From assembly GCA_000165345.1 (NCBI GenBank), contig CM000435.1, positions 768,001 through 832,000 of the forward strand: a stretch of 64,000 nt of DNA. The letters are read 5' to 3'. Each line of letters opens with the position of its first letter. Within the stretch, counting starts at the first letter, position 1. The position numbers and the translations under genes were made by a program. This document shows positions 1 through 64,000 of the stretch, one piece after another. The notes under the pieces were generated by a model. The model made no database searches. It worked only from the letters and a program-made list of their open reading frames with translations, and had not been told where the DNA came from.

Positions 1-1920
1 AGCAATATTATAGATAAAAGTTCTTCATCAAAAAGAGTAGCTAATTCATAATCAATATTTTTGTTACTTAATTCTTTAAGCTTGATTAACTCTTCTAAGC
101 TACCCAATCTATTTATGACCCTGTCTAAATCTAGACTCATTGTATTATCAAAATAAAAGCTTGATAAAATATCTATTAATACAATATCTTTACCTGAAAC
201 AATATTTACAATACCGTCTAAACATTTTTTATTTTTTATTGAAAAATCGTCATCGTAAAATAATAACTCCCTTGGTTCAATAAAATTAATACAATTGTTT
301 GGGTGAATGCTTTCAAAGCTAGAATGCGATTCAAAACTATCTAGGTTATTTATGATTCTCTTTTGTAACGAAATAGGAGTGGACATAAGTAAGCTTTCCA
401 TCGCAAGAATTACTTGGAAAAGATCTAAAAACAACGATTTTTTTTCTCCAATAAATTCATCAAATGAGCTCTGTTGAACTGACATGAAAGAATCTGTACT
501 TTCTGTATTATTATTTGATATCAAGAATGGATGCAATACACTGATGATGCCAATACGCACATTTAAATCCAAATCTAACTTAAATCTGTCTGTACATATT
601 AAGTAAATATCATTTTTTAGTTTATGCTCCAACGACTTAAGAAATACAATTAAAAACGTAGATAACTGCAAAGAACTTCGAATTTTAGGGAAAAATGGAG
701 GCTTATAATCTATATCAGAACTTGAAAATATTAAATTTAACCAAAAAAGTAATACATTCTCAATTTCAATAAAGAGAGAGCTTCCACAAGTAATGAACAC
801 ATTACAAGACCAAATATTTGATCCGATACTTTTTTCAATTTCATCAAAAATATTAGGAATGTGAAAATAACCAAATGAGTGAAATTCATTGCAAATAATT
901 AATATTTGTTCAATTGCATTTATTTTTACGCTGGGGTTTTGATATATTGGCTTAAATTCATTATTTTCAAAATATTCTGGAACACCAACTTTTAAATTAT
1001 TATGAGAAATATTATTAAATACGCTTATTTGCATATTTTCAGTAATATCTTCGCAATTTAATTTTTCAACTTCGCTTAACTGGTCTGAAATGAAATAATT
1101 GTGTAAAATCCCAAAGATTGTATTTTCATTACTTACTTCAATAATTTCGTGATCCTTCCAATTTTGTTCTGATTTGCAAACATTATTTCTATTCAATAAA
1201 TCTTTACAACTATTAAATAAATTTGGAAGAATTAAAAATTTTGCCCATCTATTAATTATTTCAATTGATAAAATGATATGGTAGTTTATTGGAATTGGAT
1301 TTTTTTTAAGAAAAGCTAAACAACCAATAATTTCATGTATTCCTTGTAGGTAGTTGAAGTTGAGATATTCACATACAGTGATTGTAACAAAAACAAGTCT
1401 ATCGACAAAACTAAGTTTTGAAATGTATGGAAATGAATCACAGCTCAGGAGTGTAAGCATTTCATTATAATCTTTACTTGAAGCATTGAAATTAAAATAT
1501 TGTTTAGCATGTTCTAAAAAACTGTCAATACCATAGAAATCTTTCGGTATTTTTGGAAAAGATAGTTTTTTCTCATGAATATTCGGCCTAAATCTCTCGA
1601 AGTCGTATCTAATTATTTTATTGTTTGGATTTTTTTTTTCTAGCTCAATAATTATGGTTTTGATGCAGGCATGTCCGTTTTCTTTATTCAAAATATTATT
1701 TGAAATAAATTGATTGATTGATTGGATTTTTTCTAATCTAACTTTAAATAAGAAGCACCATATTCTATAGTCAAACCAGAAATCTTCAATAGAAATGCCA
1801 ATTATATTATTAATTTTTTCAGAATTAGATTCATCACTTGAATCAATTAAATGCCTTGCTTCTTCAGACTTAATTTTTTTGTTTTCAAAGTTGGGGGAAG
1901 TTTCATTTTGTGTATACATA
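1..1920 (-). CDS. TBC-domain Rab GTPase-activating protein, N-terminal part only; ORF runs off the window start
   Basis: ATG at 1920..1918. My manual minus-strand translation stayed open to position 1 (MYTQNETSPNFENKKIKSEEARHL...). It contains the TBC arginine-finger motif IxxDxxR (IIRYDFERF) and the glutamine-finger YxQ motif (NYLQGIHEI). It is absent from the supplied ORF track, presumably because no stop lies inside the window. Confidence 0.55.
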
Positions 1921-2006
1921 TCTTAAAAAAACGAAGTATTTGTGAAAAGTGAGCATTCGTTTAGAATTTATTTTTTACATGTCTAGCGCCAGTTACTCGA
2001 AAAAAA

Positions 2007-2957
2007 ATGATTTTAAATCAAACAAAACACATTTACATAATGAACAAATTGCTTTTTGCGATAATATTAGTTTCTTATATCTATAAGTTTGCAAATTGCT
2101 TTATTTCATCATTCTCCGGGCCTTTTATGCTGTTTTATTCAGTTTTGCGTACAATAGATGGGATGGCGGAGAATATACAACACATCAGTAATTCAATGGA
2201 TTTATCGCTACAGTCATTCTTATCCACTCAATTTCTCAGTAAAATCAGCGATAAAGTTGATAATCCAATTGTTATTGGTGCAGATTATCATGGGTCGGTT
2301 TCCCCTTGCGAATTAGATTTTCATCCTTTAATATCTAGTAATATTTTTATCGAAAGATCAATTGATAAAAATAATACAAACTATTTTCAGGTGATAAATA
2401 ACTCGTCTATAGTTCTACCCTTCACCAATAATAAAAATATTCAAATATTTGAAAGCACAAAGTATAAAACAGAGAATATTGCAGGCTTCGACTCTTTACT
2501 ATTCAAGAGAATGGATGTAAATTTGGTAAATAAACAAAATGACATAAATAATGAAAATAATTATAGTACGCTATTAGAACCGTTCCATTATGGTACAAAG
2601 ATGGTCAGTACAGAATTTAAAAACCAAAATGGAAATGGCTACGTAAACGATCTTATTCTCGCAACTAAAATCTTCAATCCATTGCAGAACTTTGAAATAA
2701 ATAATAAAAACATCAACAACCAAAATATACCAACTCGTTTGGGAAAATCTATTTCAAGCAATGAAATATTTTATAATCATCAATATGAGCTTCGAGAGAC
2801 AGAAAACACTGAATTTGATTTAAATTCATTTAGGCTATATACATATTATACAACACACTATCTTTTTCAGATTACAAGTATTTTCTCGATGGGTATTTCA
2901 TTGCATTCTCAATATAGACGTAAGTCTAGACAGAGAAAGTTGCATCTAGTAAAATAG
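2007..2957 (+). CDS. hypothetical N-rich protein, probably secreted
   Basis: 316-aa ORF with a true ATG at 2007. A second Met at 2040 is followed by a hydrophobic signal-like segment (MNKLLFAIILVSYIYKFANC). Asn-rich low-complexity sequence; no recognisable domain. Confidence 0.45.
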   Translation: MILNQTKHIYIMNKLLFAIILVSYIYKFANCFISSFSGPFMLFYSVLRTIDGMAENIQHISNSMDLSLQSFLSTQFLSKISDKVDNPIVIGADYHGSVSPCELDFHPLISSNIFIERSIDKNNTNYFQVINNSSIVLPFTNNKNIQIFESTKYKTENIAGFDSLLFKRMDVNLVNKQNDINNENNYSTLLEPFHYGTKMVSTEFKNQNGNGYVNDLILATKIFNPLQNFEINNKNINNQNIPTRLGKSISSNEIFYNHQYELRETENTEFDLNSFRLYTYYTTHYLFQITSIFSMGISLHSQYRRKSRQRKLHLVK

Positions 2958-3688
2958 TTAATATTTTATGATAATTCTATAAATTTAACGGTAACATTCC
3001 AATATAATTCTAAATTTCTTTTTCTTTTTATCAGGTGATTTTTACAACCTTTTCTTTGACATAGTTGACTTTAAATTCTTTGTACGTTTTCCAATTAATA
3101 ATACTTAAATACCATAAATATTTGAAAGGGTCTTTTCACTTATAGGCATTTGTTCTTAATATGATGAATATGGTTAGAATGCTGTACAATTACTTCAGCT
3201 AATTGTTGTACAGAAACCGATAAAATACATTCCAAATAATCTGGTTCGATTACCTCAAAGTCATTAGCCAGATAAGAACACTATGAACATACAATTTATA
3301 ATTAAAGTCACTAATTATTCTAGATATAAGGTATTATTTGCGTAATCTTATAGCTTTAGGTTATACAGATTAATATAAATCTTGTTTCTATTTTCAAACC
3401 AAACATTGAAAGTCTCGTTTTGCAAATAGAGGACAAAAAATAATTCTTAATTAAAAAGCTAGCTGATACATGTATCAATCTGTGGTACTTAAATAGATTA
3501 AATAATCAAAGTTCTGCTTAGGCATTGATAGGGCGGCATAAGTGCATCTAAAGTAAAACTTATTCAATAAACTGCTAATTTGCAAGTCATTGGCGGGATT
3601 ATATACGATACTCTCGAATCCAAAGTCTATACCCGTTCATTAAAAGTAAAAGTAAAATCAGAATTTAGATTTGGTTAAGTAGATATAA

Positions 3689-4315
3689 ATGAAATTCTAT
3701 GCGCGTTTAATTATTCTACATTATATATATTTTGTTGAAATAATAAATCATATTTTCGTAGAAGCATTGGTTAATGATGCTATTTGTAACGTTGCTTCTG
3801 GGATAATGGTAAAGGAAGCGTGCAGCGCTGTAACTAATGCAGCATGTAGTACTGTAGGAACAGTGGCATGCCAAACAGCAGGAGACATAGCCTGTCAGGC
3901 AATGGGAGAAGCAATCTGCCAAACTACAGGTAATATTGCATCAGATGCAGTGTGCCATACTGCATGCCAAATAGCATCAAATACAGCAGGGGAAGCAGTG
4001 TGTAATATTGTTTCTCAAATTTCCTCAGACTCAGTATGCGCTACTGCATGCCAAGTTGCCAGCACAGTAATAGGGCAGTCTTCTAGTGACATTTTAGCTG
4101 GTTTCGGAGCAGAGATCACAAGCTCTTTAATTTCAAAAAGTGCAAGCAGTCAACTAATGGCGGCATCAGCGGCTGCAAACTCTGTAACTATTTCAGTGAC
4201 TATTTCCACAGTAATGTCTATTCTACAAGTGATGATCTCTTTATTTGGAATGGGTTTTAATTTATATACTCATATCAGGTCTTTAAATGCTAGAAGACCA
4301 TATTATGTTCGTTAA
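3689..4315 (+). CDS. cysteine-rich tandem-repeat protein with 8-aa 'ACQTAGxI'-type repeats; signal-like N-terminus and hydrophobic C-terminus
   Basis: ATG at 3689. Hydrophobic N-terminus (MKFYARLIILHYIYFVEIINHIFVEA). About nine 24-nt/8-codon repeats, each centred on a Cys (ACSTVGTV/ACQTAGDI/ACQAMGEA/ICQTTGNI...). Hydrophobic tail (TISVTISTVMSILQVMISLFGMGF). Locally GC-richer than flanks. Confidence 0.5.
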   Translation: MKFYARLIILHYIYFVEIINHIFVEALVNDAICNVASGIMVKEACSAVTNAACSTVGTVACQTAGDIACQAMGEAICQTTGNIASDAVCHTACQIASNTAGEAVCNIVSQISSDSVCATACQVASTVIGQSSSDILAGFGAEITSSLISKSASSQLMAASAAANSVTISVTISTVMSILQVMISLFGMGFNLYTHIRSLNARRPYYVR

Positions 4316-4664
4316 ACAAGAATCTTTGGATAAGAAAATTTTTAAATTGATATCACAATGGCTAGAACTCATAATATTAGAGGGGCGATCACTTATTGGT
4401 CCCTAGAAATAAATTACAATATATAAATGACATGTTATTTAGTCTTTGATTAGTAGAGAATTTAATTTAAACCATGCAATATTTCTTTATTATTATTTTT
4501 TTGACATTAGTGCGGATTCAACGACAATACATAGGCAAGATAAGAGTTACCGCTTTGAATTTTTCTTTTTCATGTGAGTCTAATTAGTAAAAAAAAAAAA
4601 AGAAAAAGGAGAAACTATTCTTATGCGCTAATGCGAAATTCAATAAAATTGTTAATATCTAAGA

Positions 4665-7049
4665 ATGCATATACTCCAGCTTTTTTTTTTGTGCCTTTTT
4701 ATTGCTTCATACTCAGCCCTATGTAAATTTTCGAAGAAAGGTATCCCTATTCCTAACAGACATCATTTAGAAGATGCTCATAATAATATATGCTATGCAT
4801 TAATTATGTCATCTGGCTCAAACAAAGGTCCCTGGCAGGCAGGCGTCGTACGCGGTATTGCTCAAAAATACCATGATAGTGGAAAAAAACTAAGATGGGA
4901 TCTTGTAGGCGGAACTTCTGTTGGGGCAATAAATGCATTGGCTTCTCAATTTTATCCTCCTGGCGAGGAGTTGGCTTGGACCACTGAACTTGTCATACTT
5001 TGGAAGATGGCAAGACAAAAGGATATTACGACATGCAAAACTCCTTTAAAAAAAAACTATGCAAGGTGGGCAGTTTCATTTCTTAAAGGTTGGATTAGCT
5101 CTAGAAATCCATTTAGGTACTTGTGCGATAATTCTCCTGCAAGAAAGTTATTAAGGGAGCTGTTTTTACATAGAAAACATAAACAAAGACTTTTCTTCAC
5201 CAACACAATGCGTTACACGGACAGAACTGCACACGTATTTACTGAGCAATTGGAACTCGAGGAAATAATAGAGGCAGTAATAGGTTCAGGAACAATTCCA
5301 GGCATATTTCCAATCAAGTATTTGAGAAACCTTGGCTATCATGTTGATGGTGGTTTTATTGCTGCTGGCGACCTTGAAACTGCAATTAAACGATGCATCG
5401 CAGTTGGAAAGGCTAAAACTCCAAGAGATGTCGTTATTGATTTTATATCTGCAGAAGAACCACGCGAATTAAAGAGGAACACATCCTTTTTAGAAGGAGA
5501 GGATCATAGAAGTCCCCACCAACTTCCATTATACTATATTGTTTTACAATCATTGGGAATTCTTTCAGATATGGTTTCATCAACATCTGTAGTTAGACAG
5601 ATTATTTCCAAATACCCTGATGTAACTATCAGATATCTGATTCAGCCAAATGAGGAGGCTCTTATGTGGATACCAGGAGTGATGGTTGATTTTTCACAAT
5701 GGAAAAAGATGCATAGGGTTATAGAAGCAGGGTACAAATCTGGCTATAATGCGCTTCCAATTACTGGTGAAAAGCTTAAAACCATTATGGAACCTGCAGA
5801 AACACATTTTCATCCACCAGACCCTGCCGATGTTAGCTCAATATTAGAACAATACTATCAGGAATGCGAGGCAAGAAAGATATCAAGCGGTTTTAGACCT
5901 ATGGGCTTAGATGACGTTACTCTTTATCTATTAACTTCAAATGTAGAAAAAGCTATTAAGACGGTGTTTACTGAAGTTTCGCCATATAAAGATATATTTC
6001 CATATAAAGACTCTATAGCTTTTGCCACATTTATGGGTCCTTTTTTTATTACTAAGAGGTGCATTGACTTGATGCACTATTTTGCGCTTGCAAGAGGAGT
6101 AAGATCTCCCACTCAAAGCCAGTTTTACTCTTGGGTTGGCAAGTTGTGCAACATTATTGCGTCAAAAGTTAATGAATACAATACGGGCGAAATTCGTAAT
6201 CTCTCCAAACAATATTTCGTTGAAGAACTTCCGATAACTTTGCAGGATCAAGGTTCTGCAGAAATTACTTATGAATTTGGCAATCAGTCAATTCACGATC
6301 TCTCTGAAAATTTTGTTGAAAATTCTTTGGATGATGGAAAGGATATTGATTCAGACAATATCGCTACTAAAATTAGAAATTTAATATATGCATTATCCAA
6401 TGATAATAAACATATTATTGGAATGACATTCTTAGAGTTTACCAATACTAAGCGCTCGATTGCAGGACTTAGCCAATGCGTAAACATACTATTGAATGAC
6501 TTGCAGGAAAAATTAGACCAAATTAGCCCTGGTGCAGCTTTAAGGCGTGCGCTCTTAATTAAGGAAAGAAAACTGAAGAATACACATCAGACACTTAATT
6601 CTTTCGTTGTGGTACTCAAATCTCTTAATGACGACATTCAAAGGTTAAACAAAACAATGATAACAATTGACTCATTTTTAAAATCATCTAATAACATTTC
6701 CAATAAAGCAACTAAGCTTTTGAAATATATAGAGGATAAACAAAAAAAAGGTATATTTTCGGCTAAATTTGAAGATGTTATTACATTACTATCTTTATAT
6801 GAAGATTATGTTGAAAAATTACAAGGTATCCGCATTAAAGAAATTAACAGTCGTAGAATAATCGTTGACTCGAAACATTCGCAGTTAATTCTCGCAAGAA
6901 TAATTATTGCATTACGCGAACAAAATGAACATTTTCCGAAATTGATTAATGGAAAATCTACAGAAGGAATTTCAGAGTCTATTAATAGATGTATCAGTAT
7001 TGTTGATGAGCAGTATAAACCAATATTAGCAGCAAAAGATTCATCCTAG
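4665..7049 (+). CDS. patatin-like phospholipase with N-terminal signal peptide
   Basis: 794 aa. Signal-like N-terminus (MHILQLFFLCLFIASYSALC). Gly-rich oxyanion region (SSGSNKGPWQAGVVRGI), GxSxG nucleophile elbow (GGTSVGAINAL) and catalytic DGG (HVDGGFIAAG), all typical of the patatin family. Confidence 0.75.
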   Translation: MHILQLFFLCLFIASYSALCKFSKKGIPIPNRHHLEDAHNNICYALIMSSGSNKGPWQAGVVRGIAQKYHDSGKKLRWDLVGGTSVGAINALASQFYPPGEELAWTTELVILWKMARQKDITTCKTPLKKNYARWAVSFLKGWISSRNPFRYLCDNSPARKLLRELFLHRKHKQRLFFTNTMRYTDRTAHVFTEQLELEEIIEAVIGSGTIPGIFPIKYLRNLGYHVDGGFIAAGDLETAIKRCIAVGKAKTPRDVVIDFISAEEPRELKRNTSFLEGEDHRSPHQLPLYYIVLQSLGILSDMVSSTSVVRQIISKYPDVTIRYLIQPNEEALMWIPGVMVDFSQWKKMHRVIEAGYKSGYNALPITGEKLKTIMEPAETHFHPPDPADVSSILEQYYQECEARKISSGFRPMGLDDVTLYLLTSNVEKAIKTVFTEVSPYKDIFPYKDSIAFATFMGPFFITKRCIDLMHYFALARGVRSPTQSQFYSWVGKLCNIIASKVNEYNTGEIRNLSKQYFVEELPITLQDQGSAEITYEFGNQSIHDLSENFVENSLDDGKDIDSDNIATKIRNLIYALSNDNKHIIGMTFLEFTNTKRSIAGLSQCVNILLNDLQEKLDQISPGAALRRALLIKERKLKNTHQTLNSFVVVLKSLNDDIQRLNKTMITIDSFLKSSNNISNKATKLLKYIEDKQKKGIFSAKFEDVITLLSLYEDYVEKLQGIRIKEINSRRIIVDSKHSQLILARIIIALREQNEHFPKLINGKSTEGISESINRCISIVDEQYKPILAAKDSS

Positions 7050-8185
7050 CTATATAATTGCCACTTTATGTTCAAAATAGAACTAGAAAATATATTTTAT
7101 ATAAACGTATGCCTAATGTTTCTATCTTTTCTAACTGCGCTCGAAGCTAATTTTTATCCTGGTATTGTACTATATCACTTCATTATTCGTTTGAGCTGTG
7201 AATAGCATTTAATTCTAAGTTTAACATTTCTGGTTATTCAGCGAGTGTTTGTAATATTGTAGTGCTATGTGCTACTCTTCTGTTAAAATTGCAATATTAA
7301 GCGATTTTTCAATTGCCATTTAAAGAATACAATTTACAAATAAAGAACAGCTGCTTTCAATAAGAAAATACGTAAGTACACAGCCAAAGATGCACGGCTA
7401 TACTCTTTACAAAGTTATCGTTGGCATTCAAAGAAAATCGGCAAACTGTAAGCAATACACTTGAAAGATATAATTAACAGCGCATCTAACTGGGTGTATT
7501 CGCTTTTTGTTGTGGCTTTTCTGAGTACTTGCTTTCGAATCTAAACTCGAGGCCAGAAGTTTATATTGATGGATTGATAAATAAAATCAAACAGTAATAA
7601 TTACATTATTTAGAGAAAAAACTACCTTGTAAAAACGATTTTGAGAAGATGAGAATTTTAAAATTGTCCGATAATTCTTCTGTTTCTGAAACTAAATGAG
7701 AAATCAACAAAAAAGTCACTCATACCAATTTAAAGTTATATATGGAAAATGATAAGATTAATAGGGAAGGAAAACCATTGTGTCAAAAATTGATTAACGA
7801 ATATCACAACTTCAATCATTACAAATGATTAGCAAAGAGTGAATTTAATGAAGATACAATAAGGCTGATGTCAAATCTCATAACGAGTTTAATCAAAACT
7901 CGTTGAGGGAAAAAGTTATTGATATTCCACTTCCCCTAAAAATATTTTAAACACTACTGAGTAGCGTTTTTGATGATTTAAAATTCCCTAATTGGAGCAA
8001 TAAATCAAGATTCAAACAATTTCCAGAAAGCCTTTTACTGCAGTATATCTATTCTTATTATCATTTTGCATGCAAGTATGATGAAGCTGGACAATTAGGT
8101 GGCGGACAAATAACTTAGATCTCTCCGATTAATTTGCACTGCTAATATACACTAGTTGCCTTGTATTAATTTAAATATCGATGGG

Positions 8186-8623
8186 CTAATCAATCAAATC
8201 AACTACGTGCGTTGTGTTTACATTTGTAATCAATTTAGGTGAAATAATAGTACTGCAACATTTAATTGATATTGAGTCGGTGCCATTTACTTCAATTTGG
8301 TTGTCTATTGAATAGTTTAAACTAATGAATACAGGACTGGATGATATGTGAATGGTTTGCTCTCTATATTGTTCTTTACATGCTCCATGGTTAATCTTCA
8401 TATAGGCTGGCACAATAGAACTATTGAATTGTTTGTTAATTTCTAAACTTGAGAGGTTTCTCCTTAAGTTTGTACCTGATCTTTTTGTATTAGCGATAAT
8501 ATCTAATATGTCGTATTCTGCGAAACTTCCTAGTTGAATTTTATTGTGAATAGAATTAGCTTCAATTGTATCATGAATTAAATATAAAATCACACAAACA
8601 ACTATATATTTAAATTCCATCAT
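8186..8623 (-). CDS. small hypothetical secreted protein
   Basis: 145 aa with ATG ATG start and N-terminal hydrophobic signal-like segment (MMEFKYIVVCVILYLIHDTIEA). Several N-x-S/T sites; no recognisable domain. Confidence 0.4.
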   Translation of the reverse strand: MMEFKYIVVCVILYLIHDTIEANSIHNKIQLGSFAEYDILDIIANTKRSGTNLRRNLSSLEINKQFNSSIVPAYMKINHGACKEQYREQTIHISSSPVFISLNYSIDNQIEVNGTDSISIKCCSTIISPKLITNVNTTHVVDLID

Positions 8624-8918
8624 TGTGTTTGATAAATCTACAGTTTTTTTTTGCCATGTATGCCTGTGGGGTTATGCAAACGTGTGGGGATTCTAGAAGA
8701 GGTGAGAACAAGAATTTTTGAAGGAGCTATCAATTAAACAGATAGATAAAATTTGAATCAATAAGAACATTTGTATTATAAAGCTTCAATTTCTTTAGGA
8801 GGTGACCATTTTATGTTGTGTTCAAGCTGTTTCCTTAATTTTGTATTTTAAATTGATTTAAAGTTTAGGTTTATCAAATTATGGCGCTAATCCAATTATA
8901 TTATCACTTCAATTAAAA

Positions 8919-10697
8919 ATGGGTAGAAGAAAAATAAAAAATGTTTTGCGGATGGAGAGTAATGACAGGTCGGACGAATTTGTCGCAAAGCCCTCTCCAA
9001 ATTTAGTTATGTCTGAAAAAAAGTTAATATTTGAAGATCATCTCCTTGAAAATATTCAACTCGAAAATATCACCATTGCAGATGTTAAGAGAATAACAAG
9101 CAAGACATTCGATTTTTTACGTGCCACAGGATTAAGACAAACTCATATCTCTGCTACAACAGGAATAAATCAATCTATTTTGAGCATAATTTTGAGGGAT
9201 CCTGGTACTAAAACTATTTCAATTAATAGGAAGAAAGATGTTGTATTCAAGTTATGTGAATATTATAACAAGATAAATTTAGGATTAATTTCTCATGACC
9301 CATTGACAGCACCCAAAATTTCTAATTCTAAAAAAAGTGGAGAAATTATTCAAAAGAAAAGAACTCTTTCCAGAAGAAATACATTTGAAGATGGATCAAA
9401 TGACAATTCGATTATACCGAATCCTGAGATTTTTGTTCATTCAAATCCTTGCCAATACAATAATTTCGAACTTGAAAAAAAAGATGACGAAAGCCAAGAA
9501 AGTGTTATTGATTCAGAATGTGCAATATATGGCTTAAAGGAATCAAAAATGAAACGTATAGATGATAGTTCAAATAATAAATCTTTAGGGAAAAATATCT
9601 TACTATTCAGCTCATGTATTGGTTGTTCTATAATCCCCACAAAAATAAGAGAGGAAAAGAAGCTTTTTATTGAATATTCTTCCAGTGGGCCAATGTCATC
9701 TTTTATTAACGATAATAACACTCTAATCAAATTCACAGAATTAAATCACTCCTGTAAATTGAGTGAGAATCATTTAAACTTTGATTGTAATCAAGACTTC
9801 ACTTCAAGAATTTTAGAACCTATACTAATACCATTATCAGTCAACTTGCGGCACTTCATCACAAGCTCATTTACTGACAATTGCATAGCTGAAAATACTA
9901 ACATTTCTTCAGTTTCGAGATCTAACTCATCGGCGATACTCTCTACACTCAAGGGAAAAAACTTCAAGCCCGAAAGATTTATCTGGTCCTCAGTTTCGGA
10001 CTCCACTGCCCTATGGGGCTTTGTTGAAAATCTCAGTCGCGAGAGACACTTATCTATATTTATGAGCAATAGTGAAAAGAGAAAAGCGTTTAATTGGCTA
10101 GTAAGAGAGATAGAAAATTATAAAAGTTTATATTTACAATTTCTTTGTGTAACATTGCCCTCAAATATCAGACCAGGGAACGACTCACTGCTAATTCGCG
10201 AGATTCGTTTAAATGAGTCATATGAAGATGTCATTGTGAACGATAGGTTTGAGTGGAACATTTCGAATCCCACAAATCAGCTATTAAGATATGTCGAGTG
10301 CTTAATTTCAGATTTAAACCTACCACAAGAATTATTTTCTGAGTTGCTTTATAGTGCTTTGAAACAGGTTTTTGATGAAATTACAAATTTTGTTAAAAGG
10401 TTTAATCACAAAAACATTACTGACGAACTTAATTCTGCCCAGTACATTAACGATCAATACGAGGATGATACGTCTAGCAACTACTCTTTTGGCGCAAATT
10501 TTGAGACCCGTACGAACGATGAAAATATTGACAAGGAGTCTACAAGATTCGTCTCATATGGGAATTTTATTAAATGGGGAAGTCGCGCTGACTTAGAGTA
10601 TGATTCAGATGATAACGCTAAGCGATTTCCTACCATTGAGAACGCAGAAGAAAGGAGGCAAATAGAGAACCGAAACCGCTTTAGGAAGAGAAGATAA
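8919..10697 (+). CDS. SNF5/INI1 (SMARCB1)-like chromatin-remodelling subunit, tentative
   Basis: 592 aa. The C-terminal block (VIVNDRFEWNISNPTNQLLRYVECLISDLNLPQELFSELLYSALKQVFDEI) matches the SNF5 repeat-2 signature (…FEWDMSE…PE.FA..LC.DL.L..EF…). Very basic C-terminal tail. Confidence 0.5.
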   Translation: MGRRKIKNVLRMESNDRSDEFVAKPSPNLVMSEKKLIFEDHLLENIQLENITIADVKRITSKTFDFLRATGLRQTHISATTGINQSILSIILRDPGTKTISINRKKDVVFKLCEYYNKINLGLISHDPLTAPKISNSKKSGEIIQKKRTLSRRNTFEDGSNDNSIIPNPEIFVHSNPCQYNNFELEKKDDESQESVIDSECAIYGLKESKMKRIDDSSNNKSLGKNILLFSSCIGCSIIPTKIREEKKLFIEYSSSGPMSSFINDNNTLIKFTELNHSCKLSENHLNFDCNQDFTSRILEPILIPLSVNLRHFITSSFTDNCIAENTNISSVSRSNSSAILSTLKGKNFKPERFIWSSVSDSTALWGFVENLSRERHLSIFMSNSEKRKAFNWLVREIENYKSLYLQFLCVTLPSNIRPGNDSLLIREIRLNESYEDVIVNDRFEWNISNPTNQLLRYVECLISDLNLPQELFSELLYSALKQVFDEITNFVKRFNHKNITDELNSAQYINDQYEDDTSSNYSFGANFETRTNDENIDKESTRFVSYGNFIKWGSRADLEYDSDDNAKRFPTIENAEERRQIENRNRFRKRR

Positions 10698-10750
10698 CTT
10701 ATTTTTTTAGCGCCATTCTACTTTTTATATAATTGGATATCTCTTTCGAT

Positions 10751-11251
10751 CTATCGACTTTTACCGCAACGAACAAACCGTATGTTCTCAACTAATATGA
10801 TTTGACCTTTCCTAGCAAGTACACTCGCACCGAGCCTTTTTCTCTTTGGCTTGGTAGTTTTTTTCACCTTGCGAAATAGAACTACCACAAAATTCCATGT
10901 TTCATTAGCCAGGGTTTCATGGACTGTACTGGGAAACAAGCATTTTTCTTGCGCAGGTATCTCCAACACGGATATATCAATGAATTGTTGGTCGTGTTGC
11001 GCATATACTAACAATTCATTCTTGCATAGTTGGATTTTCGTAACTTTGTATAATCCTGGAAAGAATGAAGACAAAAGATCATTTCTATTTATCAAATAGT
11101 CAGGCTTCACAACATCAATAGTATTAATTTTATGCGAACTCTCTTTATCATTTTGTGATCTCAACAAAGTGGTTTTCTCAGGTTCGCAATAATAGCAATC
11201 GAATGTTAAACACCTGCCTATTTCTATCGTAAATCGACGGGTGTGCCGCAT
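10751..11251 (-). CDS. hypothetical small basic protein
   Basis: 166 aa with a true ATG. Lys/Arg-rich C-terminus (KKTTKPKRKRLGASVLARKGQIILVENIRFVRCGKSR). I could not assign a family. Confidence 0.4.
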   Translation of the reverse strand: MRHTRRFTIEIGRCLTFDCYYCEPEKTTLLRSQNDKESSHKINTIDVVKPDYLINRNDLLSSFFPGLYKVTKIQLCKNELLVYAQHDQQFIDISVLEIPAQEKCLFPSTVHETLANETWNFVVVLFRKVKKTTKPKRKRLGASVLARKGQIILVENIRFVRCGKSR

Positions 11252-11379
11252 TTGTACAATAACTAGGACCTTAGTGGGCTACTGTGTTGAATCGTGGACG
11301 CCTAAGCCTCCTTTATTCCAGACCTAGCGATGCTCGCATTCCAGATATAATGAATTAAATATAACCTATAAATTTTGAA

Positions 11380-13293
11380 CTAATCGAGTGCAGGGGGCGC
11401 TCTAACAACTATTCTCTTCTGTTGTGCTACTCCTACACAGTTTCCCACTACTCTTCCTCCGTTTCTCATATTGATGCTATTACAATTCACATTATTTCCT
11501 GGTACCAGGTCGCCATTAATGTTTCTCTTCACATTCATACCGTATTCCTTAATATCTTCAGAATTTATCCCATTTAGAATCATTAGAACCTCGTAAGAAG
11601 ATGGTCTTTTGAATGGCTTTCTTTCGAAACACTTGGAGAGTAAATTAGATATAGAGGGGTGGAACCATGACGGAATTTTTGGTTTCTTCTTCTCAACTAT
11701 AATTGCATTAATTACTTCCTCATTTGAAGAGTATTCATAAAAAGGTATGGGGCCGCCAAAAATTTCCAATAAGCAACAAGCAATAGCCCAAATATCCGAC
11801 TTTTCATCTATAGACCTTCCAATGTAAAAACACTCAGGTGCCATATACCTAGGCGATCCACCATTTTCATCCAGAACAACACCAGGTGGGCTAGTCTTAG
11901 TTGCAATATTCATCGTTCTAGTTTGCCCAAAATCACACAATTTAACATTATTCGAACGATCTAGAATAATATTCGCTGTCTTTATATCTCTATGAACCAT
12001 ATTGTTGTGATGAATAAAGTTAACTGCATCGCAAAGCTGCCTTGAAATTTTTAACCTATCCGAGGCAGATACTACAACTTTATTTTCATATAATAATTCA
12101 AAAAGATTTCCATTTGTGAGATACTCTGTGATTATTGCGTAGAATCCAGGTTCTAAGCAAACTCCGATATAAGAACAAATATTCGGATGGCGTAGTAGTC
12201 TGTATGCGTAAACTTCCCTCTCGAGTGATTTAAAATGTTCTTCCGATATCCTGCTTTCATTATCAAATTTCCACCGTTTCACTGCAACTTCTTTATTGGA
12301 CCAGATTCCAGATCTAATTCTACCTTTAAAAACAACTCCAAACGATCCTCTCTGAGTAGCAGGCTCTAACATTAAATCGTCCATCTTTATATATTCATTT
12401 GGCTTTAACCTTTGTAAAACACCATTACTTGCATCTGGAACTCTTTTTATCAAATCTTTTTTTACTTCAATTATTTCATTGTTTGAAGTAAGTTGAGAAA
12501 AAGTTTCTGATGGATATTCTGAATTAACATCAGTATACTTTGTTTCCGATTGTTCAATTTTAGTCGAAAAAGAGTCATACTGAGAACCCTTTGGAGTATT
12601 ATCCATTCTAACCGCTTTGCTAACAGAATTTCCATTGTTTAATTGTAAGTTAGAGGCACTCACAGAAAATAAAGATCTTTCACTTTTCGAAGCTTTTTTG
12701 TTTTTGTCACAGCTTGGCAACATAGTTGTACTTACTTTATCAGTAGAGTTTTTGTTAGTTTTATTATCTGATAAAATCAAATTAGACTGCTTAGAAAAGA
12801 AATACGTTTCTCTTGAGCTAGGAGTACCTGGAACCGCATGTAAATTGTATGGGGATGATTGTGAACCTTGTATATTGCAGTGCTGAAATACATTAAATTT
12901 TTTAAATGAGACTGGAGGCGCATTCAACCCATCACGCCTTGAAGTTAAGGATGGCATAATAATTTGTGTCGAATACTTCTGAATTAAAATGTTACTAGGT
13001 TCTCTTTTGAATTTTAAATTATCCAATCTAGAAAATGGCGATAGAGAAGCACAGCGTAAATTATTTGATGTTTGTGGCGGTGTAAATTGTTTATGTAAAA
13101 TAAATTGGCGCTGGTTCAAATTAACAATATCCAAATTATTAATGCACGGAGATAAAGACTGAAAATTATTGTTTTCTGCATGAGAATGAAAATTATAAAT
13201 ATTATTTCGAACGCCATTAATTGTGTAGTTGTTCATAAACTTATTCTGCGGCATGATTGCTGTAGGCACTACTTTATTTGCACCATAATGCAT
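11380..13293 (-). CDS. serine/threonine protein kinase with C-terminal kinase domain and low-complexity N-terminal half
   Basis: Kinase subdomains are present: GxGxxG (GSFGVVFKG), VAVK, HRDIKTANIILD, DFG (CDFGQTR) and APE (SPRYMAPE). Confidence 0.8.
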   Translation of the reverse strand: MHYGANKVVPTAIMPQNKFMNNYTINGVRNNIYNFHSHAENNNFQSLSPCINNLDIVNLNQRQFILHKQFTPPQTSNNLRCASLSPFSRLDNLKFKREPSNILIQKYSTQIIMPSLTSRRDGLNAPPVSFKKFNVFQHCNIQGSQSSPYNLHAVPGTPSSRETYFFSKQSNLILSDNKTNKNSTDKVSTTMLPSCDKNKKASKSERSLFSVSASNLQLNNGNSVSKAVRMDNTPKGSQYDSFSTKIEQSETKYTDVNSEYPSETFSQLTSNNEIIEVKKDLIKRVPDASNGVLQRLKPNEYIKMDDLMLEPATQRGSFGVVFKGRIRSGIWSNKEVAVKRWKFDNESRISEEHFKSLEREVYAYRLLRHPNICSYIGVCLEPGFYAIITEYLTNGNLFELLYENKVVVSASDRLKISRQLCDAVNFIHHNNMVHRDIKTANIILDRSNNVKLCDFGQTRTMNIATKTSPPGVVLDENGGSPRYMAPECFYIGRSIDEKSDIWAIACCLLEIFGGPIPFYEYSSNEEVINAIIVEKKKPKIPSWFHPSISNLLSKCFERKPFKRPSSYEVLMILNGINSEDIKEYGMNVKRNINGDLVPGNNVNCNSINMRNGGRVVGNCVGVAQQKRIVVRAPPALD

Positions 13294-13999
13294 AATAAAT
13301 AATTATATCATGCTAATATTAAAACAATTTACTTTCTAATTGATCTTCACTTTTTAACCCAAGGAAAAATAATATGCAGTCTTAGCATATTTTTGTAAAT
13401 TATCCCCAATGATAATTTCCACGTAAATACACAACGTTATGTCTTATCTTGTGGGTTTTCGCATAACAATTGACATTAATAGTTTGGTAATATGATATCT
13501 TCTATCGGATAAAAATTCAAAAAATTTTGCAATGAACAGTCATTTTTATTTGTCTTTAATATGCTTAAGTCAGCTGGTCAGTTTAGGGTTGATTTTTTAG
13601 GATTATGTATGTTGAGTGATTTCTCTGTTCGAATTTCTCATTTTTCCAAGGGTAAGTTTTATTTTGATTTTTTTTTGAGTTTTTGCACTCAGTTTAGAAT
13701 GTCCTTCAACTATTAGGATAAAATTTAGTTCATATATTGATAGAATCGTGAATTCTGCTTTGAGTAAGGTAAATGATACCTATAAAAAATTGAAGTGGCA
13801 AACTAAATATACGGTATGTGGACATAATTCTTATCCCATAGGAGAATCAACTGGCCCATAGATATTTCTGAAGAAAGAATATAATTCCGAGCTACTAATT
13901 ATTCTTCTCGTTGATCAACTTGATTCAAATTTTGAAGTAGATAGAATTTTTAAAGAGTTGAGATTATCACTGAAAAGTATCATTCTTTCTAGGAATCAA

Positions 14000-14398
14000 A
14001 TGAACAATCGCAATTTTAGAGGATTAAATTTCAAAATTGAAAATATTCAACATGATTCAAATTTGATTCTGCAATTAACTGAACTTATTTGCAATGAACC
14101 TCTTGATGTAAAAATGTATATAGAGACTTTAGTGGAAAGAATTAACCTCAAAAATATTGACTTCGCAAACTTAATGTTGGAAAAAATCAAAACAACATTG
14201 AATGACGCTCTAAATACAATTCTAATTAACTGCGAAGATCTTAAAACTTTAGAAGCGAATTCAGTAATTTTAAAAGAAGGCAGCCGCAAATTGTTTAAAG
14301 GCATACTAAGGGATAATTGTTATATTGAGAAAGACATGAGAAATTTACTATTTGCTTCCATAGCAATAGTAGCAATTATAATATTATTAAATAAATAA
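14000..14398 (+). CDS. small tail-anchored coiled-coil protein, possibly a SNARE-like protein
   Basis: The track ORF begins at TTG (13958); the first ATG is at 14000, giving 132 aa. Predicted coiled coil followed by one C-terminal transmembrane segment (LLFASIAIVAIIILLNK). Confidence 0.4.
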   Translation: MNNRNFRGLNFKIENIQHDSNLILQLTELICNEPLDVKMYIETLVERINLKNIDFANLMLEKIKTTLNDALNTILINCEDLKTLEANSVILKEGSRKLFKGILRDNCYIEKDMRNLLFASIAIVAIIILLNK

Positions 14399-14486
14399 AA
14401 ATTAACAAGTAATTCTCTTTCTTTAAATATAAAATGATTGGGAATTACTATATGTCGATAAGGAAGAAAACTCGAGTTCTTAAGTA

Positions 14487-16394
14487 CTATGTATGTATGC
14501 TTTCTTTTGATGCGCGTAGTTTCCTATATGCAATGATACAAGCAAAAAAATTGACAATCACACCCAATCCTGAGAAGCCATAAACTATAGTCATCCCTGT
14601 TCTATTAATACCTGATAATTGTAGCACTGCACCTGGCAAAAGGCTTCCAAGGGCAAATCCAAATACGTGGTAAGTTACCATTGCAACTGTTGTTGCAAAT
14701 TGCCGTGCTTGTGGTTCAACAACTCCAACGCTAATACCAGTAATAGGTGGAACAAGAAATGATCCAAAAAACAATAATCCCCAAACGCCAACAATTGTGA
14801 CTGTAAAATTATCGACTATAAGTGCTAGTGCACCAAATAAAGTTGCAAATATTGCAGATACCATACAAAATAGCATAGTGTAAAATAAACCGCGCTCACT
14901 CTTATACCCGCCTATAAAGTCGATTATAAAGCCGGAAAATACTATTCCTGTAGTAGGGGCAATCACAGCAGTTGCAGAGAATGACATGAAAATAATTCCA
15001 TCTCTAGTAGTATATATTTGCTGTAAATATCTAGTCGTCCAGAATTGTACGGCTGTAACCACGTAGTAAATAACAGACAGAGTGGTAATTGAAAGCATAT
15101 AAATTGAATTTGCCAATAGGCACTTCCATTTGCTGTATGCAATTAATCTTTTTAAAACACTTGATTTTGAATTTTCCGATTCTAATTTTTCTTCGTTTGT
15201 TGCATTAGCTGAAGGTTCTTGATTTAGATTAATAATACTAGAATTTAGGGGTTGTGAACTCTGAGACGTTCCATTTGTAAATTCGGAAAGTGATAGCGAC
15301 CTCGAAATGGAAATATAGTGAGTTGTGAGTGTTGGCTGAAAATCAGTCGACTTTTCAACCGTAACAGTATTTTTTGTGTCGTTTAAATCACTCAGAGCGC
15401 TCTTTTCAATCCGAGACTTAGTAATTTCGGCAGAAAAATCGCCTGATATTTTCTGAACTCGAGTATCAAATGAAAAAGTATTATTAGAATTTGAAATGTT
15501 TTCTTGTGACTTATTTAGGGTAATAAGTTTAGTTGAAACAGCAATCGAGTTATAAGGGCTTTCGACGAGCTCCGTTGAACATGAAGAAGGAATTGAACAT
15601 TGAATTGCTGCGCTATCTTTAATTTGCCTATCCAAACTAATTGCATCATCAGAGTTCATTTTGCCACCTCCCATTTCTATTTCCGAATTTCTGCCTTCGT
15701 GATTAAAATACTTTACGTTAAAGTATTCACTTTTTGTGAATACAAGACAAATTGACATAATTAAAAGTAATAAACAGGGAGCAAGAAGAGAATATCTCCA
15801 TCCATTATGGTAATTTAAAGAGAATCCAGTAATAAGATACCCTGTAGCAACTCCAATAATCATTGTTACTTGTGACGCCCCCATCCATGCTGTAAGTTTA
15901 TTTGGAGGCGTAAATTCGTCGACCCATACAGGGATATAAATACTTAAAGGTGCCTGCATAGATCCCATGATTATCCTCGAAATATACAATAATGTACTTG
16001 TCGTAGAAGATATTAATAAAGCGAGCCCAAAAGATAGGAAAAATAGGGAAGTGACTATTATCCATTTCTGGCTATATTTTTGAAGGGGGTGATTCATAAT
16101 AAATGCAGTTGCCATCGCAGATACATACGGTACTGCACCCAAAACTCCTAATTTCATTTCGTCTAGTCCAAACTCATCAGAAATTAATCCAAGGAGAACT
16201 GGCAACGCACCAGTGTCGTAGTTCCTAAGTACTTGCGCTATAAGCATCCACGCAAAAACAAATCTAACAGCACGAGGATGTTTCATATATCTTTCATGTC
16301 TATAACAGCCATTTGCAACACTAGTTTCTTTGTAAAGATCAAATTTTTTACTGTCCAACTCATATATTGAATCATCATTGGCAGAAGGCTTCAT
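14487..16394 (-). CDS. major facilitator superfamily transporter with a long low-complexity central loop
   Basis: The track start is GTG (16424); the first ATG is at 16394. About 12 hydrophobic helices in a 6+6 arrangement around an approximately 200-aa S/N-rich loop; MFS-like motifs are present. Confidence 0.6.
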   Translation of the reverse strand: MKPSANDDSIYELDSKKFDLYKETSVANGCYRHERYMKHPRAVRFVFAWMLIAQVLRNYDTGALPVLLGLISDEFGLDEMKLGVLGAVPYVSAMATAFIMNHPLQKYSQKWIIVTSLFFLSFGLALLISSTTSTLLYISRIIMGSMQAPLSIYIPVWVDEFTPPNKLTAWMGASQVTMIIGVATGYLITGFSLNYHNGWRYSLLAPCLLLLIMSICLVFTKSEYFNVKYFNHEGRNSEIEMGGGKMNSDDAISLDRQIKDSAAIQCSIPSSCSTELVESPYNSIAVSTKLITLNKSQENISNSNNTFSFDTRVQKISGDFSAEITKSRIEKSALSDLNDTKNTVTVEKSTDFQPTLTTHYISISRSLSLSEFTNGTSQSSQPLNSSIINLNQEPSANATNEEKLESENSKSSVLKRLIAYSKWKCLLANSIYMLSITTLSVIYYVVTAVQFWTTRYLQQIYTTRDGIIFMSFSATAVIAPTTGIVFSGFIIDFIGGYKSERGLFYTMLFCMVSAIFATLFGALALIVDNFTVTIVGVWGLLFFGSFLVPPITGISVGVVEPQARQFATTVAMVTYHVFGFALGSLLPGAVLQLSGINRTGMTIVYGFSGLGVIVNFFACIIAYRKLRASKESIHT

Positions 16395-16522
16395 TGGTTT
16401 TGTCTCTTGCCATCTTACAAGCACTCGTACTAATACAGTTATTTATTGCATCTAGACAAAAATATTCCCGCTGAAATTGGGATTTTTGACCAGAGCAAAT
16501 AATTTGCCCGCAACATGAAAAA

Positions 16523-17395
16523 CTAAAATTTATAAATCGATGCTTTAAGCCTAGTTTCTGAGTTTATTGAAATTATACTCACAATGAAATTATTATTTGA
16601 TCTAGTTATATTATTTCCTATTAAAAAGGTGTCATGAGGTTGTTTTGAAGCGAAAAATAGATCATTTTTTTCTCCATCTTTTGGTTTGCTTTCTAAATTG
16701 GTTATTAAATAACTCTCCAAATTTGAATTAATAGAGCTCAATACTATTGTTTGTTTGATAGCAGTGCCATACTGTACATGTTCTGCCTCATCAATGCATT
16801 TTAAAAATTTTGTGTCCGAGTGAATGTTATCTTGGACTATAACTTTATTTTCATTTGAACTAGTTTTAAATTTGTATCCAGATCTTTTCATTCTGGAATA
16901 AGAAATATAGTTATTAAGCTTAAATTGTTCTTCATTTCTTATAAAAGCGTCAAATAGATAGAGAATAGGGGTCTGAACCCATTCTAGTCTTGATCGACTC
17001 CATGAAAAAAGAAGTAGGCTTCCACGTTCTACAAGAAACAGCAATTCATCAAAAAACACAATCTGCCCATAGCCCAGTGGAAATTTGTTTAGTTCATTAA
17101 CCATTGGGCTTGAGATTAATAATTTAATAAACTTGTCTAAGAATATTCGACTATTGCTTAAAGTATTTATCAGTTTTCCTGACGATAGTATTGTTAAACA
17201 AAATGGATATTTATTTAATCCGTTTGAATCACTCATCTCGAGCAGAATTCCAATAGATTTGGATCTTGATTTTGCATATTTCCAAGTTTCAAAATTAAGT
17301 ATGAATCCCGAACTATTTTTATAAATTACATATAATGGATCTCCCCAATGGGTATCTATTTGAAGAGCAAATTTGTTCTTCTCCTGATTTGACAT
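16523..17395 (-). CDS. hypothetical protein
   Basis: 290-aa ORF with a true ATG; no recognisable motif. Confidence 0.4.
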   Translation of the reverse strand: MSNQEKNKFALQIDTHWGDPLYVIYKNSSGFILNFETWKYAKSRSKSIGILLEMSDSNGLNKYPFCLTILSSGKLINTLSNSRIFLDKFIKLLISSPMVNELNKFPLGYGQIVFFDELLFLVERGSLLLFSWSRSRLEWVQTPILYLFDAFIRNEEQFKLNNYISYSRMKRSGYKFKTSSNENKVIVQDNIHSDTKFLKCIDEAEHVQYGTAIKQTIVLSSINSNLESYLITNLESKPKDGEKNDLFFASKQPHDTFLIGNNITRSNNNFIVSIISINSETRLKASIYKF

Positions 17396-17447
17396 TATAT
17401 TTGTTTATTAGGAGTCCAAGCATCTTTTTAAATAATAAACATTTTCG

Positions 17448-17455
17448 TTTGGCGC
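17448..17455. promoter_or_regulatory. TTTGGCGC E2F-consensus site in the divergent promoter region between genes ending at 17395 (-) and starting at 17835 (+)
   Basis: An exact TTTSGCGC match. GC-containing octamers are rare in this intergenic DNA. Confidence 0.3.
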
Positions 17456-17834
17456 ATTGCGTTAAATAATTTGATCGGTGAATTCTAATTAGTTTTTGGT
17501 GTTCATGACAAATTTTTAGAATGAAATAAAATGGTTGTATGGCTTACAAAAACATTCAAATTTTGGTGTGTACAAATGACGAAAGTTAATATAAAGATCT
17601 TAATGAGAAGCAAAATCAGGTCTTTATATGTTGATCTAATTTTTTTTTTGAAAATTAGTAACCTTGCTCTTACAAAATATTATTTATTATTAAAAATTTT
17701 CTGAAACTTCATATTTTCTCCTTTACACTTAAATATATTTAACTCGTATATTATAATTACTTTTTGAGAAACAGAAATTGTATTACCCCTCTCCCCTCAT
17801 TGGTTCTGAGATTTCTTCAAAATAAAACAACCGA

Positions 17835-20800
17835 ATGTCAGTTAATATTTACGCTTCTGTAATTGACAACTCGTTGATTAAGGTGCTATTTGTTAAGACA
17901 AAAGCTGCTGATTCAGCTCTGTTTGATGATGTAATAAAGCAAATTCAAAATTCGATAATACATTATTCGTTGAATATTGATCAACTTAAAACAAGCCTGA
18001 AATGCGATTATATAAACCAAAATAGGTCGTTATTAGAAACTAAGCCTTTTAAGATAAACACTGTTTATAGAACAATATGTTCAAATAGCAATAAAACAAA
18101 TATTCCAAGATCGTTAATTTGTATTGACCATGTTGTTATTTTTGTTACTTTAAAAAAAAAAAAATGTTTCAATAACAAAATATTCGACAATGAGACGAAT
18201 ATCCCTGACCATCCATTTATTTATAGAGTTGATATCGACATCATTGATAGTATTAACAAAGAGATAGAGTTAAACTGCGAAGATAAAAATGGTATTCAAT
18301 TTAATTCAATCAACGAGCTTGCAGAAAATGTTATTTTAAATATTTTTTGCAAATTCAATTCAATTGTTAATAAATACATAGATAAAGGATATGACAAAAT
18401 TACAAAAATTGAGTTATTAGAGGACAAAACCTTAGAAATTATTAGATATAGAATGAGAATTGCAGGAATATATTTGGCTTTGGGATCCCCCATATCATCT
18501 GCAATGTACTATAATTCAATATTGGAGCTAATAGAAGACCATGATTTAGATCTTGCTTATTACTTAGCGCATTGCTTTGAAGGCCAGGCTACCATGTTAT
18601 ATTATTTCTATTCTAATTCAGAAAACTCATTGGAATGGTGGGAAGTTGTATCTAATTCATTAAGCTCGTTTATTCAAGACTTGCCTATCCCGATACAAGT
18701 CAGTCTACAATCAAATAATTACAATTCTACAAATTACAACGACTCGATTTATATTATACAGTCGAGAAAACAAATTTTTTTTGATTCAATACTTAAAAAG
18801 CTTAATCTTTCTCTAAATTTGCTTTGGAAAATAAATCATTTTACGAATGGATTTATAATATCTGACAATAATACAAAATTAAATTACAATAGTGATTTTT
18901 CCGTTTCAATTTATGAATTGATAATTAAAAAGTCACGATTTTTGATAGAGAATTTTGTAAGCCATTTCTACCTAGACAGGAAAATAATAATAGACTTTTT
19001 GGATCCATTTGTTAACTTAAATATCCCACCGGACTATTCAAGGAATGACTTATATAACTATGCTATGTTTTTGATAGGATGCGCAGAAATTTATTTCAAT
19101 ATTAATAGTAAAAGAAGGGTAGGAATCATCCTAATTAAGCTATCACAACTATTCAATCAAAACAAAATATATAACCATAGCTACTATATTTCATGTGCAG
19201 CCTATCAGTGGTATTCAAGTATTTACACTGGAACTAACAATTTTGATCTTTTGAAAATTATTCAAAATTTAGCTGCTCACATTCTAAAAGAAGAAGATAA
19301 TTATTCAACACATATTCAATGTGCACTTTGTAATGTCTCTAATAATTCAAACATTTTATTGGGAAGTAATTATAGACTTGATCAAATAACTGAAAAAAAA
19401 TTAGGTATAATGTTTGAAAAACATTATGTTCCTGGAAAACTTTATCTTGACAACAATTATTTACAATATCTTTCTATTTACAAACACGATCTATCTTTGA
19501 GTTATTCAGCGCTTATATCTAATGGAGGTACGAGCTTATATCAAGACTTAGAGTGTTCAAATGCCCATTATGAATTGCTTGCATCTTTAAAACCTTTTGT
19601 TAACAGTTTTGTTTCTTATGGCGTGCATTCAATGCTTCAGGCATATCGAAAATTTTATCTAAACACGATTGATTTGCAAAAGTTAAAAGCATACCCATCT
19701 AGATATGAAATGTTAGCGTTGATAACAATGATTGAGTCAAGTATTTTATTTGGATGTGCGTCAAGATCTGCAACAGTTTTATTACTAATACTTGATAAAA
19801 TTATATATTTTCCTCCTATATATAACTATGATACACTAAAAATAATTCAATCTAAATGCATAGACTCATTGTCAATCATAAGCAATACTATTCAACTTCC
19901 AATAATAAGGGCACCATATTACTCAGTTACGAACGGTAAAAATCGTTGTTACACTTCAATTGAATCATTGGACCATTTGTTCAATACTTTGCTTCATACA
20001 ACGCAATTAATACTTATCTTCGATGTTACATTCGAGCAAATTCCATTAAATACCGAATGCTACAAGTGTAACAATGAAATTAGTTTATCTTCTATATTCA
20101 GTGCAAAAGTAAATGATTATTGTTCTAATTGCGAAAGCAAAATGCTAAAAACAGATAGTTCCCCCATGATTTTTTGTAAAACTTCAAATATTAGTTATTT
20201 TTCGGATCCAAAGTTTATTATTCAACCAGAATTTAAATGGGTTCCTCTCAAAGTTAACAATGCAAAGATCCCAGTGTTAAATAGCTTGAAAGCTAACCAA
20301 TCAAACTTATTTTTATACAATCCATTTGAAAAGAAAGTCAATGATTTAAGGGAAATATGCAATCATGGTAAATCTCAAGTTGAAACTCAAACTAATATAA
20401 TTTGGCAAGCTGAGAAACAGTATACAATTTATGTATCATTATTTAATCCTTTCCTAATTCCTATTATTCTTGACTGCTTTAGTGTAATTATTAAAGGTGA
20501 AGTGAAATGTGAGATTTCACCGGTTTCTGTAGTAATTCCACCAACTCCTAGATTCTCAACACCGGGCGAAGTGAAAGTAGCAATTGCAGTGATTCCAAAA
20601 AATTCAGGAAACTTATCTATTATTGGCGTTACCTATAAGTTCTCAGGAATAAATTACGTAAATTTTGGCTCAAAATTATCATTTTTTAATAACAAGAACA
20701 ATTTAAAACAATATTTAAATATTTTTGTAGTACCTAATATTTCATATGATGATATAATTTTTTGGGAAAAAAATGATATGCAAAAACAAAATTTGTGTAT

Positions 20801-21827
20801 AAATAACAATGGAAAAGTAGTTATTAAATCAAAAAAAAAACTAAATTACGAAGCTGAGAAAAAAATCAAATTATTAACTTCAGAAGTCTTCATAGATCAA
20901 ACTGAAGGTACAAATGAAATTTTCTCATTTGAAAATATGATTACGAAAGATAATGAATTAATTGTCACTATTGAATGCTCAAATATATATAAGATGAACA
21001 GATATAAGCTTCTAGTAACTCATTGGCTGGAAATTAACGGAAAGGTAATTATTTCTTCCAAATTATTTGATTTATTTTCAAATATTCCTCCGCTTCCCAA
21101 GATAACTAATATTTCATGGATACCAAAATTAGACTTCCAACAGGCTTGCTTTAAGTCAAACAACAATAAATGGAAGGTTAGCAACATTTGGGTTATTTTC
21201 ACATTAGAAAATAACTCTAGAGTATACCCAATTGAGTTTTCATTTAGCTCAAATTTATTAGAAGGGAAAAAAGCATTGCTTTTACCAGATAAAAGGAATT
21301 ATAGGTGGGTTGTTGAGACAAAAATTAAAAATTTAATTGAATTACAAAGTAATCCGTTGTTATTAAATTGGAAGGCATTTTTTCCAAATATTATATTTGA
21401 TAAAAATAAATCAGAGTTTATAATTGCTGGAAATCTAACTGCAAATATATTAATACCTGAATTTCTATCTAGATATGAATTTTATGTAGAAATAAAGTGT
21501 AATGGAACGAAAATTGAAAACAGGCAAGCAATTCCAGTTAATTCAATGGCCAATATTGAAATTTATGCAATATCTGAAAGAAAATCCACAAGTTTGACAA
21601 GCATCAGGATTATCCCGTTTGGAGATACAATGAAATCAAAACAAATATACTTAGACTATTACGAAAGTGATATTAATGTTTCAGAAGTGCCTATTCTCTA
21701 TTTTTCTATTATTGGTCTTGAGAAAAAAACATATGAATGGATTGTAGGAGTGGAAGAGTTGGAAACATCAACTCAGGAAAGAGTATTTCATTGGAAAAAC
21801 GATCTACTCTCAATTTCATTTACTTGA
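17835..21827 (+). CDS. large hypothetical protein (1330 aa)
   Basis: Long uninterrupted ORF with a true ATG. N/I/K-rich with no domain I can name. Its 3' end overlaps the convergent PPAT-like gene by 12 nt. Confidence 0.55.
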   Translation: MSVNIYASVIDNSLIKVLFVKTKAADSALFDDVIKQIQNSIIHYSLNIDQLKTSLKCDYINQNRSLLETKPFKINTVYRTICSNSNKTNIPRSLICIDHVVIFVTLKKKKCFNNKIFDNETNIPDHPFIYRVDIDIIDSINKEIELNCEDKNGIQFNSINELAENVILNIFCKFNSIVNKYIDKGYDKITKIELLEDKTLEIIRYRMRIAGIYLALGSPISSAMYYNSILELIEDHDLDLAYYLAHCFEGQATMLYYFYSNSENSLEWWEVVSNSLSSFIQDLPIPIQVSLQSNNYNSTNYNDSIYIIQSRKQIFFDSILKKLNLSLNLLWKINHFTNGFIISDNNTKLNYNSDFSVSIYELIIKKSRFLIENFVSHFYLDRKIIIDFLDPFVNLNIPPDYSRNDLYNYAMFLIGCAEIYFNINSKRRVGIILIKLSQLFNQNKIYNHSYYISCAAYQWYSSIYTGTNNFDLLKIIQNLAAHILKEEDNYSTHIQCALCNVSNNSNILLGSNYRLDQITEKKLGIMFEKHYVPGKLYLDNNYLQYLSIYKHDLSLSYSALISNGGTSLYQDLECSNAHYELLASLKPFVNSFVSYGVHSMLQAYRKFYLNTIDLQKLKAYPSRYEMLALITMIESSILFGCASRSATVLLLILDKIIYFPPIYNYDTLKIIQSKCIDSLSIISNTIQLPIIRAPYYSVTNGKNRCYTSIESLDHLFNTLLHTTQLILIFDVTFEQIPLNTECYKCNNEISLSSIFSAKVNDYCSNCESKMLKTDSSPMIFCKTSNISYFSDPKFIIQPEFKWVPLKVNNAKIPVLNSLKANQSNLFLYNPFEKKVNDLREICNHGKSQVETQTNIIWQAEKQYTIYVSLFNPFLIPIILDCFSVIIKGEVKCEISPVSVVIPPTPRFSTPGEVKVAIAVIPKNSGNLSIIGVTYKFSGINYVNFGSKLSFFNNKNNLKQYLNIFVVPNISYDDIIFWEKNDMQKQNLCINNNGKVVIKSKKKLNYEAEKKIKLLTSEVFIDQTEGTNEIFSFENMITKDNELIVTIECSNIYKMNRYKLLVTHWLEINGKVIISSKLFDLFSNIPPLPKITNISWIPKLDFQQACFKSNNNKWKVSNIWVIFTLENNSRVYPIEFSFSSNLLEGKKALLLPDKRNYRWVVETKIKNLIELQSNPLLLNWKAFFPNIIFDKNKSEFIIAGNLTANILIPEFLSRYEFYVEIKCNGTKIENRQAIPVNSMANIEIYAISERKSTSLTSIRIIPFGDTMKSKQIYLDYYESDINVSEVPILYFSIIGLEKKTYEWIVGVEELETSTQERVFHWKNDLLSISFT

Positions 21828-23734
21828 AAAGAATTCATCTAATCTTCGTTTAACAAATTCGAACTTTAAGTAGTAATCTTCATAAATATCAACATTAGAA
21901 CTTCCTTTATAATTTAATGCTAAGTTTAAAACTTCATCACCAATTAAATCACCAAATTGGTATTCAAAGGCGGAATATTTTATGCTGCTTGCTTTGCTAA
22001 AAAAAATGTTTTTCTCTACATCAGAGTGACAAAATATGTACGGGATACAAAATTCTGAATGTTCGCATCCCCACTTCACTTTGCTATCTCCATCCATCAA
22101 TAACTTATTAAACAATAAGTTGATTTTTTTAAGGTCACCGTGCGAAATTTCCACCTTCTTTTTTTTAATTAAATTTAATGTAGAAATTAGATAAATAATT
22201 ATTAATGTTAAATGTTTAGAGATACTTAAGAAACTATTATTTTCAACCAAATTTAAATCTGCAATTTTTCCTTCCTTTTCCAATTCAAGTATTAATTGGC
22301 TAAACCACTTTTCAAAAACTGCCCTGCCCTTTTCATATCCAAGTAATGCTCTCCATCCATACAGAATTTCAAAAATTATGTCATCAATAAATGAGAATAT
22401 CATATTAGTTATTGCAGAAATATCATTAAATATCAACTCTGAAGGAAGCATTTTATTAAGTAACAACGTAATTGATTTCCTTAATATTGATAGATTTAAC
22501 GGGTTATCCAAGTTTTGTTTTAATGAATATCTAAGCCCTGTAGAGCAGAATTTTACTGATGATCCATTAGTTGGCTTTACTCCTTCGGAATGGTTTATTA
22601 GGGGTCTGTAAACAAATGGAACCTTAACTAATTTAACTACCGGCGAACCGCATGCCACTCTAAGATCATTAATCTTCGCTGCGTTATTATAAGATTCTGG
22701 TGTTGCAATCAATGCATCAAATTCGAAAATATCTGCGCCACCAACGATGCTTGAAATTCTTAATATGGCAACAGAAATATCAGGAGATAAAGAAAAGATA
22801 AATGAGTGAACATTTGCGCTTCTAAAGGAAAAATCCTAAATGAAATCAATGAATTACTAAAAACGGTAAAAGAACTTACTTGAATGATATCTTTATCACT
22901 TTTATTAGCATTAAACAACTTATCAGTAATACCAATTATTACTAATTCTTTAGCATACCAAGTTGCAACTGTAATATTTACTTTATGCCCAGGGTGTAGT
23001 CTGTCAAATGTTCCCGCAAATAGTGTACGATTAATAGGGCTATCAAAGAAGTTATCATTTACATTTTCTAGAACTGTATTAAGTTTATCTTTCCATAGCG
23101 GAATCGATGGACTCTCCGAAACTTCAAAAGTTTGGAACCCATGTGAAACTAGGTGGGCAGTGTATTTTTTACAAATAATTGAATTTATATCTGTATTTTC
23201 AGAGTTGAAGTTTATATAATACATATTTTTTCGGCAAATACAAGAAAATATATTATTAATTATATTTGCGCATTGCACCAAGTTGCCATGCTTCTCACAA
23301 AACTTATATGAGTTAGACCAGAATAAAGTTTGATCACTCAATCCCATAGTTTTATATATGTGGCTCAGACAATCATTCTTAACAGGGATAAATCTTATAT
23401 CAAATGTTGGCATTTTATTTAATGTTTCAATTATATCAAGAGCTATTTCATATGCTTTAACAATACTGTTTACATGTTTATAAGTTAAATTTACAAACGA
23501 TGAACGTTGGGAATTACAATCCGCTTCAGAAGGTTTTATAAATGATTTATTGATTTCATGAGAATATTCATCACTTTGTGGAAGTACAGAATAGTATATG
23601 AAAAGTGAATGGCTAGTATGAAATATACAAGAATAAAGTAGCTTAAATAGCGTATGCCTTGCACTATCAGATATATTGACATCAGTCCACCACTGTGGAT
23701 CTAAAATTAAAAACCCACTCTCTATTTCTGACAT
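21816..23734 (-). CDS. phosphopantetheine adenylyltransferase (COASY-type PPAT domain) protein; two exons (23734..22880 and 22835..21816) split by a 44-nt intron at 22836..22879
   Basis: Exon 1 ends …GTFDRLHPGHKVNI…IIGITDKLFNANKSDKDIIQ, containing the HxGH nucleotidyltransferase motif, immediately followed by GTAAGT. The acceptor TTTCATTTAG restores the frame into DFSFRSANVHSF…GGADIFEFDALIATPESYNNAAKINDLR, which aligns with the COASY PPAT segment (…LLQPYTERVEHLSEF…[22 protein letters not shown]). The result fuses track ORFs 22760..23734 and 21816..22712. No DPCK P-loop is present. Confidence 0.65.
22836..22879 (-). other. 44-nt spliceosomal intron of the PPAT-like gene
   Basis: Donor GTAAGT, read on the minus strand, falls exactly after codon CAA (Q). 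The acceptor TTTAG is in phase 0. The unspliced reading frame ends in nonsense hydrophobic residues (…FRIFPLEAQMFTHLSFLYLLIFLLPY*). Confidence 0.65.
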
Positions 23735-23913
23735 CTAATTAGCTCATATTTATTGTTTAATTAACAATTCGGAGTTCGCAAAGTTCATTGTTTAATTTAT
23801 TTAGCCGCGTTCAATTAGCCGCAATAAGAATCTGTTTTGTCTCTATTGTCAGTTAGTGACAAAATTATCCAAAATATTATATTTAGAATCAATATCGATT
23901 CTTTTTCTTTGAT

Positions 23914-24666
23914 ATGGATAGGTTTAAGTTGAGCAACCCTATAAAAGCTCAGAAGCATTTAGAAGATGCTGTAAATGCATTGAAAGAACTTGTTAAAATA
24001 AAAAAATGCCCAGAGGATTTATTATTCAATAAGAATTCGCAATTTATTACTTTGATCATTTCTTTATCTAATACTCCAGAATTTGTTAAAAGTAAACATG
24101 TAAGAATAAAAATCCCAAATTCTTTGTATAAACATCCGGGAAATGAAGTTTGCTTATTTGTCAAAGACCCACAGAGAAAATGGAAGGAACTGATAAGCTC
24201 TTCTTCAATTGAACCAAAAGTCGTTTCAAAGGTTATTGGCGTTAGTAAGCTCTCTAAAAAATATAGTACATATAAGGACAGGCGAGAACTTTGCTCAGGA
24301 TATGATCTATTTTTATCAGACGACCGTATAATCGAAAAGATGCCTAAGTTGTTAGGATCATACTTTATTAAAGCAAATAAGATGCCGATAGCAATAAAGA
24401 TTAGGGAATCCAATTTCAAGAATTCACTAGAGTCTGCGCTATCCTCAACTTTTATGAGTATTAAGAAAGGTAAATGCATTGGAATTCGCGTTGCAAGAGT
24501 CGACATGAATACTAAACAAGTCGTTCAAAATTTAATTGAAGCAATAAAACAGGTGTCAGATTTTTTTGAAGGCAACGGAAGTAAGAATTGGAGAAATAGT
24601 ATAGAAAGCTTATATATACAGTCTACAAACACAATGTCCCTACCTATATGGTTCAAGGAGAAGTAA
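23914..24666 (+). CDS. ribosomal L1 domain-containing protein (Cic1/RSL1D1-like)
   Basis: 250 aa with an L1p/L10e-like fold signature (…VRIKIPNSLYKHPGNEVCLFVKD…RELCSGYDLFLSDDRII…IGIRVARVDM…). Confidence 0.5.
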   Translation: MDRFKLSNPIKAQKHLEDAVNALKELVKIKKCPEDLLFNKNSQFITLIISLSNTPEFVKSKHVRIKIPNSLYKHPGNEVCLFVKDPQRKWKELISSSSIEPKVVSKVIGVSKLSKKYSTYKDRRELCSGYDLFLSDDRIIEKMPKLLGSYFIKANKMPIAIKIRESNFKNSLESALSSTFMSIKKGKCIGIRVARVDMNTKQVVQNLIEAIKQVSDFFEGNGSKNWRNSIESLYIQSTNTMSLPIWFKEK

Positions 24667-24774
24667 TAGACTTTTAACATTTTTTATTAAATCTACCAAA
24701 TTATGTTGGGGTACCATCGAATTAATAAACAATTAAAATCATCTTGAACAGAATAAATTTTAATAAACATTCGA

Positions 24775-25581
24775 TTAAATTGATTCTTCACTTGATTCTT
24801 CCAGGAAATGGCTTGTCATCTGCTTTTTTCTTGACTCTGTCGTACAGATCGTCCTTTTCTGTTGAATCTTTATAGATGAGATAGTGTTCAGTTCGTCTAT
24901 TCTTTTCCTTGACTCAACCTCATGTATGTTGATCTCCTCTAATGTCGTTGGCATCATGGCTCTGGAACGAGAGTCTCTAAGTAGTTTACTTTTTTCAATT
25001 GTTCTAGGTCTGACTGTTAACTTGTTGTCCACTCTTTCTATGCAGACCTTATACTTTTTGTCGAAGGTATCATCAAAAATAAATGCTTTATCGGGTCCAA
25101 TCACGCAATCATATACTAATTCGTCATTGATAAATAGCGAGTAAGTGCCGTCACTCCAAGAAACTAGTTTGGAGTTAGAGTAGGAATCTCCTTCACCTTT
25201 AATACCGCCTTTGATACATAAACCACTTTCAGTTGTATTATCAACATTTGTTTTATTTACAACTTTAAGACGTTCCGGAAGTTTTAATGTTAATAAAACT
25301 TGATCTTTGTTGTCAATCCCGAAATAATTTGTAGGCAGTTGTAACTTTAAATTTTTAATATCTTCAAAGTTGTTAATTCTATCGCAGTTAATATTATCAT
25401 TTATACTAGTATGAGTTTTTGCATCGTCTTTTTCAATCATAAAACAATGTCCATCATTATGAACCTGGTCAGGAGTTGAGTCACTCTCGCCAAAAAGATC
25501 AGAATCACTTTCATCTATGTTTGAATCATGTATGGCTTCACTTGGAGAATCTTTATGATTATCAAAATGGCCAAGCATCAT
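24775..25581 (-). CDS. LEO1: LEO1 (Paf1 complex subunit)
   Basis: The track start is TTG (25620); the first ATG ATG is at 25581. The Leo1 core (SNSKLVSWSDGTYSLFINDELVYDCVIGPDKAFIFDD…KVCIERVDNKLTVRPRT) matches human LEO1 ([28 protein letters not shown]…FIRQG…KTKLTFRPHS). Confidence 0.65.
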   Translation of the reverse strand: MMLGHFDNHKDSPSEAIHDSNIDESDSDLFGESDSTPDQVHNDGHCFMIEKDDAKTHTSINDNINCDRINNFEDIKNLKLQLPTNYFGIDNKDQVLLTLKLPERLKVVNKTNVDNTTESGLCIKGGIKGEGDSYSNSKLVSWSDGTYSLFINDELVYDCVIGPDKAFIFDDTFDKKYKVCIERVDNKLTVRPRTIEKSKLLRDSRSRAMMPTTLEEINIHEVESRKRIDELNTISSIKIQQKRTICTTESRKKQMTSHFLEESSEESI

Positions 25582-25623
25582 AAATTCAATAAATGCCAGA
25601 TTTTGCCTATGTGCGCGCAAAAA

Positions 25624-27994
25624 CTAAGGCTTATTTTTATAAAAATTTCTAAGCTTCAAAATCACATTAGTCTCAAAATTCCAATCAATTAATTGTTCAT
25701 TAGGAATATTCTCAGCTATCCATTTTGGTAGCATTTGCTTTACTTCAGAAGAATTATATCGATGATCAACCAACAAAATAGATGAATAATCATTTCTATG
25801 TCTTATTGCGCGACCAATACATTGGTTGACTGTTTTCATACACAATACTTTTCTATAAATGTTTTCATACCTATTATAATCGCAACTACCTCTGTTAAAG
25901 TACCTCTCCTTACTAAAAAGCATTTCAGTCTTTTGTGGAAATGGGAGCGAAACTATTATAAGGCATCTACAAAGTTCATCTGAAAAATTTACTCCCTCCG
26001 AAAGAGTTCCATTTAAAACAGCAAAAAGTATTGCTCCGTATTCCTTGTTATTTACAATATGGTCTCTATATGACATAAGTAATTCCTTTCCACTATTTGA
26101 ATCCTGTTTTTTTTCCTTGAAAATTTTTTTGTATTTTAATATTGTTTGGTAAAAGTCCTTAGAACTTTTATCCGAAACAAGGAACTTGAAAAAGACATCG
26201 AGGAATAAGTGGGATGTGAAGAAAACGCATACCCCGTTAGGTATTTCTGAGGAAAGTACTGATAATAGCTCGCAAAGATTTAATAGCTGTTTTATGTCGG
26301 TTCGAAATTCGTATCTTAGATCAATTACACTATTATCAATAAACTTTGGAATGATCAAACACATTAAGTTATTATTTGAAATATGGTGACTCGCAGAGAA
26401 CTTTACAATATTCATAGGCTCTAACGGTAATAATAATGGACTAAACTCTGTCAAAGGTTCCAATGTTCCTCCAACAAGCATAGTAGATTTTGTGTTGGCA
26501 AATACATCATTAAAACTTGTTTGCACATTAATAGGAACAACTGTAATAGTAGCCTGTTTGCCATCTGAATGGTTAAAGCTTGTTTCAATAATAACTTTGT
26601 CAAATTCTTTATCAGAACGAATTAAAGCAACAATAAAATCCTTTAACAAAAACAAAGAGTTTGAATGTGAAATTATTTCCTCAAACTTTCTGAATTTAAT
26701 TGGGAAATCTCTTCCAAATTTAATAATAATATTTTTAATTTTACTACACAATTCATTTTCAACAATAAAATTAATAATTTTGTTCAAATTAAATGTATTG
26801 ATTTGGTAAAAATTTAAGAATTCTAGTGGTCCAAGAAAGATTTGATTACTTTTCACTTCGTTTTCACCATATTTGCGCTTTTTTGAACTGATTATTTTAC
26901 TTGTAGATGAATGTATACACTTGACTAGCCTAGCTAGCTGTTTAAAAGTTGCAACGAAATTATCTCCAGGAACAGAATTATCTAATGAAATTAGTTTTTC
27001 AAATGAATAACTCAGTATTTGGCAAGAAAGTAAAGTAAGGCTGACTCTATTATTTGATTCTAATGCGTTAACTAAATTATGCGCTTCATCAATAAAGCAA
27101 AGGGTTTTTTTCTTGTCAAGAAAGATTCCAAATGATTCTCGAGTAGTTTTGTTGAAAATAATACTGTAAGGTGCAAGAATTATGTCTGAATACTTACTTG
27201 CTTCTTTAGCTGCGTAATACGGACATGCCTATAAACAATATTTAGTATGAAAATAATTTAAATAAACTTACAATTAAATTTTTACCTTCTTTACGTAATT
27301 CTTCAATGTTCATTGGCTCAATTAAACACTTTTTCGCAAGTTCCATGTAGTTTTCTTTATAGAGGCATTTATTTTCTTTTTTTTCTTCGCTGGAATACAT
27401 TTTACAAACTTCATTAATAAGATGGTTTGGATAGTTTTTTACTTCATTATTTAAACAAAGATGTGACCTGCTTGCAAGCGATACAATTGAATAAATGTTA
27501 GAAATGTGAGTGTTATCTTTATTTGCCATTTTTATTTTGTTAAACTCCTCAACGAATTGCATTAATTGCGTATGAGTTCTACTAGAGATGATTATCTGAT
27601 AGTAACTAGAAAAAAAATCTAAGTTTTCGCTAGATATTAATTCTTTTACATTTTTTTTTGTCGAAGTTAAAATATCTTTGTTGATAGATTTTAAAAAATT
27701 AATTTTTTCATTAATGTATTGCTCGCATGAATTTTCTCTACTTTTCCTGATTGCATTAGCGACCCATAAAGGCATTGGCTTGCTTTCTCGGGCAAAAGAT
27801 ACTGGGCCATAAATTTGTTGGCTTATCCAACTCAGTGATGAGCATAAAATACTTAAAGTTTTACCTGTGCCCGTTGGAGATTCAAAAATTCCAATTCCAC
27901 CATCTATTTCATATAGCTTCCAAGCAGCTGAACAAAATTCGGATTGTATTTCATATGGTTCATTCGGGAATCCAAATCTTTTTGAATAACACAT
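25624..27994 (-). CDS. DDX11/Chl1-type DEAH-box (Rad3/XPD family) DNA helicase; two exons (27994..27272 and 27228..25624) split by a 43-nt intron at 27229..27271
   Basis: N-terminus FPNEPYEIQ…GIGIFESPTGTGKTLSIL is the Rad3-family motif I. Exon 1 ends …ELRKEGKNLI|GTAAGT. Exon 2 begins ACPYYAAKEA… and continues LCFIDEAHNLVNA (the DEAH box). The C-terminal helicase domain carries QCIGRAIRHRNDYSSILLVD. Confidence 0.75.
27229..27271 (-). other. 43-nt spliceosomal intron of the DDX11-like helicase gene
   Basis: Donor GTAAGT and acceptor TTGTTTATAG. The splice joins …GKNLI to ACPYY…, recreating the conserved CPYY motif of Rad3-family helicases. Confidence 0.7.
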
Positions 27995-29217
27995 TGTAAA
28001 TACTTCTGTACCACTTTATCTTAATGAGTGTGGTCAACTAGTATTTAAGTAGGCCATTTCCAGTACTTTAGTAACAAATTTCTGTATTATGAGTTATTCT
28101 CCTAAGTGAAAATAAATTAAAATGATTTAAAAATATATAAAACACCCATAATATTTGTAGTAATAAATTATTTATGTTAAAAAATATACTGTTAGTAAAA
28201 CTTATTTTAAATTTACCCGTTTTTCTCATGCAATGCCTGAGTAAACTTTTTAATAAGCTAAGCAGCGCTTAAATATGAAATATTAGAATTACCTAATTAT
28301 TTATCAATATTTTAATTAAAGATATTCACCACTTTTTGGTTTGGTCTTATATAATTACTTTTATTTCAAATTGGTTGAAAAAATTTGTCAAGCCAAAAAA
28401 AAATTGTTAATGAACCGTAAATCATCTGAAAGAAATCATTTTAAATTATTTGCATTTATAAGAGCTTAATATATTAATCAATTCATCATTAAGTTTTGTT
28501 TCTTAGTAACATGCTTTAATTTATATTTTTCAGAATATTAAAGGATAAAAAATGGTTTTAATTAAAATTAAATAGACCTAGCTGTTGTATAAATCATTTG
28601 GATTGAACAACATTAAAATGGTTTTTGTTAATTCCTAATCAAAAGAATAACTTTTATTAGTAATTTTCATTGAATAGATTGATACTATATTTTTTAAATT
28701 ATAGTGTATCTGAAAATAATATTGCATTAATTTCAAATTCTCTGAGTTTGCGATGAGAAACAATAGTAGTACCCGAATAAGTTCTCTTTTTTTTCTTAAT
28801 TAAAATATTTCAATTTAAACATTAATTTTTAATAACTTGTTATAAATATTTTTAAAGATTACAACATTTTGTGATTTTCAGAGTTAAAAAACTCATCCCA
28901 GATAAATATGACGAAATAGCTTGGGGACTTGACTTGAAAAAAATTAATATCTTTAAGATGTTCTAAATCTAACTCCCAACAAAATCCCAATTAGAACAAA
29001 TTTGAAATGGAATTTCTAATCAATTAACACCAAGATCAATTAGAATGTGTTACTATAATTGAATATTTTAGGATCAACAGAATCGGACAATAAATTTAAA
29101 AAAAAAAATGAAGTTACTCTATTTTTGTATTACTCAACTAATTTCTAAGATATATGAATTGTTATCTAACGAGTGCTAATAAAGCATTTTGAATACAATT
29201 ATTAAAACACAAATATT

Positions 29218-29591
29218 TTATGGGCTACAATATGGGTTCTCTATTACTTCACTTCCGTCACTTGGACAAATCATTAAAACCTAGAAAAAATTTTATTGAA
29301 AAAAAAATTAAATTCAAACTTACAGAAGCACCCCTTATTACCAATAGACCCAACCTCCGTTTTTGATCTGGGCACGAAAGAAATTCATCTTTATCTATTC
29401 GAACTAATAACTGATTAAACAAATAATATTAGTAACCTACCAAACATATATTCAACTGTTTCATCCAAAACAAGGTTCGTAACCGCATCAAATCCACGTA
29501 ATATTCCAATAACTTCTCTTCCGCCACATAATTTTACTTTTATTTCTTTGTTATTAAACTTGTTCAACCCTAATATTGATTTTGATGACAT
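29218..29591 (-). CDS. LSM7: LSm7 (U6 snRNA-associated Sm-like protein); three exons (29591..29441, 29394..29324, 29280..29218)
   Basis: Exon 1: [50 protein letters not shown] (Sm1 motif). Exon 2: [24 protein letters not shown] (Sm2 motif RxLGLVVxRG). Exon 3: [20 protein letters not shown], matching the human LSm7 C-terminus …SVVLICPQDGMEAIPNPF. Introns are 29395..29440 (GTAGGT…AATAG) and 29281..29323 (GTAAGT…TTCTAG). Only exon 1 appears in the ORF track, fused to nonsense. Confidence 0.75.
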
Positions 29592-29709
29592 TTCTATATT
29601 AAATGACAAATAATATTTAGCGAGCGGTACCAATTTTTATAATTTAATATGAAATGAATATTAAGTTTCCAGGTTTTGAAGTTTGTATCTGAATTGCTTG
29701 GCAAGAAAA

Positions 29710-31194
29710 ATGGATTATTTAAATCTAAAACCTTATGAATTGTTTAGAGAAATAACTAAAGATCTGCTAAGAGGCGAAAACGTTAAATTTTACCTAGAGT
29801 CGAAAATAAGTCAAGAAATATTGTGTGATAAAAACCAATTTATGGAATTTGTAAACCAATATTATATAAACAAAAAAAGGGCTCAAAGAATTAATAAGAG
29901 ATGTGACTCTTTTAAAATTCCATTACTTATAGATTTGAATGGAGAAGTTGTAAAAATAGGATGGTCATTAGATTGGGATAAGAATTTAATTAACTTTAAC
30001 TCCGAGTCAGCATTTTTTTTAAATAACAAATATAAGTTTATTTATCTATATGTAGTATACGATCATTTTAAGGATGAAAATATAAAAATGAAATTAACTG
30101 CTGGTAGAAAGCTTCAAACTGAAAAACGTGATCCGCAATCAATTAATCTTAATTGCGGATATTATGAGACTAAAGGGACAAAAAGCTATATGGAAGACAG
30201 AACATTTTTGTCATTAGATGTTTTAAATGAAGAATCAACTCAAATTAAAAAGCCAATAGTTTCATTCTTTGGGATTTATGACGGTCATAATGGCGAATTT
30301 ACTGTTGACTATTTAAAAAGTCACCTTCACAAAAACTTTTCTCTTGCTTTTAACCAACTTAAATATGATGAAACAATTCAAAATACTATAAATGCATTGG
30401 TTGATTCATTTTATTTAACTGAAAACCAAATTAAAAAACATTATTTTAATTCTAATAGCGAGCAAATTATGAAAGAATTTGAAATTATGGATCATAAGCA
30501 GGGACTAAATATAAACTTAGAGTCTTCTTTCAAAGGACAAAGCATTAAATATATATCAAGTGGATCGACCGCAATTGTGTGTTGTATTACTTCGTCTACA
30601 ATATGCGTTGCTAATCTTGGCGATAGCCGAGCAATTCTTTGTAAATGCGGACGCGCATATTCGCTAACCAAGGACCACAGAATAAAAAGTAATTTAGAAG
30701 AAAGAGAAAGAGTAAAAAACGAAGGTGGAACATTTGATGATGAAGGGTATCTTTCTGGAAATCTTGCGGTTTCAAGAGCATTTGGGAATTGGGATATGTA
30801 CAGTGGAATGAAATTACAAGGTTTAAGTTCTACTCCTGAAATTTATGTTCATAATATCACCCGTGAAGATGAGTTTCTTTTAATTGCATGCGATGGAATA
30901 TTTGAATCGTTTATGGATCAAGAAGCAATAAGTCTTATTAGAAGAGCATTAGTTGAAAACAATGATCCAAATTTAGCTGCTGAAAAACTTGTCTCCGCAG
31001 CACTTCAAAGGCAGGCTCTGGATAATTTGTCAGCAATTGTTGTTGTACTTACTCCTCCAAACTACATGGCAATTGGGAATCATAATTTTTGCATTGATTC
31101 GAGTGCAGAATCTAAGAAAAAGACAAACTATGCTCATACTTCAAATAGGAAGATATATAATTTTTCCAAACTTAAGAATCTATTGCTAACGTAA
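29710..31194 (+). CDS. PP2C-family protein phosphatase
   Basis: The track start is TTG (29683); the first ATG is at 29710. PP2C motifs: FFGIYDGHNGEF, GSTAIVCCI, ANLGDSRAILC, ACDGIFESF. Confidence 0.8.
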   Translation: MDYLNLKPYELFREITKDLLRGENVKFYLESKISQEILCDKNQFMEFVNQYYINKKRAQRINKRCDSFKIPLLIDLNGEVVKIGWSLDWDKNLINFNSESAFFLNNKYKFIYLYVVYDHFKDENIKMKLTAGRKLQTEKRDPQSINLNCGYYETKGTKSYMEDRTFLSLDVLNEESTQIKKPIVSFFGIYDGHNGEFTVDYLKSHLHKNFSLAFNQLKYDETIQNTINALVDSFYLTENQIKKHYFNSNSEQIMKEFEIMDHKQGLNINLESSFKGQSIKYISSGSTAIVCCITSSTICVANLGDSRAILCKCGRAYSLTKDHRIKSNLEERERVKNEGGTFDDEGYLSGNLAVSRAFGNWDMYSGMKLQGLSSTPEIYVHNITREDEFLLIACDGIFESFMDQEAISLIRRALVENNDPNLAAEKLVSAALQRQALDNLSAIVVVLTPPNYMAIGNHNFCIDSSAESKKKTNYAHTSNRKIYNFSKLKNLLLT

Positions 31195-31375
31195 TTTGAA
31201 AATAATAATTAATTTTACTCTAATGATTGAATTTAACAAGAATTTAAGAAATGATCTTCACTAATAAGTTTTTTTTCTATTTTTCCGGAAAGTAAATTTT
31301 GTATATGCTGACTGTACAGTCGCAAACTACTTAATTCTTAAATAATATATGTTTAAATTAATACTTAAGGAATAT

Positions 31376-32923
31376 TTATTCATCTATAGCCTCAGTTAAA
31401 ATATCCAAGTACTTCAGTTTTGTTGAAATGTTATCCATTGGACCAGATTGGAATTGGCTAATATTTCCCTCATTTATAAGTCCCAATGGATTATTTGTTA
31501 TCCTTGGCTCAAGCAGGGAAATAAGTTCTGTTCTTGCAGCATTAATATCACTAGTTCCCGTTGAACTGGGATGCAGGCTATTATTAATCAAATCAGAAGA
31601 GCAGTTTCTTTCGTGGATATAGTTATTTGGTTTATCGAACGGTCTAAAATATGGTGGGATGCTCTTATTTTGTTCTAAAGAATGCTGTTGAGACTTAATT
31701 CCCTCCCTTGGCTTTGGAAATGGTGGCAAATCTTTCGTCTCAAAGTACGTGTTCCTAGGAGCATACGTTATTTTAGAAAAACTAGGCAAGTTTGCAAGAT
31801 AATGAGGTTGGGTTGCAAACGAAGTTGAACTACTGCTAATCGAAGCTCCTGAACCCTGAATTGTAACATAAGCAACATCCTCAAGCCCACCAATTGTCTT
31901 ATATGCTGAGTCATTATGCATTAGGCCACCATGATTTATTGGCCTAAATGATGACATCCCGGGGCCACGGACTACACCGCAATTAGTTTTTCGTTTGAAT
32001 AAAGGAGAATAACAAGAGCTCCAAATCCTCCAAAACCCTCTTGCAAGAAGCATTGTACGATATCTTCTTTGAAGAAGTTCGAAAAAGCGGTTTATATTCA
32101 TTGATCCTGAAGTCTCATGTATACCTTGGTCATTTGTAAATGAACTCGAATTTGGAGCCCCATCAGATATTTGATGCGACGATCTATTGGTTGTTAGTCT
32201 CCATGTAATGAATGCCAACAGCTTTCGCCTCTGGAATGCTGAGTGCATACAGTGAATTAAACTCCATAGATGCCTTGTTACGAGTTCGACATTTAGCGCA
32301 ATACAACTACTTGTTTCAGACTCTGAATCTGATTCTGTTTCTAGTTCGCTGTTCGAAACGCTATCAGCTTCATTTTCTCTAATCGGTTCATTGTTGGATC
32401 CTGATCTGGGTTGTGTTTGGCTTCTTCTCTTTGACGGCTTGTTTACTATCTTTTCTAATTTTGTTGCCTTATAGTTTTGAGCTAGCTCAAGTTGCAAATT
32501 TTTGATTTGCGAAGATAACCTTTCATTTTCTGCTAGTAGAAGCAATTGTTCCTGACGAAATAGGCGAAGTTGGGTTTCATTATAGTGGTATTGCGCAGAC
32601 CTATCCTCACCAATCTTTTTTGCGTATGCAATATCTCCGAATGCAAATTTATATAGACTCCTAAATGCCCACCTTAAATTTGATGTGTTAACGGAGTTAG
32701 AACTCGTCATTCCAGATAAGATTTCGAGAGCCCTTCCCTTGCAAAGTGCTACATGAGTTAGTGCTCTTGCGGCAGATAATGGAATAGTTTCTTCATGCAA
32801 TCTTTTCACTTCACTTTCAAGCTCTGCCTCTGCAGAAATGCGTTTTTGCAGCTCATCCTGTAGTTGCTTGACATTTTGTCTTAGCTTTTTAAATTCAGCA
32901 TACTCTTCATTCCTTGTGTCCAT
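31376..32923 (-). CDS. hypothetical coiled-coil protein with IQ-like motifs
   Basis: The track start is GTG (32941); the first ATG is at 32923. N-terminal coiled coil, a Ser/Glu-rich acidic stretch and IQ-like basic motifs (FQRRKLLAFITWRL; LQRRYRTMLLARGFWRIW). Confidence 0.45.
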   Translation of the reverse strand: MDTRNEEYAEFKKLRQNVKQLQDELQKRISAEAELESEVKRLHEETIPLSAARALTHVALCKGRALEILSGMTSSNSVNTSNLRWAFRSLYKFAFGDIAYAKKIGEDRSAQYHYNETQLRLFRQEQLLLLAENERLSSQIKNLQLELAQNYKATKLEKIVNKPSKRRSQTQPRSGSNNEPIRENEADSVSNSELETESDSESETSSCIALNVELVTRHLWSLIHCMHSAFQRRKLLAFITWRLTTNRSSHQISDGAPNSSSFTNDQGIHETSGSMNINRFFELLQRRYRTMLLARGFWRIWSSCYSPLFKRKTNCGVVRGPGMSSFRPINHGGLMHNDSAYKTIGGLEDVAYVTIQGSGASISSSSTSFATQPHYLANLPSFSKITYAPRNTYFETKDLPPFPKPREGIKSQQHSLEQNKSIPPYFRPFDKPNNYIHERNCSSDLINNSLHPSSTGTSDINAARTELISLLEPRITNNPLGLINEGNISQFQSGPMDNISTKLKYLDILTEAIDE

Positions 32924-33229
32924 TTTACCAAGAGTATTCACACTTCATTTTATTTGTTTACCGTTACCCTGAAAGTTATATAAAATTATAATTTAATCCA
33001 CATAATTATGCGCGCCAGCAATATTTAGTTCCAAACATAAACCATAAGAATTCTATATATCATACGACACTATTACTATAGTTATACCCTGATAAATAAT
33101 ATTCGCCTATTTTGTTCCGAATTACATAGAATTATTCATCTGCACCCTCATTGATAATAAGTGTCTCATCATTAAGCCTTTTATTTAGAATCTTTATGTT
33201 TATCTCTTTTATAGGTTAAAAAAAAATTA

Positions 33230-33237
33230 TGGCGCGG
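33230..33237. promoter_or_regulatory. TGGCGCGG E2F-like motif about 35 nt upstream of the LTV1 ATG
   Basis: GGCGC core within an AT-rich spacer. A second TGCGCGCCAG lies at 33009..33018. Confidence 0.3.
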
Positions 33238-33271
33238 ATGTCAATTTTGAAATTATTTTCTCTCTTTTTCA

Positions 33272-34720
33272 ATGGGTAAAAGAAACAATAAAAACGTAGT
33301 AAAACTCAGACTTCTTTCATCAGCGAATGGAGTAGATGGGTCATCTCCAAGATGGGCTCCTGTTTCTAATCGAGAGTTTACTCATGATGAAAAACAAGGA
33401 ATAAGAAAAATAATTGGAAATGTATATTTCCATGATGAACTTAACGATATAAATTTTGAACTAAAAAATCTTGAGAGTAAAACATCTGTACAAAAAAATA
33501 AAATAAATAACGACTTTAACACGGATGTTTTTAAAGATAACTACTTCCCGGATGATGGGTATGATTATGAACAACATCTTTGTACAATTAAAAAAGATGG
33601 TAATTACATGAATTCAACTCTTAAACATAAAACAAATCTTGACCCAAAGTCGTTATTGTTTAACTCAACTTCAATACTCTCTAATTCAGAGATAGAAATT
33701 CATAAAGGCGATTTTTTATCTGAGTTAGTTGAACTTGTAAATTGCTTAGAAGAGCCGGATGATTTTGAAGAACTTAATGATGATTTTATATTGGACATGA
33801 CTGGTCTAAAGAATAAGTGCGAACTTGATAAGAATATTGACATGAATGATATACTATGGGGAGGAGGAAAATTAAATTCAAGCCTCAAAGATGATATCCA
33901 AAGATTAAATAGTGAATTTAATCAATCAGAATTGATAACTCAAAACTTCGATAGTTCGTCTGTTTTTTCCGAAGAAAATTACAATAATGAAAACGATAAT
34001 GACTCACTTGAAAATTTATTAAATGAATACAATGATAATATCGCTGTCTTGGATGAAGATACAAACGAATCTAGTTTAATTGAATTTAATAAAAAGTTGG
34101 ATGTTTCGGAATATGAACATATTTTGGATAGATATATTAATCAAGTTAAAATTAGAAATTCTGCTAAGAGCAAACCGGAGAAAAGTTACGGTGAGATTGG
34201 TATGCCACTTGATAAAGCCCAAGTAGAAAAAATTATCTCTATATTAGAAAGTACTGAAATCTATGATAATTCATCTGAAGCTACACTTTCTGATATTTCA
34301 GACTTTGAGAGCATTGAAAAAATAAGTGAGAGTTTTTCCCAAGCTAGTTTTGAAGTCATTAATAAGCCAAAAAAAGTAGATATATTAAGCTATTATTCAA
34401 GTTTAAACTCGAAAGGCCAAACAAATTGCCCAACGCCAACTCGACAAAATTTTTTTTTTGAGAACGAAGAGTACAGCCATAATCAACACAACAATTTAAG
34501 AGCACCAATTGTTGCATCTCTGCCCTTAAGAAAAAAAGATGAAACTCCTGAGGATCGAAGGAACAGGAAACAAGCAGTGAAACAAGCTAAGAGAGAAATG
34601 CGTGATTTAAAAAGAAAAAATAAGCAGGATACCAAAAACATAAAGAAGTCAGTTGTTAGAAACCTTATAAATTCAAATAACAATGATATTAAAAGTGGTG
34701 TTAGGTATTTCAGGTTTTAG
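33272..34720 (+). CDS. LTV1: LTV1 ribosome-biogenesis factor homolog
   Basis: 482 aa. Acidic middle region. The conserved C-terminal motif ETPEDRRNRKQAVKQAKREMRDLKRKNKQ matches the LTV1 C-terminus (ETxEExKxRKxxVKxERRExRxxKK). Confidence 0.6.
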   Translation: MGKRNNKNVVKLRLLSSANGVDGSSPRWAPVSNREFTHDEKQGIRKIIGNVYFHDELNDINFELKNLESKTSVQKNKINNDFNTDVFKDNYFPDDGYDYEQHLCTIKKDGNYMNSTLKHKTNLDPKSLLFNSTSILSNSEIEIHKGDFLSELVELVNCLEEPDDFEELNDDFILDMTGLKNKCELDKNIDMNDILWGGGKLNSSLKDDIQRLNSEFNQSELITQNFDSSSVFSEENYNNENDNDSLENLLNEYNDNIAVLDEDTNESSLIEFNKKLDVSEYEHILDRYINQVKIRNSAKSKPEKSYGEIGMPLDKAQVEKIISILESTEIYDNSSEATLSDISDFESIEKISESFSQASFEVINKPKKVDILSYYSSLNSKGQTNCPTPTRQNFFFENEEYSHNQHNNLRAPIVASLPLRKKDETPEDRRNRKQAVKQAKREMRDLKRKNKQDTKNIKKSVVRNLINSNNNDIKSGVRYFRF

Positions 34721-34803
34721 GTATTTGAAATATTAGGAATTCTCCCTCTTTTTTTTTTATACTGAACGCGCTGTTTATTATTATTTTTCTATTCAAATTA
34801 AAA

Positions 34804-35400
34804 ATGAAAATAAGCTTTCGCTGGATTTTGTTGAGCTTGATTGTAGCAATGGATATATATTGCCAGTCTGTGCTCATTGGCTGTCAAATTGAAAATAATG
34901 TATCGAATTATAACAACAGTAATTATTTGCTGGGCGCAAGTGGGAACATAAAGGATTGCATTCCAAACCACCCTTACATGCGATCATTTTTCCAGATTAA
35001 TATAATTAAAAATAGCTTAGACTTAGAAAGCTTCGGAAGATCATTATATGTGTCGTTTGAATCCTCAAATGAGATTAGTTATTTTTTAATGGTTTCAGCT
35101 GGGATGTTTGCTGTTGCGGAAAGAATTTTACTAACGTTTTTTATTTTACGAATAATTATCAGACTATTTGTAACTCCAATAATAAAGACGCTATCTACAG
35201 TATTAATTATCATTGTTATATTAAGAGTAATGTTTGCTATTTATAACCTTTCAGAAAGCTACAGACTATATGAGACTACAGTTATTCTTTGGAATTCATT
35301 GCAAAGTTTATTTTTCTTAATAGACAACAAAATATATAATTACGGTGATTATCTACTGCAATACTTTGGAATGAGTACTAATCAAACACTAGCTTTTTGA
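34804..35400 (+). CDS. hypothetical multi-pass membrane protein
   Basis: 198 aa with a signal-like N-terminus plus 3-4 hydrophobic helices; no family assigned. Confidence 0.4.
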   Translation: MKISFRWILLSLIVAMDIYCQSVLIGCQIENNVSNYNNSNYLLGASGNIKDCIPNHPYMRSFFQINIIKNSLDLESFGRSLYVSFESSNEISYFLMVSAGMFAVAERILLTFFILRIIIRLFVTPIIKTLSTVLIIIVILRVMFAIYNLSESYRLYETTVILWNSLQSLFFLIDNKIYNYGDYLLQYFGMSTNQTLAF

Positions 35401-35420
35401 TACATAAAACTAGCAATATA

Positions 35421-37295
35421 CTATATTATTTGAGGAATATTTATTTTCGGTAGCACAAATAAAGAATGGCTTTCGCGTTCTGATTCAGAATTTAACAGTT
35501 CTAAGCAAGTTTTGTGATACCACCTCCCACGTACTAGTGTTGATTTAGACGTATATCTAAACTCATCTAAATCAAAATAATGTGTATTAACAGTGGATTC
35601 AGTAGAAACAGGCAATGCACAAACTCCGCATAAGGGGGTATTTGAGTGTATAATTGGATTTTTGCTGCTTTCAGTGCTTTCAATCGAAATTTTTTCCACA
35701 GTTTTATTTATATCCCCAGTAATAAATGAAGAGGCGGCATCTATACCGCATAATCTAGACTGTTGATAATTCACGAAGTCCCACTCAATAGAGTAATTAG
35801 AAGGATATCCAAGAGTGCCCTCAACAATTGCTCTCGTTGCATGCGTGAATGATGAAATACCTGAATTTGTTCCGGAAAAATTGTTAACTGGAATAAATCT
35901 TTTCCAAGAAACAGGGCTTGCAGTTGGAAGATCCAAAAGAATCAATATATCACGAATTCTACCAGTTATAATACAAAGTTTGTGTAACAAAGGATGCAAT
36001 GTCGCGCATGTACTCCAATATTCATCCAATGTATCAAACAAAGAAATTAAAAGCGAATTCCTTTCTCCATTGAAGTAATTAGAAGTCTCTTGATCTAGAT
36101 TGGATGGCCACTCAAATGCGTGGGATTCACTTTTTCGATTTAAAATATCACGTCTCAAAGCTTCCAACGTTGTACCATATTTGTGTTCTACTATATTTGA
36201 TAATTCTATTTTTGAAGAAGGAACTAAAATGGAAGCAATCGTAACAATTCTCCAACTTGCGTTAAGTAGTTCATAAAGATCTTCAAAAACTTTCAAGAAA
36301 TTGGGATGTATAAGTTTACCTTTAACATATTTTCCAAAAGTAGTCAAACTTACACTATCATCTATTAATTTAGTAAATTGCCCCAGAATGTACAGTTTAT
36401 TTGAGAGACTAATAATCAAATTGTTTATCAATGGCAATAATCCATTTAGGAACTTTCTAGTGTTCCCAACTGAAATTGATAGAATAGAGTTACACCAAAT
36501 TGTTCCCATTCTTTGTAGCCTGGTTAATTTAATAATGTATTTACCAACTGTTGGTAGTAACCTCTTAATTGCCTTAAGGGAATTCAATTTCTCCTTATTA
36601 TCGCTTAATTTTTTAATAATTTGAAATTTGTATCCAACTGCTTGTCCAAACTTAGTTTCAATTGTATAGGTATTTTTTATTTTGTCCAAAAGATTCTGTA
36701 GTTTAGCTTCATATTTCACAGATGGTTCTACTACAACTTGTTGAAGAAATGCAAACGCAAATGCATGCCCAACACACTGATTTACATCAGGAACAACCAT
36801 AATTGATTTTTCCATTCGATTTAATAACCTTTCAGACCAAGAAAGGCAGCCAACATAGTTTGTCTGTATCCAATCCCTAGTTTGGATTTTTGTTTCCACT
36901 ATTTCTCCCAACCAATGTAAATGCTTTGAAAATTTATTGTTATCCCAATGAGATTGTCTTGCATCTTGAAAGCGTAAATGTTGAACTTTTTCTGAAAGAC
37001 TATCAAATTCATTGAGTTGTTTAATCAAGTTTTTCCTTTTTTCACTTGTATCCACAAAACTAACTCCCTTATTATGGCCATATTGAACGTTTCCCTCTGA
37101 ATTTTCAATAAATTGATCAAGAGTAGTAATAAGATGATTGTAGCAATACCAAGAGTATGAATAAAGCTGAGATTTGCAAAGTTTCGTCATAATATAAATA
37201 ACTTGTAGTATTTCCTCAATCGAGCTATCCGGAATTCCCCACTCAGTTGGGTTTTGGACGGAAGAGCAGCTGTATACTTCTGTAAAATTTTGCAT
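35421..37295 (-). CDS. hypothetical protein with C-terminal Cys/His cluster
   Basis: 624-aa ORF with a true ATG. C-terminal zinc-finger-like spacing (…PLCGVCALPV…RGRWYHKTCLELL). The rest is alpha-helical and unassigned. Confidence 0.45.
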   Translation of the reverse strand: MQNFTEVYSCSSVQNPTEWGIPDSSIEEILQVIYIMTKLCKSQLYSYSWYCYNHLITTLDQFIENSEGNVQYGHNKGVSFVDTSEKRKNLIKQLNEFDSLSEKVQHLRFQDARQSHWDNNKFSKHLHWLGEIVETKIQTRDWIQTNYVGCLSWSERLLNRMEKSIMVVPDVNQCVGHAFAFAFLQQVVVEPSVKYEAKLQNLLDKIKNTYTIETKFGQAVGYKFQIIKKLSDNKEKLNSLKAIKRLLPTVGKYIIKLTRLQRMGTIWCNSILSISVGNTRKFLNGLLPLINNLIISLSNKLYILGQFTKLIDDSVSLTTFGKYVKGKLIHPNFLKVFEDLYELLNASWRIVTIASILVPSSKIELSNIVEHKYGTTLEALRRDILNRKSESHAFEWPSNLDQETSNYFNGERNSLLISLFDTLDEYWSTCATLHPLLHKLCIITGRIRDILILLDLPTASPVSWKRFIPVNNFSGTNSGISSFTHATRAIVEGTLGYPSNYSIEWDFVNYQQSRLCGIDAASSFITGDINKTVEKISIESTESSKNPIIHSNTPLCGVCALPVSTESTVNTHYFDLDEFRYTSKSTLVRGRWYHKTCLELLNSESERESHSLFVLPKINIPQII

Positions 37296-37407
37296 TTAAT
37301 TTACGCAATTTTGACTTAATCTAACATCGTAGATAAGCGAGATGAAAATATTTATTTCTCGAGAATTTATTTGTGCGCCATAATTCTAATTTATTACATG
37401 CGAAATT

Positions 37408-37790
37408 ATGAGAATAGTGTTATTCGCATTTTTAATAGTACATTTTATACTTAAGACTTTTGCAGCAAAATCTTGCGAAGAACTCACATCTAATACATTT
37501 GTATTAAATTATTGCAAAAATGGATCAAAATGCACGATTGATAATATTGGTGGAGAAGGAATTAATAATCAGCTAAATTGCGAATGTTTGGTTGGATATA
37601 GCCTATCTGACTGTTCTCTTCGTAAGTTTAAATAAAATAATAATTGGAAATGGCTAATTTGCTGATAGAAATCCCTGAAACTGATGATAAAGATGATAAT
37701 ACTACAAAAAATACATGTTGGATACAGGACTTATTACAATTGAATCAAGAATTCAACAACTTTTCAATATTCAAACATATCTTTCAGTAA
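37408..37790 (+). CDS. small secreted EGF-like domain protein; possible second exon (37408..37621 joined to 37669..37790)
   Basis: Signal peptide MRIVLFAFLIVHFILKTFA followed by a six-cysteine EGF-like module (C…CKNGSKC…NCECLVGYSLSDC). The track ORF stops at 37635. GTAAGT lies at 37622 and the acceptor TGCTGATAG at 37668. The downstream frame stays open for 40 codons to TAA at 37788..37790. Confidence 0.45.
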
Positions 37791-37824
37791 ATTATAAACA
37801 TAAACATTAAGTTGAAAACATTAA

Positions 37825-39786
37825 CTAATTTTCAAACTTAGTTTGGCTATTTTCGAATTTACTAACTAAATTAATATAAGTTTTAATTTGATCAGCCCTT
37901 TCTCTTGCCATCATAAATGCCCTCCTTGATAAATCCTTTCCATCAGAAATCCTCCCCATTTCTTCTTTCATAATCAAATTCAACCAATATGCCTTTGTGC
38001 GCATGAAAAATTCGCGTATTGATTCATTAACAAATGGGGTTTTGTTTGAATCATCTAATTGATATTTTTTTATAACGTCTTCAATAGCTTTTCTAGATAA
38101 TTCGTTTTGTTCGTTCTCGCTTAACTCGTATTCCTGTTCACTAAAATCGCTTTCTTCCCCTAAATAACAACTTTCATTCGATGAGCTAAAATATTCTGAA
38201 GATATATTACTCTCTGTGTCAGAGTCGGAATCAACCCATTCCTGTGATTTTACACTTAATGGGAGCACACATACCCACTCGTCTTTTTTCAAAATGTTAA
38301 AACACCAACAATCGTCTAATGTAATATTCCTTTTACCTGATTCAAATAATCCGCCATAAATATAAATAACATTTCCTCTCAAAAACATTCCACAATTAAT
38401 TCGTGGAAGTGGCAAGTCAATTGATTCATTTTCAAATTTTATTTCAGAATTACTTACTTTTCTTTCTCCTAACTCATCATTGGGCAGGTTACTATTTAAA
38501 GAGTTTTGCTGTTCTAAACCAAACTTTGATAATTTTCCTTTAACTCTTAAATGCTTATCAGATGAATCAATATCCTTTGTATTATTTATATTTCTTGCCT
38601 CATCTTTCTTGTGGGTGCTAATGTCTGCGAAATTTGAGTTTGCATTAGGCTGATTATCGCCAAAAAATTCCTGTTTAATTTTATGTTTGGAAAGCTCAAT
38701 TTCGTACCACCTTTTATTATTCACTTCAAACACATATAAATCATTATAAAAGGTAGAATTGAGATTCAACCCGAGCTCATCATCATGATCAAATACACCA
38801 CCAAAGATTATGCATTGATTTTTATATCCAATAATCGTGGAACCAGATCTTGCAGATGGCGGATTCCCTTTCTTGGATACCCTTTCCCAGATTGGAAGTC
38901 CTTGATTTAAAAATGGCTTCATATCAATAAACCAACTATCAGAGTGAGTTTTCCCAACAGAATTTTTTGAGTTATCTTTAATTTTTGAATATCCTCCATA
39001 AATGAAAATGCGATCACTGTTTGGGCAGAGAACCATTTGAACGCCACTCCTTGGTGATGGGCAAGATTCATATTTCGATGAATCAATTCTGACCCAATGC
39101 AATGTTTTTGTATCAAAAACATGGATATCGTTAAAGTATCGTGTTTCTCTTATTGTATCATGGAATCCTCCAAAAACTACAAAGTAATGTCTCCAAACAA
39201 CCATTCTATGGCCACTCCTTGGAGTAGGGCTGAGCCCTGTAGTCTTAACTTCCTGCCATGAATAGTTCTTTAAATTAAGCCGCCATAAATCTCTAAAGTG
39301 GTAAAACTGATTTTCAGTAGAATACTCTCCACCATGAATATATAAGCACTCATTAAAGATAACTGCCTGGTGAGAACACCTGGGTTTAGGACCGCCAGAA
39401 TAATTGTTTGATGATTTCACATTACCTATTACAACTTGCCTCCATTCATCTTTATCAATATTCCATTTATATAGGTCATGAAAGCACTTAACCTCCTTTC
39501 CATCATAGTACTCACCGCCAAAAATAATTACTTCTCCAGATATTGGGTGAATATTGTATGAAGAAGAGATTCTTGGACTTGGCCTTTCTGATTGAATAAT
39601 ACTGCATTGAATCTCAAGATCATCACCTCCGGAATTTAGGTCAAAACCTTCCACAGTTTTAATTATATCATCTATACCATCTCGTTTAAGCTCTTTTAAG
39701 TGCTTATTCTGTGACTTACAAAGTTGTTTTTCCCTCTTCTCCGCTGCTTTTTTTAGCTTTACATCAGATTTTTTTTTTTTCACCAT
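37825..39786 (-). CDS. kelch domain-containing protein 4 (KLHDC4) homolog
   Basis: 653 aa. Lys-rich N-terminus, then kelch repeats with runs matching KLHDC4 (…IIFGGEYYDGKEVKCFHDLYKWNIDKDEWRQV…PRCSHQAVI…GGEYSTENQFYHFRDLWRLNLKNYSWQEVKTTGLSPTPRSGHRMVVW…FGGFHDTIRETRYFNDIHVFD…HSDSWFID). Acidic C-terminus. Confidence 0.75.
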   Translation of the reverse strand: MVKKKKSDVKLKKAAEKREKQLCKSQNKHLKELKRDGIDDIIKTVEGFDLNSGGDDLEIQCSIIQSERPSPRISSSYNIHPISGEVIIFGGEYYDGKEVKCFHDLYKWNIDKDEWRQVVIGNVKSSNNYSGGPKPRCSHQAVIFNECLYIHGGEYSTENQFYHFRDLWRLNLKNYSWQEVKTTGLSPTPRSGHRMVVWRHYFVVFGGFHDTIRETRYFNDIHVFDTKTLHWVRIDSSKYESCPSPRSGVQMVLCPNSDRIFIYGGYSKIKDNSKNSVGKTHSDSWFIDMKPFLNQGLPIWERVSKKGNPPSARSGSTIIGYKNQCIIFGGVFDHDDELGLNLNSTFYNDLYVFEVNNKRWYEIELSKHKIKQEFFGDNQPNANSNFADISTHKKDEARNINNTKDIDSSDKHLRVKGKLSKFGLEQQNSLNSNLPNDELGERKVSNSEIKFENESIDLPLPRINCGMFLRGNVIYIYGGLFESGKRNITLDDCWCFNILKKDEWVCVLPLSVKSQEWVDSDSDTESNISSEYFSSSNESCYLGEESDFSEQEYELSENEQNELSRKAIEDVIKKYQLDDSNKTPFVNESIREFFMRTKAYWLNLIMKEEMGRISDGKDLSRRAFMMARERADQIKTYINLVSKFENSQTKFEN

Positions 39787-39805
39787 TTTATCTAATCATA
39801 ATATT

Positions 39806-39813
39806 TTTGGCGC
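39806..39813. promoter_or_regulatory. TTTGGCGC E2F-consensus site in the 105-bp divergent spacer between the KLHDC4-like and MPP10 genes
   Basis: An exact TTTSGCGC match in an otherwise >80% A+T spacer. Confidence 0.35.
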
Positions 39814-39891
39814 TACTATTTTTTTGTATAAAAAGGTAGATTTAGCGTAAATTCTAAGTCAAAAAATACAGGTACTCGAATTTTTCAAATA

Positions 39892-41547
39892 ATGGAGGAA
39901 ATTAATCTTTTTTTAAAATTTTTTGAAAATGGTCCAGTTAATTTACAAGAAATTAGCCATGAAAGCAGCAAAATGAAAAAAATAATTTTTTCTATTTTCA
40001 AAATTGTAATTACGGATTTAGATAAAAAGGCATTGATAGATGGTTTGATTAACAAATTTGAAATTGATAACTCTTCTCTCTGGAACTCATTTGAATTAAT
40101 TCTTAGACCTGAACTAAAAAAACTTAACTTTAATATTGAGAATATTGTCAAAAAGGTTGAATTTGAGCTATATAACTCAAACAGTATAACCTACTTAAAT
40201 AAAACTTTTAAGAAAGCTCTGCTATTTGGTGATAAAGAAAATATCACTAAAAAAAATTCAAAAAAATTTATAGATCAAACTAAAAGTAGTGAGCAAGCTT
40301 TAACTAATAATAAATCTTCAATTCAAGGCATTGAAAACATTGATTTTTTTGATTACGATGAAATGGTTAAATTTGTCGATGAAGGAGTTAAAAATCCGAA
40401 CTTCGAATACAGTGAAAGCGATATTTCTGACTTCAGTGATCCTAGTGGTGTTGATGATGCCTCTAATTTAAAATATGACGATTTTTTCTTAGATACGAAA
40501 AGTAATGATGAATCCGTTATTGAAAACTCTTTAAAAGATTACGAAATAGATGGTTTTAGTCCATCTGAGTCTGAAATAGTCTTGAACAAAAATAAATTAA
40601 GTGAAAATTTGATCAATATCACGCAATTTCCTAATACGAAATTAGATCATATGTCTAAATTAAGTCTAGATAAAAATAAAATGGATATGATAATAGATGA
40701 GTTTGAAGCAAACATTATTAAAGAGAAAGAATGGTATAAATTAGGTGAAACTTCAATAACAGATAGAGAAAAAAATAGCTTGCTTGACATACATTTAGAA
40801 GTACCTCAATTTTCAAGTGCAAATAATTCAGTAAAATATATTGATGGACTAAGTAATGAAATAATTTCAAATGACAAATCTAAAGTAGAAGATATTAATC
40901 CATATTTAGAGAGTATCGTTAGGCAAAGGATATTAAATGATTTGTTCGATGATGTGAAACCAAAAATCGAATTGCTAAAGGAATTTGATAGAGAAAATAA
41001 AAATGAAGGTACAGAAATACAGACCGAAAAGTCAAAACTAAGCTTAGCAGAAATTTACTCAAAAAAATATGAAGAACAAATAATTGGCAATATAAACGAC
41101 GAGCACTCTGATGAAAAAAAACAACTTTCAGAACTCTTTACTGAAATAATGCGTAAATTAGATAACCTGTCAAATCAGTATTATGCCACAAATTTACCAA
41201 TTCTTAGGGATTCTATTTTAAATGAAAACACTCCAGCGCTTAAGACTGAAGATTCTATTCCAGTAATTATTTCGAACAGCACAAGACTAGCCCCACAAGA
41301 AATAAAACCTCAAGGAAGACTTTTGAAAAGATCTGAAATGACGCGTCTGGAAAAAAGATCAGATCGTAATTCTATTAAAAGGAAGATAAAGAAAAGAAAA
41401 GAATTAGGCTCTGATTCGAAGATAGATGCGAAATTAAGCAGTAAAATAAAGGGCAAATCGCTAAATAAAAGAGGAAAATTAGTTATTGAGCCTCATGAGC
41501 ATGAGTCATTCAACAAACGCTTTAAATCACATCATTTTATTTCATAA
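39892..41547 (+). CDS. MPP10: U3 snoRNP protein MPP10 homolog
   Basis: 551 aa, acidic. Conserved Mpp10 block: LESIVRQRILNDLFDDV…EKSKLSLAEIYSKKYEE…ELFTEIMRKLDNLSNQYYATNLP (compare …EKSKLSLAEIYEQEY…LFLKLDALSNFHFIPKP), followed by a Lys/Arg-rich tail. Confidence 0.65.
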   Translation: MEEINLFLKFFENGPVNLQEISHESSKMKKIIFSIFKIVITDLDKKALIDGLINKFEIDNSSLWNSFELILRPELKKLNFNIENIVKKVEFELYNSNSITYLNKTFKKALLFGDKENITKKNSKKFIDQTKSSEQALTNNKSSIQGIENIDFFDYDEMVKFVDEGVKNPNFEYSESDISDFSDPSGVDDASNLKYDDFFLDTKSNDESVIENSLKDYEIDGFSPSESEIVLNKNKLSENLINITQFPNTKLDHMSKLSLDKNKMDMIIDEFEANIIKEKEWYKLGETSITDREKNSLLDIHLEVPQFSSANNSVKYIDGLSNEIISNDKSKVEDINPYLESIVRQRILNDLFDDVKPKIELLKEFDRENKNEGTEIQTEKSKLSLAEIYSKKYEEQIIGNINDEHSDEKKQLSELFTEIMRKLDNLSNQYYATNLPILRDSILNENTPALKTEDSIPVIISNSTRLAPQEIKPQGRLLKRSEMTRLEKRSDRNSIKRKIKKRKELGSDSKIDAKLSSKIKGKSLNKRGKLVIEPHEHESFNKRFKSHHFIS

Positions 41548-41586
41548 TCTAATAAATTATAGCAGATATAAATTTTAATTTTTCTT

Positions 41587-43524
41587 CTACAAGTGCATAT
41601 TATACGCTCTACCATTTAAATTGTGTATAAAGCTAGTTGACGGTTTTGTAACAAGCCATTCATACCATACTCTATCCTTATTTGATTTTCTCCAGATGTT
41701 AAATGTTAGTTTGTCAAATTTTTTTAGTAATATAGGGTTGCTGATAGGAATAAAAAACTCGAACCAACTTATAGGATTATTAGTAAGATCAGAAGGTAAA
41801 GTTGAAAAGCCAACTTCGTTGTAGAGATCGCACTTAAAGTAACCTAGAAAACCGTGAAGGGTGGATTCAGCTCTTGATGTGAATTCAACAGTAGTGAAAA
41901 TTTCGTTTTCCATAATTTCTTCATTAATTTCTGTGGGATGATGGAACGAGAATACTTCTTTAGGCCCTTCTAATGATATTTTATAATGTGATTTTAGTCT
42001 TGAGACAAATGGTATTTCCAAAGTCTTTGATTTCAAATACGAAACTGCATTATTCCAAACCTTTCTACAAGATATAGGCTCTAAATATGACGTATAGCGT
42101 TGAGGAATCATTATTCCACTAGGTTTTAAAAATCTTTGAGCAAAAATTAAGCATTCAGGAGAAAGTTCATTATCTCCAAAGGAGCCAATTAACTCAGAAA
42201 TAATTAAATCATATTTTTCATCCAATTGCACGGTTCTAATGTCTGAATTAATTATGTCTACCTTTTCCCAATTTGCATTATCTTTATAATTCATCTTTGC
42301 TTTCAGAGTTAAAACCGCATTCCTGTTTTTTTCCACACACATAATTTTAAATGAATTAATACCTATATAACTGAATGCATTAAATGCACTCTTAATCAAC
42401 CCTCCCCTTCCTGATCCAACTATCAAAACTTTTATTTCTTCAGATTTTATATTATTTTCAGATAAAAATAACTTAACTGCATGAAAATACTTTTCATATT
42501 TTATGTGATCTCTTTCAAAAACTTCATATTCAATACTTTTTAGATTATTCGACAAAGGTTGAAGTGGCATTTGAAGAACATCAATGTAATTATATTCGTA
42601 TTTTTGTTTGCTGGATAATGGAGGAAAACTTTTTATAAACTTTACAATATTGTTGTATGAGTTCTTAATTATTGATTTAACATTAGAACTAATATTATCA
42701 TTAAAGTAAATTGAAATAGGTACTTTGGCTCTCATAGAATGTTTGAGTACTTCTGAAATTGACGAGCCTGAACGCTTTGATTCGAAAAAATCATAATTTA
42801 TGAACATGCACTTTATAGGCTCTCCAAAAAAACGAGAATAATCTTCTATTGAAATTCTAGATAAATTGCTATCAATTTTTAATGAAAGCCCTATTTTTGT
42901 ATTTGGTGATGCATTTATTATTGTGTTTGTAATCTGCCATTCACTCAATTGTTCATCAATTGAATTGTTTTCATTTATTTCTATTTCTATCCAAATTTGA
43001 ACACCAGTAGAGGTCAGTCCAATAAAAGAAGAAATCATAGATAAGAAGTGTATTGAAAGTTTATCAATTGAAATAATAACCGCATGATAACCAATAAAAT
43101 CGCACCAATCAAGTAATTTTCTGGCCTCATTAAGGTTTGAGTGCCCTTCCGCAGGGAACCGGCCAATAACACCAGTATTCCAATCGCTTCCACTGATTTC
43201 ATAATGTCCTAGAAATTTTGGTTTAGAACTAAAAAAGTTGGTGTCATTCTTATCTTTTACCATTTGGTTAACAGGAACGCAAATGAAGTCATATCCAATT
43301 TCTTTAAAATCGCTCAATGCTCTTTTTAATTTTTTTGAATCGCTAACTTCTGTTAATGCTGGTCCAAAACGATTATTATCATAATTATTTAAATCATTTT
43401 CGCTTAAATTCAGTCCGATGTTGAATATTTCAGGAGAAATTCGAATTGGCATAATTAGCTGATCTGAGGGGTAACGATACCAATTTTCCCTCGCTAAATA
43501 AAAATCAAGAAAAAAAGTGAACAT
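41587..43524 (-). CDS. PRMT5: protein arginine N-methyltransferase 5 (PRMT5/Skb1)
   Basis: 645 aa. SAM-binding motif VLIVGSGRGGLI, then SELIGSFGDNELSPECL, THGFLGYF and the C-terminal WYEWLVT, all near-identical in pattern to PRMT5 family members. Confidence 0.85.
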   Translation of the reverse strand: MFTFFLDFYLARENWYRYPSDQLIMPIRISPEIFNIGLNLSENDLNNYDNNRFGPALTEVSDSKKLKRALSDFKEIGYDFICVPVNQMVKDKNDTNFFSSKPKFLGHYEISGSDWNTGVIGRFPAEGHSNLNEARKLLDWCDFIGYHAVIISIDKLSIHFLSMISSFIGLTSTGVQIWIEIEINENNSIDEQLSEWQITNTIINASPNTKIGLSLKIDSNLSRISIEDYSRFFGEPIKCMFINYDFFESKRSGSSISEVLKHSMRAKVPISIYFNDNISSNVKSIIKNSYNNIVKFIKSFPPLSSKQKYEYNYIDVLQMPLQPLSNNLKSIEYEVFERDHIKYEKYFHAVKLFLSENNIKSEEIKVLIVGSGRGGLIKSAFNAFSYIGINSFKIMCVEKNRNAVLTLKAKMNYKDNANWEKVDIINSDIRTVQLDEKYDLIISELIGSFGDNELSPECLIFAQRFLKPSGIMIPQRYTSYLEPISCRKVWNNAVSYLKSKTLEIPFVSRLKSHYKISLEGPKEVFSFHHPTEINEEIMENEIFTTVEFTSRAESTLHGFLGYFKCDLYNEVGFSTLPSDLTNNPISWFEFFIPISNPILLKKFDKLTFNIWRKSNKDRVWYEWLVTKPSTSFIHNLNGRAYNMHL

Positions 43525-44428
43525 TTAATACAATTACAGTTACTATAGTTGAACATGATTATTAATAACTAATTTCTATATTTAAATACTTTTTCGAATA
43601 GTTATAGGTAAAGCAAATACGTTAATACTAAATACTAAGAGATTCACGCCCTAAATAAACTATTTCCTTAAATAAACAATACCAATTATACAGGTATTTG
43701 ATAATTGAAAATTGTTAAATACAATTTTAGCTAACGAATAAACTTAATGGATATATAACTTCAACTATAGGCCCAAATTTAAATTAATAACTGTTGTGCT
43801 TGACCAAATATCTTTATTGAATAAATTCATAATGAACAATTTATATTTAGACTAGTTTTTTAACTTTATATTCCATTTCAAGATTTGATCATTTAGTAAT
43901 TTACTAAACTTCGAAACATATCCAAAAAATCTTTATAAAAATAATAAATAACCCATCCATATTAATGGAAAAAAACTAACAAAATTTTAGTTTTGTAAAA
44001 AAAGTCAGGTTTACTTTAAATGTTTGAAATAATTTCGGGATAAAACGAGAAAAAAGGTAATAAGAATCGTCTTAAACATATGATGATATTTTTTTAATGT
44101 AATACGGCTCGTACATTTCTAAATTTGACATCACAGATCGCTTAAATCAAGTGAAAACATATTTTGCCTTAATCATCCGTCTAGATAATTTCATTAATTC
44201 GTCTAGAAGGCAATTGTTTAATTATTCTGCGCCAAGAATAAATTAGACTTTAGCTAGATTTAACACAAAAATTTATTCTTAATATATAAGATATGAATAA
44301 TATTTAAATAATAGGTAAACTATATTTTTAACTTTATGTTTAATTGGACAACACGATTCATCTGAGAAACAAAAATTATTAACAGAATTATGCTTTTTTT
44401 TCAACTATAATACTAGTTTAAGATTATC

Positions 44429-45331
44429 ATGCCTTTCTTCACTAATACTGGATTTAATACTGAGGAGTTTGAGTCACAATTACATTTGTTTGCTCAAAAG
44501 CTACAAACTATTAACACTCAACAGGATGTAATTTGCGCGTTATCTGAATCAATCATTTGTATTAAAGAAAACACGGTAATTTTACAATTGTATATGAGAG
44601 TTGTCGAAGAATATAGTAGTAGAGCACCACCTGAACACTTAATTCCGCTTGTTTACATATTGAACGATTTTGCTCAGAAATGTAAGTCTCAGGCACATTA
44701 TACATCCGAAGCTTTATTTAACATTTTCAACCAGATTAACTTATATCATACAGAATATATGGCTAAGGCAAGAAGATGTTACAATATTTGGAAGATCAGA
44801 GAAATATTTGATAATGATACATTGAGGAAACTAGACTGCGCTTTATTAGGACTCACTCCACCTGTTCCATCTGCACTCTCATGTGGAAATTTAAAAGAAC
44901 TACAGGCCTTAAATTCAGAACCATATCATCGGGCAAATGCTGTTAACAATTTAACAGACTCTTCTCAACGTAATCAAACAAATAATGACACTTACAATGA
45001 GCCTAATTACTTAGAACTACAATTTAACACACATAATGAAGACGACTTAAAGCTTGAAAGCCAATACTTAACACTTTGCGCAAGCGTAGATAATGTTCTT
45101 AAAGATGCAGCAAGTATTAGGGAGAAAAGAAAAATTATTCAAAACATTTGCTCAATGAATAGAACAAGTAAGCTTTCTTCCAACGAAAAGTTACTTAAGC
45201 TAATAGAAATGGAATGGGATTTGCGTTGTAATATATGCTTAAATCTGCAAGAAACTTTAAATTTACTTGATCATTTACATTCAGAAGTTATTATAAGACT
45301 CTCTAATACAGTAACAACATTACAAGGATAA
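44429..45331 (+). CDS. CID-domain protein (RPRD1/Rtt103-like), tentative
   Basis: 300 aa. The N-terminal ~130 aa follow the CID pattern (…QQDVICALSESII…PLVYILNDFAQKCKSQ…YNIWKIREIF), followed by a coiled-coil region. Confidence 0.45.
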   Translation: MPFFTNTGFNTEEFESQLHLFAQKLQTINTQQDVICALSESIICIKENTVILQLYMRVVEEYSSRAPPEHLIPLVYILNDFAQKCKSQAHYTSEALFNIFNQINLYHTEYMAKARRCYNIWKIREIFDNDTLRKLDCALLGLTPPVPSALSCGNLKELQALNSEPYHRANAVNNLTDSSQRNQTNNDTYNEPNYLELQFNTHNEDDLKLESQYLTLCASVDNVLKDAASIREKRKIIQNICSMNRTSKLSSNEKLLKLIEMEWDLRCNICLNLQETLNLLDHLHSEVIIRLSNTVTTLQG

Positions 45332-45416
45332 CTAAAATTAACATTTCTTAAAAAATAAACCATAGCCTGAATAGATTGTTTTTAACACTAAAATTAATTT
45401 GAGCTAGCTTAACCAT

Positions 45417-46775
45417 TTAATTATTCAATAACTCGGAAATAGACCATTGGAAATAAATTACTGTCGCTGTCTTATCGTCTAGGCTACCCTTTTTTTCAGC
45501 CTCTTTAGTAAGCTCATTGGCAGCTTCAGTCGGAGTGCACTTTAAATTCTTTTCAGTAATTCCCACTAGTTCCTCATCTGTGAAAAAATCAGTGATTCCA
45601 TCCGTTGCTAATATTAAAAATAAATCGTTTTCTAAGTCAATTTCATGAACTGTAATCTCTGGATCTGAAATACATAATAACTGAGGCTCCTTCATATTTA
45701 TATCTCCAATACTTCTAGATGTGCACAATCCAATACATTTGGCACTAACATCAAAGCTATACCTTTGTTGTTTTTTAACCAGAACTCTCCATGCGCCGTT
45801 ACAAAATTCTACTTTTCCTCCTGCCTTTTCGATTCTTGTCCTTTCATTAATATCGCTAAGCCGATGAATTCTTGTCAAGCGTTTTGCAGAAATTGAGTTA
45901 TTTCCACTTTTGTATCCAAGAATAAGTTTAGAATCACCGCAATTACCAATAACCAATTTTAATTTGTTATCTATGGGATCAGGCCCAAAAATGATACAAA
46001 CTAATGCAGTTGTGCCATCAAATACTTTGTTCTTTCTTGCAATTGAAAGAAAACTATTATTAGTAATTTCAAAACCTTTTTTGATCCCTTTACAGAGAGA
46101 TTCAACAATATAAGAAGAAAAAATTCGAGTGTTATCCACTCTGCAAACCGAATTTTCGGCCCGGCAAAGTGACCTTTTGTCACTAAATCGGCTCATATTC
46201 TGAGAAAAAACAGTATAAATGTTTGTCAATAGCCTTTGATGAACATATTCAACACAATTATTACCTGCATGCCCATCGAAAAGTGCGCTAAAAAAAAATG
46301 TGCTAGGAGTTTGGTTGTTAAAATTAAAAAAGAATTGCTTCTTTGTAATATGCCTGTCTTCACACAAATCTAAATTCTTTGTTGGGCTCGGAATTACGCT
46401 GGTTCCTGCATGAATCCCCCTTTCCAAAAATGGTGTGCATTCATCTTCTACATGCGCAATATTAATTTCTTTATTTGAAACTTCTTCCAACTCGAAGTTT
46501 GTACTCATTTCAATCAGTCTCAATTTCTCTTGGTCAAGTCTGAATAACTTTGATAATGAGCTGCTGTAGTAAACGTCATTATCTTTATTATAAAGCCATA
46601 CCGAATTATCGCCTACATACCAACCGTGTTCTTCGTCCAGCTTATAATTAAAATCATTCAATTCTTCATGAACAAGCAAAGGCGTACCATTCATATTCGA
46701 AAGATTGGCGTTTAGTTTATCGTGTTTCAATGTACCTTGATAAGCCTCGATAGTCCTGTCATTATTATCTTTCAT
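45417..46775 (-). CDS. PP2C-family protein phosphatase (second copy)
   Basis: 452 aa. PP2C motifs: ALFDGHAGNNCVEYV, GTTALVCII, GNCGDSKLIL, ATDGITDFF. Confidence 0.8.
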   Translation of the reverse strand: MKDNNDRTIEAYQGTLKHDKLNANLSNMNGTPLLVHEELNDFNYKLDEEHGWYVGDNSVWLYNKDNDVYYSSSLSKLFRLDQEKLRLIEMSTNFELEEVSNKEINIAHVEDECTPFLERGIHAGTSVIPSPTKNLDLCEDRHITKKQFFFNFNNQTPSTFFFSALFDGHAGNNCVEYVHQRLLTNIYTVFSQNMSRFSDKRSLCRAENSVCRVDNTRIFSSYIVESLCKGIKKGFEITNNSFLSIARKNKVFDGTTALVCIIFGPDPIDNKLKLVIGNCGDSKLILGYKSGNNSISAKRLTRIHRLSDINERTRIEKAGGKVEFCNGAWRVLVKKQQRYSFDVSAKCIGLCTSRSIGDINMKEPQLLCISDPEITVHEIDLENDLFLILATDGITDFFTDEELVGITEKNLKCTPTEAANELTKEAEKKGSLDDKTATVIYFQWSISELLNN

Positions 46776-46885
46776 TATACATTTTGTTGGAAATAATAAT
46801 TATCACTTTGAAATTACCGCCAATCCCCTTTTAAGAATCTTTAAATAGCAAAAAGTTATTAATACAAGTACCATAAAATAGATTA

Positions 46886-48328
46886 ATGTTTGATACTCTA
46901 AAAATTAAGTTAGATGGACCAGATGCATATCTTCTCGAGGAGGAGGAAAAGGTCAAGCGATCAGTGGTACTAAATAATATGCTTAGGTCTGCAATTCAAT
47001 CAAGAAATAAACCTGACACATCAAAAATGGTAGAGACATCCGAATTCATTAATATCTCGTCATTAAAGCGCAAAAGAAATACAAGCAATGAACAATTTTT
47101 AAGAAGTAAGCTTAATTCAAACGGTGAAAGGTTAGAATCTCGAAAGTACAATTTTTTTGGAGCTGGAAATGAAAATGATGCTCAGGGTTTAGATAAAATA
47201 ATGAAACTGCCATGGGAGAAGATTCCTAGATATTTATACAAGTCTTCTGGAGTTGATTTATTCTTTATTCACTTAAACAACGAAATAGTGCAATTAGTTA
47301 AATGGCTGGAGCTGACTAATTCTGAACATATGTTAAGAACTAGAGCGCTAGCAAGAATAACATTAATTTCTCATTCCCTATGGCCTGGTTCAAAAGTCCA
47401 ACCCTTTGGGAGTTATTATACAGGCCTTTCTCTACCAACAGGAGATTTAGACGTTTGTATTTTGAATGTTCCGGGAGACCCTAAGAGAAGACTTCGTGAA
47501 TTTGCAAGCATTTTAAAAGAATGGAGACTCTGTACAGGAATTGAACTTATTTTGACAGCGAAAGTTCCTATTATTAAATATGTAGATTCAGAAGCATGTA
47601 TTTCCGTTGATATTTCTCTTAACCAAGAAAGTTCAATAGATACAACTAAACATATTTCGGAATGCCTTAAAAAATTTAGTACATTGAGGCCTTTATTAAT
47701 CGTTATAAAGCTATTTTTAAGACAGAGAGGTTTAGATGAAACTTACCTTGGCGGTCTCGGATCATATTCTCAGTTCTGCTTGGTTTTATCGTTTTTACAG
47801 CAACATTCATCATCCTACTCGCACACTCTCTATAAATCAACAACATTAGGGCATTTACTATTTGATTTTTTGGAACTGTTTGGTATTGTATTTAATTACA
47901 GTAGCACAGGGATTCGCTTAAAAGGGAAAGGTGAGTATTTTAATAGACGAACAACAAAATCTGATTCAACATTATTCTTGGAATCTCCCTTGCCACCTCA
48001 TAATGATTTGGGAAGGGGTGCATTTAAATACAATGATGTGAGAGAGTCATTTAGACTTGCATTTTTGGACCTAGTCGAATCAAGAGGAAGGTTCAATAAA
48101 ATATGCTCATCTTTAGAGGAAACAAAATTTAAAAGCCCGGAATACTATAGTATTATCTCTTCTATAATTTGCACGGACTATGAGCTTTTTCAATGCAGAG
48201 CAAGAACTGTTGATAAAACACAACTTTCAATAAGCGCATATAGAAAGCCTCCATATATTTCTAATGAAATTATCAAAAAAGTGAAATTAGAGATGGAAAA
48301 ATTGGATATAAATGTTAATGCTACTTGA
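46886..48328 (+). CDS. non-canonical poly(A) polymerase / terminal nucleotidyltransferase (Trf4/Cid1/Gld2 family)
   Basis: 480 aa. Nucleotidyltransferase motif GSYYTGLSLPTGDLDVCI followed by a PAP/25A-associated region (…LGGLGSYSQFCLVLSFLQ…). Confidence 0.7.
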   Translation: MFDTLKIKLDGPDAYLLEEEEKVKRSVVLNNMLRSAIQSRNKPDTSKMVETSEFINISSLKRKRNTSNEQFLRSKLNSNGERLESRKYNFFGAGNENDAQGLDKIMKLPWEKIPRYLYKSSGVDLFFIHLNNEIVQLVKWLELTNSEHMLRTRALARITLISHSLWPGSKVQPFGSYYTGLSLPTGDLDVCILNVPGDPKRRLREFASILKEWRLCTGIELILTAKVPIIKYVDSEACISVDISLNQESSIDTTKHISECLKKFSTLRPLLIVIKLFLRQRGLDETYLGGLGSYSQFCLVLSFLQQHSSSYSHTLYKSTTLGHLLFDFLELFGIVFNYSSTGIRLKGKGEYFNRRTTKSDSTLFLESPLPPHNDLGRGAFKYNDVRESFRLAFLDLVESRGRFNKICSSLEETKFKSPEYYSIISSIICTDYELFQCRARTVDKTQLSISAYRKPPYISNEIIKKVKLEMEKLDINVNAT

Positions 48329-50621
48329 CTCTGTGATAGAAATAGCTATTTCCATTTCTAGTTCTCCCTGAAAAAGTTGCAATACCAATATTTTGCACTG
48401 GAAACAGCCTGGAGTTTGTATTTTGATATATTATAGGCCTTTGATAGTTAAAATTGAAGCAGTTGATAGGTGCATAACTAATTGAATTTTTATATAAATT
48501 ACTATTGATACCAACTCCTCCATTAAATGCATTTAAGTCAGAAAATAGGCTTTTATGCTGATAATTTTCTGTGGTTTCAATAGATTCCCTACGCAAAGTT
48601 CCTTCTTCGTTCATGTTATTTTCTTCGGTTGCATCACATATATTACTAAAGCATTCAGATTTTCCCTCAGAATTTATATTATCAACTTGGACTTCTACAT
48701 CCTTTTTGGAATCTGATGTTTCGGCATAAATTTCTATTTTTTCCTGTACAGAGTATGTGTTACTAGTTTCAGTTTGAACAGTGTTTTTATTATAAGAAAA
48801 AATCGGACGCTTGGATAGGGTCTTACTCCAAAATATGTCTTTTGCAGGGCAAGTTTGAAGAGGATCAAAGACATTTTGGGTAAATTCGCTAGTTAAATCC
48901 TTACTTGCTTGCTTATGCCTATATTCTCTTACTCTTCGTCTGGCAGTATTTACTGCAGAAAGAATTTTAGAAATTGGAGTTTCAGAACATTTGGTGTACT
49001 TCAAATGATTTGGAATGCTTAAGTAGCTTCTAGTATGTTTCTCACCAAAACCATTTAATTTATAAAAATTTGATTTCTCATTTTTCATTCTCAAGTGTTC
49101 GTTATTAATTCCTATAACCGATTTATTCAAATTGTATGACTGTTTCTTATTTCTGCAACTTATCCACTCTGATTCTAACTCTAAATTAGAATTAAACATA
49201 CTAGAACTATCTTCGATAGAAATAAATTGGTCTAATTTGTTTTCGTATCCAGTTATAAAATTTTTATTCATTGCATTATTTTCATCTAAATGCTTATTTT
49301 GATAGGCCTTCAAACTCAATATAGCTGGCTCTTTACTACTTTCTGATTCATCGTACCAATTTTTCAAGTATCTATTTATTATATGAAGTTGGATAGGAAT
49401 TTTATGAGTCAATGAATCATCGTTATCTAATAATCTTGTTAAATCTCCAACATGTTCGATGTTAAATATCAAATCTTCATCTTTTATGATTTTCCCTGAT
49501 AAATTAAATAAAACCAATTTCAAGTCTTCAAAGTTTGTTACTAAATTACTATATTGATAACTCATTTTTTCAACATTTTCTTCGTTCTTTAAAGTCAAAA
49601 AATTATTTTTTAAAAGCGAGTAATAATTGTGAAATTTTTTGATCAATGATACTAGTGTATTTTCATCTGAACAATTATTGTATTCATTTATTTTATTCCG
49701 AAGGCTGAAGGCAGAATTGTAAAACAAACTGGATTCAATATTGCATTTGTCAATAAACAAGTTCAACCCATTACATTGAGCACAAATGATGAAGGAATAA
49801 TTATTATCAAAAATAGCATTGGAAACAATTTCTAGTAAAAAGTGGGACGTCTTTGCCATCATTAAAGTTAAATCACTGAAAAAAGAGTTAACCGAGTTGT
49901 TTATATCTTCCGATTTTATTTGTTTTGAGGTAATAAACATGCTTGATTCACGGATCCTATGATTGTAATCCAAAAAATAGATTTTATTATACACACTGTT
50001 GAATAAATAACAATCTTCAGTATTTTTATCGTAGCTTGCATATTCAATTTCAAAGATAAATAATTTATGATATATCTCTTTTTCAGCAATTGATTTTTCA
50101 AATTGAAGTTTTCTCGCAATGTTAATCATATTAAAGATTTGTACCGGATCATTTACATCAACTTGAAGTACATTTAGATTGCAAACTCCATTATCTAGAA
50201 TAACCTCAACTGGACTATTTAACCCTTGAAATACGTCATATATGTGCTCAGAGTCAGAATCTTCAGATTTGCCACTAATCAGAATTAACGAGCATTTAAT
50301 TTTGTTAAAATAGATCTCATTTGGTCTATGTTGTTTATAATACTGTTTAATAGCTTTCGTTTGAATAAATAAGTTATAGACTAATTCTTCAAATAAACAT
50401 ATTCCATAATCATCTATTTCGGGTTCTGCACCTTCTAGAGGAATTCCAGCAAACTTATCGTTATAAAGAAAATGCTCGCATGTCTTTCTGTTTAACCCGC
50501 ATATTAAGAAACTATTTTCTGATAATAAAGTATTAATTGCTATTGACTTAATCTGAGATTCATTAATGGATCTTTTATCGCCTGCAATCCGAATATATCT
50601 AGATTTACTCCCAATATACAT
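48321..50621 (-). CDS. hypothetical protein (766 aa)
   Basis: Long ORF with a true ATG and no recognisable domain. Its 3' end overlaps the convergent nucleotidyltransferase gene by 8 nt. Confidence 0.5.
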   Translation of the reverse strand: MYIGSKSRYIRIAGDKRSINESQIKSIAINTLLSENSFLICGLNRKTCEHFLYNDKFAGIPLEGAEPEIDDYGICLFEELVYNLFIQTKAIKQYYKQHRPNEIYFNKIKCSLILISGKSEDSDSEHIYDVFQGLNSPVEVILDNGVCNLNVLQVDVNDPVQIFNMINIARKLQFEKSIAEKEIYHKLFIFEIEYASYDKNTEDCYLFNSVYNKIYFLDYNHRIRESSMFITSKQIKSEDINNSVNSFFSDLTLMMAKTSHFLLEIVSNAIFDNNYSFIICAQCNGLNLFIDKCNIESSLFYNSAFSLRNKINEYNNCSDENTLVSLIKKFHNYYSLLKNNFLTLKNEENVEKMSYQYSNLVTNFEDLKLVLFNLSGKIIKDEDLIFNIEHVGDLTRLLDNDDSLTHKIPIQLHIINRYLKNWYDESESSKEPAILSLKAYQNKHLDENNAMNKNFITGYENKLDQFISIEDSSSMFNSNLELESEWISCRNKKQSYNLNKSVIGINNEHLRMKNEKSNFYKLNGFGEKHTRSYLSIPNHLKYTKCSETPISKILSAVNTARRRVREYRHKQASKDLTSEFTQNVFDPLQTCPAKDIFWSKTLSKRPIFSYNKNTVQTETSNTYSVQEKIEIYAETSDSKKDVEVQVDNINSEGKSECFSNICDATEENNMNEEGTLRRESIETTENYQHKSLFSDLNAFNGGVGINSNLYKNSISYAPINCFNFNYQRPIIYQNTNSRLFPVQNIGIATFSGRTRNGNSYFYHRVK

Positions 50622-50774
50622 TTTTTAATTCATTTGTTATTTTTAGTTCCAATTTAGACAGAAAATTCATGTGGCCAAATGTGCAACAAACTGGGCAAAA
50701 TTTATTAAGAAATATCCTACTTTCTAATTTTATAAATACTTAATTATAAAAATCTAATAAAATAGAAATGAGCC

Positions 50775-52412
50775 CTATTCATCATCTGCTAGGGATTGAT
50801 GTTCATTAAAAAGAAGCAGTAGGCTTGCTTCTTCAGTGAAATCATGTTTATCGACTTCAAAAATAGATTCGAATACATATGGTATATTCTCAATTAAATC
50901 AGATGCAAGCATGCTTCTAAACTTCTTTTTAAAAGCAATATATGCCGAAAGCCTTACTATTAAGCATGACCCATATGCAGAATTTACCTCGGGATATTGA
51001 CAAATTTGTTTATCTTCTCTGTTTTTTGTAAAATATTGCATACTCCAATTAAATAGAGTCGAAATGACTCCTGAAAGGACATCGCCTTGTCCTGCAGATC
51101 TTTTATATGAACCAGCAATATTACAAACCGCAACTACATCACCATTTGTTATTATATCAATTTTATCTTTCAATACAATGCAAATATTCCCTAAACTTTT
51201 TGAAAGTTCAAATACCCTGTTTGTAATGCACAAGAATTCTTCTTCATTTACTGTAGGTTGAGAACCACTTAATGCATTTTGGCTGCATCTTTTATTTGTT
51301 TTACCTACTCCAATACAATTCTCATTTAAAACATGCTCATAAAAACACATATTCAAAGGATTTGAAGAGAGTGCTCGAGCATTATTTACCTTAATATTTT
51401 GTTTGTTTATTGAATCTGCTTGATAAAATAAATTGATCTCTTCGCCATCATCATGCATTTGAAGTACTGTATCTTCGACAGTTGATGGCCATTCAGTTCT
51501 GGGAACACGTTCGCAAGGAGACAGCGATTCCGGGAGTCTTTCTTCATTAATACCTAAAGGAAGAACTCTAGGGATATTTATTGAACTATCAGTACTCAGG
51601 TCTACCCTACTTATTTTATCTGAAATTTCTATATGACTTAATGTTGTGCCGGGGCCAATATCAGAGTTTGATTTATTATTGTTATTCGAGCTATTACCAT
51701 TTTTTGTGTCATTTGTTTCTTTATTAACTGATTTTTCTAATCTAAAAAACTCAATTAAATTTGGGGTCAAAATACAATGCTTGTATCCTGATATTAACTC
51801 AGGTTGTTGAGCAATTACATACAATCCATCTGCATCAACTACAATAGGAATAGAGAGGCATCTGCATATTTTTATCAGTTCTGCTGTAATAAATGCAATA
51901 TCTTTTTCTCTTCCAAGGCCACAGCCAATAATAATTACATCCATTTTCCCGAGCCAAGGTCTGATCAAATCTATCGATCTATTACGTGCTTCTTCTTTGC
52001 TTAGTTCTCCATATGAAGGAAACAGAGGATGAACAATTAATTCAGGTGAATATGTTTTTATCGGAATTGCAGCTTCTGGAGTACAAAAAATGTGGCATAG
52101 ATCTGCTCCTAATTTTAATGATGATATTCCTGCAAAGTACGGTGCTCCAGCGTACTCTTTTGAACCACCAATTATACCAATCCTTCCAAGATTGCCCTTT
52201 CTAAGATCGGATGAAAGTTGGGGAATTGTATATCTGACTGAATCGATCAATTTTCCTTGTGAAATAGGTGGGTACCATGAGTATTCAAATTTATAACCAG
52301 ATTTTTTCGGAAGTTTTATACCAGTTTCATCGCTAGTAAAAATTTTTGTGGAATCTTCTGAATTACTTACAGCAATAACTTCTTTTCTAAAACAGCTAAG
52401 AAACCCGTTCAT
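50775..52412 (-). CDS. ATP-dependent NAD(P)H-hydrate dehydratase (YjeF C-terminal/CARKD family) with a low-complexity insert
   Basis: Conserved stretch GRIGIIGGSKEYAGAPYFAGISSLKLGADLCHIFCTPEAAIPIKTYSPELIVHP and the C-terminal GDVLSGVISTLFNW motif. An Asn/Ser-rich insert lies mid-protein. Confidence 0.75.
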   Translation of the reverse strand: MNGFLSCFRKEVIAVSNSEDSTKIFTSDETGIKLPKKSGYKFEYSWYPPISQGKLIDSVRYTIPQLSSDLRKGNLGRIGIIGGSKEYAGAPYFAGISSLKLGADLCHIFCTPEAAIPIKTYSPELIVHPLFPSYGELSKEEARNRSIDLIRPWLGKMDVIIIGCGLGREKDIAFITAELIKICRCLSIPIVVDADGLYVIAQQPELISGYKHCILTPNLIEFFRLEKSVNKETNDTKNGNSSNNNNKSNSDIGPGTTLSHIEISDKISRVDLSTDSSINIPRVLPLGINEERLPESLSPCERVPRTEWPSTVEDTVLQMHDDGEEINLFYQADSINKQNIKVNNARALSSNPLNMCFYEHVLNENCIGVGKTNKRCSQNALSGSQPTVNEEEFLCITNRVFELSKSLGNICIVLKDKIDIITNGDVVAVCNIAGSYKRSAGQGDVLSGVISTLFNWSMQYFTKNREDKQICQYPEVNSAYGSCLIVRLSAYIAFKKKFRSMLASDLIENIPYVFESIFEVDKHDFTEEASLLLLFNEHQSLADDE

Positions 52413-52510
52413 TTAATTTCTATATATCAATATCTTACATACAATAATAATGGCGGATAAAATAGATTTAGCGGAATTAGTGGGAAAAAAATAAATATAT
52501 AAATAATTAA

Positions 52511-53350
52511 CTAAACAAGCTGGTCGGAATCTACCGCCGTCATTCTTATACAAGCTGCTACTCTATTAATAATCTCATATTGGTCTAAAAAGTCTACAAT
52601 GCTGTTTACTTGAATAGCAACTTCAGATTTGTTATTCCTATAAATACAAGAAATATTTGAATCCTTAGAATTAGCTATTACAAGACAACATGGTAAAAGC
52701 GTTTTCTGTCCATTATTCATTGCTTTCGTGCTTGCATTATTCTCTATTATAGTTTTCAACGAAAGGTACAGATATTGTAATCTCTCGTATTCGACGAGCT
52801 TTTCGCGAATATTTTGTTGGATTAATGGCAGATTATCACATGATTGAGAATTTTCCGAACATAAGATGTGATTAATGCTAGAAATACCTTTCCATATTAT
52901 ATTTTTATTACTTTTGTCTATAATTTTTGCAGAAATTAGGACATTAATTGCATCATAAACTCGTCTCCTTATGCTTTTTTCACTTGACTCACGATTTTTC
53001 TGATAAATAGGGTCATTTGCTGCACGTATTGAATCAATAGGGCCTAAATATTCCATTATTAAATTGTCGGCGATGTCAGTTTGCGTAGAAATCCTCCAAA
53101 CCTTTAATAAAGTGCAAATTCTTACAGCAACCTGTTTTAGAGTGCCTTTATTTGATGAATTACCAAGTATTCCCATATATGGTAGAGAATTGTTTCTAGA
53201 ATCTAGATTATATTGATTGGAATGTACGGAGTCTGTTTCTGTAGTAAGCATTTCAAATGTATAGCCAGTACTACCAACATTATTAGCAGATAAGCTATCA
53301 CCGGTATTTACCGGGTTAATATAACTGTTCAAACTTCTAGAATAGTCCAT
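52511..53350 (-). CDS. transcription factor DP (E2F dimerisation partner)
   Basis: Winged-helix block [16 protein letters not shown]…[30 protein letters not shown] parallels the DP DNA-binding signature (KGLRHFSMKVCEKV…[30 protein letters not shown]). Confidence 0.7.
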   Translation of the reverse strand: [279 protein letters not shown]

Positions 53351-53676
53351 ATGAAAGAAAAAATTATAATTATTTGAAATCTAATTATTAATCTCTTTTC
53401 GATCCAGATTTGCCGATTTTTATTTTAGCGGCAATAGTTAGCTTGTATAAAATGGAGAGATAACAACAGTATATATTTGGCAATAATAAACAGTAATTGT
53501 TTATATTATATTCTGGTGAGTTTACTGAATTTTAGGTTCATCGAACCAATTGCAAATTGAGTTTATTTATTGGTAATAATCATTATGGCATAATCAATGA
53601 ACCGCCATTTTACTCCCCTCACAACAAATGGCAGGAATTTGAATATAAAATCCCTCAATTAGATTTATTTATTGCT

Positions 53677-54387
53677 ATGGACGCTGACTACTCATTTTCG
53701 CTCACAACATTCAGCCCTTCTGGAAAACTTGTTCAGATAGAATATGCGCTTAATGCAGTTAACTCTCAAGGGCGTCCTGCATTGGGAATAAAAGCAAGAA
53801 ATGGAGTTGTAATTGCTACTGAAAAGAAAGTTGCGAGCCCATTGGTTGAGGAACATTCAATTAGAAAGGTCGAATTAATTACTAGTGAGATAGGCTGTTG
53901 CTTTGCAGGTATGCCTGCTGATTTCAGAGTGATTCTGAAAAAGAGTCGAAAAATTGCCCAGGTTTACTACAATACGTATCGTGAGCAAATTCCAGTATGT
54001 GAACTAGTTCGAGAAATCGCAACTGTTATGCAAGAATTTACTCAGTCAGGCGGCGTAAGACCATTCGGAATTTCATTATTAGTAGCAGGTTTCGATTCAA
54101 CTAGAGGCCCCCAGCTATTTCAAGTAGATCCCTCTGGTGCCTATTTCGGATGGAAGGCATCTGCAATCGGAAAAGACATGCAGAATGCAAAATCTTTCTT
54201 AGAGAAAAGATATAACCCTGACGTAGAAATTGAGGATGCATTACACACCGCTCTCCTCACATTGAAAGAGTGCTTTGAAGGAGCAATGAATGAAGACAAC
54301 ATTGAAGTGGGTATAATAGGGGAAGACAAAAACTTCACTATTCTATCGCCACAGGAGATAAAGGACTATTTAGGTGAGGTTGAATAG
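53677..54387 (+). CDS. PSMA2: proteasome subunit alpha type-2
   Basis: The track ORF begins at TTG (53557); the first ATG at 53677 gives 236 aa. [28 protein letters not shown]…[20 protein letters not shown]…[16 protein letters not shown] is near-collinear with PSMA2. Confidence 0.85.
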
Positions 54388-54604
54388 GAAAGAATTTAGA
54401 ATAGCATATTAGCTACATTAATATAATTATCTCAAGCGTGTGCAGATTATTTTGTTTTGATTGCGACAAATATGATTTAATTGTTTCTTGAGACGATGTG
54501 GGGAACTAAGGAGACGCCGTGTTATTCATGCGCGCCCCGCGATACTGTTCGATTTACTCAACTAAAGATTGCCATTACACTGAATAAGTTCTGTTTGCGT
54601 AATA

Positions 54605-56968
54605 ATGAGTTTTTTACTACATTTACTTGTGTTTTTCTGCCTTATTATAAACTTATGCTTCGGAAGTGAATCTACTGGTGTCCCTTCTGGAGCTACTTTC
54701 GACGAGTCCCAACTTGGGGACTTAAATAATATTGATTTATCCTCTTTTGGAGCTAATGGTGGTTCATTTGCTGACGAATCAGAGGCTGTTGTTGATAGCA
54801 TTACTCCTGCTCCCTTACCAGAATTATCTAACGATGATGAGGCCGCTATTCAAAAAACTAGTGAAAGCTACGAGTTCCAAACTGAAGTTTCAAGACTTAT
54901 GGATATTATTATTAACTCTCTATATTCTCAGAAAGATGTATTTCTCAGAGAGTTACTGTCTAATTCTGCAGATGCATTGGAGAAGGCTAGATTTATTTCG
55001 GTTACAGATGATTCATTCCTAGGCGAACAACAAGAACTTGAAATTCGTGTCTCATTTAACAATGATAAACGTACAATAACTATTTCTGATACTGGTATCG
55101 GTATGACGCGTCACGATTTAGTCACCAATCTTGGTACAGTTGCCAAATCTGGTACTGCAAATTTTCTAGAGTCTTTGGCTAAAGGTGGAGATTTGAATTT
55201 GATTGGTCAATTTGGTGTTGGTTTTTATGCATCCTATCTTGTTTCAGACCGCGTAACAGTAATTTCAAAGAATAACGAAGATAAACAATATGTTTGGGAG
55301 TCCAGTGCGGATGGATCATTCAGAGTTAGTCTGGATCCAAGAGGTAACACAATTAAAAGAGGTACCACCATAGTTCTTTCATTGAAGGAAGATGCTACCG
55401 AGTTTATGAATTTTTCTAAATTGAAAGATTTAGTTCTTAGATATTCACAGTTTATTAACTTTCCAATTTATATTTATAACCCCGAGGGAGTAAATAAATC
55501 TGAAAAGGATGAATCTGGTGAGAAGAAAGAGTCCAAGGGTAGATGGGAGCAGGTTAATGTAGAAAAGGCAATATGGCTAAGGCCTAGAGAAGAAATTACT
55601 AAGGAGGAGTACAATGGGTTTTACAAAAGCATTACTCACGACTATTCTGAGCCCCTTAGATATCTACATTTTTCCGCCGAAGGTGAAATAGAGTTCAAAT
55701 CATTGTTGTTTATCCCATCCCATCCTCCTTTTGATATGTTTGACACCTATATGGGAAAGAGTGGTAATATAAAGTTTTATGTTAGAAGAGTTCTAATTAC
55801 TGACCATATTGAGGATTTACTACCAAAATACTTGAATTTTATTAAGGGTGTTGTTGATAGCGACGATATTAGTTTGAATGTTGCAAGAGAGCATGTTCAA
55901 CAAAGTAGGATAATTAAGGTGATTAGCAAAAAGATGGTAAGAAAGGTTCTTGAAATGATCAAACAGATTCAAACAGAGCAACTCAATGCAGAGAAGGAGG
56001 AGGCAAACAAGCCAGACGAAGAGAAGAAAAAGGACGCAGCCTTAACAGTTTATGATAAGTTTTATGATATGTTCCACAAGAACTTGAAACTTGGTTGTTA
56101 TGAAGATGACTCGAACCGCTCAAAGATCGTTAAGCTTCTTAAATTCCATACTTCAAAAAGTGGGGACAGCACCGTATTTTTATCTAAGTACATTGAAGGT
56201 ATGAAACCAGAACAAAAAAGCATCTTTTATATTTCAGGTGAATCCCCCTCTGCGCTTTTAAAGAACCCATTGGTTTCACTTTATCTAAAGCATGATATTG
56301 AGGTACTGTTCTTAACTGAAGGGGTTGATGAACCATGCATTTCCAGAGTTCCAGAATTAGAAGGGTTCAAATTCACTAGCATTGAAAAAAGCGATGTAAG
56401 ACCCTTTGAAGAAACTGAAGAGGAGAAAAATATGCACAAGAGATTATCAAAATTCTATGAGCCATTGCTCAAGTTCGTAAAGGATGAGTTCCCTGGCGAA
56501 TTTTTAAAAGTGGAAGTTTCTAAGCGTCTTGTAAGTGACCCTGCTGTAATTACTTCTGGTCCTTGGGGACAGTCCGCATACATGCAGAAAATTCAGAAGG
56601 CCCAGACATTTTCAAATAAGGCAGACTATAAGAATAAGCATATGGAAATTAACCCTAACCACGCTTTGATAAAGAAACTTAACGACCTCGTCATTTCGAA
56701 AAATAATGTTGAGGCTAAAGCACTTGCCTTAAAAATTATTCAACTTTCTACAATTGCTTCCGGATTTGACCTTGAGAATCCTAGTGAATTCGCTTCTGGA
56801 ATGTTTAAGATCATGCTACAGAGTTCAGGGATAGACGAGAAAGATGTCATTAGCTCCGTTGAATTACCCGAAGAAGTAAGTACAGACGAAGGTGTAGAGG
56901 GCTCCGATCAAGAAAAGGGATTTGACGACGAAGAAGACGAAAAAAATGAAAAGCGCGACGAACTCTAG
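54605..56968 (+). CDS. endoplasmin / GRP94 (ER-resident HSP90 paralogue)
   Basis: Signal peptide MSFLLHLLVFFCLIINLCFG. HSP90 ATPase motifs: NKDVFLRELLSNSADALEK, ISDTGIGMT, GQFGVGFYASYLV. Charged linker, then C-terminal KRDEL ER-retention-type signal. Confidence 0.9.
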   Translation: MSFLLHLLVFFCLIINLCFGSESTGVPSGATFDESQLGDLNNIDLSSFGANGGSFADESEAVVDSITPAPLPELSNDDEAAIQKTSESYEFQTEVSRLMDIIINSLYSQKDVFLRELLSNSADALEKARFISVTDDSFLGEQQELEIRVSFNNDKRTITISDTGIGMTRHDLVTNLGTVAKSGTANFLESLAKGGDLNLIGQFGVGFYASYLVSDRVTVISKNNEDKQYVWESSADGSFRVSLDPRGNTIKRGTTIVLSLKEDATEFMNFSKLKDLVLRYSQFINFPIYIYNPEGVNKSEKDESGEKKESKGRWEQVNVEKAIWLRPREEITKEEYNGFYKSITHDYSEPLRYLHFSAEGEIEFKSLLFIPSHPPFDMFDTYMGKSGNIKFYVRRVLITDHIEDLLPKYLNFIKGVVDSDDISLNVAREHVQQSRIIKVISKKMVRKVLEMIKQIQTEQLNAEKEEANKPDEEKKKDAALTVYDKFYDMFHKNLKLGCYEDDSNRSKIVKLLKFHTSKSGDSTVFLSKYIEGMKPEQKSIFYISGESPSALLKNPLVSLYLKHDIEVLFLTEGVDEPCISRVPELEGFKFTSIEKSDVRPFEETEEEKNMHKRLSKFYEPLLKFVKDEFPGEFLKVEVSKRLVSDPAVITSGPWGQSAYMQKIQKAQTFSNKADYKNKHMEINPNHALIKKLNDLVISKNNVEAKALALKIIQLSTIASGFDLENPSEFASGMFKIMLQSSGIDEKDVISSVELPEEVSTDEGVEGSDQEKGFDDEEDEKNEKRDEL

Positions 56969-57033
56969 ATCGCTGAAAAGTCCTAGATAACTTAGCTCAT
57001 AGGCTCCTAATTGATCAAACAATTCTAAATGAG

Positions 57034-59409
57034 TCAATTATTTCCTGGCATTAATGTTAGTAATAAAGAATGACCACCTGAAACTGCAGGAGAGGGCACA
57101 GTTTGAGGTATGTTGTGTTCTTGTTGAATCTGGTGGTGAATGAATGGATTAGGTGGATCGTTCCTGATAGGGAAGTAGTGATGATTTCTAAAGGAAGAAA
57201 GTAGTTTGCTACCCGATGAATATCCTGCGCCGCTATTCGAAATCCTCCCACTTCTATTAGTTTCGTTTGATTTGCAATACCTTCCCTCTATATTTGAGCC
57301 ATTTTCAAGTTCCTTCATCAGATTTAATATGATCTGCTTCTCATTGATGTCTTTAGTCAAGTCAAATGCAATGTTTAAGTGTCTTAATGCCTTATCCTTC
57401 CTGCCTAAATGTGAGAAAGTCTTTCCTAAATATAGATGAATATTGGGTTCGTTTGACGCGAGGCGGTGAGCGGCTGTCAGCATTGTTAAAGCCTCTTCAT
57501 ATCTTTCCAGTTCTAATAACACGATTCCTGCATGATATTTTAACCAAGGATTTCTTTGGTCTTTGAGAATTCCCTTTTGGAAAGTATTATAAGCAGAGAG
57601 AAAATCATGAGTTGTTAGATAGCAAAGGCCAAGGTAATGTATTAATGTAGAATTATTTGGAACAACTTTAAGTGCCAAATTGAAATGGCTCTTTGCTTGA
57701 TAGTACTCTTCTCTTTTAAACCAAACATAACCGATTCCCCAGTGAGCTCTATGGCACCTCGGATCAATTTTCAAAGCCTTTTGGTACATTTGGATCGCTT
57801 CATCGTATTTCTCAATAATTGAAAGCTCATGCCCAATCAATGTATAAGCATAAACATAGCGGTTATCATACTGAATTGCCCTTTTAAAGCACTTAATTGA
57901 ACTTTCGTATTCCTTATGCAAGGAAAAGCAATTTCCAACTACAATCCAAAGCTGAGGGGTATTCTTTTCAATAATTTTTAAAGTCAAGTTTGAAAGATTG
58001 ATTAAGTCAATGCTCCTGGACAACTGCCACAAACACGAACTATAAATATCGAGACACTTAATCCAAAGATTATAATTGGTTTCATAGTTAATACATTTGC
58101 AAACGTTTATACATTCTTGCCATTGATTTGACTCGAAAAGTGCCCTTACATGCAACTCTCTTACATACCCCATTTCCGAAATTTTGTTTGGAATACTTTC
58201 AATATTTTTGAGAAAGCTATGGCAAAGATACCATTCCATCTGATGTGTAAACTTTGACAGCAACTGAATCATAGAAATCAATGGATGAAAACGTGAATCA
58301 AGAGGTTTAATGTTTGCGTCTATATTCTCTGTGTACGCAACTGAATTGTAATTAATTTCACTAATATTTGATGAACTAAATTTATTATTTGCATTCTTTA
58401 CATCTTCAAATTCGCTATATGGCCATTTTGGGCCAGAATTGCCGTCTTTAACTGGATTTTCCAACCAATTAGTAAATGAATGGTATCTCAGCATATGTCT
58501 TTTTTGTAAAGTATCACCAACATTATAAAAGAAATCAGAAACATTTAATACATATAATTCTTCCGAATCAGACTTATCTGATATAGATATCAGAAGATTC
58601 CCATCTTGAATGTTTTTTACCTGCCAACACTCGGCTTCGTTTTTATACACAGTTGATATTACCAAAGCATCGCTGTTTGTGCCCACATATTCTAGATGCT
58701 TCTCGCCCCAGTTATTCAAGCAACAACATATTTTAACAAGTTCATGAGGATACTGGCATGATAGGCCTACTAGTTTTTGAAAAGATTTCCATAAAACTGG
58801 ATTCCAATCTAGAGCAATTGCATAACAATATAAAGCAGAAACCTTGGCATCAAGTTCCTCAAGAATGTTTCCCCATAAATACAGCCCAGCAGAATCTCCT
58901 GGAATTTTTAATTCTCCAGTATGAATGTACTTGATCAGCATTGTAGGATTCATACAAATTGTCGAAAAGATAGAGGATAATGATTTTTTTTTCTCATTTG
59001 TAACTGGAGTGCCTTTCCAAGATTTTGGTGAAACTGAGGGTGAAATTAAACAACTATCAGCAAGCTCTGTCAGAGGTTTCGAGCAAATCTTAAGGATCAT
59101 ACGCTCTGCTTCATCAATTCTTCCCATTAAATAGCAACATTTAATAGTTAAATAATCGCCATATAAATTTACTTCTTTATTTATCGAATCCTCATTAGAA
59201 CTCAATTGTAATTTTGTTTTATCGCATTCTACCCTCAAATAATTAAAAGCTTCCTGTAAATTCAAATCCTTCACAAGAAATCTAGATATTTGAATTCTTG
59301 CTTCTTTGCTTTCCAATAATTTGTCGATTACTTCAGCCCAAAATCTAATGTTGTCATACAATTGCCATCTATCAAGGTAGGTTAAAATGGACAATAACTC
59401 ATCTTCCAT
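57034..59409 (-). CDS. CDC27/APC3 anaphase-promoting complex subunit (TPR protein)
   Basis: 791 aa. The C-terminal TPR array (…HWGIGYVWFKREEYYQAKSHFNLALKVVPNNSTLIHYLG…DQRNPWLKYHAGIVLLELERYEEAL…HLYLGKTFSHLGRKDKALRHLNIAFDL) tracks the CDC27 C-terminal TPRs. Confidence 0.65.
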   Translation of the reverse strand: MEDELLSILTYLDRWQLYDNIRFWAEVIDKLLESKEARIQISRFLVKDLNLQEAFNYLRVECDKTKLQLSSNEDSINKEVNLYGDYLTIKCCYLMGRIDEAERMILKICSKPLTELADSCLISPSVSPKSWKGTPVTNEKKKSLSSIFSTICMNPTMLIKYIHTGELKIPGDSAGLYLWGNILEELDAKVSALYCYAIALDWNPVLWKSFQKLVGLSCQYPHELVKICCCLNNWGEKHLEYVGTNSDALVISTVYKNEAECWQVKNIQDGNLLISISDKSDSEELYVLNVSDFFYNVGDTLQKRHMLRYHSFTNWLENPVKDGNSGPKWPYSEFEDVKNANNKFSSSNISEINYNSVAYTENIDANIKPLDSRFHPLISMIQLLSKFTHQMEWYLCHSFLKNIESIPNKISEMGYVRELHVRALFESNQWQECINVCKCINYETNYNLWIKCLDIYSSCLWQLSRSIDLINLSNLTLKIIEKNTPQLWIVVGNCFSLHKEYESSIKCFKRAIQYDNRYVYAYTLIGHELSIIEKYDEAIQMYQKALKIDPRCHRAHWGIGYVWFKREEYYQAKSHFNLALKVVPNNSTLIHYLGLCYLTTHDFLSAYNTFQKGILKDQRNPWLKYHAGIVLLELERYEEALTMLTAAHRLASNEPNIHLYLGKTFSHLGRKDKALRHLNIAFDLTKDINEKQIILNLMKELENGSNIEGRYCKSNETNRSGRISNSGAGYSSGSKLLSSFRNHHYFPIRNDPPNPFIHHQIQQEHNIPQTVPSPAVSGGHSLLLTLMPGNN

Positions 59410-59619
59410 TTGTGATGTATAAATAGATCTTTATTTATTTACTCTTCAATTTATGATGATTTTTGCTAATAAATTTTTGATTTTTGCTAGCATGGTTAAC
59501 CCCCACACTGAATACACATTATTGCGGCACAGAAAAAAAACTCTGGTTTTTCTGCATTAATGTTAATATTTGACGAAAATAGAGAATAAATTTTAAACTA
59601 ATTTCCAAATTCTAATAGA

Positions 59620-61830
59620 ATGAAAGAAATTGATCAAAATGTCAAGAATTATGTTTCTACCTATCATAAAACTTCTGGAATTTCAAGGATAGCAAATGAA
59701 CAAGAAAGCAACGTCAAAAATAAATCATTTGCGCCCATTCAAATAACTGTTGAACAAATTCTCAAGGAATCCTACTCTGGGTCTGCAAATAGTGTAGGAG
59801 GTAATAATAGCTTGTCTAGACTGCACGAATCATTTGATTTCAGAGGTATTGATGAGTTAGAAGATTATAGGATTAGGAAGAGAAAAGAATTTGAAGACAG
59901 TATCAGAAGAAAGCGATGGAAAATTAGTTTATATCTCTCATACGCCAAATGGGAATCTTTACAAAATAATATAAAAAATTCAAGATCCATTTTCGAAAGA
60001 GGGATTCTTGTAAATTATGAAAATGTACGAATTTGGAGAGAATATATTAAGCTTGAAATTACAAACGGAAACATTAATAATGCTAGGAATTTATTTGAAC
60101 GAGTAACTCACCTTCTACCAAGAATTGATGAATTTTGGATTAAATATATCCAAATGGAGCTTATTCTGAAAAACTACATCAATGTAAGACATATTTATAG
60201 GAAATGGATTGATTGGAAGCCGGATCCTAGTATATATATTCAGTATTCTAAATTTGAGGAGGAATGCGGAGAAATCAAATCAGCCAGAGGAGTAATGAAA
60301 GATCTTATTATATCATACCCAGATGAGAGCAACTTTATTGAGTATATAAAATTTGAACAAAGACATAAAAATCTTTTTTCTTCCGAACAAATAATTAATA
60401 TTCTAAGTGAGACATTAATTGACATAAATGGTAGTAAAATTACAAATCTGTTTTTTTCATCCATTTCAGATATCTTTGTTGAAGAAAAAAAAATTGAGGA
60501 AGCTATCAAACTTTGTAATGAAGGAATCAAAATATTGACGAATGAACACTGTGTTAAAAATCTTAAAGATAAGCTTTTTCAGTTATTCAAAATGAGAATT
60601 TATGAAAAACCTGATGAAAACATAGAGTGGATCAAACATAAATTACAGAATTATCGTGATAAATTACTTCATAACCCACAAGACTTTGATATATTGTTTG
60701 ACTATATAATATTTATTACTCAATACTTAGAATTAGATTCAGTTTTGCAAGAATATGAAAATCTTATTTTTAATCATAATATAAGCGATGTTGTTAGCTG
60801 GGAAAAGTACTTGCATTCTTATTTATTACTGATATACTTTTTTGAAATAAATCAAGATGTTAATAGTCCAAATATTTATAAATTGTATAATAGTTTCATC
60901 CAATCAATTAAAAACAATCAGATTTCTGAAATTAATATTGCTGAATTAGAAACTAAACAATCCGAATCAAAAATCACAAATGTTGAAAAAAATAATATAT
61001 TTGCAAAAGTATTTATATATTTTTCGAACCATCAATTACGTATCGGAGATTTAAATAAGGCAAGAAAAATACTAGGTATTGGATTGGGTAGAGTCCCATG
61101 TATAAATCTATTTGATCACTATATCGATATAGAATTTAAGCTTGGAAATTTTGATCGATGTAGAGTTTTATTTACTAAATACATAGAATACGACCCAGTT
61201 TCTACCAATTCCTGGATTAAATATATGCAGTTCGAATATAATCTCTGTGAGATAAAAAGAGTTATAAGCATCGCAGAATCTGCTATTTCTATGCCAGAAC
61301 TAGACTCTCCAGAAATTATTTGGCAATACTATATCGAACTGATGATCAACGAAAAAAATATTGAATTTGCAGATATTATTTATAAACGCCTATTAGAAAA
61401 GACTCAGCATATACAAGTTGTAATAAATTATTCCACATTCATTATTTCTAAGTTGCATGATAATAAACTGAACCGAGAATTCATTTTAGGAATCTTAAAT
61501 AAATATAAGGAAAGACAATTTGACTACCAAAGATCAATTTTACTCAAATATTGGCTTTCTCTTGAAGAAAAACTTGCTTCAAAAAATATTGATCCTGAAA
61601 GCAATATATGGATCGAAATTGTTAATAGGTTACTTCCAAGGACTATATTAGATGTGAATTCAAAGAACAAAACGTATGTTTTTAAAGAAGAAAACTACGA
61701 TTTTGCCCACCTGATCTCTACAAATAAAGATAATGAAGCGCAAACTTTGCAAACGAATAATAACGATAAAGTACCCACGTCGCTCATTGATGCAGCAAAG
61801 GAATGGAAGAAAGCTAAAATATTAGATTGA
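59620..61830 (+). CDS. crooked-neck / Clf1 / Syf3 pre-mRNA splicing factor (HAT-repeat protein)
   Basis: 736 aa. Repeated HAT motifs: WISYAKWE, WREYIKLEI, WIKYIQMEL, WIDW…YIQYSKFEE, WIKYMQFE. Confidence 0.75.
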   Translation: MKEIDQNVKNYVSTYHKTSGISRIANEQESNVKNKSFAPIQITVEQILKESYSGSANSVGGNNSLSRLHESFDFRGIDELEDYRIRKRKEFEDSIRRKRWKISLYLSYAKWESLQNNIKNSRSIFERGILVNYENVRIWREYIKLEITNGNINNARNLFERVTHLLPRIDEFWIKYIQMELILKNYINVRHIYRKWIDWKPDPSIYIQYSKFEEECGEIKSARGVMKDLIISYPDESNFIEYIKFEQRHKNLFSSEQIINILSETLIDINGSKITNLFFSSISDIFVEEKKIEEAIKLCNEGIKILTNEHCVKNLKDKLFQLFKMRIYEKPDENIEWIKHKLQNYRDKLLHNPQDFDILFDYIIFITQYLELDSVLQEYENLIFNHNISDVVSWEKYLHSYLLLIYFFEINQDVNSPNIYKLYNSFIQSIKNNQISEINIAELETKQSESKITNVEKNNIFAKVFIYFSNHQLRIGDLNKARKILGIGLGRVPCINLFDHYIDIEFKLGNFDRCRVLFTKYIEYDPVSTNSWIKYMQFEYNLCEIKRVISIAESAISMPELDSPEIIWQYYIELMINEKNIEFADIIYKRLLEKTQHIQVVINYSTFIISKLHDNKLNREFILGILNKYKERQFDYQRSILLKYWLSLEEKLASKNIDPESNIWIEIVNRLLPRTILDVNSKNKTYVFKEENYDFAHLISTNKDNEAQTLQTNNNDKVPTSLIDAAKEWKKAKILD

Positions 61831-62041
61831 TAAACTTCTTATTTCTTATTAATTTTAGTACAATAATAATTTTAAACACTAAGATTAAACTTATAATTTT
61901 TAATAAAATATATTTTCATATAGGTTTAAATTATGTGTTCATCTTTCCCTTAGTTGTATTACAAAATCTGAAGCTTAAACAATCAAAAATTTTATTACTG
62001 GAAATAATGCGCCTAATAAAACTTGAAAATATTCTCAATTT

Positions 62042-62628
62042 ATGGTAAATGTTAATGAATTAAATTTACTGAGTGTAGACTTTAATGCAGAATTGGCTAT
62101 AAATAACTTAGAAAGTGTATTTTTGCCAAAACACACTCAATCATTAGACAACATCAGCAAGGCTGCGTTGTTACTTCCCTTCGCTATTCAAAAGGAATTA
62201 AAGTTATTCAATAGTTGTAGCACTTCGTCAGAAAATAATGATGATGAGAACTTAGATAAAAATATAAATAAAGCAGAAAGACAGCTTAATGTTATTAGAA
62301 ATATTGAATTTAAATTAAATTTAAAAAAAAAATTTTCAGATAAAAAAAAGATCTTCAATTCAGTTTCAAACAAAATAACAGATAAATTTTCCATTCAACC
62401 CAATAAATATTTCTTCCAAACTGAAGAAAAAGAGAAAAGTGATGTTTACGACTATTTTACAAGAAAAGAGGTAAGTATATCATGTTATTTTCACTAATAT
62501 TTATTCTTCCCTAGTTCTCTGGTGAAATCGAATGTAAAGATAAAAAGCATATAATTATTGGTAATATATCAAACAAAAATAACATATATAAATGGAAAAT
62601 ACATTCATTAAAATACATCAAGATCTAA
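62042..62628 (+). CDS. hypothetical protein; two exons (62042..62470 and 62515..62628) with a 44-nt intron
   Basis: The track ORF ends …TRKEVSISCYFH*, but codon GAG(E) is immediately followed by GTAAGTAT. TTTTCACTAAT (branch-like) and CTTCCCTAG give an acceptor at 62514. The spliced frame continues FSGEIECKDKKHIIIGNISNKNNIYKWKIHSLKYIKI* and overlaps the convergent LRR gene stop by 4 nt. Confidence 0.45.
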
Positions 62629-63929
62629 TTAAACCTTTCTAGTAATACCTTAGTTTTGTTATTGAATACGTTCAGTTTCTTAATACTTTGGAAGTTTTCC
62701 CAAATATACTTTGGCAAGTCCATTGAAATATTGTTAAAGTTGATTAACTCAACAGAACTTGGAACCTTAACCAATTTTAGCAATAAAATTACGTCATCAT
62801 CATTTGCATAATCATTCCCTGATAAACTTATCTCTATAACACTTGAAAAGAGTTGTATAAATTTTGAATTATTTTTTTTAAAATAGTCATTTGAAAATCC
62901 CTGAAAATTTTTTATTCTCAATTTTGAAAGTTGGAATTTACATGATGAAAGTGAATCAAGGTTTTCATCTGAAATACCAAGTTTAGGATTTATAACAATG
63001 CTTAGTTCATTTAATTTTAATAATGAATCTCCATTTGAAATACAATCAACTATTGACGAGTGGTGATATCTTGACTCAACATTAGAAATGTCCAATGAAA
63101 GAGAGCTAAGATTCGTACATTTTCTACAAATTTTGTTGAAAGACTCAATACATAAGTCATCGTTCTCAAAAATACTTATGCTTAAATTCTTTAGATTTCT
63201 GCAAAGTACTCCGATATGTTCCAAAACATCGCTTGTTGTAACATTCCTTAGTCCTTCTAATTCAAGATCAACTAGAGTTTCGCAATTATATTTTATTAAT
63301 AAACACATAGATAATGGAGTAAGGCCACCCCCAACTAGTTTAGTCTTCACGTTTGCATGTTGTATCAATTTAACAATGCATTCTTCCAGAATTTTGTCTT
63401 GGAAAGTGTTTTTTTGAGATTCAGAAATGTTATTTTGTTCATACTTTGTGGAATTTAATGTTTGAGTATGATCTATCTCGTTATTTGAAGACTCACACTG
63501 ATTATCTAGATATAACCTGGGTATTTTTTTTCTGTAATCATTAATCATATCGGTAAAATAATCATCCGATTCAAAAAAATTCCCTAAATTCGTATTTTGA
63601 CTTAATTTGAGAGTTTTTAATTTTTTTACATTATTTCTTGAATATCTCAATGCTAGATATTTTAGAGTTTTGGATGTTAACATTGGGCACCATGAAATAT
63701 CCAAATGTTCAAGTTCTTTTAAACTTTCTCCTAAATAAAAAAAAGATTTATCAGAAATATTTGCGCAGCTTCTCAAATATAAAGTATTTAATTTCATAAG
63801 CTTTGATGATATTTTATCAAATACTTCATCGTTCACATTGACATTGTAATTTAAATTAAGATATTTAAGATTCTCCATGGATGAAATGATCTTCTTCAGT
63901 GTAGAACTTGATAATTTAGACCTTGACAA
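62625..63929 (-). CDS. leucine-rich-repeat protein (cysteine-containing LRR, F-box/LRR-like); 5' end uncertain
   Basis: The track start is TTG (63929); the first ATG is at 63878. Repeated LxxLxLxxCxxI(T/S)D-type LRRs (…LNTLYLRSCANISDKSF…LEHLDISWCPMLTSKTL…). Upstream exons may lie beyond the window end. Confidence 0.5.
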   Translation of the reverse strand: MSRSKLSSSTLKKIISSMENLKYLNLNYNVNVNDEVFDKISSKLMKLNTLYLRSCANISDKSFFYLGESLKELEHLDISWCPMLTSKTLKYLALRYSRNNVKKLKTLKLSQNTNLGNFFESDDYFTDMINDYRKKIPRLYLDNQCESSNNEIDHTQTLNSTKYEQNNISESQKNTFQDKILEECIVKLIQHANVKTKLVGGGLTPLSMCLLIKYNCETLVDLELEGLRNVTTSDVLEHIGVLCRNLKNLSISIFENDDLCIESFNKICRKCTNLSSLSLDISNVESRYHHSSIVDCISNGDSLLKLNELSIVINPKLGISDENLDSLSSCKFQLSKLRIKNFQGFSNDYFKKNNSKFIQLFSSVIEISLSGNDYANDDDVILLLKLVKVPSSVELINFNNISMDLPKYIWENFQSIKKLNVFNNKTKVLLERFN

Positions 63930-64000
63930 AGATATTTTTTCAATGTTTGTGCTTGCACTATAATTAAATTTGTAGTTGTAATCGTTGATCCCATCGCACG

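Follow-up and report, generated by a model that had tools for sequence, protein, structure and literature searches.

A predicted Cryptosporidium-restricted membrane protein with an unusual four-residue periodicity in its ectodomain

Several described protein systems come close to the one analysed here. In glycine-zipper and GASright motifs, such as the GxxxG of glycophorin A or (G/A/S)xxxGxxxG, small residues recur at every fourth position over 2-4 turns inside the membrane. The beetle antifreeze proteins TmAFP and DAFP are built from 12-residue beta-helix coils (TCTxSxxCxxAx) that carry an internal disulfide ladder. The oocyst wall proteins COWP1-9 of Cryptosporidium and relatives are large and soluble and consist of Cys-rich domain repeats. 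The NANP repeats of the Plasmodium circumsporozoite protein (CSP), finally, are near-perfect in DNA, hydrophilic, immunodominant and length-polymorphic, and belong to a GPI-anchored protein. Cryptosporidium itself ranks among the main causes of diarrhoea in children, and much of its secreted and membrane proteome consists of orphan proteins.

The predicted protein described in the following shares traits with each of these systems. Like the glycine-zipper and GASright motifs, it shows small residues at every fourth position, in one stripe that is also found in its transmembrane segment. Like TmAFP and DAFP, it has strictly periodic Cys residues in a short Thr/Ser/Ala-rich repeat, so that a disulfide ladder is conceivable. 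It resembles the COWPs in being Cys-rich, probably directed to the secretory pathway and restricted to Cryptosporidium, and it shares a co-expression cluster with COWP6. With CSP it has in common that it is lineage-specific and predicted to be secreted or membrane-bound, with a 4-residue periodic centre.

The locus lies on chromosome 7 of Cryptosporidium parvum, at about 0.81 Mb in CP141124.1. The window, i.e. the whole stretch of 64,000 nucleotides that was analysed, is AT-rich (31.2% GC) and contains long intronless ORFs of eukaryotic type, among them those for a protein kinase, a SNF5-like protein, an MFS transporter and a patatin-like esterase. Rfam and tRNA scans of the whole window were empty. 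The target is a complete single-exon CDS that is annotated as a gene in many assemblies. It is flanked upstream by a ‘putative secreted protein’ of 305 or 316 aa (2007 or 2040 to 2957) and on the other side by the patatin-like esterase, which is secreted (4665..7049). The features discussed below are the following, each with the evidence it rests on.

3592..3598, + strand: GGCGGGA box about 95 nt 5' of the ATG, which may be a promoter element specific to the target (cross-species retention).
3689..4315, + strand: complete CDS of the target (208 aa plus stop), most likely cgd7_3380 (ORF, gene calls, synteny in 10 species, dN/dS).
3689..3766, + strand: signal-peptide-like leader, aa 1-26, with putative cleavage after V-E-A (hydrophobic N-terminus in all orthologues; -3/-1 rule).
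3785..4180, + strand: tetrad-periodic ectodomain, aa 33-164 (composition and shuffle tests, 90-degree moment in intestinal species, indels of 4 or 8 aa).
3785..4051, + strand: stretch of the ectodomain that carries Cys, aa 33-121; its 11 Cys are all in one mod-4 register (Cys register, shuffles).
4181..4267, + strand: predicted transmembrane (TM) segment, aa 165-193, SVTISVTISTVMSILQVMISLFGMGFNLY (hydropathy, invariant columns, register continuity, dN/dS).
4268..4312, + strand: basic tail, probably cytoplasmic, aa 194-208, ending in R-[RK]-P-Y-Y-[VI]-R (alignments; positive-inside rule).
2040..2957, + strand: upstream neighbour cgd7_3370, with a signal peptide, a conserved N-terminal block and a TM segment plus basic tail like those of the target (profile comparison).
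2920..3761, + strand: pseudo-intron of a fused C. hominis gene model, judged unreal (donor GTAAGT at 2920-2925, acceptor AG at 3760-3761).

The name of the gene was derived from gene order. The patatin gene is cgd7_3390 (PMC10629705) and Topo I is cgd7_3350 (PMC12811158). Five consecutive genes thus fall on five consecutive identifier numbers, which makes the target most likely cgd7_3380 and its upstream neighbour cgd7_3370. This assignment agrees with the run of entries in a published table, i.e. cgd7_3380, 3390, 3410 (SNF5-like), 3430 (kinase) and 3450 (MFS). In the literature search, cgd7_3380 was unmentioned in paper text.

To follow the gene through the genus, orthologous loci were taken from nine species beyond C. 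parvum (C. meleagridis, C. ubiquitum, C. canis, C. felis, C. xiaoi, C. ryanae, C. muris, C. andersoni and C. serpentis), with the patatin neighbour as synteny anchor. An intact syntenic ORF of about 193-231 aa on the same strand was present in all 10 Cryptosporidium species, and dN/dS over the whole gene was 0.11-0.20. Regarding its parts, the TM segment plus tail was the most constrained (0.02-0.04), followed by the ectodomain (0.16-0.20); the leader reached about 0.8-1.4 when C. parvum and C. meleagridis were compared with C. ubiquitum, and signal peptides typically evolve fast. The preliminary description of the locus had allowed that the repeat might collapse on resequencing. Positions 2000..4700 are, however, identical base for base across six independent C. 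parvum contigs, so that the sequence is not an assembly artefact. Homologues outside Cryptosporidium were found neither by phmmer against 1.84 billion representative proteins, where the sole match was the 425-aa C. hominis model OLQ18002.1, nor by a profile search or a word-indexed protein search. Pfam gave no family match for the target or the 10 orthologues (hmmscan of the orthologues at E <= 1), and sequence and profile searches of the PDB gave no match either. This bears out the earlier impression that the protein belongs to no known family, as all these searches returned Cryptosporidium orthologues or nothing. Altogether, cgd7_3380 is a genuine protein-coding gene confined to Cryptosporidium.

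The phmmer match deserves separate attention, because in OLQ18002.1 cgd7_3370 is spliced onto the target ORF, which would turn the latter into the last exon of its neighbour. Both genes lie on the same strand, 731 nt apart, and the fused model can join the two ORFs in frame, since position 2920 offers a perfect GTAAGT donor and 3760-3761 an acceptor rich in pyrimidines. Nevertheless, C. meleagridis, C. ubiquitum and C. canis lack the donor, and C. canis lacks the acceptor as well. The part of cgd7_3370 behind the donor (RKSRQRKLHLVK) and its stop codon are conserved out to C. muris, each of the target orthologues begins with a start codon and a signal-like leader of its own, and a GGCGGG box 5' of the target ATG is retained in several species. 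In its longer form, GGCGGGA, this box is kept in C. parvum, C. meleagridis and C. canis and occurs as a variant in C. ubiquitum and C. xiaoi. An intron of 842 nt would also be unusually long for Cryptosporidium. The missing donor, the conserved upstream stop, the separate starts and leaders and the box together mark the fusion as a mis-annotation, and we consider a shared gene extremely improbable. The C. hominis model should therefore be flagged as misannotated.

A relationship of another kind between the two neighbours is hinted at by their C-termini. When both sets of orthologues were compared with hhalign, the last 27 columns aligned end to end (ISLFGMGFNLY..R[RK]PYYVR in the target and ITSIFSMGISL..RKLHLVK in cgd7_3370) with an E value of 0.0077 and a probability of 5%. 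Within the 64-kb window, cgd7_3370 was the only ORF with a C-terminal tail similar to that of the target. These similarities hint that cgd7_3370 may be a paralogue, a partner, or a protein sharing a sorting or oligomerisation module.

Regarding protein anatomy, the preliminary description had proposed a secreted, membrane-tethered protein in which a signal-like N-terminus and a hydrophobic C-terminal segment flank a Cys-rich middle. Both ends are indeed hydrophobic, and the middle of the ORF is rich in Cys/Ala/Ser/Gly/Thr. The leader is hydrophobic in 10/10 orthologues and canonical in C. muris and C. xiaoi; in C. parvum it is weaker, with Glu and His inside the hydrophobic core. Residues 165-193 reach a Kyte-Doolittle hydropathy of up to 1.77, and the small-residue register of the ectodomain continues into them. 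This segment, with the invariant residues Q180, S184, G187 and F190, is near-invariant together with the tail in 10/10 orthologues, and the tail itself (THIRSLNARRPYYVR) is conserved in all species examined. The predicted tethering to the membrane is thus supported across the genus. A conserved basic tail of 15 residues behind the hydrophobic segment argues for a transmembrane anchor with a cytoplasmic tail and not for a GPI signal. A GPI anchor was rejected on account of this hydrophilic tail and of the low dN/dS of the TM segment plus tail. The cytoplasmic side of the tail follows from the positive-inside rule and is to be taken as a prediction. A layout of leader, ectodomain of about 135 residues, one TM helix and 15-residue tail implies what would be a small type-I membrane protein. 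In composition, about 20% of the protein is Ser or Thr, and N-glycosylation sequons and CxxC or CxC motifs are absent. The ectodomain has many beta-branched residues, no Pro and hardly any aromatics, and A/V/I/L/M/F account for about 42% of its residues (58/137).

The repeat structure of the middle part had originally been described as a 24-nt tandem repeat in DNA encoding 8-aa units with a Cys every 8 residues. At the DNA level, neither Tandem Repeats Finder, run at its lowest threshold (minimum score 30), nor a seed-based repeat finder detected any repeat in the CDS. Self-identity of the DNA at lags of 12, 24, 36 and 48 nt was 39-48%, compared to a codon-shuffle baseline of 29% (z = 3.9 to 6.9). 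With empty repeat finders and identities of just this size, a tandem repeat or minisatellite was ruled out. The region is GC-richer than its surroundings, as had been noticed (45.6% at 3780..4110 versus 31.2% for the window). The spacing of 8 residues between Cys holds for Cys45-77 only; elsewhere, spacings of 4 and 12 occur too. All 11 Cys share a single mod-4 register and follow one another at intervals of 12, 8, 8, 8, 8, 12, 4, 12, 12 and 4, and since all of these are multiples of four, the base unit is not 8 but 4 aa (12 nt), with harmonics at 8 and 16 aa.

This tetrad can be written as a tiny residue (Cys/Gly/Ser/Ala), a polar residue, Thr/Ala/Ile/Val and Ala/Val/Ile. Counted over residues 33 to 192, i.e. 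40 tetrads, its composition is as follows.

Position a: S 14, C 11, G 7, A 3; 35/40 tiny.
Position b: Q/N/D/E/H/K/R in 22/40, compared to none in position a.
Position c: I 9, A 8, T 8, V 5 (of 40).
Position d: A 13, V 6, I 5, M 4 (of 40).

The 35/40 ‘a’ positions with G/A/S/C stand against 46% of such residues overall, and 0/20000 shuffles reached as high a value; likewise, the period-4 amplitude was reached by 0/5000 shuffles. For the ectodomain, the hydrophobic moment has its maximum at exactly 90 degrees (1.18, with the 95th percentile of shuffles at 0.56) and is about 0.1 at the alpha-helical 100 degrees. Residue identity is strongest at a lag of 16 aa (z = 6.8), followed by lags of 24 and 8. 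Starting at the mature N-terminus, the register holds through about 40 units without interruption and reaches into the TM helix. The ectodomain consists of about 33 degenerate tetrads, it is not a recent DNA repeat, and its stripe of tiny residues enters the TM helix without a break of phase. Small residues accordingly recur at i, i+4, i+8 and onward, as in small-xxx-small motifs, with helicity itself being a prediction. In the 64-kb window, no other ORF was tetrad-periodic. Kept up without a break for about 150 residues, a periodicity of 4.0 residues is at odds with classical coiled coils, and a four-residue layout with Cys in one stripe appears to be undescribed in any of the families searched.

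Comparison of the orthologues separates intestinal from gastric species. In the seven intestinal species, the ectodomain Cys fall without exception into one mod-4 register (11/11, 11/11, 11/11, 11/11, 10/10, 10/10 and 9/9). Walking back from the TM segment in steps of four residues, 80-85% of 37-41 positions are G/A/S/C and no break of phase is met, whereas the overall share of these residues in the same species is just 42-45%. Ectodomain identity among them drops to 40%, and three indels, of 4, 4 and 8 aa, were found in their ectodomains. Cys columns 61, 69, 89, 93, 105, 117 and 121 are invariant; the others are lost singly, with the exception of columns 33 and 45, which are lost jointly in C. 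felis. Cys totals are odd in 5/7 of these species. In the case of the gastric clade (C. muris, C. andersoni and C. serpentis), ectodomain identity is about 21%, and 0 Cys and 20-22 His stand against 9-11 Cys and 1-5 His in the intestinal orthologues. Gastric orthologues also have more Lys/Arg and fewer Asp/Glu, and their hydrophobic period of 4 persists in the N-terminal half only (family-wise p = 0.0066). A periodic replacement of Cys by His was considered and rejected, because the periodicity of His is insignificant (family-wise p = 0.22-0.5); the Cys columns are mostly aligned to gastric Ala, Ser, Asn or Lys. As the gastric clade manages without Cys, these residues are inessential to the core function of the family.

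The suggested polymorphism in repeat number did not materialise. Length is 208 aa in C. parvum, C. meleagridis and C. ubiquitum, C. hominis differs from C. parvum by three residues after position 25 and by no indel, and no copy-number variation was seen among the six C. parvum contigs and the close species compared. The exact C. parvum protein is indexed in 60 blocks of assemblies.

Returning to the known systems, the differences can now be stated. Whereas glycine zippers span a few turns in the membrane, the stripe of the target covers about 40 tetrads, mostly outside the membrane, each tetrad includes a polar residue, and Cys is the commonest ‘a’ residue after Ser. The Pfam models Gly-zipper_Omp, Gly-zipper_YMGG and Rick_17kDa_Anti found no match in the 10 orthologues (hmmscan, E <= 1). 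Unlike TmAFP and DAFP with their period of 6/12, the target has a period of 4/8/16, no TxT face and an odd number of Cys; it is membrane-anchored, its Cys are dispensable in gastric orthologues, and there is no sequence similarity. By its Cys pattern, the target falls outside the TmAFP-like class of disulfide-ladder beta-helices, as its Cys follow each other at 4, 8 or 12 residues and the orthologues have 11, 10 or 9 of them. In contrast to the large COWPs, the target is a TM-anchored protein of 208 aa with a period of 4 aa; it was not assigned to this family, since there is no Pfam match and profile and phmmer searches yield direct orthologues only. From CSP it differs in its degenerate and hydrophobic repeat units, which do not vary in number, and in its predicted anchor, a transmembrane helix.

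Regarding structure, our preferred interpretation, held tentatively and at somewhat less than an even chance, is that the ectodomain forms a helical stalk zipped together by small residues, either with itself or with cgd7_3370, and cross-linked in intestinal species by disulfides between chains. Since the stripe passes without interruption into a segment that must be helical, a helical stalk is the likeliest form of the ectodomain. Through its small-xxx-small face, such a stalk could pack very closely on another helix, as in glycine zippers or glycophorin A. The partner would be a second copy or cgd7_3370 with its similar TM segment and tail; the similarity to cgd7_3370 is, however, weak, as the low hhalign probability shows. 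In a parallel in-register oligomer, each Cys would stand opposite the same Cys of its copy, and in intestinal species the Cys stripe could become a ladder of interchain disulfides stapling the chains, while in gastric species the chains would associate without Cys. An in-register homo-oligomer tolerates odd Cys counts and losses of single columns, which is what is seen; the counts of 11, 11, 11, 11, 10, 10 and 9 were therefore taken as favouring interchain over fixed intrachain pairing. Stapling by disulfides cannot be a conserved function, since the gastric orthologues lack Cys. The invariant Gln, Ser and Gly of the TM segment and the RRPYYVR tail may serve oligomerisation and sorting.

The geometry of this zipped stalk can be estimated. 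By our own calculation with standard helix parameters, a stripe of period 4.0 on a helix of 3.63 residues per turn gives a right-handed supercoil with about 39 residues per turn, and helices separated by 6.6-7 Å would cross at about 40 degrees. A right-handed crossing of about 40 degrees is the known geometry of the glycophorin-A type. On the other hand, such a supercoil would force a strong bend on the helices (own estimate of the radius of curvature, about 26 Å), and with a curvature this extreme a continuous supercoil of 130 residues may be unfeasible. Known long coiled coils do not, to our knowledge, extend to a period of 4.0. With its many beta-branched residues and its high content of Ser, Gly, Cys and Asn, the composition is unfavourable to helices, and the zipper does not explain why identity is strongest at a lag of 16 aa. 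AlphaFold2, run with one and with three sequences, returned an all-helical chain of low confidence (pLDDT about 50), which is uninformative. A more far-reaching version, a previously undescribed fibre in the form of a tightly wound right-handed helical rope of period 4.0 that leaves the TM helix in register and is disulfide-laddered in intestinal species and Cys-free, with His for acid, in gastric ones, is considered quite doubtful.

Two other structural interpretations have to be weighed against the zipped stalk. The lag of 16 aa, with 24 and 8 behind it, would be accounted for by a narrow beta-solenoid whose coils of 16 residues have four sides of four residues each and enclose an internal disulfide ladder; Cys 8 apart, as over Cys45-77, would then lie on opposite sides of a coil, by analogy to TmAFP with its 12-residue coils and Cys 6 apart. 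The turn-like a-b dipeptides (Gly/Ser/Cys followed by Asp/Asn/Glu/Gln), the many beta-branched residues, the lack of Pro and the near-lack of aromatics also fit this arrangement. However, orthologues differ by 4 and 8 aa and never by whole coils of 16 aa, odd Cys counts and single Cys losses are seen, gastric orthologues have no Cys at all, and the register carries on into the TM helix. AlphaFold2 shows no strands, albeit at low confidence, a TxT-type face is absent, and there is no similarity to any beta-helix family. The solenoid is judged quite improbable. Another proposal is that the ectodomain has no fold and serves as an extended, possibly O-glycosylated spacer, with the periodicity as a relic of ancient 12-nt slippage and the TM segment and tail as the only functional parts. 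The steep difference in dN/dS between TM plus tail and ectodomain, the wholesale change of composition at about 21% identity in the gastric clade, the low confidence of AlphaFold2 and the Ser/Thr content without N-glycosylation sequons all speak for such a spacer. Yet the pattern of positions and the Cys register are kept in seven species despite identities down to 40%, the ectodomain is still under purifying selection, its share of A/V/I/L/M/F is too hydrophobic for a typical disordered spacer, and no repeat is left at the DNA level. We regard this proposal as unlikely.

A further interpretation concerns function and is compatible with the zipper. Cys and His are classical metal ligands, and the sharp contrast between the clades, with Cys in intestinal and His in gastric species, could reflect a membrane-tethered surface that binds or buffers metal. 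Against this, His in the gastric species is not significantly periodic, the Cys columns mostly face residues other than His, CxxC and CxC motifs are absent, and the shift in charge and His can equally be explained as adaptation to gastric pH. A metal-binding role is therefore judged very unlikely.

With respect to expression, the preliminary description had left room for a lack of transcript or protein evidence; a transcript is found in published RNA-seq. In triplicate samples, cgd7_3380 stood at a log2 CPM of about 3.9 in sporozoites, compared to about 0.4 in 24-h and about 4.3 in 48-h cultures (Tandel et al. 2019, PMC6877471). The order of columns in the expression table was inferred from the marker genes COWP6 and cgd7_4810, with the sample groups named in the methods (PMC6877471). 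The co-expression cluster of cgd7_3380 includes COWP6 and the validated female-specific cgd7_4810, both of which are low at 24 h (PMC6877471). The transcript is thus low yet stage-regulated: it goes up when sexual stages appear and is present in sporozoite RNA. Such a profile would fit a protein of late or sexual stages and of sporozoites. [quoted passage not shown]

In conclusion, the cgd7_3380 protein appears, from its sequence and that of its orthologues, to be a Cryptosporidium-restricted orphan with an unusual, strictly maintained four-residue architecture and an intestinal/gastric dichotomy. As the gene is turned on with the appearance of sexual stages and oocysts, its product is a candidate membrane component of the transmission stage or the sporozoite. 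If the proposed fold is true, the helix-packing rule of the glycophorin type would be extended to a long extracellular stalk. The Cys-rich intestinal and the Cys-free, His-rich gastric forms may further represent a natural experiment in the adaptation of a surface protein to stomach acid.

The gene upstream of cgd7_3380, cgd7_3370, encodes, like the target, a product confined to the genus Cryptosporidium. The cgd7_3370 product carries a signal peptide and a transmembrane segment. This transmembrane segment and the basic tail can be aligned with those of cgd7_3380, and the N-terminal block is highly conserved (CFISSxSGPFxxxYSIxRTIDGMxENIQHISNSMDLSLQSFLS, then ADYHG). Two starts are annotated, leading to 316 aa or 305 aa, and Pfam gave nothing credible for cgd7_3370, with two hits that were both under the curated cut-offs. 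The C. hominis annotation joins both genes as one 425-aa ‘putative integral membrane protein’ (OLQ18002.1 / PPA64038.1). This single fused gene was rejected on comparative data, the junction being a pseudo-intron; the comparisons indicate that cgd7_3370 and cgd7_3380 are two separate genes.

Features of the window around cgd7_3380
2040-2957, cgd7_3370, upstream neighbour
2920-3761, pseudo-intron linking cgd7_3370 to cgd7_3380 in the C. hominis model
3592-3598, GGCGGGA box, ~95 nt 5' of the cgd7_3380 ATG
4665-7049, cgd7_3390, patatin-like esterase

The GGCGGGA box is kept in several species and seems to resemble the E2F-type motif reported 5' of Cryptosporidium genes.

Downstream, cgd7_3390 has been annotated from two different start codons, which yield products of 794 and 786 aa, and the C. 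meleagridis product is given as 747 aa. A poly-A run lies ahead of cgd7_3390 at ~4589-4600. SNPs in cgd7_3390 specific to Bangladeshi human isolates have been reported (PMC10629705). Regarding the product name of cgd7_3380, one tab of PMC6877471 (supplementary file 5, part 38) gives ‘Protein kinase domain containing protein’, whereas another file of the same paper gives ‘Uncharacterized Protein’, which is probably a labelling slip.

Orthologues of cgd7_3380 were located in three gastric species.

Orthologues of cgd7_3380 in the fetched gastric loci
4470-5165, C. muris (L011)
4462-5157, C. andersoni (L013)
4465-5160, C. serpentis (L014)

These orthologues contain no Cys and 20-22 His, with basic residues increased and acidic residues decreased. 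The spacer to the upstream gene measures ~1.4 kb in gastric species, compared to 0.6-0.75 kb in intestinal species. Altogether, these peculiarities of the gastric species at the cgd7_3380 locus may reflect an adaptation to stomach acid.

What the first reader, a model, noticed from the sequence alone, without database searches (positions are those of the whole stretch)
21816..23734. Two track ORFs are one PPAT-like gene: a 44-nt intron sits exactly inside the conserved PPAT core
ORF 22760..23734 ends in a hydrophobic nonsense tail right after …DKDIIQ, where a GTAAGT begins. Removing 22836..22879 joins it in frame to ORF 21816..22712. This reconstitutes a COASY-type phosphopantetheine adenylyltransferase domain (GTFDRLHPGH…IIGITDK…DIIQ|DFSFRSANVHSF…GGADIFEFDALIATPESYNNAAKINDLR). 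The 624-aa product carries ~240-aa N-terminal and ~250-aa C-terminal extensions of unknown function and no dephospho-CoA kinase P-loop. That would be an unusual architecture for a CoA-pathway enzyme.
Basis: partly seen in the sequence, partly recalled or inferred. Interest (0 to 1): 0.6.

Follow-up and report, generated by a model that had tools for sequence, protein, structure and literature searches.

The report
Known spliced Cryptosporidium PPAT gene

Summary
On the minus strand, ORF 22760..23734 runs into a GTAAGT…TTTAG segment (22836..22879, 44 nt). Removing it joins the ORF in frame to 21816..22835, giving a 624-aa protein.

That protein is residue-for-residue identical to GenBank XP_628512.1/EAK90683.1, "cytidylyltransferase (HIGH family) exon-1", from Cryptosporidium parvum Iowa II. 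So the window is C. parvum and the spliced model is already in GenBank.

- **Intron:** it sits after codon 285 in seven Cryptosporidium species. Length varies (44–66 nt), the sequence has diverged, and every read-through hits a stop.
- **PPAT identity:** splicing restores one continuous match to archaeal/eukaryotic-type PPAT (NCBIfam NF001985, 74.5 bits, versus 26.7 and 13.6 for the separate ORFs; PDB 3do8, E 3e-9). The HPGH and CSTGLR motifs are invariant.
- **DPCK:** there is no DPCK domain or P-loop, but that is normal. Only 1 of 146 closest non-Cryptosporidium PPAT-domain proteins carries one, and N-terminal extensions of 100 aa or more are common.
- **Flanking regions:** the N-terminal 235 aa and C-terminal 230 aa have no detectable sequence relatives outside the genus. 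The N-terminal model weakly resembles nucleotidyltransferase/USP-like folds. The C-terminal region evolves fast and remains unexplained.

Verdict: real, correctly interpreted, already known, low interest.

The parts
22880..23734 (-). Exon 1 (855 nt, codons 1-285: MSEIESGF...DKDIIQ)
   Evidence: The start MSEIESGF/M.EI..GF is conserved in all orthologues. Exon 1 is exactly 855 nt in seven species.
22836..22879 (-). Spliceosomal-type intron, 44 nt, GTAAGT...TTTAG, 25% GC
   Evidence: The position is conserved after codon 285 in seven Cryptosporidium species. Lengths are 44-66 nt, all three residues mod 3 occur, the sequence has diverged, and read-through reaches a stop in every species.
21816..22835 (-). 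Exon 2 (codons 286-624 plus TGA stop: DFSFRSANV...DEFFSSK*)
   Evidence: The first 41 codons (22713..22835) lie upstream of the mechanical ORF start, but they are open in frame and encode conserved PPAT residues.
23030..23734 (-). N-terminal region, residues 1-235; found only in the genus at sequence level; predicted five-stranded alpha/beta domain
22509..23029 (-). PPAT catalytic domain, residues 236-394 (interrupted by the intron)
   Evidence: NCBIfam NF001985: E 9.1e-21, residues 237-361. PDB 3do8 PPAT: E 2.9e-9, residues 238-360, spanning the junction. hhalign against P0058 covers residues 230-394 at 98.8% probability. 54% of columns are invariant.
22985..22996 (-). HPGH (residues 247-250): the (H/T)xGH nucleotide-binding signature
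   Evidence: H247, G249 and H250 are invariant in the genus. They align with invariant or near-invariant H/G/H columns of 146 relatives.
22530..22547 (-). CSTGLR (residues 382-387): the ISxTxxR-type second signature of the superfamily
   Evidence: S383, T384 and R387 are invariant. The motif aligns to ...SSTQLR of P0058 and corresponds to the near-invariant S-S-x-x-x-R columns of alignment A5.
21816..22508 (-). C-terminal region, residues 395-624 plus stop; found only in the genus, fast-evolving, predicted helical at low confidence
   Evidence: 8% of its columns are invariant, but the reading frame stays open at similar length in seven species, with conserved motifs SF[IV]DD, W..L.G...F..W, E[FY]CIPY and [YF][LI].F.[FHY][VF]. 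No homologues were found outside the genus. AF2 pLDDT is below 57.

Best explanation
Region 21816..23734 (minus strand) is the two-exon Cryptosporidium parvum gene for a monofunctional, archaeal/eukaryotic-type phosphopantetheine adenylyltransferase (PPAT). PPAT carries out the fourth of the five steps of coenzyme A synthesis.

The pre-mRNA carries one 44-nt GT-AG intron after codon 285, in the middle of the catalytic domain. The spliceosome removes it to give a 624-aa protein.

The central domain (residues 236-394) is inferred to bind ATP through the HPGH and CSTGLR motifs and to transfer AMP to 4'-phosphopantetheine, producing dephospho-CoA and pyrophosphate. A separate enzyme then performs the last step (DPCK), as in other apicomplexans.

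The N-terminal 235 aa form a conserved alpha/beta domain of unproven role. The C-terminal 230 aa are a fast-evolving, probably helical region specific to the genus.

What is shown: the gene structure, identity with the deposited protein, homology to PPAT, and conservation of the intron and the motifs. What is inferred: splicing in vivo, the enzymatic activity, and any role for the flanking regions.
For: - **Identity:** the spliced 624-aa product is an exact match to XP_628512.1/EAK90683.1/QOY40666.1/WRK33521.1 of C. parvum. Annotated orthologues in eight other Cryptosporidium species share the junction DI[IL]Q|DF[SA].R.
- **Intron conservation:** at the DNA level the intron is at the same codon in seven species. 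It has GTAAG/GTATG...YAG ends, lengths 44-66 nt, diverged sequence and premature stops if retained. The flanking exons are conserved.
- **Profile match:** splicing turns two fragment matches to NF001985 (26.7 bits over profile positions 7-62; 13.6 bits over 96-129) into one continuous 74.5-bit match over positions 7-129, E 9.1e-21.
- **Solved structure:** PDB 3do8 (Archaeoglobus fulgidus PPAT) aligns across the junction, E 2.9e-9 with the single sequence and 3.1e-10 with the profile.
- **Exhaustive search:** the profile search found 1577 proteins at E<=1e-3. All 146 listed non-Cryptosporidium proteins among the best 150 match the PPAT-domain portion of the profile, and 139 of those 146 pass Pfam CTP_transf_like.
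- **Motifs:** HPGH and CSTGLR are invariant.
- **Same intron style nearby:** a second short intron of the same type (43 nt, GTAAGT...TAG) is in the neighbouring helicase gene.
- **Synteny:** the order L1 / PPAT / TRAPPC9-like is kept across species.
Against: - No transcript data could be examined here, so splicing is supported by comparison and by existing annotation, not observed directly.
- The single sequence scores below curated thresholds: Pfam PF01467 17.5 bits against 21, and NF001985 74.5 against 104.
- The AF2 model of the whole protein is poor (pLDDT 46), including the catalytic domain.
- I found no report of enzyme activity for the Cryptosporidium protein in the papers I read or searched for.
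- Other GenBank models of this gene (589 and 600 aa) add a second intron near the 3' end, so the exact C-terminus is not unanimous.
Confidence: 0.93

Rival explanations
1. The gene has a second intron near its 3' end, so the real product is a 589-aa (...GDEITT) or 600-aa (...YKGIRIC) protein rather than 624 aa.
For: Several deposited models use such endings. They include C. parvum KAL5367663.1 and C. hominis KAL3127140.1 (589 aa), C. hominis OLQ18011.1 (600 aa), and truncated models in C. ubiquitum, C. canis, C. ryanae, C. serpentis and C. meleagridis. In the window the corresponding GT...AG segments would be about 21878..21932 or 21864..21901.
Against: - The second-intron models disagree with one another between species.
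- With only the first intron removed, all seven species give open frames of 618-637 aa ending in a shared motif, [YF][YF][LI]xFx[FHY][VF]...F.
- The proposed donor, GTTTTA, is far from the GTAAG/GTATG seen at the confirmed intron.
- The original and the CPATCC C. parvum annotations keep the 624-aa form.
Confidence: 0.12
2. The two ORFs are separate genes or proteins, as in the original C. hominis TU502 annotation and in prokaryote-style ORF calls.
For: XP_667766.1 (217 aa, ending in the same read-through tail) and XP_667765.1 (212 aa) were deposited as two hypothetical proteins. Assembly-derived ORF calls of 324 and 298 aa also exist.
Against: - Each half carries only part of one catalytic domain.
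- 41 conserved codons (DFSFRSANV...GGADIFEFDAL) would be left uncoded.
- The read-through tail is not conserved and is of different length in each species.
- Every later annotation merges the two.
Confidence: 0.02
3. The domain is a nucleotidyltransferase with a different substrate (for example NMN/NaMN adenylyltransferase or a cytidylyltransferase, as the deposited name "cytidylyltransferase (HIGH family)" suggests) rather than PPAT.
For: - The GenBank name is generic.
- Pfam recognises only the superfamily-level model, and below threshold.
- There are weak NCBIfam hits to the generic cytidylyltransferase model TIGR00125 and to glycerol-3-phosphate cytidylyltransferase TIGR01518.
Against: - The three best NCBIfam matches are all PPAT models, at E 9e-21, 4e-16 and 2e-7. 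The other substrate classes score E>=0.005.
- The only PDB sequence hit is a PPAT.
- The closest relatives include a PPAT+CoaE bifunctional protein (P0026) and three PPAT+DUF359 proteins.
- One C. hominis record already names it PPAT.
Confidence: 0.05
4. The 44-nt interruption is a frameshifting assembly error or a pseudogene lesion, not an intron.
For: None beyond the fact that the frame is broken in the genomic sequence.
Against: Independent assemblies of seven species all have an interruption at exactly the same codon, with canonical GT...AG ends and variable length. The flanking coding sequence is strongly conserved: 54% of PPAT-domain columns are invariant.
Confidence: 0.01

Closest known systems
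C. parvum Iowa II XP_628512.1 / EAK90683.1, "cytidylyltransferase (HIGH family) exon-1" (also QOY40666.1 CPATCC_003551, WRK33521.1)
   Same: Identical over all 624 residues, so the start, splice junction and stop are all the same.
   Different: Nothing differs. The window contains this gene. The deposited name is generic, whereas one C. hominis record (OLQ18011.1) calls the orthologue phosphopantetheine adenylyltransferase.
Archaeal PPAT (Archaeoglobus fulgidus, PDB 3do8; NCBIfam NF001985/PRK00777)
   Same: The catalytic core aligns over about 120 residues, including GTF(D/E)xLHxGH and the ...SPE(T/S)Y..A.KIN..R block.
   Different: The archaeal enzyme is a 148-157-aa single domain. The Cryptosporidium protein adds 235 aa before and 230 aa after it, has an insert at about residues 362-380, and scores below the curated cut-off (74.5 against 104 bits).
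Bifunctional CoA synthase (COASY type: N-terminal region + PPAT + DPCK), e.g. P0026 and human COASY
   Same: Same type of PPAT domain (P0026 is the best non-Cryptosporidium hit, 85.8 bits). Both also have a substantial N-terminal region before it. Human COASY is described as an N-terminal regulatory domain plus two catalytic domains (PMC5847545).
   Different: There is no CoaE/DPCK domain and no Walker A motif. Homology between the N-terminal regions could not be shown.
Monofunctional eukaryotic PPATs of about 280-360 aa with an N-terminal extension (most hits; yeast Cab4 is of this kind, from my own knowledge)
   Same: Stand-alone PPAT with the catalytic domain starting around residue 100-200: median extension 141 aa, and 109 of 144 have 100 aa or more.
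   Different: They end about 12 residues (median) after the SSTxxR motif, whereas the Cryptosporidium protein continues for 230 aa more. Their N-terminal regions form families of their own (a 52-member cluster) to which the Cryptosporidium N-terminus shows no significant similarity.
PPAT fused to a C-terminal 'YH(T/N)L.H ... FHD' domain of about 220-230 aa (14 of the 146 relatives by the motif scan, e.g. P0072 and P0083; P0111 has the same domain). From my own knowledge this domain resembles the uncharacterised HD-superfamily group COG4339.
   Same: A module of the same size sits at the same position, directly after the PPAT domain. HMMER alignments of P0072 and P0083 run on into profile positions 395-468.
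   Different: The Cryptosporidium region lacks the YH..H and FHD motifs. Profile-profile and profile-sequence comparisons are negative: hhalign probability 0.3-0.9%, and hmmsearch is no better than on shuffled sequences.

Membership tests
Archaeal/eukaryotic-type phosphopantetheine adenylyltransferase (PPAT domain of COASY; nucleotidyltransferase alpha/beta-phosphodiesterase superfamily) | Significant sequence similarity to PPAT-specific profiles or structures across the whole catalytic domain | tested here: met
   NF001985: E 9.1e-21 over residues 237-361. NF002250: E 3.7e-16. PDB 3do8 PPAT: E 2.9e-9 and 3.1e-10. hhalign to P0009 and P0058: 98.0% and 98.8% probability.
Archaeal/eukaryotic-type phosphopantetheine adenylyltransferase (PPAT domain of COASY; nucleotidyltransferase alpha/beta-phosphodiesterase superfamily) | Reaches the curated score thresholds of the family models | tested here: not met
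   PF01467: 17.5 bits against gathering score 21, with only the first 44 profile positions matched. NF001985: 74.5 against 104. These are thresholds for naming, and the NCBIfam ones are tuned to prokaryotes. 139 of 146 proteins retrieved with the Cryptosporidium profile do pass PF01467. I therefore read this as sequence divergence, not exclusion from the family.
Archaeal/eukaryotic-type phosphopantetheine adenylyltransferase (PPAT domain of COASY; nucleotidyltransferase alpha/beta-phosphodiesterase superfamily) | (H/T)xGH signature after the first strand | tested here: met
   GTFDRLHPGH, with HPGH at residues 247-250. It is invariant in nine Cryptosporidium sequences and matches the invariant G/D/H/H columns of 146 relatives.
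Archaeal/eukaryotic-type phosphopantetheine adenylyltransferase (PPAT domain of COASY; nucleotidyltransferase alpha/beta-phosphodiesterase superfamily) | Second signature, ISxTxxR type, near the end of the domain | tested here: met
   CSTGLR at residues 382-387. S383, T384 and R387 are invariant. It aligns to SSTQLR of P0058. The S, S and R columns are near-invariant in alignment A5.
Archaeal/eukaryotic-type phosphopantetheine adenylyltransferase (PPAT domain of COASY; nucleotidyltransferase alpha/beta-phosphodiesterase superfamily) | Catalyses ATP + 4'-phosphopantetheine -> dephospho-CoA + PPi | not testable with these tools
   This needs an enzyme assay or genetic complementation. I found no such report for Cryptosporidium in the papers searched.
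Bifunctional CoA synthase (COASY: PPAT + DPCK) | C-terminal dephospho-CoA kinase (CoaE, PF01121) domain with a Walker A P-loop | tested here: not met
   No CoaE hit at E<=1. No G....GK[ST] motif, nor even GK[ST]. The positive control P0026 gives CoaE at 152 bits.
Bifunctional CoA synthase (COASY: PPAT + DPCK) | N-terminal region homologous to the COASY N-terminal (regulatory) region | tested here: inconclusive
   hmmsearch of the N-terminal profile against 146 relatives is no better than against shuffled or reversed sequences. The best hhalign result is E 0.027-0.05, on the segment VKAYEIALD...FDIRFIPV. A resemblance seen by eye is only a lead.
Spliceosomal GT-AG intron | GT...AG boundaries with a consensus-like donor, and removal restores the reading frame and protein homology | tested here: met
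   GTAAGT...TTTAG, 44 nt. The profile match becomes continuous. The alternative acceptors do not work: a 23-nt intron runs straight into a TAA stop, and a 58-nt intron is out of frame (both read from the sequence).
Spliceosomal GT-AG intron | Position conserved in orthologues while length and sequence drift | tested here: met
   Seven species have the intron after codon 285. Lengths are 44, 47, 49, 47, 66, 48 and 48 nt, and GC content is 17-33%.
Spliceosomal GT-AG intron | Absent from mature mRNA | not testable with these tools
   No transcript collection was available. Only the deposited annotations imply splicing. For context, PMC4637869 reports RNA-seq-supported introns in about 10.8% of C. 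parvum genes.
PPAT fused to a C-terminal HD-like (YH..H/FHD) domain | C-terminal domain with YH(T/N)L.H and FHD motifs and profile similarity | tested here: not met
   hhalign probability is 0.3% with a 3-sequence profile and 0.9% with a 15-sequence profile. hmmsearch scores are at or below those of shuffled controls. No conserved His or Asp lies at the corresponding places.
HUP-class Rossmann-like fold (nucleotidyltransferase / USP / class I aaRS-like), for the N-terminal 235 aa | Five-stranded parallel alpha/beta fold that superposes on HUP members | tested here: inconclusive

The most novel reading that the evidence does not exclude
The conserved N-terminal 235 aa may be a degenerate second nucleotidyltransferase-like (HUP-fold) domain that has lost the HxGH motif. 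It could pack against the catalytic PPAT domain as a built-in pseudo-dimer partner.

The fast-evolving helical C-terminal 230 aa would then be a Cryptosporidium-specific regulatory or anchoring module. It occupies the same position where other eukaryotes fuse a DPCK or an HD-like domain to PPAT.

If so, the parasite's PPAT would differ structurally from human COASY in ways that matter for selective inhibition.
Probability: 0.2. Interest if true: 0.35.

Novelty: already known. Interest (0 to 1): 0.1.

Why it matters
The result matters mainly as quality control. A reader working from raw sequence alone recovered a correct eukaryotic gene model, whereas ORF-based callers and the first C. hominis annotation split the gene in two.

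The gene itself encodes a step of CoA synthesis, a pathway under discussion as an antiparasitic drug target in apicomplexans (PMC8717973). The enzyme's genus-specific flanking regions, and its weak similarity to the human enzyme, could be relevant to that work.

Nothing here changes the current understanding of the pathway, of introns, or of Cryptosporidium.

Tried and rejected
1. **C-terminal 230 aa as a degenerate HD-like domain** (as fused to PPAT in P0072, P0083, P0111 and others). The lead came from HMMER alignments running on to profile position 468 and from a W..L..G...W pattern seen by eye. Rejected at sequence level: hhalign probability 0.3% and 0.9%, and hmmsearch no better than shuffled controls.
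2. **C-terminal region as a degenerate DPCK.** There is no CoaE hit and no P-loop. The region is predicted all-helical, but with low confidence.
3. **N-terminal region homologous to the N-terminal regions of other eukaryotic PPATs/COASY.** HMM against sequences equals the shuffled and reversed controls. Profile-profile E 0.03-0.05 is not significant.
4. **Profile searches with the N- and C-terminal regions alone** returned only Cryptosporidium-like ORFs.
5. **Full-length AF2 model** was too poor to use: pLDDT 46. The afdb50 fold library was unavailable. Foldseek against PDB with the N-terminal model found nothing significant.
6. **Identifying the HD-like domain of P0072 and P0111.** Pfam, PDB sequences and NCBIfam gave no match.
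7. **The GTAAGT..TTTAG motif as evidence on its own.** It is not enriched over shuffles.
8. **Literature search by accession** (XP_628512, EAK90683, CPATCC_003551) found no paper. The gene identifiers in Fig. 2 of PMC8717973 are not held as text.
9. **ORFs 33272..34720 and 34804..35400 as another split gene.** They look like separate genes: a T-rich spacer is followed by a new ATG and a signal-peptide-like start.


Full report
**What is in the sequence**

The window is AT-rich (31% GC).

After ...SDKDIIQ the first ORF runs into GTAAGT at 22879. It then continues as a hydrophobic tail, VSSFTVFSNSLISFRIFPLEAQMFTHLSFLYLLIFLLPY*. The 44 bases 22836..22879 read GTAAGTTCTTTTACCGTTTTTAGTAATTCATTGATTTCATTTAG. 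Removing them gives an 1875-nt CDS with no internal stop and a 624-aa product joined as DIIQ|DFSFRSANV.

The two nearby alternative acceptors do not work. A 23-nt intron runs straight into a TAA, and a 58-nt intron breaks the frame (sequence). A GTAAGT...TTTAG motif by itself is not unusual in this window: 3 found against 1.7 expected. The case therefore rests on the results below.

**It is an annotated gene**

The 624-aa product is found by exact look-up as EAK90683.1 / XP_628512.1, [quoted passage not shown]. It is also QOY40666.1 (CPATCC_003551) and WRK33521.1.

Homologues with E<=1e-120 are all from Cryptosporidium: C. hominis, chipmunk genotype I, C. ubiquitum, C. canis, C. felis, C. xiaoi, C. 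ryanae and C. serpentis. One C. hominis record is already named phosphopantetheine adenylyltransferase. All of these proteins carry the same junction.

The two-ORF reading also has a history. The first C. hominis TU502 annotation deposited the halves as two hypothetical proteins, one of them with the read-through tail. ORF callers applied to raw assemblies produce the same 324-aa and 298-aa pieces.

**The intron is real by comparative criteria**

I fetched the orthologous loci of six further species. In each I located the interruption.
- Exon 1 is exactly 855 nt in all seven species.
- The intron always follows the Q codon of D[IL][IL]Q.
- It starts GTAAG or GTATG and ends YAG.
- Lengths are 44, 47, 49, 47, 66, 48 and 48 nt, covering all three residues mod 3.
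- GC content is low (17-33%) and there is no sequence conservation.
- Read-through reaches a stop within 3-40 codons, while the flanking exon sequence is nearly identical.

Gene order is also conserved: Leo1-like, ribosomal L1-like, this gene, then a convergent 1330-aa TRAPPC9/Trs120-like gene.

A second intron of the same style lies in the neighbouring helicase gene (43 nt, GTAAGT...TTTATAG, 27229..27271). Its removal joins the DEAD_2 and Helicase_C_2 ORFs into a 775-aa product, the same length as the C. xiaoi orthologue.

For context, C. parvum re-annotation reports introns in 4-11% of genes, with mean length 84-99 bp and 22% GC (PMC4637869). I could not examine transcripts, so splicing in vivo remains inferred.

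**It is a PPAT**

Against NCBIfam, the spliced protein matches the archaeal-type PPAT model NF001985 at E 9.1e-21. That is 74.5 bits over residues 237-361 and profile positions 7-129, in one stretch. The separate ORFs give only 26.7 bits (profile 7-62) and 13.6 bits (profile 96-129). Splicing therefore restores the middle of the domain.

- The only PDB sequence match is A. fulgidus PPAT 3do8. It scores E 2.9e-9 with the single sequence and 3.1e-10 with the profile, and the alignment crosses the junction.
- Pfam sees only the first 44 positions of CTP_transf_like, at 17.5 bits, below the 21-bit gathering score.
- An exhaustive profile search of 1.84 billion representatives found 1577 proteins at E<=1e-3. 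Only Cryptosporidium sequences matched outside the PPAT-domain portion of the profile.
- Of the 146 listed non-Cryptosporidium proteins, 139 pass CTP_transf_like.
- The two signatures of the superfamily are present and invariant: HPGH (247-250) and CSTGLR (382-387).

From the established chemistry of this superfamily, I infer that the domain adenylylates 4'-phosphopantetheine to dephospho-CoA.

**Is the architecture unusual?**

There is no CoaE domain and no Walker A motif, but this is the common state.
- Only 1 of the 146 relatives has CoaE, and 3 have DUF359.
- In Plasmodium and Toxoplasma, PPAT and DPCK are separate proteins, whereas the human enzyme is bifunctional (PMC8717973, PMC10242022, PMC5114727).
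- N-terminal extensions are also common. The median is 141 aa, and 109 of 144 relatives have 100 aa or more. Human COASY is described as having an N-terminal regulatory domain (PMC5847545).

What is specific to Cryptosporidium is the sequence of the N-terminal 235 aa and the whole C-terminal 230 aa. Profile searches with either region alone return only Cryptosporidium-like ORFs. Comparison with the flanks of the 146 relatives is no better than with shuffled or reversed sequences.

Conservation within the genus is graded. Invariant columns make up 54% of the PPAT core, 23% of the N-terminal region and 8% of the C-terminal region.

**The N-terminal region**

An AF2 model of residues 1-235 (8 sequences, pLDDT 66.9, pTM 0.68) shows five strands alternating with helices and two disordered loops.

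This is a hint, not a demonstration, that the region is a degenerate domain of the same broad fold class as the catalytic one.

**The C-terminal region**

This region keeps an open frame of similar length in all seven species. It has a few conserved motifs: SF[IV]DD, W..L.G...F..W, ILIY, E[FY]CIPY, EKNIFF and a terminal [YF][LI].F.[FHY][VF]. It is predicted helical with low confidence.

By the motif scan, fourteen of the 146 relatives carry a different module of about 225 aa at this position, with YH(T/N)L.H and FHD motifs. Pfam, NCBIfam and PDB sequences do not recognise that module. I tested whether the Cryptosporidium region is a decayed version of it, and the answer at sequence level is no. 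Its function is unknown. A regulatory or scaffolding role is a guess.

**The 3' end**

Some deposited models add a second intron and end ...GDEITT (589 aa) or ...YKGIRIC (600 aa). These models disagree between species.

With only the first intron removed, all seven species give 618-637-aa proteins with an alignable C-terminal motif. I therefore favour the 624-aa form, with about 0.12 probability that a second splice is used.

The stop codon overlaps the convergent neighbour's 3' end by 12 nt.

**Verdict**

The feature is an already annotated, ordinary two-exon gene, so novelty is "already known" and interest is low. What remains open is the role of the two genus-specific flanking regions.

Noticed in passing
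window 27229..27271 (- strand); ORFs 27242..27994 and 25624..26856: The neighbouring DEAD_2/Helicase_C_2 (XPD/DDX11-like) helicase gene is also split into two ORFs. The cause is a 43-nt GTAAGT...TTTATAG intron. Removing it gives a 775-aa in-frame product (...GKNLI|ACPYYAAKEA...), the same length as the C. xiaoi orthologue.
   Followed up: yes
window 21816..21827: The PPAT stop (TGA, 21816..21818, minus strand) and the stop of the convergent 1330-aa TRAPPC9/Trs120-like ORF (17835..21827, plus strand) overlap, so the two coding regions share 12 nt.
   Followed up: partly
window about 21864..21932 (- strand): Other GenBank models of this same gene remove a second GT...AG segment near the 3' end: 589 aa ending GDEITT and 600 aa ending YKGIRIC. 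They disagree between species and cut off a C-terminal motif that is conserved in seven species when left unspliced.
   Followed up: partly
window about 21780..21830 (- strand): C. canis, C. serpentis, C. ubiquitum and chipmunk genotype I end ...FFQxxExESxSxFQ. In C. parvum the frame differs by one base, so the protein ends ...FFSSK*. The downstream DNA still reads NEIESRSFFQ* in another frame, which points to a lineage-specific 1-nt indel at the extreme C-terminus.
   Followed up: partly
proteins P0013, P0015, P0020-P0022, P0024, P0025, P0172-P0175 (other assemblies): The original C. hominis TU502 annotation (XP_667765.1, XP_667766.1) represents this gene as two separate proteins, one with the intron read-through tail. 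So do many ORF calls on raw public assemblies. Such split entries persist in protein databases.
   Followed up: yes
proteins P0027, P0032, P0040, P0045, P0054, P0056, P0072, P0074, P0083, P0091, P0097, P0102, P0117, P0141 (P0111 has the same domain): A recurrent fusion outside Cryptosporidium joins PPAT to a C-terminal domain of about 225 aa with W..L...WW..L..Y...YH(T/N)L.H...FHD..Y...NE..S motifs. Pfam, NCBIfam and PDB sequence searches on representatives (P0072, P0083, P0111) do not recognise that domain. It looks like an HD-superfamily phosphohydrolase (my own recollection of COG4339), and its link to CoA metabolism is unexplained.
   Followed up: partly
loci L001-L006 and window 22880..23734: Exon 1 is exactly 855 nt (285 codons) in all seven species. 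This holds even though a poorly conserved, predicted-disordered loop lies at residues 52-83. The alignment does show one offsetting pair of single-residue gaps in C. serpentis.
   Followed up: no
window 1..64000: The rest of the window holds ordinary C. parvum housekeeping genes. These include patatin-like lipase, a protein kinase, an MFS transporter, two PP2C phosphatases, a Kelch protein, Mpp10, PRMT5, a CID-domain protein, a poly(A) polymerase-like protein, NAD(P)H-hydrate dehydratase, an E2F/DP-like protein, Hsp90, and TPR and HAT-repeat proteins. No CoaE/DPCK gene is present in the window.
   Followed up: partly

Follow-up and report, generated by a model that had tools for sequence, protein, structure and literature searches.

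The minus strand at 25624..27994 raises a simple question: are the two open reading frames listed there, 27242..27994 (250 aa) and 25624..26856 (410 aa), the remains of a broken gene or the exons of an intact one, and to which helicase do they belong? An earlier note on the window (the whole stretch of 64,000 nucleotides that was analyzed) had read them as collinear parts of one XPD/Rad3-family helicase of the DDX11/Chl1 type, separated by a 43-nt intron. Our analysis indicates that the interval is very probably a single-intron gene of Cryptosporidium parvum that encodes the DDX11/Chl1 orthologue, an SF2 helicase of the XPD family with a 4Fe-4S cluster. The feature described in the earlier note is real and was correctly interpreted; it is also ordinary and already known.

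The helicase starts with the ATG at 27994 (minus strand), and without splicing its frame ends at a stop at 27244..27242. Excision of the 43 nucleotides that begin with the donor GTAAGT from 27271 and end with the acceptor TTTATAG at 27229 joins codon 241 (Ile) to codon 242 (Ala), so that RKEGKNLI is followed directly by ACPYYAAKE. The two exons are 723 and 1605 nt long, both divisible by three, and together encode 775 residues with zero internal stops. Directly upstream of exon 2, its frame is shut by a TAG that contains the acceptor AG itself, making this the sole acceptor able to retain the cysteine of ACPYY. The resulting features are as follows.

25624..27994, minus strand: whole helicase gene of C. 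parvum, ATG to stop including the intron; 775-aa protein, very probably of the DDX11/Chl1 type
27272..27994, minus strand: exon 1, 723 nt, residues 1–241; Q motif (Q17), Walker A, motif Ia and putative Fe-S cysteines 1–3
27229..27271, minus strand: 43-nt phase-0 spliceosomal intron, GTAAGTTTATTTAAATTATTTTCATACTAAATATTGTTTATAG; an intron is found at the same position in four other Cryptosporidium species
25624..27228, minus strand: exon 2, 1605 nt, residues 242–775 plus the TAG stop (25626..25624); putative Fe-S cysteine 4 (ACPYY), DEAH box, Arch region and HD2
27857..27871, minus strand: Walker A GTGKT, residues 42–46; invariant in 65 DDX11/Chl1 sequences
27455..27457, minus strand: putative Fe-S ligand Cys180 (SRSHLC); invariant alignment column
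27404..27406, minus strand: putative Fe-S ligand Cys197; invariant alignment column
27365..27367, minus strand: putative Fe-S ligand Cys210; invariant alignment column
27223..27225, minus strand: putative Fe-S ligand Cys243 (ACPYY), second codon of exon 2; invariant alignment column
27079..27090, minus strand: DEAH box (motif II), residues 288–291; from sequence and alignment
25798..25824, minus strand: motif VI QCIGRAIRH, residues 710–718; from sequence and alignment
25711..26259, minus strand: Pfam Helicase_C_2 match, residues 565–747; from a profile match

The spliced model of 775 residues put forward in the earlier note, with its intron and all of its coordinates, was borne out by the public records, since the product matches the deposited C. 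parvum protein at every residue: it is identical to EAZ51588.1 (UniProt A3FPP9), QOY40669.1 (CPATCC_003554), WKS79038.1 and KAL5367666.1. The DNA of the gene is likewise identical to that of the chromosome records CP141124.1 and CM109967.1, which come from independent assemblies of C. parvum, and the window is chromosomal DNA of this species. The annotated model (EAZ51588.1/A3FPP9; QOY40669.1) has the same protein and the same exon–intron structure as ours, with no structural difference, but is named only "helicase" or "hypothetical protein", without a DDX11/Chl1 label; the deposited name of EAZ51588.1 is "helicase [Cryptosporidium parvum Iowa II]". The gene model has thus been public for years, and what is added here is only the DDX11/Chl1 label and a remark on a shortened insert in the first helicase domain (HD1).

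The Pfam domain DEAD_2 matched residues 137–306 with 118.9 bits (cutoff 21; E = 2.4e-34), crossing the splice junction, as expected if both reading frames belong to one helicase. Helicase_C_2 matched residues 565–747 with 151.7 bits (cutoff 25.3; E = 2.5e-44), and the NCBIfam profile TIGR00604 (rad3) gave 352.7 bits against a cutoff of 246.95. These E-values, and the exact occurrence of the 775-aa sequence in public records, put the helicase signal far beyond chance. With all three profiles above their cutoffs, the protein belongs to the XPD family (Rad3/DinG-type) of SF2 Fe-S helicases. FESPTGTGKT, which the earlier note had called the N-terminus, is indeed present and corresponds to Walker A (motif I, residues 37–46), and QCIGRAIRH...LLVD, its C-terminus, corresponds to motif VI (residues 710–729); the wording was loose, as these motifs merely lie near the ends of the protein. 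The placement of the DEAH codons (27090..27079) was also correct: the frame is open there, and the GTG at 26856 that the ORF caller took as a start lies further downstream. In alignments of 13 and 65 sequences, Q17, GTGK45, SRTH (motif Ia), DEAH288–291, SEGxNFSD and QxxGRxxRH were invariant. Four cysteines between motifs Ia and II, C180, C197, C210 and C243, were invariant in the 65 sequences, and are predicted to ligate a 4Fe-4S cluster in the C. parvum protein. An AlphaFold (AF2) model of the spliced protein had a pLDDT of 86 and a pTM of 0.85, with a pLDDT of ≈96 across the junction (residues 231–250). Foldseek aligned this model with the XPD/Rad3 chains of TFIIH structures with E-values from 1e-34 to 1e-29 and TM-scores of 0.67–0.69 when normalized to the query and 0.68–0.77 when normalized to the target. 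The model thus shows the four-domain fold of the XPD family, consisting of HD1, Fe-S, Arch and HD2.

An intron with GT–AG ends occupies the same phase-0 site in the orthologues from C. meleagridis (43 nt), C. canis (43 nt), C. xiaoi (44 nt) and C. andersoni (50 nt), the last of which belongs to the gastric clade, distinct from the intestinal species (PMC13125899). These introns were obtained by subtracting the coding length from the annotated gene span, followed by a splice that reproduced each protein. In these relatives, removal of a GTAAG...YAG segment one codon before the ACPYY cysteine was the only way to give the deposited sequence; the donors were GTAAGT or GTAAGC, and the acceptors TAG or CAG. 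None of the lengths in the five species is a multiple of three, so that retention would shift the frame in every one of them. Nucleotide identity between species was similar in the intron and in the flanking exons; since both are similarly diverged and AT-rich, the rate of divergence does not discriminate the intron. The case for it, as read from the sequences, rests on the conserved position, the splice signals and differences in length that are not divisible by three.

In its GT–AG ends, its AT-rich sequence and its length of tens of nucleotides, the intron resembles other short introns of Cryptosporidium. At 43 nt it is below the mean of 99 nt reported for C. parvum in an earlier re-annotation, in which introns were found in ≈10.8% of the genes (PMC4637869). 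A neighboring LSM-domain gene has introns of 46 and 43 nt, however, so that the size is normal at this locus. Baptista et al. 2022 (PMC8744675) stated that the introns of the CpIA (CPATCC) annotation were 100% supported by RNA-seq, a general statement that is not specific to this gene.

We considered the possibility that the break in the frame is a frameshift, due to an assembly error or to decay into a pseudogene, and that the locus encodes truncated fragments only. A prokaryote-style reading does give separate ORFs of 250 and 410 aa, and prokaryote-style gene calls on Logan contigs gave the same two fragments; among the Logan transcripts the 775-aa product was not found, only the unspliced calls of 250 and 410 aa. 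However, the sequence is identical in independent chromosome-level assemblies, the interruption is bounded by canonical GTAAGT and AG, the same codon boundary is interrupted by 43–50 nt in five species, and the catalytic residues are intact on both sides. We regard a frameshift as exceedingly improbable. Alternatively, the frame could be restored by another splice pair, for example the donor at 27271 with an acceptor at 27193 (79 nt), and formally there is ample choice: 139 GT/GC..AG pairs (single introns of 15–400 nt) open the frame. Every pair other than the 43-nt one removes conserved residues, however; the 79-nt option drops ACPYYAAKEASK and with it the invariant Cys243. Of the 139, the 43-nt pair gives the shortest intron, has the consensus donor GTAAGT, is the only one to retain all conserved residues, including RKEGKNLI and ACPYY in alignment with all orthologues, and is the one conserved across species. 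Use of a different pair is therefore highly improbable, and the 43-nt intron is retained in what follows.

The remaining alternative concerns the subfamily, namely that the protein is an orthologue of RTEL1, FANCJ or XPD rather than of DDX11/Chl1. Public records give only generic names ("DNA repair helicase (rad3) family", "helicase"), and the best sequence match among solved structures is FANCJ while the best fold matches are XPD. These structural matches reflect the lack of a DDX11 structure in the libraries searched. In a protein search, the top eight of the best 120 matches were Cryptosporidium orthologues or fragments thereof, and each of the other 112 listed, when named, was DDX11/Chl1 or carried a generic name, with scores of 241–330 bits, compared to 142 bits for human FANCJ and ≈120 bits for XPD/Rad3. 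No RTEL1-named protein was present among these best 120 matches. In the reverse direction the raw scores were ambiguous (mammalian DDX11 gave 273 bits against human FANCJ and 247 against the C. parvum protein) as a consequence of the long Cryptosporidium branch, and a neighbor-joining (NJ) tree was therefore built from 491 well-aligned columns. It comprised four sequences from Cryptosporidium, 12 from DDX11/Chl1 proteins of fungi, animals and one oomycete, and fragments of human FANCJ and of human and Chaetomium XPD, taken from PDB alignments; RTEL1, for which the PDB offers no helicase-domain structure, was left out. Cryptosporidium and DDX11/Chl1 were monophyletic relative to FANCJ and XPD in 300 of 300 NJ bootstraps, in a tree without RTEL1. 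Identity over the core columns was 33–40% with DDX11/Chl1, 28.5% with FANCJ and 24% with XPD. Membership of another subfamily is thus quite improbable, and the DDX11/Chl1 type named in the earlier note is, from these comparisons, almost certainly the right assignment, with RTEL1 set aside only by its absence among the best 120 matches.

Chain A of PDB entry 8rev is named "ATP-dependent DNA helicase CHL1", while the title of the entry says XPD. Genuine Chl1/DDX11 proteins scored this chain like XPD (162–181 bits); it was accordingly rejected as a CHL1, being really XPD, and served as an XPD outgroup. The label would mislead subfamily calls that are based on names. A literature search for a Cryptosporidium DDX11/Chl1 returned nothing relevant; the single match to "chl1" was in fact "chl12".

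We also considered whether the intron is an ancient one of DDX11 genes. No intron was present at the same position in the DDX11/Chl1 genes of Mucor, Phytophthora, Caenorhabditis, Podarcis (a lizard) and Montipora (a coral), and an ancient origin was rejected, the position not being common to these five genes from outside Cryptosporidium. As far as sampled, the intron appears specific to the Cryptosporidium lineage, a curiosity for which any consequence would be hypothetical. The Chl1 genes of Mucor fragilis and Phytophthora boehmeriae, two distant organisms, were seen to share two other phase-0 intron positions, the first splitting Walker A between GT and GK, the second following GGTM(E/Q)P. 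Both introns are probably ancient, and Cryptosporidium has neither.

The genes around the helicase match C. parvum records: a PP2C phosphatase, the small LSM gene, the helicase, Leo1 and ribosomal protein L1/L10a. The Leo1-domain gene lies on the same strand at 24775..25581 (minus), with its ATG at 25581, only 42 nt (25582..25623) past the helicase stop, so that the 3' end of the helicase and the 5' end of Leo1 must overlap or abut. At the orthologous locus of Cryptosporidium sp. chipmunk genotype I, the deposited protein has 1039 residues and contains DEAD_2, Helicase_C_2 and Leo1 domains; this domain content suggests an annotation in which the helicase and the Leo1 gene that follows it were merged into one model. 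The LSM-domain gene (29218..29591, minus strand), 1.2 kb upstream of the helicase, appears to contain two mini-introns, of 46 nt (GTAGGT...AATAG) and 43 nt (GTAAGT...TCTAG), and its sequence without both gives the annotated 94-aa product. Between the LSM gene and the helicase are 1223 nt (27995..29217) with no annotated gene and only short ORFs, which is long for a genome with a reported mean intergenic length of ≈550 nt. This segment is 86% identical to that of C. meleagridis, compared to 93–95% for the flanking genes, and Rfam and tRNA scans of the window, this segment included, found nothing. One of the three C. parvum genes that Baptista et al. 2022 (PMC8744675) listed as putatively subject to alternative splicing, CPATCC_0035590, lies some five locus tags away from the helicase (CPATCC_003554) and may fall in the window.

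The gene needs splicing to encode the full helicase. The spliceosome would excise the 43-nt GTAAGT...TAG intron, joining codon 241 to codon 242, which directly precedes the codon of the fourth cysteine. Without this step translation would stop after 250 residues, short of the putative fourth Fe-S ligand and of everything that follows it (DEAH, Arch and HD2), so that a complete Fe-S domain is encoded by the spliced mRNA alone. The spliced product has the full set of catalytic and putative cluster-binding residues. By homology with the family, as described in PMC8109800, the enzyme would be a 5'→3' translocase on single-stranded DNA that carries a 4Fe-4S cluster and whose Arch domain forms a tunnel for the DNA. 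Like yeast Chl1 and human DDX11, it would act at replication forks, in the establishment of sister-chromatid cohesion and the processing of secondary structures. From these relatives we infer both a 5'→3' helicase activity and a role in cohesion in Cryptosporidium.

With the present assignment, an entry that Cryptosporidium databases list simply as "helicase" gains a more precise label, that of a DDX11/Chl1 orthologue. If the assignment is right, the reduced genome of Cryptosporidium has kept a helicase for cohesion and replication stress with its Fe-S domain intact, without the Timeless-binding motif of animals. The exercise also shows that a correct eukaryotic gene model, including a 43-nt intron, is recoverable from raw sequence; apart from such bookkeeping the result matters little.

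DDX11 (ChlR1), the helicase of Warsaw breakage syndrome, and yeast Chl1 share with the C. parvum protein the DEAD_2 and Helicase_C_2 architecture, the Q, I, Ia, II (DEAH), V and VI motifs, the four Fe-S cysteines and an insert between Walker A and motif Ia. The C. parvum protein is shorter, however, with 775 residues compared to ≈830–920 for DDX11/Chl1, and sits on a long branch, with 27–32% identity. The difference is distinct in the HD1 insert, which in DDX11/Chl1 is ≈20 kDa in size (PMC8109800). In C. parvum it has 91 residues (≈10 kDa), about half, compared to a median of 158 (range 101–181) in 59 other DDX11/Chl1 members. Neither the EYE motif nor a DDIL-type Ctf4 box, both as defined in PMC8109800, was recognizable in the C. 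parvum insert. In the columns that in most eukaryotes hold the EYE motif, which binds Timeless/Tof1, C. parvum has KELISSE followed by a gap, where vertebrates have LVLAEYESDE; 38 of the 65 sequences have the tyrosine, but all six from Cryptosporidium lack it. Not every member of the family has the motif, and its absence is a variant feature that does not exclude the protein from DDX11/Chl1. The short insert fits the general reduction of the Cryptosporidium genome, and one may speculate that docking to the replisome differs from that of the usual DDX11. An extended version of this idea, that the protein is a minimal DDX11/Chl1 which, having lost half of the insert and EYE, reaches the replisome by another route or works alone, with the genus-specific mini-intron as an on/off point at which retention would give a dead fragment of 250 aa, seems to us unlikely. 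FANCJ (BRIP1) belongs to the same family and has the same Fe-S domain; apart from DDX11/Chl1, no other member of the family has an HD1 insert (PMC8109800). FANCJ is much larger (a chain of 1271 residues) with a long C-terminal tail, and despite being the best sequence match among solved structures (142 bits) it has 28.5% core identity and falls outside the clade in the tree. XPD/Rad3, the TFIIH subunit, has ≈24% core identity, no HD1 insert and the position of an outgroup in the tree, but it shares with the C. parvum protein the four-domain fold and the match to TIGR00604.

Follow-up and report, generated by a model that had tools for sequence, protein, structure and literature searches.

The segment at positions 29,218 to 29,591 of the analysed window, a 64,000-nt stretch of DNA, is very probably the Cryptosporidium parvum chromosome 7 gene for LSm7, a 94-amino acid protein of the Sm fold, its coding sequence predicted to be interrupted by two introns of 46 and 43 nt. 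The predicted features are as follows.

29441..29591, minus strand: exon 1, 151 nt, from the ATG at 29591, coding for residues 1-50 and the first base of codon 51; N-terminal helix and Sm1 motif
29395..29440, minus strand: intron 1, 46 nt, phase 1, GTAGGT...GAATAG, GTAGGTTACTAATATTATTTGTTTAATCAGTTATTAGTTCGAATAG, 24% GC
29324..29394, minus strand: exon 2, 71 nt, variable loop and Sm2 motif, 41% GC
29281..29323, minus strand: intron 2, 43 nt, phase 0, GTAAGT...TTCTAG, GTAAGTTTGAATTTAATTTTTTTTTCAATAAAATTTTTTCTAG, 14% GC
29218..29280, minus strand: exon 3, 63 nt, the last three being the TAA stop (29220..29218); end of the Sm2 motif and LSm7-type C-terminal tail

Joining the three exons gives a spliced coding sequence of 285 nt, a single open frame whose translation is 94 amino acids long; the preliminary description had arrived at 95 by including the stop. 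The Sm1 motif lies within exon 1 and the Sm2 motif straddles exons 2 and 3, with the variable loop between the two motifs. GC content ranges from 30 to 41% in the exons, as against 24% and 14% in the introns and 31% in the whole window. A 5' site resembling GTAAGT and a T-rich stretch ahead of the AG, both marks of U2-type GT-AG introns, are present, intron 2 reading GTAAGT...TTTTTTCTAG. Intron 1 contains stop codons in all three frames, and in C. parvum the frame that reads through from exon 1 stops inside it. The 72-amino acid ORF that had been reported at this locus is indeed present in the bacterial-style ORF list; it begins at a TTG start and corresponds to exon 1 running on into intron 1.

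The three-exon model among alternative splice models

Starting from the ATG at 29591, every splice model containing up to two GT..AG introns of 20-200 nt was enumerated. The 344 candidate introns led to 5,060 distinct products, each of which was scored against the human LSm7 segment. The three-exon model obtained the top score among the 5,060 products (245), followed by a runner-up at 232; the 99th percentile stood at 187, the unspliced product at 139 and the median at 94. Chance is excluded as an explanation of the three-exon LSm7 model by this ranking of all GT..AG models.

The intron 2 junction is common to all top-scoring models. The acceptor of intron 1 lies in the variable loop that separates Sm1 from Sm2 and for that reason is weakly constrained by homology, and the models ranked second and third (scores of 232 and 228) use the in-frame acceptors 29404 and 29389, which add three amino acids and remove two, respectively. 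The AG at 29404 would give a protein of 97 amino acids with VRI inserted and the AG at 29389 one of 92, and the length of the loop at this point does differ among LSm7 proteins, with a one-residue gap in Schizosaccharomyces pombe and two residues fewer in C. xiaoi. The gapless alignment to human LSm7 is nevertheless obtained with the 29395 model only.

Conservation of exons, introns and reading frame in Cryptosporidium

Alignment of the orthologous loci of C. hominis, C. tyzzeri, C. meleagridis, C. ubiquitum, C. felis and C. xiaoi with that of C. parvum showed that, in each of the seven species, the deposited protein is obtained with a single pair of GT..AG introns and no other, and that the intron positions are identical. 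The splice sites that the preliminary description had read from the letters (29440 and 29395 for intron 1, 29323 and 29281 for intron 2) are thus borne out: they produce an in-frame coding sequence, they define the best-scoring model and they occupy the same positions in seven species. Exon 1 measures 151 nt in 7/7 species, which fixes intron 1 in phase 1 throughout. In all seven, a conserved GA[ST] codon directly precedes intron 2.

The introns themselves drift in length. Intron 1 is 46, 47 or 76 nt long depending on the species, with its GT conserved in all of them, and intron 2 is 42, 43, 44, 45 or 46 nt long, its GTAAGT being invariant in eight sequences. These differences among species are not multiples of three. 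The 5' splice sites across species read GTAGGT, GTATGT or GTAAGT, and outside C. parvum they are GTAAGT or GTATGT; intron GC content ranges from 13 to 27%. Intron 2 of C. hominis carries a 2-nt insertion in its poly-T, with an identical encoded protein. The largest departure is that of C. xiaoi (LSm7 locus at L006, 3001..3400), in which intron 1 measures 76 nt versus 46 and exon 2 has two codons fewer.

In the more distant species the exons are more conserved than the interiors of the introns, with exon and intron identities of 0.87 versus 0.71 for C. ubiquitum, 0.74 versus 0.62 for C. felis and 0.72 versus 0.48 for C. xiaoi; this contrast is uninformative for C. hominis, C. tyzzeri and C. meleagridis, since both identities are similar there. 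In the spliced frame, substitutions at codon positions 1, 2 and 3 number 10/3/46 in exon 1, 11/9/27 in exon 2 and 8/6/27 in exon 3. From these counts all three LSm7 exons are under purifying selection, and the third-position bias found in each of them identifies the proposed frame as the one in which exons 2 and 3 are translated. A count of the differences between C. parvum and C. hominis gave seven synonymous and zero non-synonymous ones, in agreement with the values given for the CHUDEA7_3520/cgd7_3520 pair in a published supplementary table (identity 1, dN 0, dS 0.115; Isaza et al. 2015, PMC4637869).

The comparison also bears on the choice of acceptor in intron 1. That the gene is LSm7 but employs another 3' splice site for this intron, as its constitutive acceptor or in a minor isoform, appears very unlikely. 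The AG at 29404 is missing from C. ubiquitum, which has TTCAT, and from C. felis; that at 29389 is also missing from C. felis. By contrast, the AG at 29395 is kept wherever the intron 1 of a species aligns, and the acceptor equivalent to it is used by 7/7 deposited models. Homology and conservation would therefore place the exact acceptor of intron 1 at 29395. We likewise consider it very doubtful that a meaningful share of transcripts is spliced to acceptor 29404 (or 29389) or retains intron 1. If this were so, a 97-amino acid loop variant or a 58-amino acid product limited to Sm1 could regulate the assembly of the LSm ring. To our knowledge, reports of alternative splicing in C. parvum concern only three genes.

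The LSm7 of C. meleagridis is also 97 amino acids long, and use of acceptor 29404 in this species was considered as the origin of its length. This model was rejected, the three extra residues being C-terminal; the protein is longer because its TAA stop has changed to CAA (L008, at about 1373..1382).

Shorter versions of the gene are found in public collections. The 58-amino acid C. hominis UdeA01 model CUV07338.1 is an unspliced truncation of LSm7 that is older than the spliced models and belongs to one cluster with the 94-amino acid sequence, and assemblies in ENA and Logan contain ORF calls of 58-77 amino acids in which exon 1 is read on into intron 1. Some of the truncated records have spurious upstream starts of the TTG type. 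Taken at face value, the NCBI model and the ENA and Logan calls, which are the output of prokaryote-style gene callers, would mean that only an unspliced, Sm1-only product of 58 amino acids is encoded and that the similarity downstream is a decaying relic. This is extremely improbable. Exons 2 and 3 display purifying selection in the spliced frame, and splice sites and phases are kept in seven species while intron lengths drift. An Sm domain deprived of Sm2 (strands 4-5) could not form a ring. Moreover, the unspliced tail GRLLILFV is not conserved, the C. ubiquitum-like and other ORF calls ending in GKLLPTR and GKSINYWQ.

Deposited records and neighbouring genes

The preliminary description had presented the gene as hidden in a region apparently free of ORFs. 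An identical protein of 94 amino acids is in fact already deposited and named LSm7. For C. parvum it is listed in NCBI and UniRef, as KAL3127144.1 and KAL5367667.1 (CPHLJ_7g3520 being the locus tag of one of the two) and as UniProt A0A7S7LEJ5_CRYPV, and the same sequence is recorded for C. hominis as 'putative U6 snRNA-associated Sm-like protein LSm7' (OLQ18015.1 / PPA64025.1). The 'Sm-like protein Lsm7' of C. tyzzeri (TRY50424.1), also of 94 amino acids, is 99% identical. Orthologues from C. tyzzeri, C. meleagridis and C. ubiquitum, of 94-97 amino acids, bear LSm7 or LSM-domain names, and a search of a large protein collection returned orthologues of 92-94 amino acids in C. felis and C. xiaoi. 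Comparison of the window with the C. parvum sequence CP141124.1 (GCA_035232765.1) gave 0 mismatches in 6,374 nt; positions 29100..29700 of the window fall at roughly 838.3-838.8 kb of that record. Matching numbering equates the CPHLJ_7g3520 locus with the cgd7_3520 position.

Since the LSm7 protein is already in public databases, the finding is an ordinary one. Among the matches listed by a literature search on Cryptosporidium and LSm7, none was a paper on this gene by its title; the identifier cgd7_3520 was not found in main texts, its only occurrence being in the dN/dS table that supplements Isaza et al. (2015).

It had further been proposed that ORF-only annotation of this genome misses small multi-exon genes. 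The statement is correct, but it is already published. RNA-seq raised the proportion of intron-bearing genes in C. parvum from 4.3% to 10.8%, with 451 additional introns and 74 additional genes (Isaza et al. 2015, PMC4637869), and a later study made 1,926 changes to the C. parvum annotation, the introns of which are stated to be 100% supported by RNA-seq (Baptista et al. 2022, PMC8744675). The truncation of small multi-exon genes by prokaryote-style ORF tracks is exemplified here by the 58-77-amino acid models of ENA and Logan and by the C. hominis UdeA01 record. The correct multi-exon model of a tiny gene can be recovered by a reader from raw sequence. For this ordinary housekeeping gene the value of the result is that of quality control, with little significance beyond.

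All the species share one gene order: a 515-amino acid protein, PP2C, LSm7 and a DEAD_2 helicase. On the LSm7 strand, the helicase is the gene that comes next.

25624..27994, minus strand: DEAD_2/Helicase_C_2 helicase, with its start at 27994
27271..27229, minus strand: helicase intron, 43 nt, GTAAGT...TACTAAAT...TTTATAG, GTAAGTTTATTTAAATTATTTTCATACTAAATATTGTTTATAG

Removal of this intron fuses ORFs of 250 and 410 amino acids into a product of 775 amino acids, exactly the length of the deposited one. The locus had been called otherwise intron-poor; because the adjacent helicase has a 43-nt intron of its own, this view cannot be kept. Three short introns, two in LSm7 and one in the helicase, are found in the space of about 2.4 kb.

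The LSm7 stop is separated from the helicase start by a region of 1,223 nt (27995..29217) with a GC content of 22% and without a deposited gene. Intergenic regions of C. parvum are reported to average about 550-590 nt, so that this gap is approximately twice as long. An Rfam search gave no match anywhere in the window, the gap included. The region may correspond to UTRs or to an unannotated non-coding transcript. The presence of another, hidden gene in the gap was considered and dropped. A multi-exon gene of 137 amino acids is deposited for the corresponding region of C. felis (L005, 4450..5135, minus strand of the locus), but has no counterpart in 27995..29217 by tblastx (E >= 0.5). The first reading frame of this C. 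felis gene looks like an ORF that runs antisense to the 5' end of the helicase (27867..27989 of the window, plus strand), and the C. felis helicase model is correspondingly short, at 661 amino acids versus 775. The 137-amino acid gene is probably an annotation artefact.

On the other side, the ATG of LSm7 (29591, minus strand) and that of PP2C (29710, plus strand) are arranged head to head, 118 nt apart (29592..29709). With this spacing, the 5' UTRs of the two genes, and any promoter, must all be accommodated in this very short stretch.

Relationship to LSm7 and SmG of other eukaryotes

BLASTP and HMMER searches (Pfam LSM) had been put forward as checks of the spliced product; a Pfam search and a comparison with PDB sequences both agree with the proposed identity. 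The product matches the Pfam LSM family (PF01423) over the whole profile (positions 3-66 of 66) with an E-value of 1.3e-20 and 73.3 bits for a cut-off of 23.4, whereas the unspliced 58-amino acid product reaches 48.7 bits and covers positions 3-45 only, the part of the profile that exon 1 matches by itself. In a comparison with all PDB chain sequences, LSm7 proteins make up the six best distinct matches, at E-values from 1e-26 to 1e-17 (human, 1e-26; S. pombe, about 2e-18; Saccharomyces cerevisiae, about 1e-17). The next matches are SmG at 1e-11 and LSm3 at 1e-07, other LSm paralogues being at 1e-07 or worse.

The alignment to human LSm7 pairs residues 3-92 of the query with residues 9-98 of the chain with no gap, and spans both splice junctions. 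Sm1, Sm2 and the C-terminus that had been described as collinear with LSm7 all align gaplessly to the human protein, Sm1 and Sm2 each to the matching human segment, and exon 3 is collinear with human VVLICPQDGMEAIPNPF. The LSm7-type tail that follows Sm2 (ICPxDGxExIxNPF) is present and aligns to LICPQDGMEAIPNPF in human and to IAPMDGSEEIPNPF in S. pombe.

The LSm7 pre-mRNA would be transcribed from the minus strand, and spliceosomal removal of the 46-nt and 43-nt introns at these exact junctions, which are predicted from homology, conservation and third-party annotation, would join the three exons. LSm2-8 rings are associated with the 3' end of U6 snRNA, and LSm1-7 rings with mRNA decay. By homology, the product would take the LSm7 position in a heptameric LSm2-8 ring binding the U6 snRNA 3' end in the nucleus, and would also enter an LSm1-7 ring involved in cytoplasmic mRNA decay; both ring assembly and RNA binding are suggested by the resemblance to LSm7 proteins of other organisms.

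The small nuclear ribonucleoprotein G (SmG), a paralogue from the Sm ring, shares the Sm fold, and its core domain aligns to the Cryptosporidium protein with an E-value of about 1e-11; SmG is without the LSm7 C-terminal tail and its score is far lower. That the protein is a canonical SmG rather than LSm7 is hardly credible: SmG does form the next-best group of matches, but the six best are LSm7 and surpass it by 6 to 15 orders of magnitude in E-value, and SmG alignments end at query residues 78-81 whereas those to LSm7 reach residue 92 through the ICPxDGxExIxNP[FY] tail.

The closest reference outside the genus is human LSm7 (PDB 3jcr chain 7 and 20 other spliceosome or tri-snRNP entries), to which the likeness extends over 90 residues (E 1e-26). 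Compared with the 103-amino acid human protein, the Cryptosporidium LSm7 is without about six N-terminal and about five C-terminal residues, and the sequence of its loop between Sm1 and Sm2 is divergent. The deposited Cryptosporidium LSm7 models describe the same gene, agree in both introns and in the neighbouring genes (PP2C and the DEAD_2 helicase), and show no difference from the model presented here.
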